Assembly: GCA_030390025.1 (NCBI GenBank)
Contig: CM059432.1
Span: 16,618,001-16,682,000 of the forward strand
Direction: 5' to 3'
DNA length: 64,000 nucleotides
Source of the DNA: Squalus acanthias
Lineage: Eukaryota
A program made the position numbers and the translations under genes. Positions 1 to 64,000 of this stretch are shown piece by piece. How positions within the stretch are numbered: the first letter of the stretch is position 1; the number at the start of each line of letters is the position of its first letter. Below the pieces are notes generated by a model, which saw only the letters and a program-made list of their open reading frames with translations, was not told the DNA's origin and did no database searches.

Positions 1-1920
1 GGTTTGGGGAAAATAGAGGAAGAAGCTGTAGAGTGATTATGGGGTTAGGGCAAAGGTATTGATGAATACAGAATGGCAGCGGTTGGGGGTGGGAAAGAGA
101 GAATGAGGCAGTTGAAAAAGCTGGGTGGGTGGTCTTAATCTCAGAAACATTGAGAAATAAAATAACTAAATTTGAACGTACAACTACTGGTCAGATTTTT
201 CTAATGCTTTCCGGTTATTGCCTTTATTCTCATGACATTAATACCAGATTTCGAGATATTGTCCACCTAAAGCAAACCCTGATACTCTTGTGCTCGACGG
301 TCCATTTTAAAACACTGTAAATTTATAATGCAGTAATTCAGAAACTTGAACCAGAAAGTCATGCAAAACAACTGAAAAGGTTCCAGTAATCTATGTGGCT
401 CAAGGCTCGTGTGTGAGCACCATTGATGCATATAAAGGCATTCTGTGTTAAGCTTGCATGTGAAGTTAGTAAAATATTTTTAAAGGGATGCGAAACTCCA
501 CTTGCTCAACAGTTTGTTCCAGCTACAGTAACCTGAACAATTTTTACTACAGTGATAACTTTACAGAAATTGAACATATTGAAATGTTTAACAGACATCA
601 ACTATCAACTCTACTTACTATACTTTATTAATCCATTATTGTGCAAATAAAGGGAATAAGGTTTAAAAATTCACATCGAAAAATTACAAAATTGTTACTC
701 AAGTTAACACTCTTGTGCAGAGAGTAACTTAAAAATGAGCTACGAAATCCACAGATCTAGAATTTCCTCCTCTCTCTCCATCATCCACCCACACTAGCAC
801 CACCCCCCCCCCCACCCCCCACCACCCCCCACAATCTAACTTATTTAAAAGAATACCGGAGGTAAAAATTCTTATTAGAGGCAGTTAACTAAAAAGTGGT
901 TACTAAGGACGATAATTAATATTTTACAATTATAACAAAGATTTTGACACACGCAACATTTACATAAGTCAGGTAGGCATGTGTTATAATTCAGTGGGCT
1001 TGGCTAATTCTAAACACATTGCCGAATTAGACACAGAGGCTTGATAAATTTAAACTGAAATAAAAGCAGCTGGCACAAAGAGTGTCAGTCTCGCAGCTGC
1101 AAAGTTTTGTATAAACCACTGTTTGTGCTAATTATCTCTACTGGCATCACAACTGTTCAACTTAAAAAAAAAGCTGTAAGAAAACTTGTTATAAATCTCC
1201 AACAAGTGTTCTGATGGTTAGAACGGAGAATATTTACTTAGTTCACTTATGCCATATCAATACTCTACTGCAATAGGCCATGCACTATAATCTAATCTTG
1301 CTATCACAGGACTCATAATTTAAACAGTTCTTAAAAATGAAATGTCATAATACTGTGTGGTTCCAACAAAATGTGTCAAAATTCTGAGAAAACTATTTGA
1401 AGCCCTATGTACAAGTCAACTTCATCCCACCACTGGATCGCAGGCTCTCTCATATCATCTCCTCCCTGTCCCTGTTGATGACTAGGACATATCTCTTCTA
1501 ATCTCTGCCATGCCTACGTAATCTGAATTCCGTATGTCCATTGGGGTGCACATTTTGCCTGTCGCTCCAACAGTTCTATTTTCTTTTGATTTCTTGGTCT
1601 CTCCCAAGCCTTTCTCTGCTGTCTCCTCCCATTACTGTTACCCAGTCATGCCACCTTTCATTTCTCCCCTCGCTGATACTTTGCTCTCTTAATCCTTACC
1701 CACACCCATCAATACTCCTTTGCCTTCCCACTCTCCTTCTACAGTTACAGGCTTGAAGCTCTTGGATAATCCCAGATACCTCTGTGCCTCTCGAAGAATT
1801 CTCCAAAAGGCTCACTGAAGCATCAGTTGCTGCCTCATGAGTAGGATTCCTAACTGCCTCATCCTTCTCTTGCACTGACCTTCTTGACCAGCTGCAGTAC
1901 ATCCTGAAGATAGCATACAC

Positions 1921-2220
1921 TGCTCTAGTAGCTACGGCATTTATGTGGCTGGTCCAGATGAGTTTCTGGTCAAGGGTGATCACCATGTTGTTTATGGTGG
2001 GAGATTCGACAATGGTAATGCCATTGAATGTCAAGGGTAGGTGGTTCGGCCCTGGCTTGTTGGAGATTGTCATTGCCTGGGACTTGTGTGGCACGAATTT
2101 TACTTGCTACATATCAGCCCAAACCTGCATGTTGTCCAGGTCTTGCTGCTCGTGGCCTGTCTTGCCTTGCCTCAGCCTTGCCTTGTGCACTTGCGTGCTG
2201 GGCTCCGCCATCATCGGGGA
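1921..2220 (-). mobile_element. CR1-clade LINE family B fragment (host element, left part)
   Basis: Encodes LTFNGITIVESPTIN...DQKLIWTSHINAVATRA, homologous to the copies at 27454, 46750 and 59805. Confidence 0.85.
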
Positions 2221-3764
2221 AAGAGGGAGCTGATCCGTTAGGACGACTCCACTTAAACCGGGCTGGGACCAGTGTCCTGGCAAATCGAAGAACCAGGGTG
2301 GTAGATAGGGCTTTAAACTAATAAGGGGGAAAGAGGGTTCAGGTAAGGGAAAATCTGTGAGTCTTAAGAGAAAAGTCAAGGCTGCAGAGCAGAGTAGCGA
2401 TTTGGGTAAAATCAAGCAGATTGTGTCAAGTAGGGACAGAGAGTTTAACAATGGTAATAGGATATTAACGACTAAGGCCACATAAGGGAAAAATAATAAA
2501 AAGTTAAAAATAAAGGTGCTATATCTGAATACACGAAGCATTCGTAACAAGATAAATGAATTAATGGCACAAATAGAGATGAATGGGTTTGATCTAGTAA
2601 CCATTACTGAGATGTGGTTGCAGGGTGACCAAGGTTAGGAATTAAATATTCCAGGGTACTTGACTTTTAGAAAAGATAGGCAAAATGGAAAAGGAGGTGG
2701 GGTAGCTCTGATAATAAAGGATGAGATAAAGGCAGTAGTGAGAAAGAATCTTAGCCCAGAAAATCAGGATGTAGAATCAGTATGGTGGAGCTAAGAAATA
2801 ACAAAGGGCAGAAAACACTGGTGGGAGTAGTTATAGGCCCCCTAACAGTAATCATAGTGTTGGACAGAGTATAAAAATCAGGAAATTAGAAGAGCATGTA
2901 ACAAGGGTAATGCAATAACCATGGGAGACTTTAATCTTCATATAGACTGGGCAAACCAAATTGGCAAAAGTAGCTTGGAGGACGAGTTCATAGAATGCAT
3001 TCAGGACAGTTTTCTCGAAGAATATGTTGAGGAACCAACTGGGGAACAGGCTATTTTAGATCTAGTGTATAATGAGACAGGGTTAATTAGCAATCTTATA
3101 GTAAAGGATCCTCTGGGGAAGAGTGATCATAATATGATAGAATTTCATATTAAGTTTGAGAGTGATGTGGTTAAGTCCGAAACTAGGGTCCTAAATGTAA
3201 ACAATGCCAATTATGGAGGTATGAGGGACGAGTTGGCTGAGGTAGATTGGGAAATTAGATTAAAAGATAAGCAGTGGCAAACATTTAAAGAAATAATTCA
3301 TATTTTTCAACGAATATACATTTCCTTGAGGAATAAAACTTCCACTGGAAAAGTGGTACAATTGTGGCTAACTAGAAAAGTTAAGGATATTAGATTAAAA
3401 GAGGCTTACAAAGTTGCCAAAAATAGTAAGCCTGAGGATTGAGAGGGTTTTAAAAATCAAGAAAGGATGACCAAGAAATTGAGGGAGAGAGAGAAAATAG
3501 ATTTCGAGAGTAAACTAGCAAGAAATATAAAAACGGATTCAAGAGCTTTTACAAATATGTAAAAAGGAACAGAGTAGCGAAATTAAGCGTTGGACTCTTA
3601 GAGGCTGAGACAGGTGAAATTATAATGGGGAATAAGCAAATGGCAGAGATGTTAAACAAATATTTTGTGCCTGTCTTCACAGTAGAAGACACAAATAACA
3701 TACCGGTAACTGTGGGGAACCAAGGGTCTAATGAGAGTGAGGAACTTAAAGTAATTATTGGTTT

Positions 3765-4323
3765 ATTAATATTTATAGGCCAGCACACCTGGCTGGCCTC
3801 TCACATTCTACCCTATGTAAACTTGAGGTCATCCAAAACTCGGCTGCCTGTCTCCTAACTCACACCAAGTCCCATTCACCTGTCACCCCTGTGCTCGCTG
3901 ACCTACATTGGCTCCCGGTTAAGCAACGTCTCGATTTCAAAATTCTCATCCTTGTTTTCAAATCCCTCCATGGCCTCGCCCCTCCCTATCTCTTTAATCT
4001 CCACCAGCCCCACAACGCTCCTCCCCCCCCCCACCCCGAGGTATCTGCGCTCCTCTAATTCTGCCCTCTTGAGCAGTCCTGATTATAATCGCTCAACCAT
4101 TGGTGGCCGTGCCTTCTGTTGTCTAGGCCCTAAGCTCTGGAATTCCCTGCCTAAACCTCTCCGCCTCTCTACCTCCCTTTCCTCCTTTAAGACGCTCCTT
4201 AAAACCTAGCTCACCTGCCCGAATGTGGCTCGTGTCAAATTTTTTGTCTTATAATACTCCTGTGAAGCACCTTGGGACGTTTTACTACGTTAAAAGTGCT
4301 ATATAAATACAAGTTGTTGTTGT
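3765..4323 (+). mobile_element. L2-clade LINE 3' fragment inserted in CR1
   Basis: LHWLPV..RLDFKILILVFKSLHGLAPPYL and GRAF...GPKLWNSLP are L2 ORF2 C-terminal motifs. Ends in a ...gctatataaatacaagttgttgttg tail. Confidence 0.85.
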
Positions 4324-4964
4324 AGTAAAGAAAAAGTACTGAAGAAATTAATGGGACTAAAAGCCAACAAATCATCTGGACCTGATGGCCTACAGCCGAG
4401 AGTTTTAAAAGAGGTGGCTGCAGAGATAGTGGATGCATTGGTTTTGATCTTCCAGAATTCCCTAGATTCTAGAATGGTCCCCGTGGATTGGAAAATAGCA
4501 ACCCCGCTGTTCAAGAAAGGAGGGAGAGAGGAAACAGGTACCTATAGGCCAGTTAGCCTGACATCAGTAGTAGGGAAAATGCTAGAATCTATTATTAAGG
4601 ACGTGGTAACAGGGCACTTGAAAAAGCACAATATTAGGTAGAGTGAACACGGTTTTATGAAAGGGAAATCGTGTTTGGCAAATCTATTAGCATTTTTAGA
4701 GGCTGTAACTAGCAGGGTAGATAAGGGGGAAACCAGTGGATGTAGTATACTTGGATTTTCCGAAGGCATTGCCACATAATAGGTTGTTACACAAGATTAG
4801 GGCTCATGGGGTTGGGGGTAATATATTAGCATGGATTGAGGATTGGTTAACGGTCAGAAAAAAGAGAGTAGAAATAAACGGGTCATTTTCAGAATGGCAG
4901 GGTGTAACGAGTGGTGTGCCGCAAGGATCAGTGCTTGGGCCTCAGCTATTTACAATATATATGA

Positions 4965-5391
4965 ATAGAAACATAGAATCTAGGAGCAGGAGTAGGCCAT
5001 TCGGCCCGTCAAGCCTGCTCCACCATTCAATACGATCATGGCTGATCACCCAAATCCAGTACCCTGTCCCTGCTTTAATCCCCACAGTACACATATCCCA
5101 CCCTACCCCCGTAACCCCACGTATTTAATTCCCCTTAACATATCCCATCCTATCCCCATAACCCCACATATTTAATCCCCCCTAACACTAAGGGTCAATT
5201 TATCATAGCCAAATCAACCTAACCCGCACATTTTTGGACTGTGGGAGGAAACCGGAGCGCCCGGAGGAAACCCACGCAGACACGAGGAGAATGTGCAAAC
5301 TCCACACAGACAGTCACCCGAGGTCAGATTCGAACCCGGGTCCCTGGCGCTGTGAGGCACCAGTGCTAACCACTATGCCACCGTGTTGCCC
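4965..5391 (-). mobile_element. tRNA-derived V-SINE (HE1-like) with CR1-derived tail
   Basis: Minus-strand A box TGGCATAGTGG and B box GGTTCGAATC, V-domain (tgtgtggagtttgcacattctcc...tgggtttcctccggg) and a CR1-like 3' tail. Interrupts the host RT at TIY.N|DEGTK. Confidence 0.9.
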
Positions 5392-5520
5392 TGATGAGGG
5401 GACCAAGTGCAATATATCCAAGCTTGCTGATGATACAAAGCTATGTGGGAAAGTAAGCAGCGAGGGGGACATAAGGAGGCTGCAAAGGGATATAGACTGG
5501 TTAAGTGATTGGACAAGAAT

Positions 5521-5903
5521 GTTGAGAGGAGATTTGATAGAGGTGTTCAAAATCATGAGGGGTCTGGACAGAGTAGATAGAGAGAAACTGTTCCCAGTGG
5601 CGGAAGGGTCGAGAACCAGAGGACACGGATTTAAGGTGATTGGCAGAAGAACCAAAGGTGACATGAGGAAAAACTTTTTTACGCAATGAGTGGTTAGGAT
5701 CTGGAATGTACTTCCTGAAAGGGTGGTGAAGGCACATTCAATCGTGGCTTTCAAAAATGAATTGGATAAGTACCTGAAGGAAAAATATTTGCAGAGCTAC
5801 GGGGATGGGGCAGGGGAGCGTGACTAGCTGAAGTGCTCTTGGAGAGCTGGCACAGGCTTGCCGGACCGAATGGCCTCCTTCTGTGCTGTAACCATTCTAT
5901 GAT
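5521..5903 (+). mobile_element. 5'-truncated CR1 3' end nested inside the RT region of another CR1
   Basis: LRGDLIEVFKIM...KNFFTQ plus a 3' UTR ending ccattctatgat. The host reading frame resumes afterwards. Confidence 0.85.
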
Positions 5904-6726
5904 TGGAGATGGAATATCATGTGGGGAAGTGTGAAATTATCCACTTTGGTAGGAAGAATGGAAAACCGGAAAATTTTGTAAAACGAGAGAGAGACAAGTA
6001 AATGTTGGGATTCTGAGGGATTTGGGTGACCTTGTACACGAAACACAGAAAGTTAACATGTTGGTACAGCAAGCAATTAGGAAGGCAAATGGTATGTTAG
6101 TCTTTATTGCAAGGGGGTTGGAGTATAAGAGTAAGGAAGTCTTGCTGCAATTATATAGGGCTTTGGTGAGACCACACCTGGAGTACTGTGTACAGATCTG
6201 GTCTCCTTACCCAAGGAAGGACATACTTGCCTTAGAGGGGGTGCAACGAAGGTTCATGAGATTGATTCCTGGGATGAGGGGGCTGTCCTATGAGGAGAGA
6301 TTGAGTAGAATGGACCTATATTCTCTGGAGTTTAGAAGAATGAGAGGTAATCTCATTGAAGTGTATAACATTCTTAGAGGGCTTGACAGGGTAGATGGTG
6401 AGAGGCTGTTTCCCTTGGCTGGAGAGTCTAGAACTAGGGGTCATAGTCTCAGGATAAGGGGTTGTCCATTTAGGACTGAGATGAGGAGAAATTTCTTCCC
6501 CCACAGGGTTGTGAATCTTTGAATTCTCTACCCCAGAGGGCTGTGGATGCTCAGTTGCTGAGTATATTCAAGGCTGAGATAGATAGATTTTTGGACTCTA
6601 GGGGAAATCAAGGGATATGGAGATCAGGCGGGAAAGTGGAGTTGATGTAGAAGTTCAGCCATGATCTTGTTGAATGGTGGAGCAGGTTCGAGGGGCCATA
6701 TGGCCCACGATTTCTTATGTTCTTAT

Positions 6727-7150
6727 GGGGATATTCATGGATCCTCCACCTCCTGTTATTTGCTTCATTGTCCACCACCATTCATGACTATACGTGGCAG
6801 GTCTGCAGAGCTTGGACCTGATCTGTTGGTTGTGGGATCGTTTGGCTCTATCTATAGCATGCATGTAGTCCTGTGTTAAAGCTTCACCCTGTTGGCACTT
6901 CATTTTCAGGTGTGCCTGGTGATGCTTCTGGCATGTTCTTCTAGATTCCTCTTTGAACCAAGGTTGGTCACCTAGCTTGATGGTGATGGAGGAGTGGGGG
7001 ATATGACGGGAATACGAAATTAGATGGTGGTGTAATACAATTCTGCTGCTGCCGATGGCCCATTACGCCTCATGAATACCCAGTTTTGAGCTGCTAGATC
7101 TGTTCTTAATCTAACCCACTTAGCACGGTGGTATTGTCACACGACACGCA
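6727..7150 (-). mobile_element. CR1-clade LINE family B fragment (continuation of 1921-2220)
   Basis: DRAKRSHNQQIRSKLC...EWWWTMKQITGGGGSMNIP. Joins colinearly to 2220 when compared with the copy at 61500-61560. Confidence 0.85.
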
Positions 7151-9935
7151 TACACATCACTGGGGCATGTGAAGAAACTTTGAAGTTTGAACAAAAATTG
7201 CACAGATAATACAGGTTAGCACGTTAAGTTGAGGAAGAAACTGTCATGGTACTGTATCAAATGTCCTTGGTCTATTTTTTAGTTTGTGATGCCTTTTGTA
7301 CAATATGATTAATTAGAGAACCAGAATAGAAAACAAACGCAAAGCCTACAGACAGATTGCCAATAGAAAGACAAGCATTGATACTACAAGCGTCATGACA
7401 CACAAAAAGAAATTAGACAGACAGGTAGGATTCCACAACAATTTTGTTTAAAAAGTGAATGTTGAAGATTCTATTGGAAACTTGGCTTGGATAAATTACT
7501 GAACTATTGTGATGGGGCTGAATTAGCAACAGGTAATAGGATGCCCCTGAGATCACATCATTTTAAGTATGTATGCTAATGCAATTTCCTTACATGGTCA
7601 GATTCAAGACAATATTCCCTGAAACAATAATCTCATCAACACTCACTGTTCAAACAAAAATAATCAATAGAAATCGAATCATAAAAATACTTATCACTGA
7701 CCACTGGGCATGACAATCTATAACATCGTAACGGTGCATGTCTAACCTGGGTACTTAGTGACATATTATGGCAACAGCACATGTCGTGATGCATCACCCA
7801 ATGCAAGTGGGTACTAAACCGTTTCTATACAGCAAGCAGTAACATGATATAAAAAAGAATACATAAATACTCCTACAGTAAGGCTTACTTACATCTCAAC
7901 ACCTAGCCCACTTGCATCAACCTCTAACTGTGTCACTTGTGTGAACAAAATCAAATATCTCTGCAGCTCTGCTGAGGGAAAGAGCTCAGAAATATGAATG
8001 TGGACTCGAGTAATTTGAAGGAACCACTGTGTCATTGCCAGGCTACCAGCATCATTCAGATTAACTGCACATCAATTCTGGTCCTCCCAGCTATTCGCTG
8101 GGACTCACTCTCCAGACCTCAACCCCCCCTGCCTTTTGGTGCACCCCACTGTTTGAGAATCACTTTTCTATTTAATAACTGCAAGCAATATAGAAAAGTG
8201 GTGCAACTTATTTTGTTGGAATATTGCCTTGCTCACTGACAAATCCATAGCTGGAACAAATTTCAAACCTGTGCAGTCCAACTTGTTTTTGTGATCACTT
8301 TATTGCAAAGGTTAATTCTTATTCCCAAAATTTCTCCTTTGATACATATGGAACATAATTTTTTCATGCATTCAAAGCCTTTCTGCAATGGTTCTGTACC
8401 TAATAATTATACGTTGTGATAGAACATAAAGTCACGTAATCCCAGAGTTTCTTTCAAATGTTTTGGTGAATTTTAGGCACCCAATGTCAGCATCAAGCAC
8501 TTGCACGTCAGGTAAAGCATAGATAAATGCGAAGTAAAGCTTAAGTTGATCCAAAAATATGCCATAACCTCAGAAAAAAAATCCCTCATTGTACTATTCT
8601 GACAACATATCTTCCCTGCCAAATACCCCTTGACCTCAATGAGATTGCCACCTTAGCGCCAAACATGAACCAGTTTTGCACTGTGTTCTGAGCCTACTAG
8701 GAACTGGGTCAAGATTCCTCAAATTCACTTTGGTTTCTCAATTATATATTTTTTTCAAATCACATAAGGAGACCTGCATCTGACCACTTTGGGTTGGATT
8801 GAAAACCAAGTCCCTGAAGTGAAAGGACAGAGTGCAACTCACTATGGCATCCAATTGTTTAGTTTATTTCATTTTGTGGCACATCAAAAGCAACCATAAC
8901 CTGACAAAATTAAACACCAAGTCTGCCTCCAAATTCTCTTTAATTAGTCAATACTGTAATGCAAAGTTGGTTGCATTCATTTACTTTTGGTGCTGTCAGA
9001 CTTACAGCTATAGCTAATGCCATAAGCTTATGTTAGAACCTAGTCTATCCAGATTGCAAAGGGACAGCTATAAAAGTAAACCAAACATAGCTCAGTAGTG
9101 AATCAGAATTGGGGGAGATTTCATTCCTCCTCCCAGTTAAGGCTTTATCTTGATAAATATTTAAAATTAAATAAATATAATGCTAGGAGTATGCATTAGA
9201 GCTCCATTCCATGATGGTCATGATTACATAGAATGGTCAGATCTCATTTATCGAGGTCAGAAATAATCCAATAGCCAGTGTTCATTTGATTAAGGCACAA
9301 TTTCACAGGGATGGCATAGCATGCTGGAGTCATTGATGATAGTATTTGAAGGGGGGGTGGGGGGGGGCGGCGGCAGGAGAACCATGCCTGTGCTTCTCAT
9401 GCAATGAGTTCCTGATTTCAACTATGTTGTTATGGAATAATATTGAGCAAAGAGCAGGCATCTTCCTATGAGGAGGAAAAGAATGAATGGCCGCCCTAGG
9501 TTGCTCTCACATACCCCCATTAACTAACTATTGTTAGAAGGCTAACAGAAAAATCATCCCCCTGACTAGCCCCAAAAGATGGTGCAAGGGAAACCAGAGG
9601 AAAAAATAACATAATTAATGCAAAAAAAAATCCAAACAACACCACAGCATATTTTTGGTAGTTACATTGAGAGCAGTTAGTACATTTTATAGTCATTGAT
9701 TTACATGCACAGGATGAGAATTTTGATAGAAAATATGCTAGATTTTTAGTTTAAAATAAGTTTTTTAAAAAAGGAACTGCTTAAGAATAGTCTGTTGGGT
9801 GATACATGTGGACAAGTTGAACTGTACATTTTCCTAATATCATAAACTAAAACCAAAAGCAACTCCTAAAACATGAATTAATGTGGTTAGCAAGTTTGAA
9901 TTCTTTGTAATTTTAATTTTAAACATAACCATTAC

Positions 9936-9953
9936 CGTCCCCACTAATTTCAT
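9936..9953 (-). CDS. PTK2: PTK2/FAK neural microexon 'box 6' (18 nt, phase 1-1): DEISGD
   Basis: Minus strand reads ...ctctctcgctgcctggattcacag|ATGAAATTAGTGGGGACG|gtaatg. With the phase-1 G from upstream it encodes DEISGD, the known FAK box 6 peptide. Confidence 0.93.
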
Positions 9954-10032
9954 CTGTGAATCCAGGCAGCGAGAGAGAAAAAGAGAGAGAAACAAGGAGG
10001 GGAAAAAAGTGGAAAAATTGCATTATTGTCAG
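9954..10032 (-). promoter_or_regulatory. 3' splice-site region of the box 6 microexon: branch-point-like CTGAC, long CU-rich polypyrimidine tract and UGC at about -15
   Basis: Minus strand: ctgacaataatgcaatttttccacttttttcccctccttgtttctctctctttttctctctcgcTGCctggattcacag. This layout is typical of SRRM4/PTBP-regulated microexons. Confidence 0.7.
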
Positions 10033-10348
10033 AGGCAAGAAACAAAAGGCGTTGATCAACCTTAAGGAACAAGGAGGTCAGAAAATGCAAGAAAATATGA
10101 ATTACATGAGATTATTAGAACAAATGAAAAGTAACTAAATTAAGGTTTGGTTTAAAAATATATTTATAAATCGAATAAAACTCCAAGTTAATCCCTACCC
10201 CTAAATTTGGGATAAATTATCGAAGATATTAACACCGGAAATTAAACCAATTTCCACACTTGGCAGCATCTGTCAACATCAACCACTCCCTCTTCAAGTG
10301 CAGCCTGTCCAGATACAGAGCAAATCTCACTCTACTCTGCCCATCAAT

Positions 10349-11046
10349 GGCCCGTAATTTGCGGTCAGCGGTGAAGCATAGGCGTTCGTTGCTGGCCCCA
10401 AAGTAAGCTTGCCACAAAGATCTCGCGATTTCTGTGGCGAGGGGATCGACTTTTCCCGACATTCAGCTGAGAACCCCTAACGCGAGCTGCTGTGACGTCA
10501 ACAAGCTGTCTGAGCAGCCAATCACAATGCAGAATTCTCTCAGCCCAGGAACCAAGTAAGCTCCTTTTATTCTAACTCTTTAAAAAATGTTATAGAGAGC
10601 AAAAACAAAGATTGAGGCTCTCACATGGGGAAAAGTTAAACCTGAAATAAAGATTAAAAAACTTCAATTTTTTTTTTAAGTTTCTTAAAAAAATTATTTT
10701 TATTAAAATGGATAAATATGACACTCCACAAAATTAAAATTAGTTTTTCAGGGCCATAACGTTTGTTTCGCAGTCAATATGCTGTTAAAACCCCAGTTAC
10801 ACCTAATCCAGAAGGGTCTAACATTTAATATGATGTTTAACAGCGATATTACTGTGGAAAAGCCAAAGTTTTCGTCAGTTTCAATGATTTCCCTGATTGT
10901 CGGCTATGTGGGGGTGTGTGGGGGTATGGCACAGCGCAGCCAGTGTCGGAGCAGTGAATGACTGACCGCAACTTCAGGATTTCTGCGTTAGGATGCACAT
11001 GCGCTAAATCCTGAAGTTGCAGTCAGTTTCCCGCAAATTCCGGGCC
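10349..11046. mobile_element. Non-autonomous DNA transposon (MITE), PIF/Harbinger-like
   Basis: TIRs ggcccgtaatttgcgg / ccgcaaattccgggcc, flanked by AAT on both sides. Related to 52464-52936. Confidence 0.8.
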
Positions 11047-12599
11047 AATATGTTTAAAAGCAAGAAGAACCTCGCTGTGTGAATGTTTAATACTCCTGTC
11101 AACCATCTTTTGTGCTATGGATTCATGCTCACCAGGCTGACAAAACTGAAACCTATTTCACTTGGGACCCAGGAGCCAGCAGAGAGGGGGGACTTCCACC
11201 CAATTAGTTTGGACTGGATTCAGACCCAAGCTTTCAACTACCCAGGTCCCTCATGGAAGTAATCTGATGCATTTTAAAGCAGCAGGGTCTGGGCTCAAGA
11301 CTGCAGAGGGGAAAGGAAACAGAGAGGTATGTTGCCATGGGTTTCTCTTGTGCACTCTGTGGTCACCCCAACAGAGTATTGGCAAAAACTTTTGCGAGGG
11401 CCTGGGACAGGAGCAGGACAGAAACCAAACACTTAATCAGTAGTAATCATTGCTGAAACTTTACAATGTGCAGCAACATTTTGTCCATACAGCCCTTAAA
11501 CTTAAGATAATGATAAATTATTCAGACACTGTGTTGAATGTTCTCAGTAGATTCCTTCAAAAAAAAACAAATGTGCATACCAGTTGTCACAGTAGTTTGA
11601 GTGGCCAAAATGTGTTTTTTTTTAAAAAAGTGTAAGAAGATAGTTTTAATACTGAAGAGTTCCTTTTGTGCATACCTTGATTTCAAAGGAATAAGTATTG
11701 CTAAAAATACTGTAAAGCTTCAGTAAATTTGTTAAAAACATTAGAAAAAATACAGGGTAATAAATCAGTTGGCATTTTCTGACATTTTGCTCTACTTTCA
11801 ACTTAAAATGGAAAGAGACATTAAACACAGAATGTTTAACTCAGTGTTTTCAATGAAGATCATATTGCTAAATACAAGATTCTCAAATTTCCTATAGGAA
11901 GTATAAATTGAAAATATGAGAGTAGAACAATTCCTAGCTCAAAAAGCAGAATGAATGGAAGCACAACTGTAAGACATGGTATTAGTGAACAAGCAAAGTA
12001 TAGTGAGTGCACGTTGGAAGTTATACTATCAGGCCATCAACTGTAAGCAGTCTGCAAAACGTGCAAATATATGTTACTTGAAGGTGACTTAACATTCTTG
12101 CACCACATATCTCCATATTTTTATCATTCTGATGACATTAGTCATACAATTTACTTTGCTTTCTCTATCACAATAAGACCATTCTTTTTCTGTTTTAGGA
12201 AGAAATTTTCCTTAACATTTATCAGTGACTTTCTACAGTAAATTTCAGTTTTTGGAAACTAGATAAATACTAGTAAATAAATGTTTTAAACTTGGTCATC
12301 CAAGTCTACTAAGCCGTTTGATTTTAGCGTACATACAATTGTGTCCATTTATATAAATCACCTTTAAATACAAAGATCATCATTCAATTTTATTGAATGA
12401 ATAGCTCTGAGTGATCAGACAGGTTATAAAAGGTACATATTCCAAATGATAATTTGCACAAACACGATAAACAGAAGTGCTGTTTAAAGACTAGTGTGCA
12501 ATCTCAACCACAAAGCTGAGGAGTTAGACCGCAGATTGAAATTAAATTCATCAAGGCAATGCTCCATATTTTTCATAAAGTCAAACAGCAATCCAGTAC

Positions 12600-12680
12600 C
12601 CTTGGGTGTGTGAAGAGAACAGAGGATGAAAGGAAGAAAGCGCCTGGCTTTCTTAACTCTGGGCTGGCAATGATTCATTC
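12600..12680 (-). CDS. PTK2: PTK2/FAK alternative exon homologous to 'box 28' (81 nt, phase 1-1): (G)MNHCQPRVKKARRFLPFILCSLHTPK
   Basis: Strongly similar to mammalian box 28 (recalled: GVSHCQHKVKKARRFLPLVFCSL...). Correct position between the SVS exon and box 6. Acceptor ctttcctttattctttgtcatcactaaag. The donor AAGG|gtactg is weak, so the 3' end is less certain. Confidence 0.85.
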
Positions 12681-13004
12681 CTTTAGTGATGACAAAGAAT
12701 AAAGGAAAGATTGGAGATCAGGATAAAATACAAAATATTTGTAAGCAGGAAATTCAATAAACAGAGAAATCTTAAATCTTTATGAACTGACTGAAGTTTT
12801 TAAATGTCATCAAGAGCTACTTCAAAGACACTAAGCAACAAAAACACAGAATTACTTTCACAACCTTTAGCCCGAGATGTACATTTTCACTTAAACAGTT
12901 GTAGACTCACAAGGTTGCCTTTTACCTGTAAGCAACCACCCATAATTGTGCGGAAGTGCACAAAGTGTCATTTTTTGTTCACTCCTTTCCTTACAGTGTC
13001 ACTT

Positions 13005-15505
13005 CATAGAATCAAAGAATGGTTACAGCACATAGGAGGCCATTCGGCCCGTCGAGCCCATGCCGGCTCTCCACAAGAGCGCTTCAGCTAGTCCCACTCC
13101 CTCGCCCTTTCCCCATAGCCCTGCAAATGTTTTTCCTTCTAATACTTATCCAATTTCCTTTTGAAAGCTGTGATTGAGTCTGCCTCCACCACCCTTTCAG
13201 GCAGTGCGTTCCAGATCCTAACCACTCGCTGAGTAAAAAAGTTTTTCCTCATGTCGCCTTTGGTTCTTCTGCCAATCACCTTAAATCTGTGTCCTCTTGT
13301 TCTCGACCCTTCCACCAACGGAACAGTTTCTCTCTATCTACTCTGTATAGACCCATCATGATTTTGAATACCTCTATCAATCTCCTCTCAACCTTCTCTG
13401 CTCTAAGGAGAACAACCCCAGCTTCTCCAGTCTATTGTAACTGAAGTCCCTCATCCCTGGAATCATTCTCGTAAATTTTTTCTGCACCCTCTCTATGGCC
13501 TTCACATCGGGGGCGATTTTCTGCCGTTGGAGGAGGCGGGTAAATCAGATTCTATGAGGGCGGGTTCGGAACCCGCCTCCATGGGATTTTGCTGGTGCCG
13601 GTTTTGGAGGTCGGGAAACGGTCCCGCCTCCAGCTGGCCATAGCGATACTTGCGATCATTAAATGCTCGTTAAGGGCCTCCCTAAGCCTATTTTGAGAGG
13701 CCCTCGAGATCGAGGATTTCGCCGTGCTCCACGCACCTCCTAAACCATGCCAGGTAAACCTGGCGGGTTGACTCATGGGTGGCCTCCTCACAGCTGCAGG
13801 TCTAACAAGACATCATTTATTGCATCAAGGATTACTTGCAGGTGCCAGACCTTGGCTTTAAACGGTCTCTGAGCACTTTAGAAGGCCTTCCAAAGTCGGA
13901 GGTGCTGCAGCTTGAATCAATCAGCTGTGGAACCTCCTTGGAAGACCCTCTCCCCGCTTGCAATGAGCGCTTCCCCAAAGGAGGCATCTACAAGCAGCAT
14001 GGGAACCATTTGTTTTCTTTCTGCATGGACCTCAGATGAGGAGGAGGAGGATCTGGAGGAGGAGAGCGCACCGGTGTATCGACCAGCGGCAGCATGCGAG
14101 CACATGGCTGCCAGGGATGAAGTGATCCTGGCCAGATTTGCAGAGGTTGCCCAAGTTGGCACATGTCCTTGGCTCCATCCTAGGACATCATTGACAATGG
14201 ACATGACTCTCTGGCCTTCTTTCACTCAGGCCACCAACCTGACAATGCAAGTGTGGCGGAGCCCGCAATGTGGAGCTGCCTAAGGTGAAAGAACAGATGC
14301 CATAGCGCCAACATTTTGGCTTCAAATCATTTAAATGCTTTCCAACAGGGATGGCATTTCATCAATACACATAAACATTCCCCCAATCTGCCCACAGATC
14401 TGAAGGTTATATCCCTTGCCAGCTGTAGCCACAGAGGTTTCTTTGGACTCTTCCTTCCAGATGAGTGGAAGAGCACTTCCATGCTAGCTGTCATCCCCTC
14501 AAGCAACATTTGCAGCGCCTCATCAGAGCGCCTCGGGGAGGCCCTTGCCTTGGAATTGGACATATTGGTTTCTCAAAATATGTTGCAGGTGGTGCAGCAT
14601 AGGCAGAAATGCTGTGGAATGAGCCAAGGGAGCAAGAAGCCATAAAATCAGACTGGAAAAGTGCTGCCAACAGAGGCGGGTTTCAGTCCCAAAACACCAA
14701 TTGACCAAGGGCATCCCACACCTCTGAAATCAAGTGGCCAATCATGGGAAAATCTCAATTTTTTGAAAACTATCAGTGGAGGCGAGTTTCAAACCCACCC
14801 AAACCAAAACCCGCCTCCATCTCGCCTCCAGTGGGAAAATTGCCCCCATCATTCCTAAAGTGCGGTGCCCAGAACTGGAAACAATACTTCAGTTGATGTC
14901 GGACCAGTGTTTTATAAAGGCTCATCATAACTTCCTTGCTTTTGTACTCTATGCCTCTATTTATGAAGCCCAGGATCCCGTATACTTTTTTAACCACTAT
15001 CTCAACCTGCCCTGCCACCTTCAACGATTTGTGCACATACAACCCCAGGTCTCTCTGTTCATACACCCCCTTTAGAATTGTACCCTTTAGTTTATATTGC
15101 CTCTTCTCGTTCTTCCTTCCAAAATGTATCACTTCGCACTTTTCTGCATTAAATTTCATCTGCCATGTGTCCGCCCATTCCACCAGCCTGTCTATGTCCT
15201 CTTGACGTCTATCACTATCTTCCTCACTGTTCACTATACTTCCAAGTTTTGTGTCATCTGCAAATTTTGAAATTGTGCCCTGTACACCCAAGTCCAAGTC
15301 ATTAATATATATCAAGAAAAGCAGTGGTCCAAGTACCAACCCCTGGGGAACACCACTGTTTGGAAAAACAACCGTTCACCACTACTCTCTGTTTCCTGTC
15401 ACTTAGCCAATTTCGTATCTATGCTGCCACTGTCCCTTTTATTCCATTGGTTTCAACTTTGCTGGCAAGCCTACTATGTGGCACTTTATCAAACGCCTTT
15501 TGGAA
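13005..15505 (-). mobile_element. CR1 family A RT/3' fragment split by a Harbinger insertion at 13509-14847
   Basis: LGPLLFLIYINDLD...KFADD ORF at 14848-15339, with the 3' end at 13005-13508. Confidence 0.9.
13509..14847. mobile_element. Degenerate, internally deleted PIF/Harbinger DNA transposon with a Myb/SANT-like ORF remnant
   Basis: TIRs GGGGGCGATTTTC / GAAAATTGCCCCC and 3-bp TSD ATC. Minus ORF 14327-14563 resembles a Myb-like DNA-binding domain. Plus-strand acidic tail ...AARDEVILARF resembles a transposase C-terminus. Confidence 0.8.
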
Positions 15506-18500
15506 TTGCCTACTCCTGTTCATATATTAGACAAAAGTGCATTTATCTTTAATTGTCGTGGTTGACTCCCAGCCTCTTGCCCCATTAAAAAAAAATCTTC
15601 AAGGACATTATCCTTTAAAATATACTACACACACATTTGGAAATACTGAGAATTACAAATGGTCGAAATCCAAGTCAACATAGGTTTAATTAACAAAAGT
15701 TGTGAAATACTGCAAATTATCAAAATATCTGTAAAAAATTTGTACCCAGAAACAGGATTTTCATATTTTATTCTCTTCATATTCACTCATCACAAGTTTG
15801 CAACGGAATAAAAGTTTACGTTGCATACTTTCACACACACATTTAACTGTGATGGAATACTTTGTTAATTCGAAGTGCTTCATATGGTTATTGCTCAATT
15901 TGCAGTAATACACAAGAGGCTCTGTAACATATTATACAGAAAATGATTGCACAATAAAGAAGGTAAAATGTGGAATATGGGTGAAAGTGTAGAGGGAGCG
16001 AATACAATAGGTTTCAGACGATGGGAATACTTTTTGTTCAACGTCTAATTTATAAAAATGTATATTATTTATAAAAACATATTTATTGATGTTTAATAAA
16101 CAAGTCAGATGCCTTAACCAAAGGAGGCTATTATTTAAACTCTTCTTTTCTCCCGGGCACTTCTGTGCATCATGGTGAATGGTGGAAGCCAAAGGCTTTC
16201 TAGAACGTCTCCCATTTACTGGAAGCTAGGACTCTGGACTGATCTGCGAGCAGTCCAACGCTGGGAAAATATGCTGCATCTTGTAAAGGTGTCATGCAGT
16301 AATTTTGTTTAAAAAGATTTAAATAGACACTTGGGATTCTTTGAACAAAAGGTATCTCCAAGACTTTCTTTCCTCTTTAAGCAGAATCAACTAATACATA
16401 TTATTTACTAGATTACTCTGGAATGTCCAGGGAATTTAGAGTAAAACAATCAATTTGTTTTATTCTAAATATATATTTGCAGTTACTACCTTTTTAAAAA
16501 CTTGATTTAATATTTTTACACATTGTTATTCTCTCCTTAAGATTCACAGGCTTTCACGATGGCTTTTGAAGGGGCATTACGGGTAAGTAACTGAACAGTG
16601 ATGTACTGCATTCTGATGAAGAAATGAAAAAGCAGGTTAAAATTCCACGAAATTACTGCTTGATTAATTAATGATGACTATTCGAATGAAGAAATAAACT
16701 CAATTAGTCAAATGCAAACTTTACCAATTGGCTTTTAAGTACAATCTTATTAGGTATGTTCTGTACTGAAAGTCACCCAAGGTACATCAAGAAACACAGA
16801 AGGTAAACATCACTGAAAGGAGCAGAACCAGGCTGATTTTCATCTCCTCCCAGCTCAGTGGTGCTGAGACCACTGTACTGTTAACCTGGCTGATTGGATA
16901 CCAGTAATCCTTGCTAACAGAATATGAATTTATAGTGTCATCAGCATGCCTCTGAAGTCTGGGAAATTATTTTAATGCAACTGAAATCTTAGAGAGAAAT
17001 GAAAGTTTATCTCAGCAAAAATTGGTAATTAATTTCTGAACGTTTACAATTTTGTAGAATATTACAATGCTGTGTAAGTGTAATTTAATTGGGAAAGTCA
17101 AAAAGCATACTTTGTTGGGGATAATGAAGCTTAGGAGAATCCTTTCAGTATAAAGTGTGCCTGCCCAAACAAGAAAACTATTTCGAAATGTTCTGATTTG
17201 GTGGCTGTTATAATAACTGATAACACCGATTTCCTTCTAGCCGCCATCATTTCACGTCTCCCCCTTGCACTACGGAATGATACTGATGATGCAAGTTACA
17301 GAAAACAGGATATTGGCACTTTTGCGTATTTGATGAGGCCAAATACAAACAGTTAAGCTGCTTTAACTCACAGCAAGTGAACATACAGAGCAACAATTAT
17401 GATTAAGCTCACTTAATTCTACCTGTAGTATTTTGTCTTTGCGTAATAATACAAAATAATGAACACACTACTCTTCCCCAGTACCAGTGGTTCAGTTGCA
17501 TTCCAAACAAAATATCTTATAATTACCCTCACACTTCCTAACCTTCTGAGTCTGTGAAAGACTGCCCCAACAGCTTTCGTCAGTTTGTATTTCTGTCCCT
17601 ATCTTCACAACGAGAGGAGAGGATCTATGCCACACAACCCCTGCCAGGCACCCAGGACCAGAGACTGCCCAACATGATGGATGTGAAGTGTTTATCAATT
17701 ACTGAGATGGGCTAACAAATTGCTTTTTGTCTTTGGCCGTTGGGGAAACAATTTAGTTGCATGTTAATCACCTTTCGACCCAGTGTTTCTAAAAAAAAAT
17801 GTAAGTGCGGAATACACTTTGCTTTAAAAACCCATCATTTAAGTTGTAATTCATTTGGGACAGGGTCAGGGAAGACTGGTGGGTAGAAGTCCCGTCCTAC
17901 TGCATTTCCCAGTGGCAGCGCAAAGCTCCAGGATTTTCAGATCCAGAACACTTTTTGAATGATTGCAGAAACATCACTCAGAATTTACTGAACAGAAAAA
18001 AACCAAATCATCCAATTTTCTACCCTGATCCTGAAAATACAGATTCATGCTGGGGTACAAGAGCATGGATGTGCCAGAAATCTAGCAACTCCCTTGAGTG
18101 GCCATTCTTCGTGTGAGAGCCCTGGCAGTGAGTGTTGCCAGACAATTTAACCACTGGGGATGGAGGCAGCACATCTCAGTCAGGCCCTACCCTCACTAAT
18201 TATCTGCACTCTCCAGGAACAGGTATTGGATTGAAACCATGGCCCCGATATTTACGAGGAGGTAGGGAGCCGAAAACGACTGAAGAACCCGGCAATCCCA
18301 GGGACGTGGAGGGCATGCCGAGCTTGACAACAGGGCCTCGTTTGTAAATTCCACCTCCCATATGTTGGCCAGCCTGGCCGGTAGGCGGGAAAACACACTC
18401 GCAACAGGAGGCTTTAGTCGGGGGGCTGGGAGCTGGGTGAGGCCAAAGCCTTCCTTTAGGGGCCGGGGGTGGGGGAGAGCATTCATGCTCCTCTTAGCCC

Positions 18501-19324
18501 ACAAGGAGTGCCGAGAGAGCCACTTACCTTGGGGAGCTGGCAGGTTCACTGCCAGGTTTCCCGACCCCTGGGAAAGTCATGTGCAGCACAAGTTAATTTC
18601 TAATCAGGCTCCCAATTGCACCTTAGGAGCCTTCTGCAGGGAAAATTACATTTACTCAAGGTCAGGGCTGTGCTGGGGAAAATTAACTAACTAAATGGCC
18701 ATCTGGAGGACGTTTGGTGGGTAGAGGCCCAAGCACCACTGATAATCAACTTTATCTGGTTATCCCAAGTCTAATTGGGATGGTAGTAACAAGCAACTGG
18801 GCTGCAGTACTGGAAGAACAAGACAGCCAGACAGGCGAGTGACAAGGCAGCAATACTGCAAGAACAACAAGATGGCCGAGCGATTCAGTGAGGGCAGCTA
18901 AGCAGTGGCAGACATTTAACAAACGCTGAGGGAAGACAGGCATAGCAGCAGCAGCAACACTGCCGTTGAAAAGGAGGAACTGGCAACAGAGTGAACTCCA
19001 GAAGCTGAACCCATGCTACCTGGCACAAACAGGAGTGAAGGGAACACTAAAACATGGATTTCTGCGGAGCCCGATGTGAATACGACAGACTTGCCTTTAC
19101 TTACCTGTAGCAAGATGTCAATTTTACTCTGGGAAGTGCACCACTACAGCGCCATCCTGTGGCGAATGTTAAGTAATGTCATAAGAATTTACATAAAGGG
19201 CTTCAGTTCAGTTGATGGACAGTCATGTAATGTTAGGTGGCATAACATTGTGCTCACAGCACCACCACCAAGTGCAATACCAGTAGAATGTTAAACCACT
19301 CACCATTTTGAATATATAACAGAC

Positions 19325-20555
19325 GTACCACTTTGAAGGTGGCAAGACAATTCGACAAGGCTGTTAAAAACCATACTGGATCCTTGGCTTTATAGAGGCA
19401 GAGATCCCAAATGCATGGAAGTTATGGTAAACCTTTATAAAGCACTGGTTACGCCTCAACTGGAGTATTGTGTCTAATTCTGAGCATCACACTTTAGGAA
19501 GAATGTCAAGGCCTGGGAGAGGATGCAAAGGAGATTTACTAGAATGGGACCAGTAATGAGAGATTTCAGTTATGTGGAGACCAGAGAAGCTGGGGTTGTT
19601 CTCCTTAGAGCAGAGAAGGTTAAGGGGAGATTTAACAGAGGTGTTCAAAGTTAAGAGGCGTTTTGATAGAGTAAATAGGGAGAAACTGTTTCCACTGGCA
19701 TGAGGGTCGGTAACCAGAGGCCACAGATTTAAGGTCATTGGCAAAAAAGCCAGGAGGGATACGAGAAGATTTTTTTTTAACACTAGTTATGATCTGGAAT
19801 GCATTGCCTGAAAGGATGCTGGAAGCAGATTCACTAGTAACTTTCAAAAGGGAATTTGATAAATACTTGAAGGGAAAAAAATGACAAGTCTATGGGGAAA
19901 GAACAGGGGAACGGGACGAATTGGATAGTTCTTACAAAGAGCCGGCACAGACATAAGAACATAAGAAATAGGAGCAGGAGTAGGCCAATCGGCCCCTCGA
20001 GCCTGCTCCGCCATTCAATAAGATCATGGCTGATCTGATCCTCACCTCAAATCTAAAGAACACAAGAAGTAGGAGCAGGACCCGGCCACTCAGCCCCTGG
20101 GCCCACTCCGCCACCCACAGGGCCCTGACCGATCTGAACTCAGCCTCATGTCCAATTTCCTGCCCACTCCCCGTAACCCCTGATTCCCTTTACTTCTAGG
20201 AAACTGTCTATTTCTGTTTTAAATTTATTTAATGATGTAGCTTCCACAGCTTCCTGGGGCAGCAAATTCCACAGACCTACTACCCTCTGAGTGAAGAAGT
20301 TTCTCCTCATCTCAGTTTTGAAAGAGCAGCCCCTTATTCTAAGATTATGGCCCCTAGTTCTAGTTTCACCCATCATTGGGAACATCCTTACCGCATCCAC
20401 CCGATCCAGCCCCTTCACAATCTTATATGTTTCAATAAGATCGCCTCTCATTCTTTGTAAGAACTATCCAATTCGTCCCGTTCCCCGTTCTTTCCCCATA
20501 GATTTGTCATTTTTTTTAGCCTCCTTCTGTGCTGTATGATTCTACGATTCTATGA
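19325..20555 (+). mobile_element. CR1 family A 3' fragment with a nested antisense CR1 3' end (19953-20451)
   Basis: CR1 C-terminal motifs on the plus strand. The insert encodes MRGDLIETYKIVKGLDRVD on the minus strand with a cttatgtt tail. Confidence 0.88.
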
Positions 20556-22373
20556 TATATAAAGCCACATTGGTAATGTGGTGGCTAGTTGCTCATAACG
20601 CCACAGAACTGTAAAAAATGCTAAAGGCTGCCCAACATGTGAATGATCAACAATTGTTGAGTTTTCTTTGTGCTCGGATGGGTTGAATAGTCAGTATCTG
20701 TTGAGCTTTTTAAAAAAAAACATTTCAAAGAAGGAAAACCAATCAACAGTGCATGATCGAAGTATTAATCACGTCTGCTCTTGATTCAACCGGTCATACC
20801 AATGCTACAACTGTTGACAGCTTGTATCTCACTCATCTGATCTTCAAATTTGATGGAGGCATTGTAAAGGCAAAAACCTTGCAGGGCAATCTGAAGTAAA
20901 ATGTCACTAAAAATTGTTAAATAGAGTTTAAGATGCTATTTTGAGTACTGAATGCTCTAAGACTGCAGTAACTATTGGTGAGATGTACGTCATTGATAAA
21001 CTGATCAATGCTATTAAGCTTTGGAAATTATATTTTGCCTTAGCTTGACACGGGCTCAAGAGCAGTTTATAGTCAGTGGAGCAGAGTACCTACTCCTGTG
21101 GAACTCCGATGACAGAAAGCTGAAAGCAATTCCTACACAAGAAGCTCTTTCACATCCAATACTAGGCCCCATCATCATTTTAACACGGAGGTCACAACAC
21201 ACAGCTCACTCTGTGCTTTGACTGAAATTTCAATAAACTTCTATTTGTCCTCAGTAGCCTGGCATTTAACATTCATCTGTGATCGACCTGAAAGTAAGAT
21301 GGAGCCCTGTGACATTCAGAAAGAATACTTTTTATGTTGATTGCTATTTAACAGAGCTAATATGGCCTGTGGCTTATTGACTCCAGCCTTTGTGACAACT
21401 TAGTCACTGCATAGCAGCAAGTAACTCAATTATGATCAATGCCATTTGCCACATCATAATTACATGGGGTATTCATTCTGCAATTCTGTTAAGCCCCAAA
21501 TCAACGAAGCAGAATTAAATGTTGCAACAATTTCACAAGAGTAGATGAAGTTAAAGAGTTGTACTTTCCATTTTCTTTATTTGCAAAAAATAGCTGGTGA
21601 AATGAGTACTAACGTGCAACTTTTGACAAACTTAAAAATAACTAATTATTGTTACTTTTCAGTTATTTAAATGTTATATTTATATATCAAGTATAACATT
21701 GTACAATGAGATCCTCCTAATATATCAGAATGAACTCATTTTCACACACTGCAGGTCACAAGTCTTGATTTTCTCATTGCCAAACATTTTTGATGTGCTT
21801 TTCAATTTATTACTCTATGGCCACTCAGTAGCCCCCACATTCCATAAATATGATAATTCCAAGAAAAATAAAGATAACTGCAGTTGATTATCACTTAGGA
21901 GTTGACATCACACAAAATCTTCAAGGATGTATTTAAAACAAGCACAATATACTATTGGTGATGCACTGAGAATTACTTTATTCATGTGAAAGACCATCGT
22001 AAACTTAATGGGCCTTTTACATTTGTGAACGAGTTAGCATAATATTGTCATCAATGGATTGGCAATTAAAAGTGGTAAGTTATAGTTAATAGTGAATGTA
22101 TGTTTGGTTGTTATTAAGTTGAGAATTTTTAAATGCATAAAATACTAAACCACTTAAGTGTGTATTCCAAACAGCAGAAGAAAGAACCTATTTTATTTAA
22201 GCAGCAAAAACAATTAAGATCTGGAACTCGACAAATCCTCAAGTACAAAAATACAAAAGATCAATTTAAACAATTCGGAAACACTTGAAGGAAAAAAATA
22301 CAATTTCTCCCACTAAATTTAATGTTTTAGAAAGTAAAAAAACCGCATTTTCCTAACCCCCAGAAAGTCCTAC

Positions 22374-22426
22374 CTGAGACGGAGACGGTCCGAGTCCTCA
22401 ATCCCTGCTTTTCGCTGTTTGACAAC
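22374..22426 (-). CDS. PTK2: PTK2/FAK 53-nt coding exon (phase 2-1): (K)LSNSEKQGLRTRTVSVS
   Basis: Minus strand reads cattcatttttcag|GTTGTCAAACAGCGAAAAGCAGGGATTGAGGACTCGGACCGTCTCCGTCTCAG|gtagga. Matches FAK LANSEKQGMRTHAVSVS. Confidence 0.95.
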
Positions 22427-23014
22427 CTGAAAAATGAATGCGAGAGATGATGAACGTTATACATTTTCTGTAATGTCTACTATGAATTCATTCCTTCCAC
22501 CCAATGGTTGCCTACAATAATTAGCAGGGTCGTACCATTCCCTTTCTGGCACGGGGAGATTGCTATGAATAGGAGCTACCATCTGAAAGTTTTGGAGGGT
22601 GGATCAAGAGAGAATATATCAAGCGTATCACAGCAAACACAGAAATTAAACATAATTAAGTTAAAGCTGAACACATTTGTGTCAGGTATGTTGTAAACTG
22701 AATTTCTGATCTGCAGGCAAGTGTTACATCTGAATGCAAAACTGTGACCCAATCATGTATCTTCTAAATGCAAGGGGAAAAATCTACAGAAAATTACTGA
22801 CTGGGCATCATTAGCTTGCACTGTGACCAGGCAAAAAGGTGACCCTGCAATATAGATAGCCAAATAGGAAGCATAATTCAGTCTCCAACATTTCTCGTGC
22901 TGAATAAAAAGTGACTGGTTGGTGCACGCATACATTGAGAGGGGAGACAAAAAAAAACCCAGCGACATGACAAGTACAATCATCGTAATAAGCCGTCCAG
23001 GTCCCACTCTGAAA

Positions 23015-23190
23015 TTACCACCTAAGCGCTCTGCCTCTCCATCTCCCTTTCTTCCTTAAAGACCCTCCTGAAGCCCACCGCTTTGACTAAGCTTTTGATC
23101 ACCTGTTTTTTTATTCACATACCTGCGTGAAGCACTTTGGGATGTTTTCCTATATTAAAGGCACTGCATAAATGCAAGTTGTTGTTGTTG
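23015..23190 (+). mobile_element. L2-type 3' tail fragment
   Basis: Similar to 4150-4323 and ends ...ataaatgcaagttgttgttgttg. Confidence 0.65.
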
Positions 23191-23987
23191 CTGTTCTGTA
23201 TGCTCTTTTAAATAGAAGTCAAATTGGGGTAATGTTGGGAGTGAGATTGATGATCAAAAGTGAGCCTAACTGCAAATGCTTCTAAACTTAAGAGTGAGAC
23301 ACATAAAAATAGGTGACATTTTAAACCAAACTGAAGGAGTCTAACTCCAAAATTACTGAGTTGATGGGCCTGATTTTAAACGTAGAGGCCCACGGATCCC
23401 AGGGGTGCATGCGGTTCGCAAGCGTCCCTGGGATCACATGGGCCCGGTCAACCAATCAAAAAAGGGGGATTCCTATGATGCCTATGGGGATTCCAGTTAT
23501 GTACGGAATCCCCTTAGAGTAGAAATCCCCAAATAAATAAGAATTCACACCACTTAAATAAAAATACATGATCACGTGTTCAAAATTCATCAAAAGACCC
23601 TTTAATTAAGCATTCAAAATAAAAATGTAATTTTTGGAAAAATAAATTTAAACATTTTAAAACGGACCAAAATTTACCTAAACTCATTTTAAATGTATGT
23701 GTATTTTTTAAATCATGTAAAAAAAATTATTTTAACATTTATTTTAACCCTTACGCCTGGCAAAAGCAGGCGCAAGGGTTTCGTGAGCATTCGCTGGGCA
23801 GTAGTGGGCAAATAGCCCAACTCTGCGCCAGCGAAAATGTTTTTGCAGCGGATGTGAAGGATCTATGCGGAACTTGCACAGTGCATGCAGAAACCCAGCA
23901 CTTGCGGGGTTCATTCTGAGCACTTACGCCATATGCCATCATCGGCCCTGTTAAATGCAGCAGTGAATCTGACAGTGTCTGCCATTA

Positions 23988-24125
23988 ATAATAAAAACGG
24001 AAAATGCTGGAAATGTCAACTCTGTTTCTCTCTTCACAGATGCTGCCTGACCGGCTGAGTATTTCCAGCATTTTTTGTTTTTATTTCAGATTTCCAGCAT
24101 CTGCAGCATTTTCTTTTTGTATTAA
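23988..24125. mobile_element. Penelope-derived inverted-repeat element with the centre deleted
   Basis: Same sequence family as 52057, 57009 and 57731. TSD tgtctgccatta at 23976-23987 and 24126-24137. Confidence 0.8.
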
Positions 24126-24139
24126 TGTCTGCCATTAGT

Positions 24140-24898
24140 TAGACTTGCCCTCTCCCGTTTAATCTCGATGATATTTTGCGCAGCAAGTGCGAGCTGAAAA
24201 ACCCGTAGTGAGGGAAACCGGGCATCTGGGACCGAAGTGAACAGGGCAAGCAACTGTGCCTCTCCTTAACCAATCAGATTGAAGGATTGTGAAATAAACA
24301 GCGCAAGGACCGAGAAGGAAGTATAAAATAGCGTATGTGAATTCAATGTCAAATCAGGTACAGAAAGAGAAATAAATGAGAGGAAAAGAAAGATTGGATT
24401 GAGAGAGAGAGAGAGAGAGAGAGAGACAGAAAGGAAAATTAAAAAAAATTTTAACTTTAAATTTCACATTTTTAAAATATCCAAATAACAATTAAAACCT
24501 GAAGGAATGAGACTCTGCACTTCTAATAGTTAATTTTCAGTGCCAAAGATATTCATTGGCAGTAATTAACTATAAGCACATTGTTAAAAGAATCTATGAC
24601 AGCTAATCCAGGCTTCATATGCATGGTCGGTAAATGGATCCAAAACAGGCTCCTTGCGTCACTTCAGACCAGCTCTAACTTTCTGTGGCGAGTTTATTTC
24701 GTATCTACCATGCAAGTACAGCAACGTCACGCTGTTCAATGCATTTCAATCTAGACAGCGGCGCATATCGGAAAGCAACTTTTGGATTTCCGTGTTTAAT
24801 CGCACATCTGCCCTTTCCTGAAGTTGCTCCAACAGGTGCAGATAAATAACAGCGGCGCTATTAGCCTCACCGTTACTTTGACATCAAATTATGGACCA
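24140..24898. mobile_element. Degenerate non-autonomous DNA element related to the GGCC-TIR MITEs; contains (GA)n at about 24401-24426
   Basis: Internal segment gaaggaatgagactc...agttaattttcagt is shared, in inverted orientation, with 41078-41560. Confidence 0.55.
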
Positions 24899-25214
24899 TT
24901 AAACCAACAATTTATCTCTTGAGAAAGTAATAACTGTATGAAATACTTTAGAGTGCATATGTTGCATGGGGATCCCCTTTCCCCATGTTAGTCCAACATG
25001 TCTGCTTAACCCAAAACTGCTGAAAATTGCAGAAATTGCAGAATACATGGCTCCAAGTAGGATTTTCTTTTTAAAAAGACAAGTGCCTACTTTATGGTGG
25101 TGTACTCAGTAATATCTACTGTAGCGTGGTATAATGAGAGGGAAAGAAAGATTGGATCAAGTGAGAGAGAGAAAAAAGAGACAGAAAGGAAAAGTAACTA
25201 TTGTAGTGTAATAT

Positions 25215-26310
25215 ATGGGGTAAAAGAGGCAGTAGCAGCATGCAAACAAAATTGGCTAAGGGATAGAAAACAGAGTTGTGGTGAATGGCTGTTTTTCCAA
25301 TCTGGAGGGAGGTATACAGTAGAGTTCCCCAAGGTTCAGTGCTGCTGTTTGTGATATACATTTATGACTTTGACAGGCCACAATTTTGAAATTTGCAGAT
25401 GACACAAAACCTGGAAGTGTAGTAAACAGTGAGGAAGATAGTAATAGTCTTCAAGAGGACATAGACATAGACATAGACAGGCTGATGGAATGGCAGACGA
25501 AATTCGACGCAGAAAAGTATGAGATGATACATTTTGGGAGAAAGAATGACGAGACAATACAAGCTAAATGGTACAATTTTAAAGGAGGTGCAAGAACAGA
25601 GAGACCTGGGGGTGTTTGTGCTCAAATCTTTGAAGGTGGCAGGACAGGTTAACAAAGCAGTTAATAAAGCATGAGAGACACTGGGCTTTAGAGGCATTGA
25701 ATACAAAAGCCAAAAAGTTATGATAAACCTTTATAAAATGCTAGTTCAGCCCCAGCTGGAGTATTGTGTCCAATTCATGGCACCACACTTTAGGAAGGAC
25801 GTGAAGGCTTTGGAGAGGGTACAGAAGAGGTTTACTAGAATGGTTCCAGGGATGAGGGATTACAGTTATGTGGATAGACTGGAGAAGCTGGGGTTGGTCT
25901 CCTTAGAGCAGAGAAGGCCAAGAGATTTGATAGAGGTGTTTAAAATCATGAAGGGTTTAGATAGAGTAAATAAAGAGAAACTGTTTCCAATGGCTGAAGG
26001 GTCGCTAACCAGAGGGCACAGATTTAAGGTGATTGGCAAAAGAACCAGAGGCGACATGAGGATTTTTTTTAATGCAGTGAGTTATGATGATTTGGAATGC
26101 ACTGCCTGATAGGGTGGTGGAAACAGATTCAATAGTAGCTTTCAAATAGGGAATTGGATAAATACTTGAAGGAGAAAAAAATTACAGGGACATGGGGAAA
26201 GAGTCAGTGAATGTGAGTAACTGGATTGCTCTTCGAAAGAGCAAGCACAGACTCGGTGGGCCAAATGGCCTCCTTTTGTGCTGTACTATTCTATGATACT
26301 ATGATATTCT
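25215..26310 (+). mobile_element. CR1 family A RT/3' fragment
   Basis: [22 protein letters not shown], ttctatga tail. Confidence 0.9.
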
Positions 26311-27079
26311 AGAGTTACCTCCCATTTAAGCCAACAAAAGTTTACTGGTGATGAAATCGTCAAAGATATCCCGAACTGTGCAGAGATAAACTGGAATGAC
26401 AAACTTCTTTCAGGGAACATGCTGCTACTTTCTATTTCCACAACCTCGCCTCCACGTCACCCCCCACCAATCTACTTGGTATACTTTTCAGTCGAAAGCA
26501 CCGGTACAGTGCTCACTAGTTACTGAGAAATATGTGCTCACACACCTAGAAATCACTGGTACATTCTGATCTGTTCAGTAGGAATAATCAGGTGTTGGAC
26601 ACCCTGTCACCAGGTGCTCAAAGATTTCAACCTAAGTAGTTCAACTGATTTCCAGCATGCTTTGACTTTGTAAAGGTCCTGTTGTAGGATCCTGCAAACT
26701 TACATATGGCTATCCAAATGAAAAAATGGTCTGGCATCTCTTCCAGTGCCACTTTTAAATGCAACCTATTGCCAATTGGGCGTGATTATATGTGCTATTC
26801 TGTGGCCCTCAGTATATTAGCAGTATAACAATGTGCTGTGCACCACCATCTATAACAACTGAGTAAGGTTATGATAATAGGGCAAAAGCTGTTTTTTACT
26901 GCCTGAAATTAGTTGCTATGATGCCAGTGCTCGTCAATTTTGAAATTTTGTGGAAACAAAGAAAGGATGAGCAGCAGAGTATAGAAACCAAACATCTTAA
27001 GTGAAATAACAAATTAGGAAAAAAAAGACGCATAGCTCTCCATTACATCTCTTAGAGAAATCTCAAAGCACTTCTCATC

Positions 27080-27315
27080 TAGACTGTTTCCACTGGCAGG
27101 AGGGTCAGTAACCAGAGGACACAGATGTAAGCTAATTGGCAAAAGAGCAGGGGGGGGAGCGGAGGAGAATGAGGAGAATTTTTTTTTTTACTAGAAAAAG
27201 ATAATACTGCAGGGCTATGGGGACAGAGCAGTGGAGTGGGACGAATTGGATGGCTCTTTCTAAGAGCCAGCACAGGCACGACGGGCCGAACGGCCTCCTC
27301 CTGTGCCAAATGATT
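27080..27315 (+). mobile_element. Short CR1 family A 3' end
   Basis: ctgtttccactggcaggagggtcagtaaccagaggacacaga...gggccgaacggcctcct matches other CR1 tails in the window. Confidence 0.75.
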
Positions 27316-27453
27316 CAATTAATTACTTTACAAATATAATGACTGTTGCTGCAAACATAGAAGCCATTTGTACACAAGACCCCACAAATGAGATGAATGC
27401 CTAGTTAATCTGTTTTGGATGGCATTAGTTGAAAAATGAATATGAATAAAAAA

Positions 27454-28675
27454 GGACCACTCGGCTCCAGACCTCATTACAGCCTTGGTCCAAACATGGA
27501 CAAAGGAGCTGAATTCCAGAGGTGAGGTGAGAGTGACTGCCCTTGACGTCAAGGCTGCATTTGAACGAGTGTAGCATCAAGGAGCCCTAGTAAAACTGAA
27601 GTCAATGGGAATCGGGGGAGAAAAGTCTCCACTGGCTGGAGTCATACCTAGCACAAAAGAAGATGGTTGTGGTGATTGAAGGTCAATCATCACAGCCCCA
27701 GGACATCGCTGCAGGAGTTCCTCAGGGCAGTATCCGAGGCCCAACCATCTTCAGCTGCTTCATCAATGACCTTTCCTCCATCATAAGGTCAAAAATAGGG
27801 ACGTTCGCTGATGACTGCATAGTGTTCAGTGCTATTCACAACTCCTCAGATAATGAAGCAGTCCATGCCCGCATGCAACAAGACCTGGACGACATTCAGG
27901 CTTGGGCTGATAAATGGCAGGTAACATTCGTGCCTCACAAGAGCCAGGCAATGACTATCTCCAACAAGCGAGAGTCTAACCACCGCCCCTTGACATTCAA
28001 CGGCATTACCATCGCCGAATCCCTTGACCAAAAACTTAACTGGACCAGCCACATAAATACTGTGGCAACAAGAGCAGGTCAGAGGCTCGGTATTCTGCAG
28101 CGAGTGTCTCACCTCCTGACTCCCCAAAGCCTTTCCACCATCTACAAGGCACAAGTAAGGAGTGTGATGGAATACTCTCCACTTGCCTGGATGAGTGCAG
28201 CTCCAACAACACTCAAGAAGCTCGACGCCATCCAGGACAAAGCAGCCCGCTTGATTGGCACCCCAGCCACCACCTTAAACATTCACTCCCTCCACCACCG
28301 GCGCACCGTGGCTGCAGTGTGTACCATCGACAAGATGCACTGCAGCAACTCACCAAGGCTCCTTCGGCAGCACCTCCCAAACCCACGACGTCTATCACCT
28401 TGAAGGACAAGGACAGCAGGCGCATGGGAACACCACCACCTCCAAGTTCCCCTCCAAGTCACATCATCCTGACTCGGAAGTATATCGCCGATTCTTCATC
28501 GCCGCTGGGTCAAAATCCTGGACCTCCCTCCCTAATAGCACTGTGGGAGTACCTTCACCGCACAGGACTGCAGCCGTTCAAGAAGGCGGCTCACCATCAC
28601 CTTGTCAAGGGCAATTAGGGATGGACAATAAATGCTGGCCTTGCCAGCGACGCCCACATCCCATGAATGAATTTT
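27454..28675 (+). mobile_element. CR1-clade LINE family B 3' half with a 246-aa RT ORF remnant
   Basis: AGVPQGS..GPTIFSCFINDL...FADD...MEYSPLAW. Tail cccatgaatgaat. Confidence 0.92.
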
Positions 28676-29852
28676 AAAAAATTGGTCAGTACACCAGGAG
28701 AATTTTCTGTAATACTTTGAAATCTTGGACATCCATCTGAACCACAGATCAGGCACAGAGCGCCTCACCCTCCAACAATATTTGCTAGCCAAGCATTTCA
28801 TCAGTAAATATTACGTTTATTATTACGGCTCTTCGATGCACTGAAGTCCAGATAAAAATGAAAGTGGAAATAAAAAGCAGAGATACGAGGTGCATAGGTG
28901 TTGACTATGCATCCCAGATGAAAAATATTAGTATGATTTATTCTCCTTTGCAACCATAAAAGCCTGTTGCTTCTATATCAAATGCAAGGAATGGTTTTTC
29001 ACCTCTGGATCCTAAGTACAAATCCAGCTCAGACTGAAGGAGGAAAGTCTCATTGTCCATTGGTTATAAGGGCTCCATATGAGATCTGTTTCGGCAGTTT
29101 AATTTTTTAGTTTTGCAGAGACATTAGCCGATAGCACATAATTATCCCTAATTCCAGACTGACTGGCACTAAAAGTAGCCAATTTTATTCAGAGAAGCCA
29201 AAAGGTAGCTAGAATGGTAAGTGGAATAATTCACTGGGTATATTGGGGCTGCTCTTCTGAGTTATGGGACATTCCTGGGGCTGGATGGAAAGAGCGTTAC
29301 TCTACATTTAACTGTACTGTACATGAACTGGGAATGCTTCATGGTTGGGCTTCTGAAATGGAAGCTTTTTATTCTTCTAACTTTGATCAGCAAAAACTTC
29401 ACAAACATTTGAGCCTACCACTCCCATTAATCCATTCATGAAAACCTTGGTTTTCAATCAGACTTTGAAAGGTTACAGTAGCATAAACAGTTTTCTACTT
29501 CATAGTTCGATATAATATTTTGGACTTCCACAAGTACCAATGCTAGTATCATCTACCCATATCATCTATCCTGTTAATATGGAAATTACATTTTACTCTT
29601 TAAAGAAAATCAGTACAATATTAGAACCTGACTCAAATATATTTACAGCTCTGTACTTAGCATATACCCACAGTTTACAGCTCCTCTCCTACTAAAGGTA
29701 GTAACTCTTCCTGGCTGTGGATCTCGACAATCAAAAGCAATCTATCACTACCTCAATTAATTGGCTTTCTTCAGGCAACCATGAGGTGACTTCGACCACA
29801 GGTGCTATCCCAGCCAAGCCAATGTTTATGGTGCACTTTTCCCAGCAAGAAT

Positions 29853-30732
29853 TAGTGGGGTTCCGCAGGGCTCATTACTAGGTCCCTTGCTTTTGTGGTA
29901 TATATCAATGATCTAGACTGAATATAGTGGGCATGATTAAGAAGTTTGCAGATGATACTACAATAAGCTGTGCGGCTGATACTGAAGAAGGAAGCTGTAG
30001 ACTGCAGGAAGATATCAATAAATTGGTCAGGTGGGCAGAACAGTGGCAAATTGAATTCAATCCGGAGAAGTGTGAGGTAATGCATTTGGGGAGGGCTAAC
30101 AAGGCAAGGAATACACATTAAATGAGAAGTGTAGAGAAACAAAGGGAACTTGGAGTGCATGTCCACAGATCCCTGAAGGTAGCAGGCCAGGTAGATAAGG
30201 TGGTTAAGAAGGCATATGGAATGCTTGCCTTTATTAGCCGTGGCATAGAATACAAGAGCAGGGGGGGGGTTATGCTTCAACTGTATAAAACACTAGTTAG
30301 GCCTCAGCTAGACTACTGTGTGCAGTTCTGGTCACCACATTACAGGAAAGATGTGATTGCACTAGAGAGGGTACAGAGGAGATTTACAAGGATGTTGCCA
30401 GGAGTAGAGAATCTTAGCTATGAGGAAAGACTGGATAGGCTGGGTCTGTTTTCCTTGGAACAGAGGAGGCTGGGGGGAGACCTTATTGAGGTGCATAAAA
30501 TTATGAAGGGCATAGATAGAGTGGATAGAAAGGACCTATTTCCCTTAGCAGAGGGGTCAAAAACCAGGGGGCACAGATTTAAAGTAATTGGTGGAAGGTT
30601 TAGAGGGGATTTGAGGGGAAATTTCTTCACCCAGAGGGTTGTGGGGGTCTGGAACTCACTGCCTGAAAGGGTGGTAGAGGCAGGAACCCTAACCACATTT
30701 AAAAAGTACTTGGATGTGCACTTGGGATGCGT
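29853..30732 (+). mobile_element. CR1 family A 3' fragment; its 3' UTR resumes at about 34543-34665
   Basis: KKFADD, LDYCVQFWSPHYRKD, FFTQRVVGVWNSLP. Comparison with 45841-45990 shows the split point. Confidence 0.88.
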
Positions 30733-33700
30733 TTAATGAGTTGGTCACACCGCAGGTAAAGGCTGCACAGGCAGGAAGGGAATGGGTGACCGCCAGGCAG
30801 AGTAGTAGGCGCAGGCAGGTAGTGCAGGGGTCCCCTGTGGCCATCCCCCTCTCAAACAGATATACCACTTTGGATATTGTTGAGGGAGATGGCTTATCGG
30901 GGGAAGGCAGCAGCGGCCAACTTCCTGGCACCATGGGTGGTTCTGCTGCACAGGACGGAAGGAAAAAGAGCGGGAGAGCGAGAGTGATAGGGGATTCTAT
31001 TGTAAGGGGAATAGATAGGCGTTTCTGCGGCCGCAAACGAGACTCCAGGATGGTATGTTGCCTCCCTGGTGCAAGGGTCAAGGATGTCTCGGAGTGGCTG
31101 CAGGGCATTCTGGAGGGGGAGGGTGAACAGCCAGTTGTCGTGGTGCATATAGGTACCAACGATATAGGTAAAAAACGGGATGAGGTCCTAAAAGCTGAAT
31201 ATAGGGAGTTAGGAGGTAAATTAAAAATTAGGACCTCAAAGGTAGTAATCCCAGGATTGCTACCAGTGCCACGTGCTAGTCAGAGTAGAAATAGAAGGAT
31301 GTTTCAGATGAATACGTGGCTAGAGGAATGGTGCAAGGGGGAGGGATTCAAATTCCTGGGACATTGGAACCGGTTCTGGGGTAGGTGGGACCAGTACAAA
31401 CTGGACGGTTTGCACCTGGGCAGGACCGGGACCGATGTCCTAGGGGGAGTGTTTGCTTGTGCTTTTGGGGAGGGTTTAAACTAAAATGGCAGGGGGTTGG
31501 GAACCTGTGCAGGGAGACAGAGGAAAGGGAAGTAAGGATAGAAGCAAAAGACAGGAAGGAGAAAAGCAAAAGTGGCAGTCAGAGAAATCAAGGGTGTAAA
31601 TCAAACATGGCCACAGTAAATAATAATTCTAAAAGGACTAAGAGTGTTAAAAAAACAAGCCTGAAGGCTTTGTGTCTTAATGCGAGGAGCATTCGTAATA
31701 AGGTGGATGAATTAGCTGCGCAAATAGATGTAAACAGATATGATATAATTGGGATTACGGAGACATGGCTCCAGGGTGACCAAGGCTGGGAATTCAACAT
31801 CCAGGGGTATTCAATATTCAGGAAGGACAGGCAAAAATGAAAAGGAGGTGGGGTAGCATTGCTGGTTAAAGAGGAGATTAACACAATAGTAAGGAAGGAT
31901 ATTAGCTCTGATGCTGTGGAATCTGTATGGGTAGAGCTGAGAAATACCTAGGGGCAGAAAACGTTAGTGGGAGTTGTATACAGACCCCCAAAAAGTAATG
32001 CTGAGGTTGGGGATGGCATTAAACGGGAAATTAGAGACGCATGCAATAAGGGCACAGCAGTTATCATGGGTGACTTTAATCTACATATAGATTGGGCTAA
32101 CCAAATTAGTAAAAATACTGTGGAGGAGGAATTCCTAGAGTGTATACGGGATGGTTTCCTGGACCAATATCGAGGAATCAACTAGAGATCAGGCCATCTT
32201 AGACTGGGTATTATGTAATGAAAAAGGATTAATTAGCAATCTTGTTGTGCGAGGCCCCTTGGGGAGGAGCGATCATAATATGATAGAATTCTTCATTAAG
32301 ATGGAGAGTGAAGTATCTGACTCAGAGACTAGGGTCCTAAATTTAAATAAAGGGAACTATGATGGTATGAGGCACGAGTTGGCTAGGATGCATTGGGGAA
32401 CGTTACTTAAAGGGTTGACGGTGGATAGGCAATGGCAAACATTTAAAGATCGCATGGATGAACTACAGAATTTGTTCATCCCTGTTTGGCATAAAAATAA
32501 AACAAAAAAGGTGACTCAACCGTGGCTAACAAGGGAAATTAGGGATAGCATAAGATCCAAGGAGAGGACATATAAATTGGCCAGAAAAAGCAGCAAACCT
32601 GAGGATTGGGAGCAGTTTAGGATTCAGCAAAGGAGGACAAAAGGATTAATTAAGAGGGGGAAAATAGAATATGAGAGTAAGCTTTCAGGGAACATAAAAA
32701 CTGACTGTAAAAGCTTCTATAGATATATGAAGAGAAAAAGATTGGTGAAATCAAGCGTAGGTCCCTTGCAGTCAGAATCAGGGGAATTTATAATGGGGAA
32801 CAAAGAAATGGCTGACGAATTAAATACGTACTTTGGTTCTGTCTTCACAAAGGAGGACACAAATAACCTCCCAGAGATGTCGGGGAACATAGGGTCTAAT
32901 GAGAGGGTGGAACTGAATGAAATCAGTATTTGTAGGGAAATGGTGTTAGGGAAATTGACAGGATTGAAGGCCGATAAATCCCCAGAGCCTGATAATCTAC
33001 ATCCTAGGGTACTTAAGGAAGTGGCCCTAGAAATATTAGATGCATTGCTGGTCATCTTCCAAAATTCGATAGACTCTGGAACAGTACCCATGGATTGGAG
33101 GGTAGCTAATGTAACCCCACTATTTAAAAAAGGTGGTAGAGAGAAAATGGGGAATTACAGACCGGTAAGCCTGACATCGGTAGTGGGGAAAATGCTAGAG
33201 TCCATTATAAAAGATGTAATAGCAGAGCACTTGGAAAACAGTGACAGGATCGGACAAAGTCAATATAGATTTACAAAAGGTAAATCATGCTTGACTAATC
33301 TACTGGAATTTTTTGAGGATGTAACTGGTAGAATAGATAAGGGAGAACCAGTGGATGTGGTGTATTTGGACTTTCAGAAGGCTTTCGATAAGGTCCCGCA
33401 TAAGAGATTCGCGTGCAAAGTTAAAGCACATGGGATTGGGGGTAGGGTACTGACTTGGATAGAGAACTGGTTGGCAGACAGGAAGCAAAGAGTTGGAATA
33501 AACGGGTCTTTTTCCGAGTGGCAGGCAGTGACTAGTGGGGTACCGCAAGGATCGGTGCTAGGACCCCAGCTATTCACAATATATATTAATGATCTAGACG
33601 AGGGAACTAGATGTAATATCTCCAAGTTTGCAGACGACACAAAGCTGGGTGGGCGTGTCTGCTGTGAGGAGGATGCAGAGAAACTCCAGTATGATTTGGA

Positions 33701-34542
33701 CAGGTTGGGTGATTGGGCAGATGCAGTATAATGTGGATAAATGCGAGATTATCCACTTTGGTGGCAAAAACAGGAAGGCAGATTATCTGAACGGCAATAG
33801 ATTGGGAAAAGGGGAAGTGCAACGAGACCTAGGTGTCCTTGTGCACCAGTCGCTGATGTAAGCATGCAGGTGCAGCAGGCGGTTAAGAAGGCAAATGGTA
33901 TGTTGGCCTTCATAGCGAGAGGATTCGAGTACAGGAGCAAGGATGTCTTGCTGCAGTTGTACAGGGCCTTGGTGAGACCACACCTTGAGTATTGGGTGCA
34001 GTTTTGGTCGCCTTATCTGAGGAAGGATGTTCTTGCCATGGAGGGAGTGCAGCGAAGATTCACCAGACTGATACCTGGGATGGCAGGAATGACGTATGAA
34101 GAGAGATTGGGTCGATTAGGCTTATATTCGCTAGAGTTTAGAAGAATGAGAGGGGATCTCATTGAAACTTATAAAATTCTAACAGGACTAGACAGACTAG
34201 ATGCAGGAAGGATGTTTCCGATGGCGGGGGAGTCCAGAACCAGGGGTCACAGTCTAAGGATAAGGGGTAAGCCATTTAGGACTGAGATGAGGAGGAATTT
34301 CTTCACCCAGAGAGAGTGGTGAACCTGTGGAATTCTCTACCACAGAAGGCAGTTGAGGCCAATTCATTAAATATATTCAAGAAGGAGATAGATATATTTC
34401 TTAAGGCTAAAGGGATCAAGGGATATGGGGAGAAAGCAGGGACAGGGTACTGAATTTGGATGATCAGCCATGATCTCATTAAATGGCGGAACAGGCTCGA
34501 GGGGCCGAATGGCCTACTCCTGCTCCTATCTTCTATGTTTCT
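30733..34542 (+). mobile_element. Nearly full-length CR1 LINE: SGNH/GDSL esterase-type ORF1 plus APE-RT ORF2 with a few stops and frameshifts
   Basis: ORF1 blocks GDSIVRG, HIGTND, DGLHL. ORF2 LNARSIRNK, GITETWL, GDFN, SDH and a 526-aa RT segment with YRPVSLTS and PQGSVLGP...FADD. Ends in a ttctatgtttct tail. Confidence 0.95.
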
Positions 34543-34750
34543 AACCTGCAGGGCTACGGACCAATAGCTGGGAAGTGGGATTAGGCTGGATAGCTCTTTG
34601 TTGGCCGGCACGGACACAATGGGCCGAAATGGCCTCCTTCCATGCTGTAACTTTCTATGATTCTAGTGCATAGCAATCACCAATGAGTACTCTGCCTAAT
34701 TTTTCCCTTCTCATGGGCACTGAGGCTAATTGTAGTGCCTTCATCATCAC

Positions 34751-36665
34751 TGGTGATAATGGGGGACTTCAACTATCCTAATATAGACTGGGATAGCAAT
34801 AGTGTAAAGGGTCGAGAGAGGAAAGAATTTCTGAAGTGTGTTCAGGAGAACTTCCTTGATCAGTACGTTTCCGGCCCAACGAGGAAGGAGGCATTGCTGG
34901 ATCTGGTTCTGGGGAATGAGGGGGGTCAAGTGGAGCAAGTGTCAGTATGGGAACCTTTAGGGAACAGTGATCATAGTATCATAAGGTTTAGATTAGCTAT
35001 GGAAAAGGACAGGGAGCAATCTAGAGTAAAAATACTTAATTGGAGGAAGGCAAATTTCAGTGGGTTGAGAACGGATCTGGCCCAGATAAATTGGAATCAA
35101 AGATTGGCAGGCAAAACTGTAATCGAATAATGGGCTGCCTTTAAAGAGGAGATGGTTCGGCTACAGTCGAGGTATATTCCCACGAGGGGGAAAGGCAGGG
35201 CAACCAAAGTCAGAGCTTCCTGGATGACGAAAGAGATAGAGAATAAGATGAAGCAGAAAAAGAGCACGTATGACAGATGTCAGGTTGAGAATACAAGTGA
35301 GAATCAGGCTGAATATAGAAAGTTCAGAGGGGAAGTGAAAAAGAAAATGAGGGGCGGAAAGAGAGTATGAGAATAGATTGGCAGCTAACATAAAAAGGAA
35401 TTCAAAAGTCTTCTATAGGCATATAAATAGTAAACAGGTAGAAAGAGGAGGGGTGGGGCCAATTAGGGACCAAAAAGGAGACCTATGCATGGAGGCAGAG
35501 GGCATGGCTGAGGTACTAAATGCGGACTTTGCATCTGTCTTCACCAAGGAATTTGAAGCCCATGGAATAAAAGGGACAGTGGCAGCATGGATACGGAATT
35601 AGCTAATTGACAGGAAACAGAGAGTGGTGGTGAACGGTTGTTTTTTGGACTGGAGAAAGGTGTTCCCCAGGAGTCGGTACTAGGACCACTGCCTGTCTTG
35701 ATATATATTAATGACTTGGACTTGGGTGTACAGGGCACAATTTCAAAATTTGCAGATGACACAAAACTTGGAAATATAGCAAACAGTGAGGAGGCTAGTG
35801 ATAGACTTCAAGAAAATATAGTCAGGCTGGTGAAATGGGCAGACACGTGGCAGATGAAATTTAACACAGAAAAGTGCAAAGTGATACATTTTGGTAGGAA
35901 GAACGAGGAGAAGCAATATAAACTAAAGGGTACAATTCTAAAGGGAGTGCATGAACAGAGAGACCTGTGAGTATACGTGCACAAATTGTTTAAGGTGGCA
36001 GGGCAGGTTAAGAAAACGGTTAAAAAAGTATACGGGATCCTGGGCTTCATAAATAGAGGTATAGAGTACAAAAGCAAGGAAGTTATGAGGAACATTTGTA
36101 AAACACTGGTTCGGCCTCAACTGGAATAGTGTGTCCAATTCTGGGCACCACACTTTAGGAAGGATGTGAAGGCCTCAGGGAGGGTGCAGAAAAGATTCAC
36201 AAGAATGGTTCCAGAGATGAGGGACTTCAGTTACGTGGATAGAATAGAGAAGCTGGGGTTGTTCTCCTGAGCAGAGAAGGTTGAGAGGAGATTTGATAGA
36301 GATGTTCAAAATCATGATGGGTCTTGACAGAGTAGTTAGAGAGAAACTGTTCCCATTGGCGGAAGGGTCGAGAACCAGAGGACACAGATTTAAGGTGATT
36401 GGCAAAAGAACCAAAGGCGACATGAGGAAAAACTTTTTTACGCAGCGAGTGGTTAGGATCTGGAATGCACTGCCTGAAAGGGTGGTGGAGGCAGACTCGA
36501 TCGTGGCTTTCAAAAGGGAATTGGATAAGTACCTGAAGGAAAAAAATTTGCAGGGCTACGGGGAAAGGGCGGGGGAGTGGGACTAGCTGAAGTGCTCTTG
36601 TGGAGAGCTGGCACGGTTTTGACGGGCCGAATGGCCTCCTTCTGCGCAGTAACCATTCTATTACT
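34751..36665 (+). mobile_element. CR1 family A with an internal deletion near 35547
   Basis: GDFNYPNIDW, SDHS, then FASVFTKE fused directly to FEAHGIKG; FADD and an intact 3' end follow. Confidence 0.9.
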
Positions 36666-37395
36666 CTAGCTGGAGTCAACTAACTCCACAGAATGCAGGG
36701 ACCAAACCTGGAACTGATCTGAACTTGGCTTGTAACCATTCCATGCGCTGCACTAAACTATTGAGCCAACAGGGGAACCAATCCTCAATGGGTAAATGAC
36801 AAGGTAATTAATCTGCTCAGCTCAGAATGAAATCCCTATTGTTTCTCTGTCTGAATTTAGCCCAAATCAATTGATTTTCAATACTACTTTGCAGAAAATA
36901 CACTTTGGATTTTCTAAAAGATCTAAACAGGTACATTGTTTAAATCTTTAAGATAGTTTGCTTTTTGAGATTTCTGGCATGTGATATAAAATGTCTCAGC
37001 CACATTCCATCACTCGAGCAGTAGCGTGGAGACATCTGCTTTTGTTTTTAATCACTCTGCAGATCTCCGTGGGTCTAAATGCTTGCGTTGCAAATACTTT
37101 TTTTTTTAAATCAAAATATCAAATGTAAACCCCTCGTGCTGAGTTTCTTGGCACACTTCAATTGCAGAAGATTTTTTCTTCAAATGAAAAATCTACAATG
37201 AACTGAAAATGTCGACATAAACAAGTTGCCGGAATATAGTAAATAAAACCATAATTAACATTAAAAAATTTCTTGCTGACAATATGCTGAATTTGTAAGA
37301 AAGGACATTGCTCAAAATTTAAAACCCACATAGCAATACTAGGCATATGTTAAATTTCTATTGAAGTTAAACAGATTATTTCTATAAATTTAAGG

Positions 37396-38060
37396 GGGGA
37401 ATCAATTGACCAGAAACTTAACTGGACCAGCCACATAAATACTGTGGCAACAAGAGCAGGTCAGAGGCGAGGTATTCTGCGGCTAGTGACTCACGTCCTG
37501 ACTCCCCAAAGCCTTTCCATCATCCACAAGGCACAAGTCAGAAGTATGATGGAATACTCTCCACTTGCCTGGATGAGTGCAGCTCCAACATCATTCAAGA
37601 AGCTCGACACCACCCAGGACAAACCAACCTGCTTGATCGGCACCCTATCCACCACTTTAAACATTCACTCCCTCCACCACCAGCGCACCATGTCTGCAGT
37701 GTGTACCATCTACAAGATGCACTGCAGCAACTTGCCAAGGCTTCTTCAACAGCACCTCCCAAACCCGCGACCACTACCACCTTGAAGGACAAGGGCAGCA
37801 GACACATGCGAACACCACCACCTCCAAGTTCCCCTCCAAGTCACACACCATCCTGACTTGGAAATGTATCGCCATTCCTTCATCGTCGCTCGGTCAAAAT
37901 CCTGGAACTCCCTACCCAACAGCACTGTGGGAGTACCTTCACTACACGGGCTGCAGCGGTTCAAGAAGGTGGCTCAGCACCACCTTCTCGAGGGCAATTA
38001 GAGATGGGCAATAAATGCTGGCCTTGCCAGTGACACCCACATCCTGTGAATGAATAATTT
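37396..38060 (+). mobile_element. CR1-clade family B 3' fragment
   Basis: ATRAGQR.GILR...MEYSPLAWMSAAP, tail tgaatgaat. Confidence 0.9.
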
Positions 38061-38526
38061 TTTTTACATCAGTAATAATTCTTATGCTTGGCGTCAGAAA
38101 TGGTGACTCAATTACTGTGTTATTTATGATACATCATTCGTTACTTTAAGCTCAGATGTATTAAAAGTACTAATCAGTTTTTCAAAGCAACGGTCAAATT
38201 TATGCATCCCAATTTTCATTACCTCATTAGACCTCCATAGCGATAGTACAACCTGCAGCCACCTTCACAGACACCGTCAATGTTGCTAACCAGAGAATTG
38301 CATCAGCAGGTATGTTTATGTGATGCAACATGAAATATATTGGACCGTTTTCTTTTCTCTCCCTTCCCAGGTGGCTAACAAAACACAGGCTTGAGGAAAC
38401 CTGCAGACAATAGTCCAAACCATTTCCTTGTTAAATGTCCAAGACTGAATCATTATATCAAGCAGTCCAGTAAGATGTGTTTGATTTAATTTATTTTCTC
38501 GTTCAGTTCTATCTCCATCTCTGAAT

Positions 38527-38645
38527 GGGGCTACGGGGAAAGGGCGGGGGAGTGGGACTAGCTGAGGTACTCTTGCAGAGAGCTGGCACGGGCTTGACGG
38601 GCCGAATGGCCTTCTTCTATGCTGTAACCATTCTATGATTCTATA
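38527..38645 (+). mobile_element. CR1 family A 3' UTR fragment
   Basis: Nearly identical to 36553-36660. Confidence 0.8.
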
Positions 38646-38789
38646 TATGGTGTTCAATGAGGAGGGACTAGTTTGAAAGGTATGTTTTTTAATTATAAAA
38701 GTCTAGACCTTAATTATAAAATATAGTGCAAAATGTAATTTAAATATTGAAAAGTGGCGTCAATATTTTCTAAATAGAGAGATTAAAAC

Positions 38790-40440
38790 TAATCCTAAAG
38801 GAGTCACGAGATAGTATTAGGGCTAAGAATACTAAAAATAATCATCTTCTTGTGGAGGGAGAGGGCATGGCTAAGGTACTAAACGAGTACTTTGCATCTA
38901 ACTTCACTAAAGAGGAGGCTGCCAATGTCATAGTATAGGAGAAGGTAGTAGAGAAATTGGATAGGATAAAAATGAGGTACTTAAAAGGTTGGCAGCGCTC
39001 AAAGCAGAAAAGTCACATGTTCCCTATGGGATACATCCTTGGTTGCTGAGTGAAGCAAGGATGGAGTTTGCAAGCTCTTCCAATCCTCCTTAGATAGGGG
39101 AGTCGTGCCAAAGGACTGGAGGATTGCAAATGTTACACCCTTGTTCAAAAAAGGGGAGAGGAATTAACCTGGCATTTACAGACCAGTCAGCCCAAAGTCA
39201 GTGGTGGGGAAACTTTGAGACATTAATCCAGGATAAAATTAACTGGCACTTGGAAAAATATGGGCTAATAAATTAAAGCCAGCATGGATTTGTTGAAGGC
39301 AAATCTTATTTGACTAACTTGATTGAATTCTTTGATGAAGTAACGGAGAGGGTGGATGAGGGTCGTACGGTCAATGTTGTATATATGGACTTTCAAAAAG
39401 CATTTGATAAAGTACCACATTAATAGACTTGTTAGCAAAATTGAAGCACATGGGATTAAAGGGGCAGAAGCTGCGTGGATACTAAATTGGCTCAGGGACT
39501 GAAAGCAGAGAGTAGTGGTGAATAGTTGTTTTTCAGACTGGAGGGAAGTGTGCAGTGGTGTCCCCCCAAAGGGTCGATGTTGGGACCACTGTTCTTTTCG
39601 ATGTATATTAATGACTTGGACTTGGGTATACTGGGCATCATTTCAAAGTTTGCAGATGGCACAAAACTCAGAAATGGAGTTAACAGTGAGGAGGATAATA
39701 ACAGACTTCAGGAGGACATACACAGACTGGTGAAATGGGTTGACACGTGACAGGTGTGAAGTGATTCATTTTGGGAGGAAGAATGAGCAGAGGCAATATA
39801 AACTAAATGGTACAATTTTAAAGTAGGTGCAGGAACAGAGATACCTGTGGGTGTACGTACAGGTGGCAGGACAAGTTGAGAATGCTGTTAAAAAAGCACG
39901 TGGAATCCTTGGTTTTATAAATAGAGGCAGAGAGTACAAAAGCAAGGAAGTTATGCTGAACCTTTATCGAAGACTGATTCAGCCCCAGCTGAGTATTGTG
40001 GCCAACTATGGGCACCACACTTTAGGAAGGCTGGTACCAGGGATGAAATACTTCAGTTATGTGGCGAGACTAGAGAAACTGGAGTTGTTCTCCTTAGAGC
40101 AGAAACGGTTAAGATGAGATTTGACAGAGATTTTCAAAATCAAGAATGATTTTGATAGAGTAAATAAGGAGAAACTGTTTCCAATGGCAGAAGGGTCAGT
40201 AACCAGAGGACACAGATTTAAGGTACTAGCCAAAAGAACCAGTGACAACATGAGGAATTTTTTTAATGCAGAGTTGTTATAATCTGGAATGCACTGCTTG
40301 AAAGGGTGGTGGAAGCAGACTCCACTTGGATATATACTTGCTGGCTATGGGGAAAGAGCAGGAGAGTGGGACTAATTAGATAGATTTCAAAGAGCCGGCA
40401 CAGACATGATGGGCCTCGTTCTGTGCTGTATCATTCTATG
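38790..40440 (+). mobile_element. Degenerate CR1 family A RT/3' region
   Basis: Many stops, but [24 protein letters not shown] and the CR1 3' end are recognisable. Confidence 0.88.
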
Positions 40441-41077
40441 AATTAAAAGACGATGAAGGCCAAGGATGAACAGAGAGACCTAGGGTTCAAATACTTAATT
40501 CCCTGAAAGTGCGAGTGCAGGTAGCTAAAGCCATAAAAAAGACAACAGCATTTTAGGTTTTATAACTAGGGGCTGAATTCCTTCAAGCAAGAGTTGGACC
40601 TGTTTTTGGCTGGGACAGAGATCACCTTGTACAAAAGGTAGGTACTGCATAACATTATCTAGGGCCAGTGTGATCTCATGGACTAGTTTTGATTGTCTCA
40701 GGGGGTTGGAGAGGAATTTCCCCACCAAATTGGCCTGGGTTTTTATCTGGTTTTAGTCAGAAGCAAAAATGTATCAATACACAGTAGTGTCTATATTGCC
40801 TTTTCACCTGCCACCAAATTCCTATTATGTGGAGGGTGAAACTGTTCTTAGGATGATTGATACATGATATTGCCATATATAATGCAAAGTTATAAATTAT
40901 TATGCACCTTCAGTCTTTTTGCCAAAATTAACAATCACTGCATTTCAAAAAGGAAATTGTTGTGTGAAGTGCTTTGAGGCTTTTTGACGTGATATGCCAT
41001 ATAAATGCAAATATTAGGATAGGTTGTATGCACAATAACTATCCTTGGACATCAACAGTAACTACAGAAGAAACAGT

Positions 41078-41560
41078 GGCCTGGATTTTGCCGTAGGAAT
41101 AATGATAAGGCTATCAGCGTTCCCCATTATTATAGAGTAAATCGGACAGCGACTTGCGGCGTCCACATATGCACCGTTAAACGCGAAAATCAGGCAGTTG
41201 CTGTTCATGTTGCCCTGCTCCTCCACAAGCTTCGCTCTAACAGTATCTCACCCAGAGATTCCCCATTTAAACACATGAAGGGGTGAAGTTGCAGTACTTA
41301 CCCACTAGATACCCACTAAGCATGCCAGAAAGAGTTAGGGATTGTCCTCTCAATTGTAAGTGAATTTTTAACAGCGTGATAAGTCTCCTAATTCCTGCCA
41401 AACAACCTCTCTGGGTACTGAAAATTAACTTTCACAAGTGTGGAGTCTCATTCCTTCAGATCTTAATTATTGTCGGAGATTTAAAAAAAAATTTAACTTA
41501 TTTTTCTGTCTCTCTTCATCCCATCTTTCTTTATTTTGCTTCCTGTACATGATTTTACAT
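41078..41560. mobile_element. Partial GGCC-TIR MITE-family element
   Basis: Starts ggcctggattttgccg, the reverse complement of the 52921-52936 terminus type. Internal homology to 24140-24898. Confidence 0.55.
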
Positions 41561-41639
41561 TGAATGAAATATAAAGAAAAGAAAGATTTGCATTTATATA
41601 GCACCTTTCACGACCACCGAGAGATCTAAGAGTCTCTGT

Positions 41640-42240
41640 AGACTTAACCAAAGCAGAGTAGCAATCAACAAAGCCTATAGAATGTTGAAGTACATACCCC
41701 AAATAGTGGAATGCAAGCCAAAGGTAGTAGTAATCAAAAGATACTGTGCTCTGGTCAGACATCACCTCGAGGAGTGTGCCCAGTTTTGCTCGCCGTGACA
41801 CAGGGGTGATATTCTAGCCTTAGAGGCAGTGTAGTGAACAGCCACGAGACTGATCGCTGGTGGCAGAGGTCTGACTTATGAAGAAACACTGGAGAAACTC
41901 AGCCCAGGATGGAGGTGTCTGAGATGTGTTCTTAGAGGTGTACAAGATAGGTAAAGGAATGGAAAAGGTAAATCTGGAACATGACTTTATATTACAAGAG
42001 TAGAACAAGGGACACAGGTTCAAACTAGTAAATGCTAAATTTAAGACGATATCAAGTATTTCTTCGTCACAGAGTGATCAACATATGGAGTGGACTTTCA
42101 AACAGAGTAGTGGAGGCAAAAAATTGGAGTTATTTAAGAAACAATTGAATGCTGTCATGGGGGAACTGAAGTGTCTTTCTGGATGGATGGATGGATGAAG
42201 ATTGGCCAAATAGTCTTCTTTATCTGTATTTATTTTATGA
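41640..42240 (+). mobile_element. Old, highly degenerate CR1 3' fragment
   Basis: Remnants of LVR.HLEECAQF.SP, .YEE.LEKL and gaacaagggacacaggttcaaacta. Confidence 0.6.
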
Positions 42241-43521
42241 ATCAGTATCTTGCTCCAAAATCGTCAATACACGAGTTTAAGGATAGTACGGTACATTGCA
42301 AAACCAACACAGATTACCTTGAAGTGGTGTGATACAAATTATATTGAGTTCTTGTGAGGAGGCACTGAACAGAGCACACACATTTCTCCACAGGCAGTGT
42401 GGTCATCTGACTATTTAAGTACCTAACAGCTGGCTCAGAGCATTAATGGCAAAGGCGTGGCAAAAGAAAACCATCTGCCTTCTTTGCCACAGAAGGTGCT
42501 TAGCCTGATGAAATCATGGGAGAAAAACAGTAGGGAAGGTATAGAAGCTGCATTTTCTTGCGTTATTTATCGACATTCAGTTCAACAACATGTGGTGCAC
42601 ATTTAACAAGGAAGATTGCGGATCAGACAGGGTGTCATTTTACATGACCAATTTTCAGGTTAAAGTAAGAACGAAGAACGTCAGCCATTCCAGGTGTTGG
42701 TTGTGTCAGCGCCTCAGAAAACCTATGGGTCTGCAATGAATCATGATTTGAGAGGTTTGATAAGGATTGTGATTGTGAACTCTAGAAGTATAGCGGCAGC
42801 CTCAGGGAGGACTAATTCAGAAGGAAGGGGTTAAAGATACTTGAGTGTGGTCTGACTTGGATCAACTGTTTTCTAGTTAGAACAAAATAGTTTCTAGTAA
42901 CCACATTCATCAACTTTTATGTTTATTATGCACATCAATTTAATACATTTATCTAAAAGCAGTATTTTAAATGTTAATCAATCGTATTTAAATAAGTAGT
43001 CAAGAAAAAAATGGTTCAGGAAAACTTCTGGTAATTACAAAACAGAATGAGAAACACAAGAAATGAAAAAGGAAACCTTCCAGATAGCCTGCTTTATTCT
43101 ACTGTCTTGAATCCACATTGCAGTTCTACATCTGAGGGAGGGGGAAGGGGGGACCAGCTGGTTCTCCGAGACCTTCTGCAAAACCATTGTGGTTGTTGCT
43201 TTTCTATACTGAATGACCATTGCCAATCTTTGTTGAGTAATACATGATCTTCTGTTCATGCCTGTTCTCCCTCTCTTAAGTTTTCTACATTATAATCGTG
43301 ACTGCTCTTCAACCGTAATTAATTGGCCGTGAAGCACTTTAGGGCATCAGAGGATGTGAAAGGTACTACAAATTCGTATTTATTTCTTTACCATTTCTAT
43401 CTAGCACTGGGAATCACAGCCATTGGGAGACATGGAATCGAACGTCGATCTCTCTTCCTTGTCTTTACTATTGAGTCCATCTGTGGATCCAAGACATTAG
43501 AAGAAATTGGAATTTTACGAA

Positions 43522-45995
43522 ATTGAGATGTGATTTAGCAAAAGTGGACTGGAAACAGCTACCTGAAAGTAAATCAGTGTCAGAGCAGTGGGAGGGATTC
43601 AAGGAGGAGATAGTGAGGGTTCAGAGCAGATGTGTTCCCACAAAGAAAAAGGGTGGGACTCCCAAATCTACTGGCCCCTGGATGTCAAGGGGCATACAGG
43701 GTAAGATAAGGTAAAAAAGGGAAGCTTACGTCAGATACCGAGAGCTAAATACTGCAGAAAGCCTAGAGGAGTATCAAAAGTACAGGGGTGAAATTAAAAA
43801 GGAAATTAGGAAAATAAAGAGAGGGCATGAAAAAATATTGGCAAGTAACATCAGGGAAAACCCAAAGATGTTTTATAAACACATAAAATACATAAAGAGC
43901 AAGAGGATAACTAAGGAAAGATAGGGCCTATTAGAGACCAAAAAGAAAACCTGTGTGTGGAGGCGGAAGACGTGGGTATGGCTCTCAATGAATACTTTGC
44001 GTCTGTCTTCACAAAAGAGAGGGACGATGCAGGCATTGCAGGTAAGGAAGAGGAGTGTGAAATATTAGATGAGATAAACATAGTGAGAGAGGAAGTATTA
44101 AGGGGTTTAGCATTTTTGAAAGTAGATAAATCACCAGGCCCGGATGAAATGTATCCCAGGCCGTTAAGAAAAGCAAGGGAGAAAATAGTGGAGGCTCTGA
44201 CCATCATTTTCCAATCCTCTCGGGCTACAGGTATGGTCCCGGAAGACTGCTAATGTTGTACCATTGTTTAAAAAGGGAGAAGGGGATAGACCTAGTAATT
44301 ACAGGCCAGCTAGCCTAACCTCAGTGGTGGGCAAATTATTAGAAAAAATTCTGAGGGATAGTATTAATCGTCATTTAGAAAGGCACAGATTAATCAAGGA
44401 CAGCCAGCATGGATTTGTTAAGGGAAGGTCGTGACTGACTAACTTGATTGAGTTTTTTTGAGGAGGTAACAAGGAGGATCGATGAGGGTAGCGCGTTTGA
44501 TGTAGTCTACATGGAATTTAGCAAGGCTTTTGACAAGGTCCCACATGGCAGACTAGTCAGAAAAGTAAAGCCCATGGGATCCACGGGAAAGTGGCAAGTT
44601 GGATCGAAAATTGGTTCAGTGGCAGGAAGCAAGGGTAATGCGTGTTCTTGTGACTGGAAGTGGTACAGTAGAAATCAATGATTTAGATTTCAATGTCGGG
44701 GGCATGATTAAGAAGTTTACAGATGATACAAAAATTGGCCATGTGGTTGATAGTGAGAAAGAAAGCTGTAGACTGCAGGAAGATATCAATGGACTGGTCA
44801 GGTGGGCAGAAAAGTGGCAAATGTAATTCAATCGGAGAAGTGTGAGGTAATGCATTTGGGGAGTGCTAACAAGGCAAGGGAATACAAAATACAGGAAACT
44901 CTTTATTAACCGGCACCGACGGGACCGGCATGGTGCCGGTTTATCAAAAAGTCCGGATAACGGAGAGTTATATCTACCAAGGTACGGGGAGCCCTGTACA
45001 TGGCCACAGATCCAGGAGTCCCTGGTGCACGGCCACAGGTGCAGGAACCCCGGTCACATTAAAGAATTTCTGCATCTCCCTTCTTGTGACAGATCTTACA
45101 GCGAGCATTCAGCAAAGACTTGGCCCATATAATGCTACGATCCAGTGTAGAGAGATGAAGGAAAACCCCGTTACCTACTCAAGAATTTTGCCGGTTATGA
45201 GAGATTTCCGGATATTTGGGTGCCGGTTAATAAAGAGTTTCCTGTAAATGGTAGGATACTGAGAAGTGTAGAGGAACAGAGACACCTTGGAGTGCATGTC
45301 CACAGATCCTTGAAGGTAGCAAGACAGGTAGATAAGGTGGTTAAGAAGGCATACGGGATACTTTCCTTTATTAGCTGAGGCATAGAATATAAGAGCAGGG
45401 AGGTTATGCTTGAACTGTATAAAATATTAGTTTGGCCACAGGTAGAGTACTGTGTGCAGTTCTGGTCACCACATTACAGGAAAGATATGATTGCACTAGA
45501 GAGAGTACAGAGGAAATATATGAGGCTGCTGCCAGGACTGGAGAATTTTAGCTATGAAGAAAGATTGGATAGGCTGGGGTTGTTTTATTTGGAACAGAGG
45601 AGGCTGAGGGGAGACTTAATTGAGGTATATAAAATTGAGAGGCCTCGATAGAGTGGATAGGAAGGACCTATTTCCCTTAGCAGAGAGGTCAATAACCGGG
45701 GACATAGATTTAAAGTAATTGGTAGAAGGATTAGAGGGGAGTTGAGGAGAACTTTTTCCACCCAGAGGGTGGTGAGGGTCTGGAACTCATTGCCTGAAAG
45801 GGTGGTATAGGCAGGAGCCCTCATCACATTTAAAAAGTACTTGGATATGCACTTGAAGTGCTGTAACCTACAAGGCTACGGACCAAGAGCTTGAAAGTGG
45901 GAATTAGGCTGGATAGCTCTTTTTCGGCTGGCACAGACACAATGGGCCGAATGGCCTCCTTCTGTACCGTAAATTTCTATGATTCTTCCATGATT
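43522..45995 (+). mobile_element. CR1 family A ORF2/3' region interrupted by a Tc1/mariner MITE
   Basis: [47 protein letters not shown]. Confidence 0.9.
44892..45244. mobile_element. Tc1/mariner-superfamily (pogo/Tigger-like) MITE, 353 bp
   Basis: Perfect 26-bp TIR CAGGAAACTCTTTATTAACCGGCACC, TA duplicated at both ends, host CR1 contiguous across it. Confidence 0.92.
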
Positions 45996-46163
45996 CATCT
46001 GCAGAACTCAAGTTATTTTATCCTTCATGTTATACTCCATTGTACAGAGAAATATTGAGTTGTTTCAGTAAAAATGGATCAAACTACAAACAAGTTATTC
46101 GTAAAACATAATTTATGTTAAATGAAGCACTGCAAATGACCTGAAACTCAAATGTTTACTTAC

Positions 46164-46194
46164 TTGGGTAAGGAAGGCAAGGCTCGTTCTCCTT
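46164..46194 (-). CDS. PTK2: PTK2/FAK 31-nt coding exon (phase 1-2): (E)GERALPSLP(K), proline-rich Src-SH3-binding linker motif
   Basis: Minus strand reads ttttctttcttgtttccacag|AAGGAGAACGAGCCTTGCCTTCCTTACCCAA|gtaagt. Matches FAK EGERALPSIPK and the phases fit both neighbours. Absent from the ORF track. Confidence 0.95.
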
Positions 46195-46749
46195 CTGTGG
46201 AAACAAGAAAGAAAATTTAAGCAGATTAACAACAGTTTCCTTCTTTATTAGTTGAATCTTATTGGTGCTTTTACTAAATCAGCATGCACTGTTTTAAAGC
46301 TGTAAATTACAGGATCAAGAACTCCATGATCCATATGATTGCTGGTTTATATCTATCCAAAAAACAATCTGCAACCAGCAGGATATCCAAACTAAAAAAA
46401 ATGCACATCCATTGCCAGTTGAATCTATGAACAGGATGTAGCACATCATGAGATAATCCTATTTTCTGGAGCTTGAATTTGGTTTATCAATAAATTCTTT
46501 CATTTAGTGTTTAGGTTAAAGTTAATTCATTCCTAGTTATGTAAAGATGACTGGTTATAGTATAGCCAAGTTCCATCAAACAATTTTCACTTCACATAAT
46601 CACAGGAGCAGAACAATTTATTGGCTTGTAAACATTGTTGGCCCTCATAATAAGGCCTGGGTGGCATATGCCCTTCACTCGTGGCTGTAGGCAGACTTGC
46701 TGTTCCATATGCCTCTCAGTCTTTGAATTGCAGTCTGCCTAGGACATTT

Positions 46750-49090
46750 TTTAAATTCGTTCATGGGAAGTGGGCGTCGCTGGCAAGGCCAGCATTTATT
46801 GCCCATCCCTAATTGCCCTTGAGAAGGTGGTGGGGAGCTGCCTTCTTGAACCGCTGCAGTCCATTTGGTAAGGTACTCCCACAGTGCTGATAGGGAGGGA
46901 GTTCCAGGATTTTGACCGAACGACGAAGGAACGGCGATATACTTCCAAGTCAGGATGGTGTGTGACTTGGAGGGGAACTTGGAGGTGGTGGTGTTCCCAT
47001 GCGCCTGCTGCCCTTGTCCTTCTAGGTGGTAGAGGTCACGGGTTTGGGAGATGCTGCCGAAGAAGCCCCGGCGAGTTGCTGCAGTGCATCTTGTAGATGA
47101 TTCACACTGCAGCCACGGTACGCCGGTGGTGGAGGGAGTGAATGTTTAAGGTGGTGGATGAGGTGCCAATCAAGTGGGCTGCTTTGTCCTGGATGGTGTC
47201 GATCTTCTTCAGGGTTGTTGGAGCTGTACTCATCCAGGCAAGTGAGAGTATTCCATCACACTCCTCACTTGTGCCTTGTAGATGGTGGAAAAGCTTTGGG
47301 GAGTTAGGAGGCGAGACACTCGCCGCAGAATACCCAGCCTCTGACCTGCTCTTGTTGCCACAGTATTTATGTGGCTGGTCCAGTTAAGTTTCTGGTCAAT
47401 GGTGACCCCCAGGATATTGATGGTGGGGGATTCGGCGATGGTAATGCCATTGCATGTCAAGGGACGCTCGCATTTTGGAGATAGTCATTGCCTGGCACTT
47501 ATGTTGTGCGAATGTTACCTGCCATTTATCAGCCTAAGCCTGAATGTCGTCCAGATCTTGTTGCATGCGGGCATGGACTGCTTCATTATCAGAGGAGTTG
47601 TGAATGGCACTGAACACTGTGCAGTCATCAGCAAGCATCCCGAGGAACTCCTGCAGCGATATCCTGGGGCCGTGATAATTGACCTTCAACCACTTTCCTT
47701 TGTGCTCGGTATGACTCCAGCCAGTGGAGAGTTCCCCTTCCCCCCGCCCCGATTTCCATTGACTTCAGTTTTACTAGGGCTCCTTGATGCCACACTAGGT
47801 CAAATGCTGCCTTGATGTCAAGGGCAATCACTCTCACCTCACCTCTGGAATTCAGCTCTTTTGTCCATGTTTGGACCAAGGCTGTAATGAGGTCGGGAGC
47901 CGAGTGGTCCTGGCAGAACCCAGACTGGGCCTCAGTGAGCAAGTTATTGGTGAGTAAGTGCTGCTTGACAGCACTGTTGATGACACCTTCCATCACTTTG
48001 CTGATGATTGAGAGTAGACTGATGGGGCGGTAATTGGCCGGATTGGATTTGTCCTGCATTTTGTGGACAGGACATACCTGGTCAGTTTTCCACGTTGTTG
48101 GATAGATGCCAGTGTTATAGCTGTACTGGAACAGCTTGGCTCGAGGCGCAGCTAGTTCTGGAGCACAAGTCTTCAGCACGACAGCCGGGATGTTGTCGGG
48201 GCCCACAGCCTTTGCTGTATCCAGTGCGCTCAGCCGTTTCTTGATATTACATGGAGTGAATCAAATTGGCTGAAGACTGGCTTCTGTGATGGTGGGGACC
48301 TCAGGAGGAGGCGGAGATGGATAATGCACTTGGCACTCCTGGCTGAAGATGGTTGCAAATGCTTCAGCTTTGTCTTTTGCACTCACGTGCTGGGCTCCAC
48401 CATCATTGAGGATGGGGATATTCATGGAGCCTCCCCCTCCCGTTTGTTGTTTAATGGTCCACCACCATTCACGACTGGATGTGGCAGGACTGCAGAGCTT
48501 TGGTCTGATCCCTTGATTGTTGGATCACTTAAGCTCTGTCTTTAGCACGCTGCTTCCACTGTTTAGCATGCATGTAGTCCTGTGTTGCAGCTGCCCCAGG
48601 TTGGCACCGAATTTTTAGGTACGCCTGGTGCTGCTCCTGGCATGCTCTTCTACTCTCCTCATTGAACCAGAGTTGGTCCCCTGGCTTGATGGTAATGGGA
48701 GAGTGAGGGATATGCCATGAGGTTAGATTGTGGTGGAATACAATTCTGCTGCTGCTGATGGCCCACAGTGCCTCATGGATGCCCAGTTTTGACTCTGTGT
48801 GTATGATTATGTCAGGCTATTGCTTGACTAGTCTGTGGGACAGCTCTCCCAATTTTTTCACAAGTCCCCAGATGTTGGAGAGGAGGACTTTGCAGCGTCG
48901 ACTGGGCTGGGTGTGCTGTTGTCGGGTCCGTAGCCAGAGCCGAGGTCGATGCCGGGTGGTCCGTCCAGTTTAATTCTTATTGTTTTTCGTAGCTTTTTGT
49001 TTTTAACAACTGAGTGGCTTGCTAAGCCATTTCAGAGGGCAGTTAAGAGTCAACCAGATTGCTGTGGGTCTGGAGTCACATGTAGGCCAG
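46750..49090 (-). mobile_element. CR1-clade family B with internal deletions; a further 3' fragment lies at about 49198-49360
   Basis: GPDNIPAVVLKTCAPELA...NYRPISLLSIISKVME...LDIKAAFD. Confidence 0.92.
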
Positions 49091-49093
49091 ATG

Positions 49094-49198
49094 GCCAGTT
49101 CTGACAAAGAGTCATCGACCCGAAATGTTAACTCTGTTTCTCTTTCCACGATGCTGCCTGCCCTGCTGAGTGTTTCCAGCATTTTTTGTTGTTATTTC
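49094..49198 (+). mobile_element. Single arm of the Penelope-derived element with a degenerate hammerhead motif
   Basis: ccagttctgacaaagagtcatcgacccgaaatgttaactc...gctgagtgtttccagcattt. Confidence 0.7.
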
Positions 49199-51050
49199 GC
49201 CTGCTGCCCTTGTCCTTCGAGGTGGTAGAGGTCGCAGGTTTGGGAGGTGCTGTCCAAGAAGCCTTGGCAAGTTGCTGCCATGCATCTTGTAGATGGTACA
49301 CACTGCAGCCACGGTGCGCTGGTGGTGGAGGGAGTGAATGTTTAATGTGGGTGGGTGCTGATCAAGCTTATAATAGCATATACATTTATTAGTGCAATTT
49401 ATTTACATTGCACCATTTATCACTACAGTCAGATTATTATTTTAAGTTTTAGGATTTTTTTTCCATGATCCTGGTCTGACTTCCTTCTCAATCCGCTCCC
49501 CAAGGCTGGTTATTGCCCAGCCTTGCCTATGGCCCTGCCGATTCCATGATAGCACGTTCCCTGTGGCAAAGAAATTGAGGCAGATGCATTATGGATGAAT
49601 CTGAGACGGGAAAGATCACAAGCAAAGATTGAGTCACAGGGTAAAACAGCTTATCCCAAGAGTCAATATGATTGAGATTTTCCATGTATTTAAGTGTATT
49701 GCCCAAGAAAGAGGGACATACCAAGACAGAACATTTAAAATCTGTCATCTTGTGTTAGACTTCTCTGCCCTAAATATATCTATAGTTTCACAAAGACAGA
49801 GTGCACATGAGCAAGAGGGAGATATCGAGGAAGTTACTGTCTTCTGAACCGACTATGATCAGCTGCTGTTTCTGGACAGCAGAATTATTGGCATGGTGCC
49901 ACTCATTCCCCCAATGAATACCAAGACAGTTAATTACAGTATATCAGGTTCAAAAATAAAATCAAAGATTAATCTAAGGAAATTGCTCATATCAGGAAAC
50001 TGCTCTCCACATATTTGTTATCAATATCCATTAATGCCATGGCGACTAGAGCAAGTCAGAGACTGGGTATTCTGTGGCGAGTGGCTCGTCTTCTGGCTCC
50101 CCAAAGCCCCTCATCCACCTTCAAGGTATAAGTGTGATGGAATACCTTGTGGCTAATTGTGGGAGTACCTTAACCACAAGGACTGCAGCGGATCAAGAAG
50201 TCGGCTCACCGCCACCATCTACAACCCTCAAGTCAGCTTCTACACTAATGCTGCTGTTAATCCAAGTGATTCTGACAACTGTTTACTGAGGGCAGGAATT
50301 TATGCTCTCGGCAGAATTCCCACCGACAATATGCAGCAGCTGCTATCACTTACATTGGCAAAAAGGCTGGCAGAGGCAGTGCTGAGGAAAATAGTCCCGT
50401 CCATACTGATTTTTGTCAGCAAATGTTAACACACAGAAACACCGACGGTTAGCGTGCATGGAACAAGCAGCCAGATTAGGGTAAATACAAATTGGAAAAA
50501 GAAGAAATCCAAGGACTAAATATCAGACAGATAATAAAAAAGCTACTGTTATAGGAACAAAGAGTAGAAGGATTTAGAAGTTTCATAAAGCAACTTAACT
50601 TTTTGCATCTAAAAATTTGATATACATTTACAATCATTATAAAAATCTATCAATTCAATGAATCAGCATTACGTATTATTTTAAAAATGTTGATCAATGT
50701 CAGAATTTTATGGAAGACAGCCCAAAATAATGCAAATCTACCTAAAATGCAGTAAGAAACACTGGAGTGCAGATTGCCAGGGTAGTGGCAAAAAATGCAC
50801 TATAACAAATATTTTGTCTCCACAATACAGAAGGACATGCTTTGGAACATTTAGTAAAAACTCGGTTATTGAGTACACTGTATACTATTATAAATAAGGT
50901 TGAGTTGCCCTTTAAAAGGAAACACAAGCGTAAGGAAACATGCGTAACTAGGTTTTGGAAAGGTCAGGTGTGAATGCGAGCTTAAGCAAGGCATTTTTAA
51001 ATCGAGCGTGAAATCTATCTGCGGTGCTCTATTGAGCGTGAAATCTATCT

Positions 51051-51478
51051 ACGGTGGCATAGTGGTTAGCACTGGTGCCTCACAGCGCCAGAGACCCGGG
51101 TTCGAATCTGACCTCGGGTGACTGTCTGTGTGGAGTTTGCACATTCTCCCCGTGTCTGCGTGGGTTTCCTCCGGGTGCTCCGGTTTCCTCCCACAGTCCA
51201 AAAATGTGCAGGTTAGGTTGATTTGGCTATGATAAATTGACCCTTAGTGTTAGGGGGGGATTAAATATGTGGGGTTATGGGGATAGGATGGGATATGTTA
51301 GGGGGAATTAAATGCGTGGGGTTACGGGGGTAGGGTGGGATGTGAGTACTGTGGGGATTGGGGCAGGGACAGGGTGCTGGATTTGGATGATCAGCCATGA
51401 TCGTATTGAATGGCGGAGCAGGCTCGACGGGCCGAATGGCCTACTCCTGCTCCTAGATTCTATGTTTCTATGTTTCTA
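51051..51478 (+). mobile_element. tRNA-derived V-SINE (HE1-like) with CR1-derived tail
   Basis: A box tggcatagtgg, B box ggttcgaatc, V-domain, ttctatgt tail. Near reverse complement of 4965-5391. Confidence 0.9.
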
Positions 51479-51499
51479 TCAGATATGCCTTCTTAACTT

Positions 51500-51900
51500 C
51501 CCTGGCGTGCATTTATTGAGAGTGATAGTGGAGAAGTAGAGCTGGGTGTTGTCAGCATACATATGGAAGCTGATCTCATGTCTGCAAATGATGTCACCAA
51601 GGGTCAGCATGCAGATGAGGAAGACGAGAGGGCAAAGGATAGATCCTTGGGGGACTCGAGGTAATGGTGCGTGAGCTGGAAGAGAAGCTGGAAACGCTCT
51701 GGCCACGATTGGATGATTAAGAGTGGAACCAAACAAGGGTAGTCTCACTGAACTGGATACTGGAGGAGAGGCATTGGAGGAGGATGGTGTGGTCAACCTC
51801 ATCAAAGGCAGAAAAATTGAGGCGGACGAGGAGGGATAATGCGGCACACTCTCAACATTGGTGCTGTGGCAGGAGTAGAAACCTGATTGGAGAGATTCCA
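51500..51900 (-). mobile_element. L2-clade RT fragment
   Basis: LQSGF...HST, VPQGSILCPLVFLI.M..LGDII..H.ISFHMYADNTQLYFS. Confidence 0.8.
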
Positions 51901-52056
51901 TCAGGGTGTTGCAACTAACTTGTTGCATTATTATTTACCCTGTTCAACCACTTAAAAATTGGAACAAGTTTTTCCAATTTTCAATGATTAAATCATTCTT
52001 ATTCATCAAACAAACAATACTCATCAGCAGCACCAAAATAGATTCATTGATTACTT

Positions 52057-52302
52057 CAACAAAAGCAAAATACTGCGGATGCTGGAAATCTGAAATAAAC
52101 ACAGAAAATGCTGGAAATACTCAGCAGGTCAGGCAGTATCTGTGGACAGAGAAACAGTTAACGTTTCAGGTCGATGAACCTTTTGTCAGAACTGGCAGTT
52201 CGGCAGCTCTGACGAAAGGTCATCGGCCTGAAACGTTAACTGTTTCTCTGTCCACAGATACTGCCTGACTTGCTGAGTATTTCCAGCATTTTCTGTTTTT
52301 AT
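52057..52302. mobile_element. Palindromic Penelope-derived element carrying hammerhead motifs
   Basis: About 110-bp inverted arms. TSD ttcattgattactt at 52043-52056 and 52303-52316. Confidence 0.85.
52204..52242 (+). ncRNA. Minimal type-I hammerhead ribozyme motif
   Basis: cagct-CTGACGA-aaggtcatcggcct-GAAAC-GTT-aactg: conserved core, stem II hairpin, stem I flanks (one mismatch) and palindromic stem III AACGTT. Confidence 0.65.
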
Positions 52303-52463
52303 TTCATTGATTACTTGTCATACTTGCTGTGCACCTTGTGAGCAATGTAGCTAACGCACTCGCCCACATAACAACTGCAACTACAGTTCATGTAAACTTC
52401 ATGTAAACTAATTAATTGGCTGTGAAGCTATTAGGGAAAAACTGAAGATGTATAATAAACAAT

Positions 52464-52936
52464 GGCCTGTAATTTGTGGTCAGCTGCAAAACGCTGGCGA
52501 TCGCCGCTGACCTCGAAGAAAACTGCCCACAGAGATCTTGCGATCTCTGTGGCAAAAACTTGAGCTTTCTCAACGTGAAATTGATTGTAGCGTTGTCAAT
52601 AGGGTATCCCCAGCGCGATGCAGCAGGGACGTCATCAAGCTGTCTAAGCAGCCAATCACATTGAAGAATTCTCACAGACAGCAAACCAGGAAATAAAAAG
52701 CACTGATTATCTGCACTTTTTAAAAATGTTAGAGAGCGAAATAAAGATTGGGACATACACATAGGGTTAAAGTAGAAGCTGAAATATCATGAACATACTT
52801 TAAAAAAACCAACATTTAAAAAAAAATCTAATAATTTTTTTGCCTGTGCTAAATCCTGAAATTATGGTCAGTTTCAGAGGAGTAATGACAGCGAACGCCG
52901 ACAGTTCGTCCTCATTACCACCGCAAAATCCGGGCC
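52464..52936. mobile_element. Harbinger-like MITE, same family as 10349-11046
   Basis: TIRs ggcctgtaatttgtgg / ccgcaaaatccgggcc, AAT on both flanks, shared internal agatctcgcgat and cagccaatcaca. Confidence 0.8.
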
Positions 52937-53453
52937 AATATAATTGCATGTTCTCTTCTTTCCTAATACTAGTTATGCACTCTGACTATGCTGCGTAACA
53001 AACTGCAAATTGGCAGCTGCAGAGTAAATGACATCAGAGTGAGGCAGTGTCAGCAAGTATGACCTTCATTATAGTGCTGAAATGTGGCAGAATCATACTC
53101 ATCGGTGCAACGAGAGATCGTGGCACGTCAATTGGGGTGTGCAGGATAATTTACAAGGAGTTAATGTTTTTCTGGAATTCAACACAAGTAGCTAAAGCAG
53201 ATAATTTGGAAAGTATCTCTTGTATCACAGATATACATAATTAAGCTGTACTAAAATAAACTTCAACCCAGATGTATGCTTCTGCAAAACAAGTCTTCAA
53301 TGTATTCCGCAATTTCAGATTTTAATGAGTGTACAGATGTTTACGATCAGATGCCTGTACTTTCTCATTAAAATCAGAAATGCAGCTGCCAGATATCACG
53401 TGTAAATATCAGTTAAAAAGCTAGAAAGAACTCTAGAGGACACAAAATCTTAC

Positions 53454-53571
53454 CTTTCTGGGACCTAATAATGAATGACTGTATGACTCCATTCACTAGG
53501 CGACAATAACCATCTATCAAGTCTGCCATGTTCTCTGCAATGTTCAGCGATGGAGTTGTTATAGTCAAAGG
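53454..53571 (-). CDS. PTK2: PTK2/FAK coding exon (118 nt, phase 0-1), end of FERM domain: PLTITTPSLNIAENMADLIDGYCRLVNGVIQSFIIRSQK
   Basis: Contains the FAK signature AENMADLIDGYCRLVNG. Acceptor ttattttcag, donor AAG|gtaaga. In frame with the previous exon. Confidence 0.97.
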
Positions 53572-54409
53572 CTGAAAATAAGCACAAAGTAGTGTTATTG
53601 TCATAACTTCTCACAGCTGCCAGTTCCCGTCAGGACACTCGGTCACATTCTGCAGATGTCAAGGGTCAAACCCCCAACACATCATCACGAACAGTCAATA
53701 GGGGTGAGACTTGTCCAACTGCTGTCTCTGTTTCTTGTGCACAAACCACTGACAACTCAGTGTCAGTGATTTGACAAACAAGAAACAGATATACTGTGCA
53801 AAAACAAATAGTGTCGGAGAAAGCAATCCAGTAGGGAAGGTAATTTTGAAGATTAACCACAAACCATCCACTTCTGTTTATACAAAAATATACAATATAC
53901 AATGCAAAATCAACAATTGGGATCTGTGAACAAAGTCAATTACGCTTTCTCGCAAATAAATTGTCCTGCAGATTATTAGCTCAGCCAGCTCTGAAGCACT
54001 GATGAGTTGTGCAGGCTTCTGCACACTGGTGGACTATAAGAGTAGGATAGTTAGAAAAATTCTCCTGGAATACAAATTGAAAACTTGAAGTGTGAGTAAA
54101 AAATTGCTAGCAATATCTTCAATTAACACTTTTCAATGAGACAAAATTAAACGCTAAAATAACTGGAAGGATTTTATTTAAAAAAAAGCATCGAATACAT
54201 ATGCTTTCTCACTTATTTACAATGTACTCACACAGCCATCTTCCTTTATTTAAAAAAAATGAACAGTTGCTGATAACTTAAGTGGTCAGGTACAATTATT
54301 ATGCTTCAAAATGACAAAATGGATTTCAAATTTACTATGATCAACATATTGGCTGGCATATTTGTTAAGTAAAAAAAAAAATGAACGAGGTTTACAATTC
54401 GAGACTTTC

Positions 54410-54947
54410 GGAGGTAGAAATCGGTCCTTGTTGCGCCGGTTTTCCAGTAGAAAAGCAGGGACAAAAAATTACCAATTTCACAGGGCTATGCCCCAAGGAC
54501 ACCTGAAATACGCCAAACACCTCAAGATGATTTTCAAGCGTCTCGGGGACCGGCTTAAACAGGGCCCCTTGTATGTGCTAATGAGGGGCTTAACACCTGT
54601 TTGAGGACCCCTCAGCAAAATTCGTCAGCACAGAGCGAAAAAGCGGGCACTGGGCCTGCTCCACTCCAGTGTTGATGGGATTGCTGTGGCCGAACAAGCG
54701 GCCGCAAACCAAAAGTATTTTCTTTTTACTTACCTTCCTGTGGAGCCGGGAGGACTGGCTCCAGCCCACCCTCCTACCAGGACTTACTTACAGACGTTGC
54801 CGGTGAGACAAGTGATCCAAATTGGATCGGGCCACACGGGCAAGCTGCCCAATTTTGGGCCAGCCTCAGGGCTCCCGGTTTGGGCCTGTGCTTTAAGTGC
54901 ACCGCCAGTTACGCGCCCAAAAACGGACCATAAAGAATTTCAACCCT
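54410..54947. mobile_element. Probable degenerate MITE with G-rich TIR (ggaggtagaaat / atttcaaccct)
   Basis: GC-rich island with imperfect terminal inverted repeats in AT-rich intron sequence. Confidence 0.45.
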
Positions 54948-55939
54948 TATATTTTGGAGATTTGATAAAACGCTGATCACTATTATACATAAAAATAAGA
55001 ATGTAAGAACATTCAAGTTACTGGACTTGTATGACCCAGCACAATACATGCTAACTAACAAAACTCGGAAAAGCTGACCAATAACTTCCAGAAAGCAAAC
55101 ACAGCTTCCATAAAGTTGACAACTCAAAAAATAAAGTACAGCTGAAAAACAGCCCTGAATAAAGGTCTGGGGCCGTGACCATTGCTTCATGACTACAATT
55201 TGTAAAACTTTTTGTTTTAATTACATTGCATTTCAGGATATGTATTGGTATTTTGAGATCCCATTCTGTAATTTCATTTGATGTTTTGTGGAAACTGAAA
55301 CCTGTGTGTGGAGCCTCAGTCACTAACAGGAGTTTCAAAGCTCCTAAAGACAGACAAAAGGTTTTTGACGCAGCTACATCTCCATTGAACAGTAAGAACT
55401 GCATTCATAGGTCTTCATTATTTAAATTACTTTAAGTGCCTTGGGATGTTTTCCTATGTTAAAGGTGCTATATAAATGCAAGTTTTGTTATTGTTTCCCT
55501 TCCCCAGTTTTTGGTGTCAGTCCATTCTTGGTGAGATCTTTAAAGACCAGACTGCAATCACTAATGGCTCTAATATGCTCTTCTTCATCGGTTTACTTCT
55601 CAGATTTGATTTGAGAATGCACACAAATGAAACACATACAGTCTAGCTGATCTTAGACTACAGATCCCTCCATTTACTCGATGTTCAAACTTGCTCAAGA
55701 ATAACTTTTCATTACATCAGGAGCTTTGAGCCAGCCTTATATACAGGTAGGGTTTCAATAACAATATAATGCATAGTTAAATGTAAATTGTTTTCAAGAC
55801 ACCTGTAACAGTTGCAGAGATGGTTTGATGTACTGTTGTGAAATTATACCCCAATGAAAGCAATTTTTTCAGAAAGAGAAAACACAAATAAAGAGTACAG
55901 GATAGCTGGCATTCTACACAATTTGAGGCTGGAACTTAC

Positions 55940-56047
55940 CTCCGATGCTCCAGCTATTTTTAACTGCAAAGTTCCTTTCCTGTCTTTATCATCACTGTTT
56001 GAATACTGAATGGTCTGTACCTGGTTGAAATTAGCCAGGTGAGTTGG
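55940..56047 (-). CDS. PTK2: PTK2/FAK coding exon (108 nt, phase 0-0), FERM F3 lobe: PTHLANFNQVQTIQYSNSDDKDRKGTLQLKIAGASE
   Basis: Translation closely matches vertebrate FAK (human, recalled: PTHLADFTQVQTIQYSNSEDKDRKGMLQLKIAGAPE). Minus-strand acceptor ttcttgttttacag and donor GAG|gtaagt. Confidence 0.97.
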
Positions 56048-57008
56048 CTGTAAAACAAGAAAAGTGCTCTTCAATTAGTTATAACAACTATAAAAGGCCA
56101 TGGTGTGTCCTTCCACCCCACCAAAAAAAACAGATGTCAAAGCTTTAATTATTATACTGTCTGAGATAGAATTTTCCACATAGCAAAAAAGATTTATCTA
56201 AATAATTTTTTTTTAAACTTGGCATATAAAATGCAGGCAGGTCTCAAGTGTAATCACAAGGCATATGCTGGTACATATATAATTGAAGATTGCTGCCCAC
56301 TGACTCCGTCCCAATGTCCTTGAGGGTCCATGGTTCCAGATGTAGATATTTCCCAGATGTGAATAAAAATAAATAGATTGAATGCCATAATGTACTTCAA
56401 CCTACATACCCTGATGACCAGTTATAGATCGGCACTGACAAATGCCTGGGAGGCCATCTATCTGCCCTGCTGGATGGGAAATGGCACTTATCTATTATTA
56501 CATACATACATACATAATGTGTGCGTGTATGATTATACACACAATCTCGATTATAAGTATCAACAGGACTAAATGAGAGTTACCATGAAAATGAGAAAAT
56601 CTGGTAAAGCTGCAGTGACTAAAAAGGTACTGAAACTGCTACATCACTTGTATTAAGCTAGATATATGACTTTGAAACAAGCTGACATTTGAAAATATGT
56701 AGAGTTGGCAATATAAAGAATGAAAAGGTAAAATCCAGGGTTAACCTCAGGGAAATACGAGAAGTGTGAAGTGGAAAAAATTGATGTTTAAAAATGGGGC
56801 TTTTGATTTCTGGGTTCCTCCTTGCTAATGAATGAACAAACTTGTATTTGTAAAGCGCCTTTTATGACTTCAGGATATTCCAAAGTGCTTCACAGCCGAT
56901 TAAATACTTTTGTAGCGTTGTCATGTAGGTAAATGCAGCAACTAATTTGCACACAGCAAGTCCCCATAGACAGCAATGAGATAATGACTAGATCATTTGT
57001 TTTAGTGA

Positions 57009-57240
57009 AATAAAAACAGAAAATGCTGGAGATACTCAGCAGGTCAGGCAGCATCTGTGAAGAGAGAAACAGAGTTAATGTTTCAGGTCGATGACCTTTC
57101 GTCAGAACTGGTCGAAAAGTCATCGACCTGAAGCGTTAACTCTGTTTCTCTCTTCACAGATGCTGCCTGACCTGCTGAGTATCTCCAGCATTTTCTGTTT
57201 TTATTTCAGATTTCCAGCATCTGCAGTATTTTCTTTTTGT
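57009..57240. mobile_element. Palindromic Penelope-derived element
   Basis: Inverted arms. TSD atttgtttt(a/c)gtga at 56995-57008 and 57241-57254. Inserted into an older SINE/L2-tail fragment (about 56840-57300). Confidence 0.85.
57073..57110 (-). ncRNA. Minimal type-I hammerhead motif on the PTK2 sense strand, with a stem III variant
   Basis: Minus strand reads cagtt-CTGACGA-aaggtcatcgacct-GAAAC-ATT-aact. The G to A change breaks the ACGT palindrome. Confidence 0.55.
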
Positions 57241-57730
57241 ATTTGTTTTCGTGATGTTGTTTGAGCATTCGGTCTTGGCCAGGACACCGGGAGAACTTCC
57301 CTTCTCTACACACTAAAAAAAAATGGACGTTCAGTCTAAAACTTTATTTAAACTCGTGGAGCTATACATTCAGAAATGAAACAGGTAACACTTTTTAAAA
57401 ACCATAATTAGTCCATCTCACTCCAGATGGAAGTCTTGTTCAAAAAACAGATGAAAAAGTAAACCATAAAGCATGCTTGAAAATACAATGCAGTAAAATT
57501 TCTTTAAGGAAATCACAGTTAGAGCATCATGCTGAAGGACCCAATGTATTTTTTCTATTTTAGGGAATTGCCAAATTCTGTTCAAGAAAAACATACTGAT
57601 TAATATGTACTGAGATGCAATTTACCACAAATACATTTCTCAGAGAATTCAGTGAACTTTCAATCAAATTGGTGTTTCAATCAGCTACTATGACACAAAA
57701 CCAATCGTGAAACCAGACATATCCCTGTCA

Positions 57731-57962
57731 CAAGCAAAATACTGCGGATGCTGGAAATCCAAAATAAAAACAGAAAATGCTGGAAATACTCAGCAAGTCA
57801 GGCAGCATCTGTGGAGAGAGAAACAGAGTTAACGTTTCAGGTCGATGACCCTTCGTTCATTGACCGTTCTGACGAAGGGTCATCGACCTGAAACGTTAAC
57901 TTTTGTTTCTCTCTTCACAGATGTTGCCTGACCTGCTGAGTATTCCCAGCATTTTCTGTTTT
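57731..57962. mobile_element. Palindromic Penelope-derived element
   Basis: Inverted arms. TSD tatccctgtca at 57720-57730 and 57963-57973. Confidence 0.85.
57866..57900 (+). ncRNA. Minimal type-I hammerhead ribozyme motif
   Basis: gtt-CTGACGA-agggtcatcgacct-GAAAC-GTT-aac. Stem I GTT/AAC, stem II GGTC/GACC. Confidence 0.65.
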
Positions 57963-58854
57963 TATCCCTGTCAAAACTGTCTGCACGTTCCAAAAATGGC
58001 TATGACCTTGAAAGTGTGCATTGTTAGCTTTAGAAGCTGGTGATAGGATGACGTGCTGAGGCACTCTCCTTGCACTGAGACCAACGTCAGGGGCACTCTA
58101 TTTATCGCAGAGAGAGCCAGTCACCCTATTATCAGCAGTTGGGGTCAAAGGACAGGGGCCTTCCCTGAGCGGTAACCAGCCAAGCAGTTTCCCAGAGTGG
58201 AAACCAGGACTTAAAAAATGCAAGAGCATTCTGATGAGAAGCCAGGTACGAATAGAATTCATTTCATAAAAAGATGCAATGCTGTACTCCTGCAATCTAC
58301 ACTGCAATTATAATTGACCAGTCTTTAACTAAAGCAGCAGAGTCTGGGGAAATTCAATGCGCTTTATGCTTAAGGAATCAAAACATCTCTCCCCACAGAA
58401 ATTCCTTTAAGTTGACTGGGCAGTATTATAAGCAATATTTTTATAGCCATAATTAATATGCTCCACAAGATGGCGCTCCAAACAAAGTATCACAGTTGTG
58501 TGGTTATGGTTGGAATTGCATGTTAAGAACAAAAAATAGCCATTAAAATGCACAGTACTGGCTTGTGATCTTTGAACGACTCTATATTGCAGTAAATAAG
58601 TTTACAGTAAACATTTTGTACTTAGAAGAATGTAAAGAGCTCATATCAGTCAGGTCTTCCACACAAATTAACTGCAGCAAATGTCAATGCACAGAGAAGT
58701 AATGGGCTCTTCCTAAATGAGAACAAAATGTTATTAAATGAGACTAGCATTTTGTTTATTCAATCAGATGCACTCAGAATGGACCATTGTCCTGACTTTC
58801 ATAAAAATGAAACTTCTCTGTATTTCAATGTTCAGGTGATACAAATATCACCTG

Positions 58855-59560
58855 GGCCTGGATTGAAATAGCAGACAAGAAAATTGCGGAATTTAAAAGG
58901 TAAGTGAGTTACGCCCATAACCACTTATGCTCAAGTTTCCGTGATCTTTTACACTGGTTCAAAAGTCCATTCGCCCGAAGCAGTCCCAGTCCACAAAACT
59001 GCCCACGACCCCAGGACGGCATGCCGAGTTTTCACCGATTGCGCCCGTTCAGGGGGTGTTTTTATCATATTGAGCCCAGAATTGAGAGTGCACAGGCACC
59101 CGTGGTCAAATTAATCCATCATTAATGACCTGCAGCTTGCAGTGACCAGCAGTCAATTGACTCAGGTCTGTTTGTCATACCGATGCTACAATTACTTCAA
59201 ATTCAGTTTAAATGAGTTCAAATTCAGTCAATTGATCTGCCCTTGATACACAAGACCTGTGACCAGCAGTCAACTGAAATCATTGATTGGCCTGTTTCTT
59301 TAGCCACAGATATTCCTTGAAGACATTTTCAGTTTAAATTAATTTAATTTAGTAATCTTAAGGCTCCATTGGCCATGTTCCAGTCAATAATCAATTACGT
59401 TCAATAATGCGTCTCGACTGCGCTGAATCGTGGGAGATATTACATTTGGACTAATGCAAAATGGAAACCTGGGCGTAACTTAACCTTGGCAAAACCGGCG
59501 CAGGGTCCGGTGCATTACTGCCACATTTTTCCAATTGGGTCCCAGCAGAAACTCCAGGCC
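58855..59560. mobile_element. Possible degenerate MITE with GGCCTGGA termini
   Basis: ggcctgga at the left end and tccaggcc at the right end, with GC-rich subterminal regions. Confidence 0.4.
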
Positions 59561-62290
59561 TTAATTATTATTTTTTTTTAAATACCCAAGTATAGAAATC
59601 AGAGGTAGCCAACAAAACATTTTTTAAAGATAAAACTGAAATTTTTTTTTTTTTTTTTGCATGAACCAAGCAAGTTATTTGTTTTGAAGTAAACCTTTCT
59701 GCCTCCCTTAGATAACTAAAGGATTAGGTTCTTAGCCGTAGTCTTGCATGCTATCAGAGAATGGAAGACCACAACAATGAAATAGAATGCTTGATTTTTT
59801 TTAAAATTCGTTTATGGGATGTGGGCGTCGCTGGCAAGGCCAGCATTTATTGCCTATCCCTAATTGCCCTTGACAAGGTGGTGGTGAGCCGCTTTCTTGA
59901 ACCTCTGCAGTCCGTGTGGCGAAGGTACTCCCACAGTGCTCTTAGGGAGGGAGTTCCAGGATTTTGATCCAGCGACGATGAAGGATCGGCGATATATTTC
60001 CAAGTCAAGATGGTGTGTGACTTGGAGGGGAACTTGGAGGTGGTGGTATTCCCATGCGCCTGCTGCCCTTGTCCTTCTAGGTGAAAGAGGTCGCAGGTTT
60101 GGGAGGTGCTGTTGAAGAAGCCTTGGCAAGTTGCTGCAGTGCATCTTTTAAGATGGTACACACTGCAGCCACGGTACATGGTGGTGGAGGGAGTGAATGT
60201 TTAAGGTGGTGGATGGGGTGCCAATCAAGCAGGCTGCTTTGTCCTGGATGGTGTCGAGCTTCGTGAGTGTTGTTGGAGCTGCACTCATCCAGGCAAGTGA
60301 AGAGTATTCCATCACACTCCTTACTTGTGCCTTGTAGATGGTGGAAAGGCTTTGGGGAGTCAGGAGGTGAGACACTGGCTGCAGAATACCTAGCCTCTGA
60401 CCTGCTCTTGCTTCCATAGTATTTATGTGGCTGGTCCAGTTAAGTTTCTGGTCAATGGTGACCCCCAGGATGTTGATGGTGGGGGATTCGCTGATGGTAA
60501 TGCAGTTGATTGTCAAGGGGCGGTAGTTAGACTCTCGCTTCTTGGAGATAGTCATTGCCTGGCACTTGTGTGGCGTGAATGTTACCTGCTACTTATCAGC
60601 CCAAACCTGAATGTCATCCAGGTCTTGTTGCATGCGGGCACGGACTGCTTCATTATCTGAGCTGTGAATGGCGCTGAACACTGTGCAGTCATCAGCGAAC
60701 ATCCCCATTTCTGACCTTATGTCGGAGGGAAGGTCATTGATGAAGCAGCTGAAGATGGTTGGGCCTAGGACACTGCCCTGAGGAACGCCTGCAGCGATGA
60801 TCTGGGGCTGTGATGATTGACCTTCAACCACCACAACCATCTTCCTTTGTGCTTGGTATGACTCCAGTGGAGTTTTCTCCCCGATTCCCATTGACTTCAG
60901 TTTTACTAGGTCTCCTCGATGCCACACCCAGTGAAATGCTGCCTTGATGTCAAGGGTAGTCATTTTCACCTCACCTCTAGAATTCAGCTCCTTTGTCCAT
61001 GTTTGGACCAAGGCTGTAATGAGGACAGGAGCCGAGTGGTCTTGGCAGAACCCAAACTGGGCATCAGTGAGCAGGTTATTGGTGAGTAAGTGCCACTTGA
61101 TAGCACTGTTGATGACACCTTCCATCACTTTGCTGATGATTGAGAGTAGACTGATGGGGCAGTAATTGGCCGGATTGGATTTGTCCTGCTTTTTGTGGAC
61201 AGGACATACCCGCTCAGTTTTCCACATTGTTGGATAGATGCCAGTGTTGTAGCTGTACTGGAACAGCTTGGCCAGAGGCGCGGCTAGTTCTGGAGCACAA
61301 GTCTGCAGCACGACAGCCGGGATGTTGTCGGGGCCCATAGCCTTTGCTGTATCCAGTGCGCTCAGCCGTTCATCGAAACCACGTGGAGTGAATTGAATTG
61401 GTTGAAGACTGGCTTCTGTGCTGTGGGGACCTCAGGAGTAGGCCGATATGGATCATCCATTCGGCACTTCTGGCTGAATATGGTTGCAAACGCTTCAGCC
61501 TTGTCTTATGCACTCACGTGCTGGGCTCCACCATCATTGAGGATGGGGATATTCATGGAGCCTCCTCCTCCCGTTAGTTGTTTAATGGTCCACCACCATT
61601 CACGAGTGGAAGTGGCAGGACTGCAGTGCTTTGATCTGATCCGTTGATTGTGGGATCGCTTAGCCCTGTCTATTTCATGCTGCCTCCACTTTTTAGCATG
61701 CATGTTGTCCTGTGTTGCAGCTTCCCCAGGTTGGCACCTCATTTTTAGGTATGCCTGGTGCTGCTCCAGGCATGCTCTTCTACACTCCTTATTGAACCAG
61801 GGTTGGTCCCCTGGCTTGATGGTAATGGTAGAGTAAGGGATATGCCGGGCCATGAGGTTACAGATTGGGGTGGAATACAATTCTGCTGCTGATGGCCCAC
61901 AGCGCCTCATGGATGCCCAGTTTTGAGCTGCTAGATCTGTTCTGAATCTATCCCATTTAGCAGCGTGGAAGTGCCACACAACATGATGGAGAGTATCCTC
62001 AGTGTGAAGACGGGACTTCGTCTCCACCATGACTGTGCGGTGGTCACTGCTACCAATACTGTCATGGACAGATGCATCTGCGACAGGTAGATTGGCGAGG
62101 ACGAGGTCAAGTAGGTTTTTCCCTCATGTTGGTTCTCTCATCACCTGTCGCAGGCCCAAGACTGGCAGCTATGTCCTTCAGGACTCGGCCAGCTGTGGTG
62201 CTACCGAGCCACTTTTGGTGATGGACTTTGAAGTCCCCCACCCAGAGTACATTTTGTGCTCTATCGACTCTCAGTGCTTCTTCCAAGTGT

Positions 62291-62832
62291 GAGAAGTCGC
62301 ACAACACCAGGTTATAGTCCAACAGTTTTATTTGAAATCACAAGCTTTCGGAGCGCTGCTCCTTCGTCAGGTGAAGTGAAGAGATGCATATAGGCACAGC
62401 ATATATAGTCAGAGAACACTGCCAGATGATTACAGTTAATCTTTCTAACTGCCCTTTATCACACCTCGGCAGAGAGATAATCACGGCAATCAAAGGTGTG
62501 GATGGTGTTCAAACAGGTCAGTCAGGAAAACATTACATCAATGACAATGAGGTGGGGTCACAAGGGGTCAAATGTGGCAGATGCTGGGGTCTGTTTGGAA
62601 AACAAAAAACTTTTTTTGCTGGAAATCACAGCAGGTCCGGCCGCATCTGTGTAGAGAGAACAAGCCAACGACGACTCGAGTCTGGATGACTCTACGTCAG
62701 GTGGGGTTACATGCAGCGTGACATGAACCCAAGATCCCAGTTGAGGCCGTCCTCATGGGTGCGGAACTTGGCTATCAGTTTCTGCTCGACAATTTTGCGT
62801 TGTTGTGTGTCTCGAAGGCCGCCTTGGAGAGT
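62291..62832 (-). mobile_element. Penelope-like element 3' fragment: GIY-YIG endonuclease C-terminus plus terminal repeat
   Basis: Minus strand encodes LQGGLRDTQQRKIVEQKLIAKFRTHEDGLNWDLGFM. TSD cttccaagtgt at 62280-62290 and 62833-62843. Contains a second pLTR-like piece at about 62578-62700. Confidence 0.85.
62339..62373 (-). ncRNA. Minimal type-I hammerhead ribozyme motif with intact core, on the PTK2 sense strand
   Basis: Minus strand reads (t)cac-CTGACGA-a-ggagc-agc-gctcc-GAAAG-CTT-gtg(a). Stem I TCAC/GTGA, stem II GGAGC/GCTCC, palindromic stem III AAGCTT. Confidence 0.75.
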
Positions 62833-64000
62833 CTTCCAAGTGTTCAACATGGAGGAGTACTGATTCATCAGCTGAGGGAGGGCGGTAGGTGGTAATCAGC
62901 AGGAGGTTTCCTTGCCCATGCTTGACCTGAAGCCATGAGACTTCATGGGGTCCGGAGTCAATGTTGAGGTCTCCCAGGGCCACTCCTTCCTGACTGTTTA
63001 CCACTGTGCCGCCACCCCTGGTGTGTCTGTCCTGCCGGTGAGACAGGACGTACCCAGGGATGGTGATGGAGGAGTTTGGGACATTGGCTGAAAGGTATGA
63101 TTCTTTAAGTGTGACAATGTCAGGCTGTTGCTTGACTAGTCTGTGGGACAGCTCTCCCAATTCTGGCACAAGTCTCCAGATGTTGGTGAGGAAGACTTTG
63201 CAGGGTCGACTGGGCTGAGTGTGCAGTTGTCGTGTCCGTAGCCGGTGCAGAGGTCGATGCCGGGTGGTTCATCCGGTTTTATTATTATTATTGTGTTTCG
63301 TAGCGCTTTGTTACAACTGAGTGGCTTGCTAGGCCATTTCAGAGGGCAGTTAAGAGTCAACCACATTGCATGCATACTATTTTAATGCATCACTCTAGGT
63401 TATCTTTTTTCAGTGCTACTGTTTCTAGTATATATCTGGGACATGTATACATTTTTAAAGGAAAGATCATTCTTTAAAAAAAAAAAAAAATTATTAGCAA
63501 AGAGAATAGTCTTCACGAACATTTGCTTTTCGAGTTTCCTTTTGATTTTAGTGATGCCAATCAAATTCCTCACTGGGCATGTCTTAACATAGCAGTCAAG
63601 ATGCTAAACAAAACCTTGTGCAGTATGATTCATCTTAATTCGATGAGGAAGAGAAAAAAATCTTGTTGGACCAGTATCAGTTCGCAGAAACACATCTATG
63701 AACTGATAAACCATTAACAGTGAGTACAGAAAAATAACACAGTTATACTGATAAAGCTCAGTGGGTAATGGTCCATACGGTGACACTGAACCCTACAGAT
63801 CAGGTTCAAACTCTTATCTCTGCTGAAGCAGAAACAGAAAATACTGAAGATATACAGTAGTTCTATCAGCTTTTGTACAGATAATAGATGGAATTAATAT
63901 CTCAGGTAAAACATTTTGCCTACGCTCAAATAAACCTACCTTTTCACTTTATAAACGCTAACAGACTTGCTGCTTTTTCAATCAGGTTTCAACATTTACA

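Follow-up and report, generated by a model that had tools for sequence, protein, structure and literature searches.

The FAK gene in the window

The window, a stretch of 64,000 nucleotides from Squalus acanthias, contains exons 9–14 of PTK2, the gene for FAK, on its minus strand (Table 1). With AG and GT ends, these six exons splice to 136 stop-free codons. Four of them were mapped with a skate FAK protein as tblastn query and the microexon box 6 was recognized by direct reading. The same tblastn search did not find the Tyr397 exon within the 64-kb window, so intron 14 is probably longer than 9.9 kb.

Table 1 PTK2 exons, splice sites of exon 13 and retroelement fragments in the window.
Feature	Position	Strand	Description	Basis
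PTK2 exon 9	55940..56047	-	108 nt, FERM domain	tblastn, E 4e-16
PTK2 exon 10	53454..53571	-	118 nt, FERM domain end	tblastn, E 1e-18
PTK2 exon 11	46164..46194	-	31 nt, start of FERM-kinase linker	tblastn
PTK2 exon 12	22374..22426	-	53 nt, constitutive, ends SVS	tblastn with skate FAK; PDB FAK chains, low score
Exon 13 acceptor	12681..12720	-	Pyrimidine-rich tract and AAG	Read from sequence
PTK2/FAK exon 13 (box 28)	12600..12680	-	81 nt, phase 1-1, 27 codons, optional cassette	
Exon 13 donor	12594..12599	-	GTACTG, weak	Rough donor score 2.2
PTK2 exon 14 (box 6)	9936..9953	-	18-nt microexon	Direct reading; hexapeptide same as in most relatives
Retroelement fragment, PTK2 intron	32139..33728	+		Domain match
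Retroelement fragment, PTK2 intron	27600..28400	+		Domain match
Retroelement fragment, PTK2 intron	2858..3439	+		Domain match
Retroelement fragment, PTK2 intron	30693..31481	+		Domain match
Retroelement fragment, PTK2 intron	60592..61431	-		Domain match
Retroelement fragment, PTK2 intron	47631..48260	-		Domain match
Retroelement fragment, PTK2 intron	14776..15375	-		Domain match

Exon 13 lies between exon 12 and box 6; the minus-strand coordinates confirm the order SVS exon, box 28, box 6 that a sequence-only reading of the window had given. Including its split first codon, the exon translates to GMNHCQPRVKKARRFLPFILCSLHTPK. The reading frame is kept whether the 81 nt are included or skipped, and no stop arises either way. 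Compared with human box 28, the window scored 98 in the best frame and 31–38 in the remaining five, and shuffled controls (n = 60) had a mean of 40, an SD of 3.8 and a maximum of 56. The order of the exons, their stop-free joining and this score bear out the earlier identification of the segment as FAK box 28. Its peptide is identical to human box 28 at 16 of 27 positions, to mouse at 17 and to the models of Amblyraja and Mobula at 25; it matched no PDB chain and no Pfam family, and Rfam gave zero matches in positions 9000–23000.

Over 103 constitutive FAK residues, in a comparison set whose cartilaginous fishes were batoids and carpet sharks, the window matched six batoids at 101 residues, Amblyraja at 100, four carpet sharks at 97–98, and human, mouse and coelacanth at 87–89. 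These matches place the host among the cartilaginous fishes. The exon in the window is, with near certainty, the ortholog of FAK exon 13: a frame-keeping optional cassette with weak splice sites. Its inclusion adds 27 residues to the FERM-kinase linker, directly before box 6 and the Tyr397 exon.

Phylogenetic depth of the exon

The accessible text of Corsi 2006 (PMC1570463) reports exon 13 from dog and chicken and from one gene each of zebrafish and fugu, and assigns its origin to the common vertebrate ancestor. That paper nowhere uses the word "shark", and our literature search returned no report of the exon in cartilaginous fishes. Public gene models do contain it. Our first protein search returned a FAK isoform of the skate Amblyraja radiata at 93% identity, and in six elasmobranch RefSeq models a 27-residue box 28 precedes box 6, with 21–25 of the 27 residues identical to the window. 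Two are batoids, A. radiata (XP_032875790.1, P0002) and Mobula hypostoma (XP_062914758.1, P0009), and four are carpet sharks, Stegostoma tigrinum (XP_059502192.1, P0139), Hemiscyllium ocellatum (P0017), Chiloscyllium punctatum (P0018) and C. plagiosum (P0021). These isoforms are predicted gene models; RefSeq isoform models are usually supported by RNA-seq. From the skate and ray models the window differs by two substitutions in the tail, whereas the carpet sharks have Trp in place of the first Cys (4/4) and Met in place of the first Lys (3/4).

Compared with mammalian box 28 (human P0154, mouse P0160), the exon in the window likewise sits between exon 12 and box 6, keeps the frame and has the same core of basic, hydrophobic and Cys residues. 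It differs in having 27 rather than 28 residues, with a tail of five instead of six residues past the second Cys-Ser; in a Phe after the Pro, where Leu is found only in mammals; and in an intron 13 without UGCAUG. The CSL that had been described as shared with mammals occurs in mouse, in several further rodents and in horse, whereas human reads CSH.

The elasmobranch and mammalian orthologs, together with the FAK context in the window, support the view, put forward in the sequence-only reading, that the exon is older than the divergence of cartilaginous from bony fishes. Neither a cyclostome nor a chimaera box 28 was present among the best 120 of 565 hits or among the 15 of 109 cluster members listed. 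A search of 1.84 billion representatives with box 28 returned three weak hits. One (P0190) is the translation of genomic sequence that reads through a mammal-like box 28, and the other two, a Cys/His-rich duplicated protein and a tandem-repeat protein, were judged to be chance matches. Three frogs (P0095, P0104, P0115) have an annotated 28-residue box 28, which settles a point that Corsi 2006 left open for frogs.

The exon as such is already known: it was published as vertebrate-wide in 2006, and its 27-residue form already stands in the six elasmobranch models. The conservation is not news: with its depth published for bony vertebrates, teleosts among them, and the elasmobranch form in public gene models, the finding is an ordinary one. 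Figure 4 and the supplements of Corsi 2006 may already show both the length variation and the conserved core in teleosts. The evolutionary gain is thus small, one more cartilaginous fish for a published vertebrate-wide exon. A useful by-product is a narrowed, testable core and an acylated-anchor hypothesis for the function of box 28. The isoform that contains it is under developmental regulation in brain and also occurs in tumours.

What is conserved in box 28

To describe conservation within the insert we parsed 73 rows, one per species with human twice, of which 69 were kept; Rhincodon was dropped as a fragment, and Crocodylus, Calidris and Anas were dropped after failing to parse. With the window this gave 70 rows, 37 from mammals (human twice) and 33 from non-mammals. 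The rows were retrieved by their likeness to regions containing box 28, they are not independent and mammals dominate them, so the counts below describe a biased sample of related sequences.

The length of the insert varies. All six elasmobranchs and three bats have 27 residues, a single deer mouse has 26 and most tetrapods have 28; four ray-finned fishes outside the teleosts have 29, and coelacanth has 31. Teleost boundaries did not parse cleanly. The 27-codon version proposed for the window is the one that all six elasmobranch inserts share. The figure of 28 is a mammalian label and not a fixed feature, and the difference between 27 and 28 residues means little when lengths elsewhere range from 26 to 31. 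The residue missing from the window falls in the variable tail behind the second Cys.

The N-terminal part is variable as well. The first Cys is present in 42 of 70 rows and in only 11 of the 33 outside mammals, so the description of a Cys-flanked peptide is poorly supported, and we rejected it as the conserved unit. Exact KKARR occurs in 41 of 70 rows (8/33 outside mammals). In teleosts the N-terminal part of box 28 is replaced by Pro/Thr-rich sequence, and ray-finned fishes and coelacanth (18/70 rows) have an extra Leu that shifts the register by one residue.

The Pro and the second Cys are common to all 70 rows, as is the pattern F-(L)-L-P-hydrophobic x3-C-[SA]. The mean hydropathy of this core is at least 2.46 across the rows, and the eight residues before it carry a net charge of +2 to +7, which is +4 or +5 in 65 of 70 rows. 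In the Amblyraja model P0002 the second Cys is Cys 443 and the Tyr397 equivalent is Tyr 460, 17 residues apart with box 6 included. These results narrow the targets for mutagenesis to the second Cys, the Pro, the hydrophobic run and the basic patch; the first Cys, the first Lys and the exact length are probably unimportant. An AlphaFold2 prediction from a 51-sequence alignment had a mean pLDDT of 42 and did not recover the kinase fold.

Splice sites and transcripts

On a rough donor matrix the sites of exon 12 and box 6 scored 8.9 and 5.2, and that of exon 13 scored 2.2. Scanning for in-phase GT from +60 to +140 revealed, besides the donor at +81, a second one at +60 with a very poor score of -7.9. 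The donor at +81 had been described as the only nearby in-phase GT; it is not alone, but no GT donor gives 28 codons, and a 28-codon form was rejected. In the read-through P0190, a translation from one Logan contig that is 26/28 identical to mouse, the exon is preceded by Glu-Gly and followed by Gly-Thr-Ala, implying an AAG acceptor and a GTACNG donor like those of the window. This single protein translation suggests that the weak splice sites of box 28 are themselves old.

The accessible text of Corsi 2006 (PMC1570463) describes UGCAUG in intron 13 of amniotes. There is none on the minus strand of intron 13 in the window (2646 nt), where about 0.8 would be expected from the 20 copies on the entire minus strand of the 64 kb; a zero is within chance of this background, showing that the motif is not enriched but falling short of a significant loss. 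Downstream of box 6 the motif occurs twice, at distances of 227 and 533 nt (9709 and 9403). Upstream of box 6 (9954–10053, minus strand) an extended run of pyrimidines contains UCUC repeats, and a UGC occupies -15 to -13, an arrangement that resembles the signature of SRRM4-dependent neural microexons. UGC is absent from the last 40 bases upstream of box 28. Past the weak donor the frame stays open for about 38 codons (12599–12389, minus strand), and an AATAAA lies at 12394. A truncated, FERM-only transcript ending there is conceivable; the hexamer is probably a chance occurrence, since intron 13 has three of them in 2646 nt.

The predicted isoforms of Amblyraja FAK include two with the insert (P0002, P0007) and three without it (P0005, P0012, P0016), and the insert is present in three of the 15 listed members of the 109-member cluster of the Amblyraja isoform. 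In four sequencing runs, over positions 9800–13000, the joint 12600->9953 was absent among the 15 joints listed, with 144 more in tables swamped by a high-copy repeat. A contig from run X1, taken as RNA by guess only and with a depth of 3.1, covers 12603–12764 with zero differences and runs unspliced through the acceptor; its source may be either DNA or pre-mRNA. A contig from run X4 spans 11001–13000 with 56 other letters and 33 gaps. The very high-copy repeat lies inside intron 13 at about 10335–11080, with contig depths in the thousands in all four runs.

Possible functions of the insert

The accessible parts of two papers, from 2006 (PMC1570463) and 2019 (PMC6563491), call the function of box 28 unknown, and those of four others (PMC11298715, PMC12420805, PMC10376711, PMC6507456) give no function specific to it. 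Our tentative proposal for box 28 is a membrane anchor introduced by splicing, perhaps with S-acylation of the kind seen in the STREX insert of the BK channel; we would give this reading somewhat less than an even chance. The N-terminal third and the tail would be flexible spacers, free to drift, and constraint would act on the basic patch and on the F-(L)-L-P-hydrophobic x3-Cys stretch behind it. Basic residues would bind acidic membrane lipids, and the hydrophobic run would insert into the bilayer and so position the invariant Cys for reversible S-acylation. The isoform would thereby gain an additional, switchable membrane tether on its autophosphorylation linker. A membrane-binding role had already been suggested for KKARR. 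Of the functions suggested for that stretch this one is the better fit, although what is constrained is the basic patch together with the hydrophobic run and the second Cys rather than KKARR itself.

The comparison with STREX, an insert of KCNMA1, is one of functional analogy, and we claim no homology. Both inserts are alternatively spliced and cytosolic, and both have a polybasic stretch upstream of a Cys; a conserved Cys adjoining basic and hydrophobic residues is present in 70 of 70 rows. STREX differs in its 59 residues, its demonstrated di-Cys acylation and its PKA switch, whereas box 28 has a single invariant Cys whose acylation is only predicted. According to the accessible text of PMC4035745, the upstream polybasic stretch of STREX is needed for S-acylation of the Cys and for membrane association, and no canonical S-acylation consensus exists; the resemblance to STREX is therefore not a test of acylation in box 28. 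One supplementary file of a site-level synaptic S-palmitoyl dataset (PMC8230572) has no FAK1 entry and no box-28 peptide; its search database may have lacked the exon-13 isoform. FAK also has a reported S-palmitoylation route to membranes (PMC10795333), so a second anchor may be unneeded. In the literature we searched, which did not extend to subscription papers such as the original rat work, there was no proposal of an S-acylated anchor for box 28. The fuller claim, that a splice-controlled S-acylated anchor on the Tyr397 linker has been kept with deliberately weak splice sites since the jawed-vertebrate ancestor, is doubtful as a whole. If true, it would give a function to the one linker insert whose role is open, and would move attention away from the published calmodulin idea.

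That idea holds that box 28 is a Ca2+/calmodulin-binding segment, with a reversed consensus, that couples neuronal FAK isoforms to calcium. The motif is described in the accessible text of PMC6563491 and PMC12358039, the latter of which also reports inclusion of exon 13 in short-projecting neurons. Both papers offer a motif match or a hypothesis and not measured binding. The segment is indeed basic and hydrophobic, and its best 11-residue helical moment is about 0.7 in both window and human, but an invariant Pro sits mid-segment, the added Leu shifts the register in 18 of 70 rows, the moment falls to 0.49 in Polyodon, and teleosts have Pro/Thr-rich sequence in place of the N-terminal part. Calmodulin binding also leaves the invariant Cys unexplained. 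It could coexist with a role at the membrane, and we consider it unlikely while taking it seriously.

We think it distinctly improbable that the insert acts in cis, either as a longer linker or by docking of its core on the FERM or kinase domain, with altered autoinhibition and access to Tyr397. The insert does adjoin the Tyr397 exon, and a tolerance for lengths of 26–31 residues would suit a spacer; a pure spacer, however, needs no invariant F-L-P-x-x-x-C core. Boxes 6 and 7 relieve FERM inhibition and so increase autophosphorylation (PMC1570463, accessible text), but that text credits this effect to boxes 6 and 7.

Docking of another enzyme on the core has still less to recommend it. The pattern of a MAP-kinase D-motif is a basic residue followed by hydrophobic-x-hydrophobic. 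Something like it occurs in 70 of 70 rows, and something like a cyclin RxL motif in 61. Such patterns are degenerate, any basic-plus-hydrophobic stretch matches them, and the invariant Cys again goes unexplained.

KKARR had also been read as a possible nuclear localization signal, which would send the isoform to the nucleus. The monopartite pattern, K-[KR]-x-[KR], occurs in 49 of 70 rows, the window among them. The other 21, among them three carpet sharks, 11 of the 13 teleosts and the three frogs, lack it but keep the hydrophobic-Cys core, and for this we rejected the signal as the conserved unit and hold the explanation to be very improbable.

Least credible of all is a decaying relic no longer spliced in this species: the weak donor and AAG acceptor would suit it, but frame, length and both splice dinucleotides are intact, the peptide is nearly identical to those of skate and ray, matching weak sites are implied in P0190, and the lack of UGCAUG in intron 13 is within chance of the background.

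Other elements in the window

Besides the exons, the introns of PTK2 in the window contain seven retroelement fragments (Table 1). Five are reverse-transcriptase fragments, one is an endonuclease fragment and one is a GDSL esterase-like frame, which fits a type of LINE ORF1.

Follow-up and report, generated by a model that had tools for sequence, protein, structure and literature searches.

What are the short palindromic insertions in this 64-kb stretch of shark DNA (the window), each carrying opposed hammerhead motifs between copies of its own target-site duplication (TSD): a ribozyme-bearing family in their own right, or by-products of an autonomous element?

Palindromic insertions in the window and their parent element

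Three large palindromes were located, at 52058-52306, 57006-57240 and 57731-57965. In palindrome 1 a minus-strand arm that bears a tail (52058..52195; element positions -138..-1, counted from the tail end) and a plus-strand, tail-less arm (52204..52306; -137..-33) meet at a junction (52196..52203) whose centre occurs nowhere else in the genome with <=1 mismatch, and the unit lies between 14-bp TSD copies at 52043..52056 and 52303..52316, the right one overlapping the arm end by 4 nt. Its plus-strand arm holds a minimal type-I hammerhead motif (52205..52241) with an intact core (52209), one stem I mismatch and a cut predicted after 52237 from the hammerhead consensus (NUH), and the minus-strand core (52189) has G8 changed to A. 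Palindrome 2 joins a tail-less minus-strand arm (57006..57111; -138..-33), with an intact core at 57105 and a CpG change that breaks the stem III palindrome, to a tail-bearing plus-strand arm (57115..57240; about -124..-1) that lost CUGANGA at the junction; its 14-bp TSD copies (56995..57008 and 57241..57254) differ by 1 mismatch. Palindrome 3 consists of a tail-bearing minus-strand arm with CUGANGA truncated at the junction (57731..57856; about -128..-1) and a tail-less plus-strand arm with an intact core at 57869 (57866..57965; -135..-37), between 11-bp TSD copies (57720..57730 and 57963..57973). The centres of palindromes 2 and 3 are also unique genome-wide.

A shorter two-armed copy, flanked by 12-bp TSDs (23976..23987 and 24126..24137), pairs a tail-less minus-strand stub of 25 nt that represents the outer end only (23990..24014) with a tail-bearing plus-strand arm without the hammerhead core (24015..24120; -106..-1), after which the element's sequence continues for 5 nt. 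Finally, a single tail-less arm on the plus strand (49095..49198; -138..-34) has a decayed hammerhead with G8 changed, and a TSD sought around it was not found. The first-pass annotation had reported three hairpins of ~230-245 bp, a centre-poor copy and a single arm, and all five were where it had placed them; furthermore, TSDs of 11-14 bp were present at all four two-armed copies, supporting its claim that each arose in a single integration event. It had also placed a central deletion in the copy at 23988: the position and the two arms stood, but its sequence fits two arms that were each short independently of the other (-56..-35 and -106..-1) better than a full palindrome that lost its centre.

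Each arm almost certainly represents the 3'-most 100 or 135 nt of an autonomous, 3.2-kb Penelope-like element (PLE) that encodes reverse transcriptase (RT), a Cys linker and a GIY-YIG endonuclease in a Neptune-like arrangement. Matches to a single-arm query ran on upstream into a GIY-YIG ORF, where the domain next to the arm scored 22.6 bits, equal to the Pfam cutoff, and in a full-length copy the arm sequence continues through the tail into the RT/GIY-YIG ORF. At locus L162, one open stretch of 549 aa matches RVT_1 (E 4.7e-6) and then GIY-YIG (E 0.005), both below Pfam cutoffs; it has 1,639 homologues with RT/GIY-YIG domains, the best named ones coming from sharks and rays (63-70%). Locus L279 is a partial tandem (pLTR+tail-ORF-pLTR) whose pseudo-LTRs (pLTRs) are 97.5% identical; there the tail runs on into the 5' region of the ORF, which starts about 40 nt past the tail. 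The arm is the pLTR end, in which the hammerhead is followed by two fixed end points 35 nt apart (-1 and about -35). Many copies have C-X4-C-X2-C ahead of GIY-YIG, and a CX2-5CxxC linker between RT and endonuclease is described as a Neptune feature that is shared by Nematis (PMC8557442); this motif is what suggests that the parent is Neptune-like. Arms number roughly 2x10^5 in the 3.7-Gb genome, and 7/25 coding copies have an adjoining inverted arm of 58-890 nt. Thus, the proposed origin in a PLE was supported, since the arms match the 3' terminus of an autonomous element with RT and GIY-YIG, and what had been offered as the alternative reading, truncation and inversion products of autonomous elements, holds, with inverted arms of all lengths on coding copies too.

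Ends, tails and centres of the insertions

Among 88 consecutively listed insertions, 62 were single-armed, 12 were two-armed and 190-270 bp long, and 16 reached the ORF; inverted arms ranged from 25 to about 900 nt. Single arms were tailed in 33 cases and tail-less in 29. By comparison, 20 of the 22 resolvable two-armed inserts had the 35-nt tail on one arm while the other stopped before it (p=6e-5), and the same one-tail rule was seen in 20/21 inserts of a second Penelope family. The two-armed locus L224 has two tails and no TSD. A TSD of >=10 bp (mode 14-15) flanked 51 of 61 close head-to-head pairs, compared to 1/61 with a shifted flank. Many TSDs start near ATT-like bases, and since the element itself reads ATT after both end points, target preference and microhomology are inseparable here.

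Inner ends were concentrated at one site: 34 of the 78 arms at risk stopped in -139..-130, at 0.044 per nt versus 0.002-0.006 in most other bins. This pile-up coincides with the hammerhead's 5' boundary, and a TATA-like box lies about 31 nt upstream; 84/96 arms that run on have a TATA-like hexamer 29-34 nt upstream of the site. The family A box is non-canonical (TTAAAA); in the second family, TATATAT and an initiator-like motif of the TCACTTC type show the same spacing, and the inner-end hot spot recurs. Ends did not gather at the putative cleavage site, with 2/88 near the cut in family A and 3/63 just past it in family B.

We also searched for palindrome centres, which yielded at least 1,495 loci with two exact opposed anchors within 34 nt. 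In the first 50, which were parsed, there were 19 different centre lengths, and the commonest junction, at CAG/CTG microhomology, was present in only 9-11 and occurred with the tail on either side (L003 versus L275). A genome-wide comparison of lengths and breakpoints had been suggested as the test for a distinct family; in the insertions and loci parsed here, outer ends were fixed and inner ends clustered but centres differed, so that there was no fixed unit with a common internal junction as expected of master copies. The near-constant 230-245 bp arises because the outer ends are fixed and the inner ends lie at the hot spot, both being shared with single-arm copies.

The hammerhead motif inside and outside the palindromes

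A minimal type-I descriptor matched 29 times in 1.064 Mb but not once in the reversed control, in agreement with the original identification of the motif. An Rfam scan of the window returned no hammerhead at E<=1, which is uninformative because the minimal motif is without helix III. Pairing per position was 0.87-0.98 in 127 family-A arms (helices I/II and the palindromic 15.2-16.2) and 0.94-1.0 in 36 family-B arms. Pairs were counted by core anchoring; a MAFFT alignment of 16 hammerheads from the two families was one column off in the 3' half. The compensatory conservation that had been anticipated was present between families A and B, where 8/10 pairs differ with pairing kept, and helix I within family B has C-G (22) swapped for U-A (8); within family A it amounted to one A-U/G-U site.

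In the window the arms had been described as intact or partly decayed. CUGANGA was retained in only 3/6 arms of the large palindromes, one per element (52209+, 57105- and 57869+), and each of these three has a mismatch in stem I or stem III. Two intact hammerheads are therefore present in none of the window palindromes, and the strict descriptor matched none of them. Stem II is predicted not to form in the palindromes (P<1e-13), and in this folding model the palindrome hairpin would block the hammerhead and leave the ribozyme inert inside it. Moreover, because the opposed hammerheads lie on opposite strands, a transcript contains one ribozyme and its complement and a cis dimer cannot form.

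The motif resembles the minimal hammerheads described for metazoan PLEs, with a 4-bp helix I, an unpaired base after A9, a G10.1-C11.1-type stem II, a palindromic 15.2-16.2 and no loop 3; unlike the examples given there, stem II of the shark element, as read from its sequence, has 5 bp (PMC4209133). The same source describes truncated PLEs with dual hammerhead motifs 100-700 bp apart on opposite strands. Non-LTR retrozymes are likewise described as short, non-coding, hammerhead-bearing and derived from PLE pLTRs, but as head-to-tail tandems with same-strand hammerheads and circular RNAs (PMC7229834; bioRxiv 10.64898/2026.07.22.740005), whereas the shark units are inverted and one-off, with one sense motif, and so one ribozyme, per strand.

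Origin of the second arm

Very probably, the autonomous Neptune-like element gave rise to the palindromes as its shortest two-armed insertions, likely assembled anew at each insertion. The element's protein, probably a dimer, would nick both target strands about 14 nt apart. The template would be an RNA starting at the pLTR promoter, immediately 5' of the hammerhead, and from each nick a cDNA would be primed at one or the other of its two internal start sites. The two cDNAs would run off the 5' end of this RNA after about 100 and 135 nt, and their 3' ends would be joined head to head, with microhomology or a few added bases at the junction. If one cDNA were lost, a single arm would remain, tailed or tail-less about equally often, and priming at the downstream pLTR of a longer RNA would give longer, randomly truncated arms; the hammerhead would be inherited from the parent and stay uncleaved in the copied RNA. 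Even with unique centres in the window, some other palindromes may have seeded small secondary families.

The details of two-primer run-off are advanced with less assurance, as somewhat favoured. For a Poseidon-type PLE of Anolis carolinensis, PAc, two RT start sites are reported to bound the tail, both strands to be nicked and extended, the protein to be a predicted dimer and uncleaved RNA to serve as template (PMC11167929). The tail-less arm extended >=5 nt further 5' than the tailed arm in 12/28 pairs, which excludes copying of one arm from the other and implies two syntheses. Against two primers, inserts of an inner inverted piece without the outer end (L192, L213, L251, L037 and L051) fit fold-back copying better. 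Furthermore, the anole protein is reported not to differ in start site between strands in vitro (PMC11167929), so that the one-tail rule is so far without a biochemical explanation.

Fold-back copying, which we regard as unlikely, starts from the same parent: the first cDNA would prime itself after folding back (or an antisense template would be used), and the endonuclease would resolve the hairpin 35 nt before its end, so that a single tail remains. It accounts for the one-tail rule directly, and its two parts have been proposed before, fold-back for a rotifer Penelope (PMC3846280) and tail formation by hairpin resolution (PMC8557442). The arms of a pair matched at 162/187 subfamily sites (0.87 versus 0.64 in shuffled pairs), a concordance possibly inflated by the 28/61 pairs that came from a palindrome query, and shared 10 rare variants versus 1.5 expected; moreover, the commonest centre is the one that a CAG-AA-CTG snap-back would give. 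However, two cDNAs copied from a single source locus would agree just as well, each arm had sequence missing from the other in 12/28 pairs (hundreds of bases in L220 and L262), and stubs with the outer end only (23990 in the window, L240 and L265) are at odds with copying that starts at the centre.

It is improbable that the inner-end hot spot marks an RT stop or a 3' splice site instead of a transcription start. The site does resemble a splice acceptor, with a U-run (polypyrimidine) and CAG, the family A box is non-canonical, and an intron of the Drosophila virilis Penelope is reported to end at hammerhead helix I (PMC4209133); yet 24 single arms starting at the hot spot share no upstream exon, their flanks differing and most abutting the TSD, and the second family has the same hot spot with no AG acceptor and TATATAT about 30 nt upstream. 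A canonical intron joint was absent among the joints listed, in contigs from four runs of guessed kind; these contigs carry no information on starts or ends and speak neither for nor against.

The distinct non-autonomous, retrozyme-like family that had been proposed, a 230-245 nt hairpin RNA from master copies moved whole by Penelope proteins, is very improbable and for the window copies already largely refuted: the many loci with opposed anchors, two-armed lengths clustering near 200-250 bp, the recurring centre and a TSD at each copy would suit it, but the arms belong to an autonomous element, the tail-less arm shares its end point with single arms, arm lengths form a continuum with coding copies, centre lengths vary and window centres are unique, the recurring centre spans different subfamilies and both tail orientations, within-family compensatory change is confined to one site, and the units are inverted, not tandem, with a hairpin predicted to block the ribozyme.

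Returning to assembly from two cDNAs, we put at about even the chance that all stubs are a fossil record of Penelope integration, with two cDNAs per event from nicks ~14 nt apart made by a dimer, and short arms as strong-stop-like run-off of a capped 5' leader starting at the first base of the uncleaved hammerhead. If so, the tail, the inverted pLTR and the palindromes would share one mechanism, and two unrelated families would have the ribozyme at the extreme 5' end of their mRNA. PAc likewise has a minimal hammerhead upstream of two tail-bounding RT start sites, but there the hammerhead contains the beginning of the ORF, and an AC-rich loop within the ORF provides the start sites (PMC11167929), whereas the shark element has U-rich sites, an ORF about 40 nt after the tail and a Neptune-like Cys linker.

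Earlier publications describe inverted pLTRs, one-sided tails and opposed minimal hammerheads, and the palindromes are ordinary transposon debris; our literature searches returned no paper on these shark palindromes, and Repbase/Dfam may hold the family. Short TSD-flanked palindromes in shark genomes can be mistaken for MITEs or retrozymes. PMC11167929 and PMC8557442 still treat the origin of the inverted ends and one-sided tail of PLEs as an open question, and the one-tail counts, the TATA-spaced inner ends and the lack of ends at the ribozyme cut provide predictions testable in the existing in vitro system. Insertions of endonuclease-bearing PLEs of the Pen2a_Av type, as described in PMC3846280 and PMC8557442, share with those reported here 5'-truncated copies, an inverted truncated copy at the 5' end, head-to-head palindromes, a 30-40 nt tail on one end only, a TSD around the unit, a TATA plus initiator-like motif in the pLTR and partial tandems. 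The Pen2a_Av passages of these two sources give no counts such as the one-tail figures (20/22; 20/21) or the clustering of inner ends. Unlike the insertions they describe, those in this shark are mostly tiny, with both arms <140 nt and inner ends at the 5' edge of the hammerhead.

The palindromes and their parent element

The three large palindromes (52058-52306, 57006-57240 and 57731-57965), the short two-armed copy (23990-24120) and the single arm (49095-49198) were all recovered where the first-pass annotation had placed them, and each of the four two-armed copies indeed carried its own target-site duplication (TSD), of 14, 14, 11 and 12 bp; a search of the flanks of the single arm found no TSD. 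Within each large palindrome the arms were ~95-97% identical over 94-104 nt, and in every case one arm was ~35 nt longer than its partner at the outer end. Four rare variants, one of them a 2-nt deletion, are common to both arms of the palindrome at 52058-52306; these arms thus either derive from a single variant source RNA or became alike through homogenisation once inserted. Three insertions of differing subfamily or structure, one at 56995-57254 and two from elsewhere in the genome (L026 and L044), lie at the identical position of the same host repeat, which suggests a preferred target site.

Querying the genome with a whole palindrome returned 30 loci, which are look-alikes by construction. 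With a single arm as query, most matches extended upstream into a pyrimidine-rich stretch that they have in common, beyond which lies a GIY-YIG ORF. In 25 longer copies, RT, a C-X4-C-X2-C linker and GIY-YIG shared a single reading frame, which is disrupted in most of them; the linker motif suggests that the parent element is Neptune-like, and its nearest named protein relatives were from sharks and rays, which makes a shark the most likely host. One locus, L279, held a whole unit of ~3.2 kb with a partial copy ahead of it, in the order pseudo-LTR, hammerhead, tail (~35 nt), ORF ~40 nt on and, at the far end, a tail-less pseudo-LTR. Endonuclease-bearing Penelope-like elements are canonically organised in this way, as described in passages of PMC3846280 and PMC8557442. 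One 50-mer from the arm has 8,742 exact matches in the 3.7-Gb genome, and 100 stretches of 10 kb contained 59 arms, 8 of them flanking the window, which extrapolates roughly to ~2x10^5 arms genome-wide. Four long copies (L227, L214, L091 and L201) had inverted internal segments upstream of their direct part, like LINE-type 5' inversions.

Arm number, end points and palindrome length

The palindromes had been proposed to form a distinct non-autonomous family. We sampled the first 90 loci around 100 listed 50-mer matches, minus 2 that were second arms of insertions already included (n=88). Single-armed insertions made up 62/88 and two-armed ones 26/88; 12/88 were two-armed with a length of 190-270 bp, and 16/88 reached the ORF. 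Furthermore, 7 of the 25 coding copies were adjoined by an inverted arm measuring 58-890 nt. A gap-pattern search of the genome yielded at least 1,495 loci at which two exact anchors face in opposite directions. Among the first 50 of these, 19 different centre lengths occurred, and the most frequent centre (9 exact matches, 11 when one change is allowed) lies on CAG/CTG microhomology and was seen with the tail on either side. Each of the three palindromes in the window has a centre that is unique genome-wide at one mismatch. Thus, the predominance of single arms, the graded arm lengths, the variety of centres and the unique window centres argue against a distinct family, on the terms that the first-pass annotation had itself set for its refutation, although small secondary palindrome families may exist elsewhere in the genome.

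On the outside, arms terminated either at the tail end or ~35 nt short of it, and single arms behaved likewise (33 tailed, 29 tail-less). One tailed and one tail-less arm were combined in 20 of the 22 resolvable two-armed inserts (p=6e-5), the 22 leaving out 4 whose tail state was unresolved; of the other two, L224 is without a TSD, and L275 is a separate palindrome, nested, which taken by itself does have one tailed and one tail-less arm. At the inner end, 34 of 78 arms at risk stopped within -139..-130 (counted from the tail end), the 5' edge of hammerhead helix I, at a rate ~ten times that of most other bins. No pile-up of insert ends was found at the predicted cut at -103, with only 2/88 near that position. 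A TTAAAA-type hexamer lay 29-34 nt upstream of the inner-end site in 84 of the 96 arms that run on, these being copies of one sequence and not independent. The hot spot itself reads CCAGTTC, a fit to the initiator consensus YYANWYY. The near-constant palindrome length therefore results from outer ends fixed at two points and inner ends piled up at -139..-130.

A candidate integration mechanism

Passages of PMC11167929 describe anole PAc, a predicted dimer, as nicking and extending both target strands and starting reverse transcription at two internal sites bounding the tail, with uncleaved RNA used. By analogy, we infer that the shark palindromes may arise in a similar way: two target nicks ~14 nt apart would each prime one cDNA, one per RT start site, on a template RNA beginning at the putative pseudo-LTR promoter, and the two cDNAs would run off after ~100 and ~135 nt and be joined head to head. 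In 12 of 28 pairs it was the arm lacking the tail that extended beyond its partner on the 5' side, indicating that neither arm was copied from the other and supporting two syntheses. Arm agreement at subfamily sites (0.87 vs 0.64 for shuffled pairs) also counts for the two-cDNA model, as it is expected if both cDNAs come from one source. Fold-back copying, which would make the second arm from the first, suits a handful of inserts having the inner inverted piece alone; these count against the two-cDNA model, as does the report, in the same passages of PMC11167929, that the PAc start site showed no strand difference in vitro.

Earlier publications (parts of PMC4209133, PMC3846280 and PMC8557442) already describe pseudo-LTRs in inverted orientation, tails on one side, minimal hammerheads on opposite strands and a pseudo-LTR TATA/initiator. 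A search of published papers, as distinct from the repeat collections Repbase and Dfam, and of the text rather than the supplementary figures in the case of PMC11167929, turned up no account of these shark palindromes or of the present counts.

Hammerhead motifs and a second Penelope-like family

The hammerhead motif proposed for the arms was borne out, with 29 descriptor matches vs 0 in the control. As for opposed hammerheads, the motif does occur on either strand, but none of the window palindromes has two intact cores. The motif matches the minimal hammerheads in the relevant part of PMC4209133, which also mentions opposite-strand pairs from truncated elements. A transcript across a palindrome comprises one hammerhead motif and its complement, with predicted folding energies of -162 to -180 kcal/mol and a stem II probability <1e-13 (five strands scored). 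Since a cis dimer needs two same-strand hammerheads, the inverted layout cannot supply it. The fold is further supported by a comparison between the arm-forming element (family A) and a second Penelope-like family, in which 8 of 10 hammerhead pairs differ with pairing kept. Within family A the sole common exchange, in stem II, puts G-U in place of A-U, and these copies thus show no sign of being under selection.

Across the DNA sampled, the second family had two 3' end points ~42 nt apart, with one long end per head-to-head pair in 20/21, and its 5' ends clustered at the hammerhead, the same hot spot as in family A (20 of 63 BLAST ends, 4 of the 20 coming from a subfamily that differs in its upstream sequence). 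Its end in the window (62290-62460, minus strand), sequence-unrelated to family A, has an intact minimal hammerhead (core 62370), TATATAT ~30 nt upstream with spacing as in family A and, further up, a GIY-YIG C-terminus to ~62830. This copy encloses a relative of the family-A arm that is older and diverged and whose hammerhead has decayed (~62560-62700, minus strand). At 30693-34322 (plus strand), a GDSL-esterase ORF and, behind it, an RT ORF mark a broken LINE, presumably of CR1/L2 type from its domain layout, and many further RT fragments fill the window.
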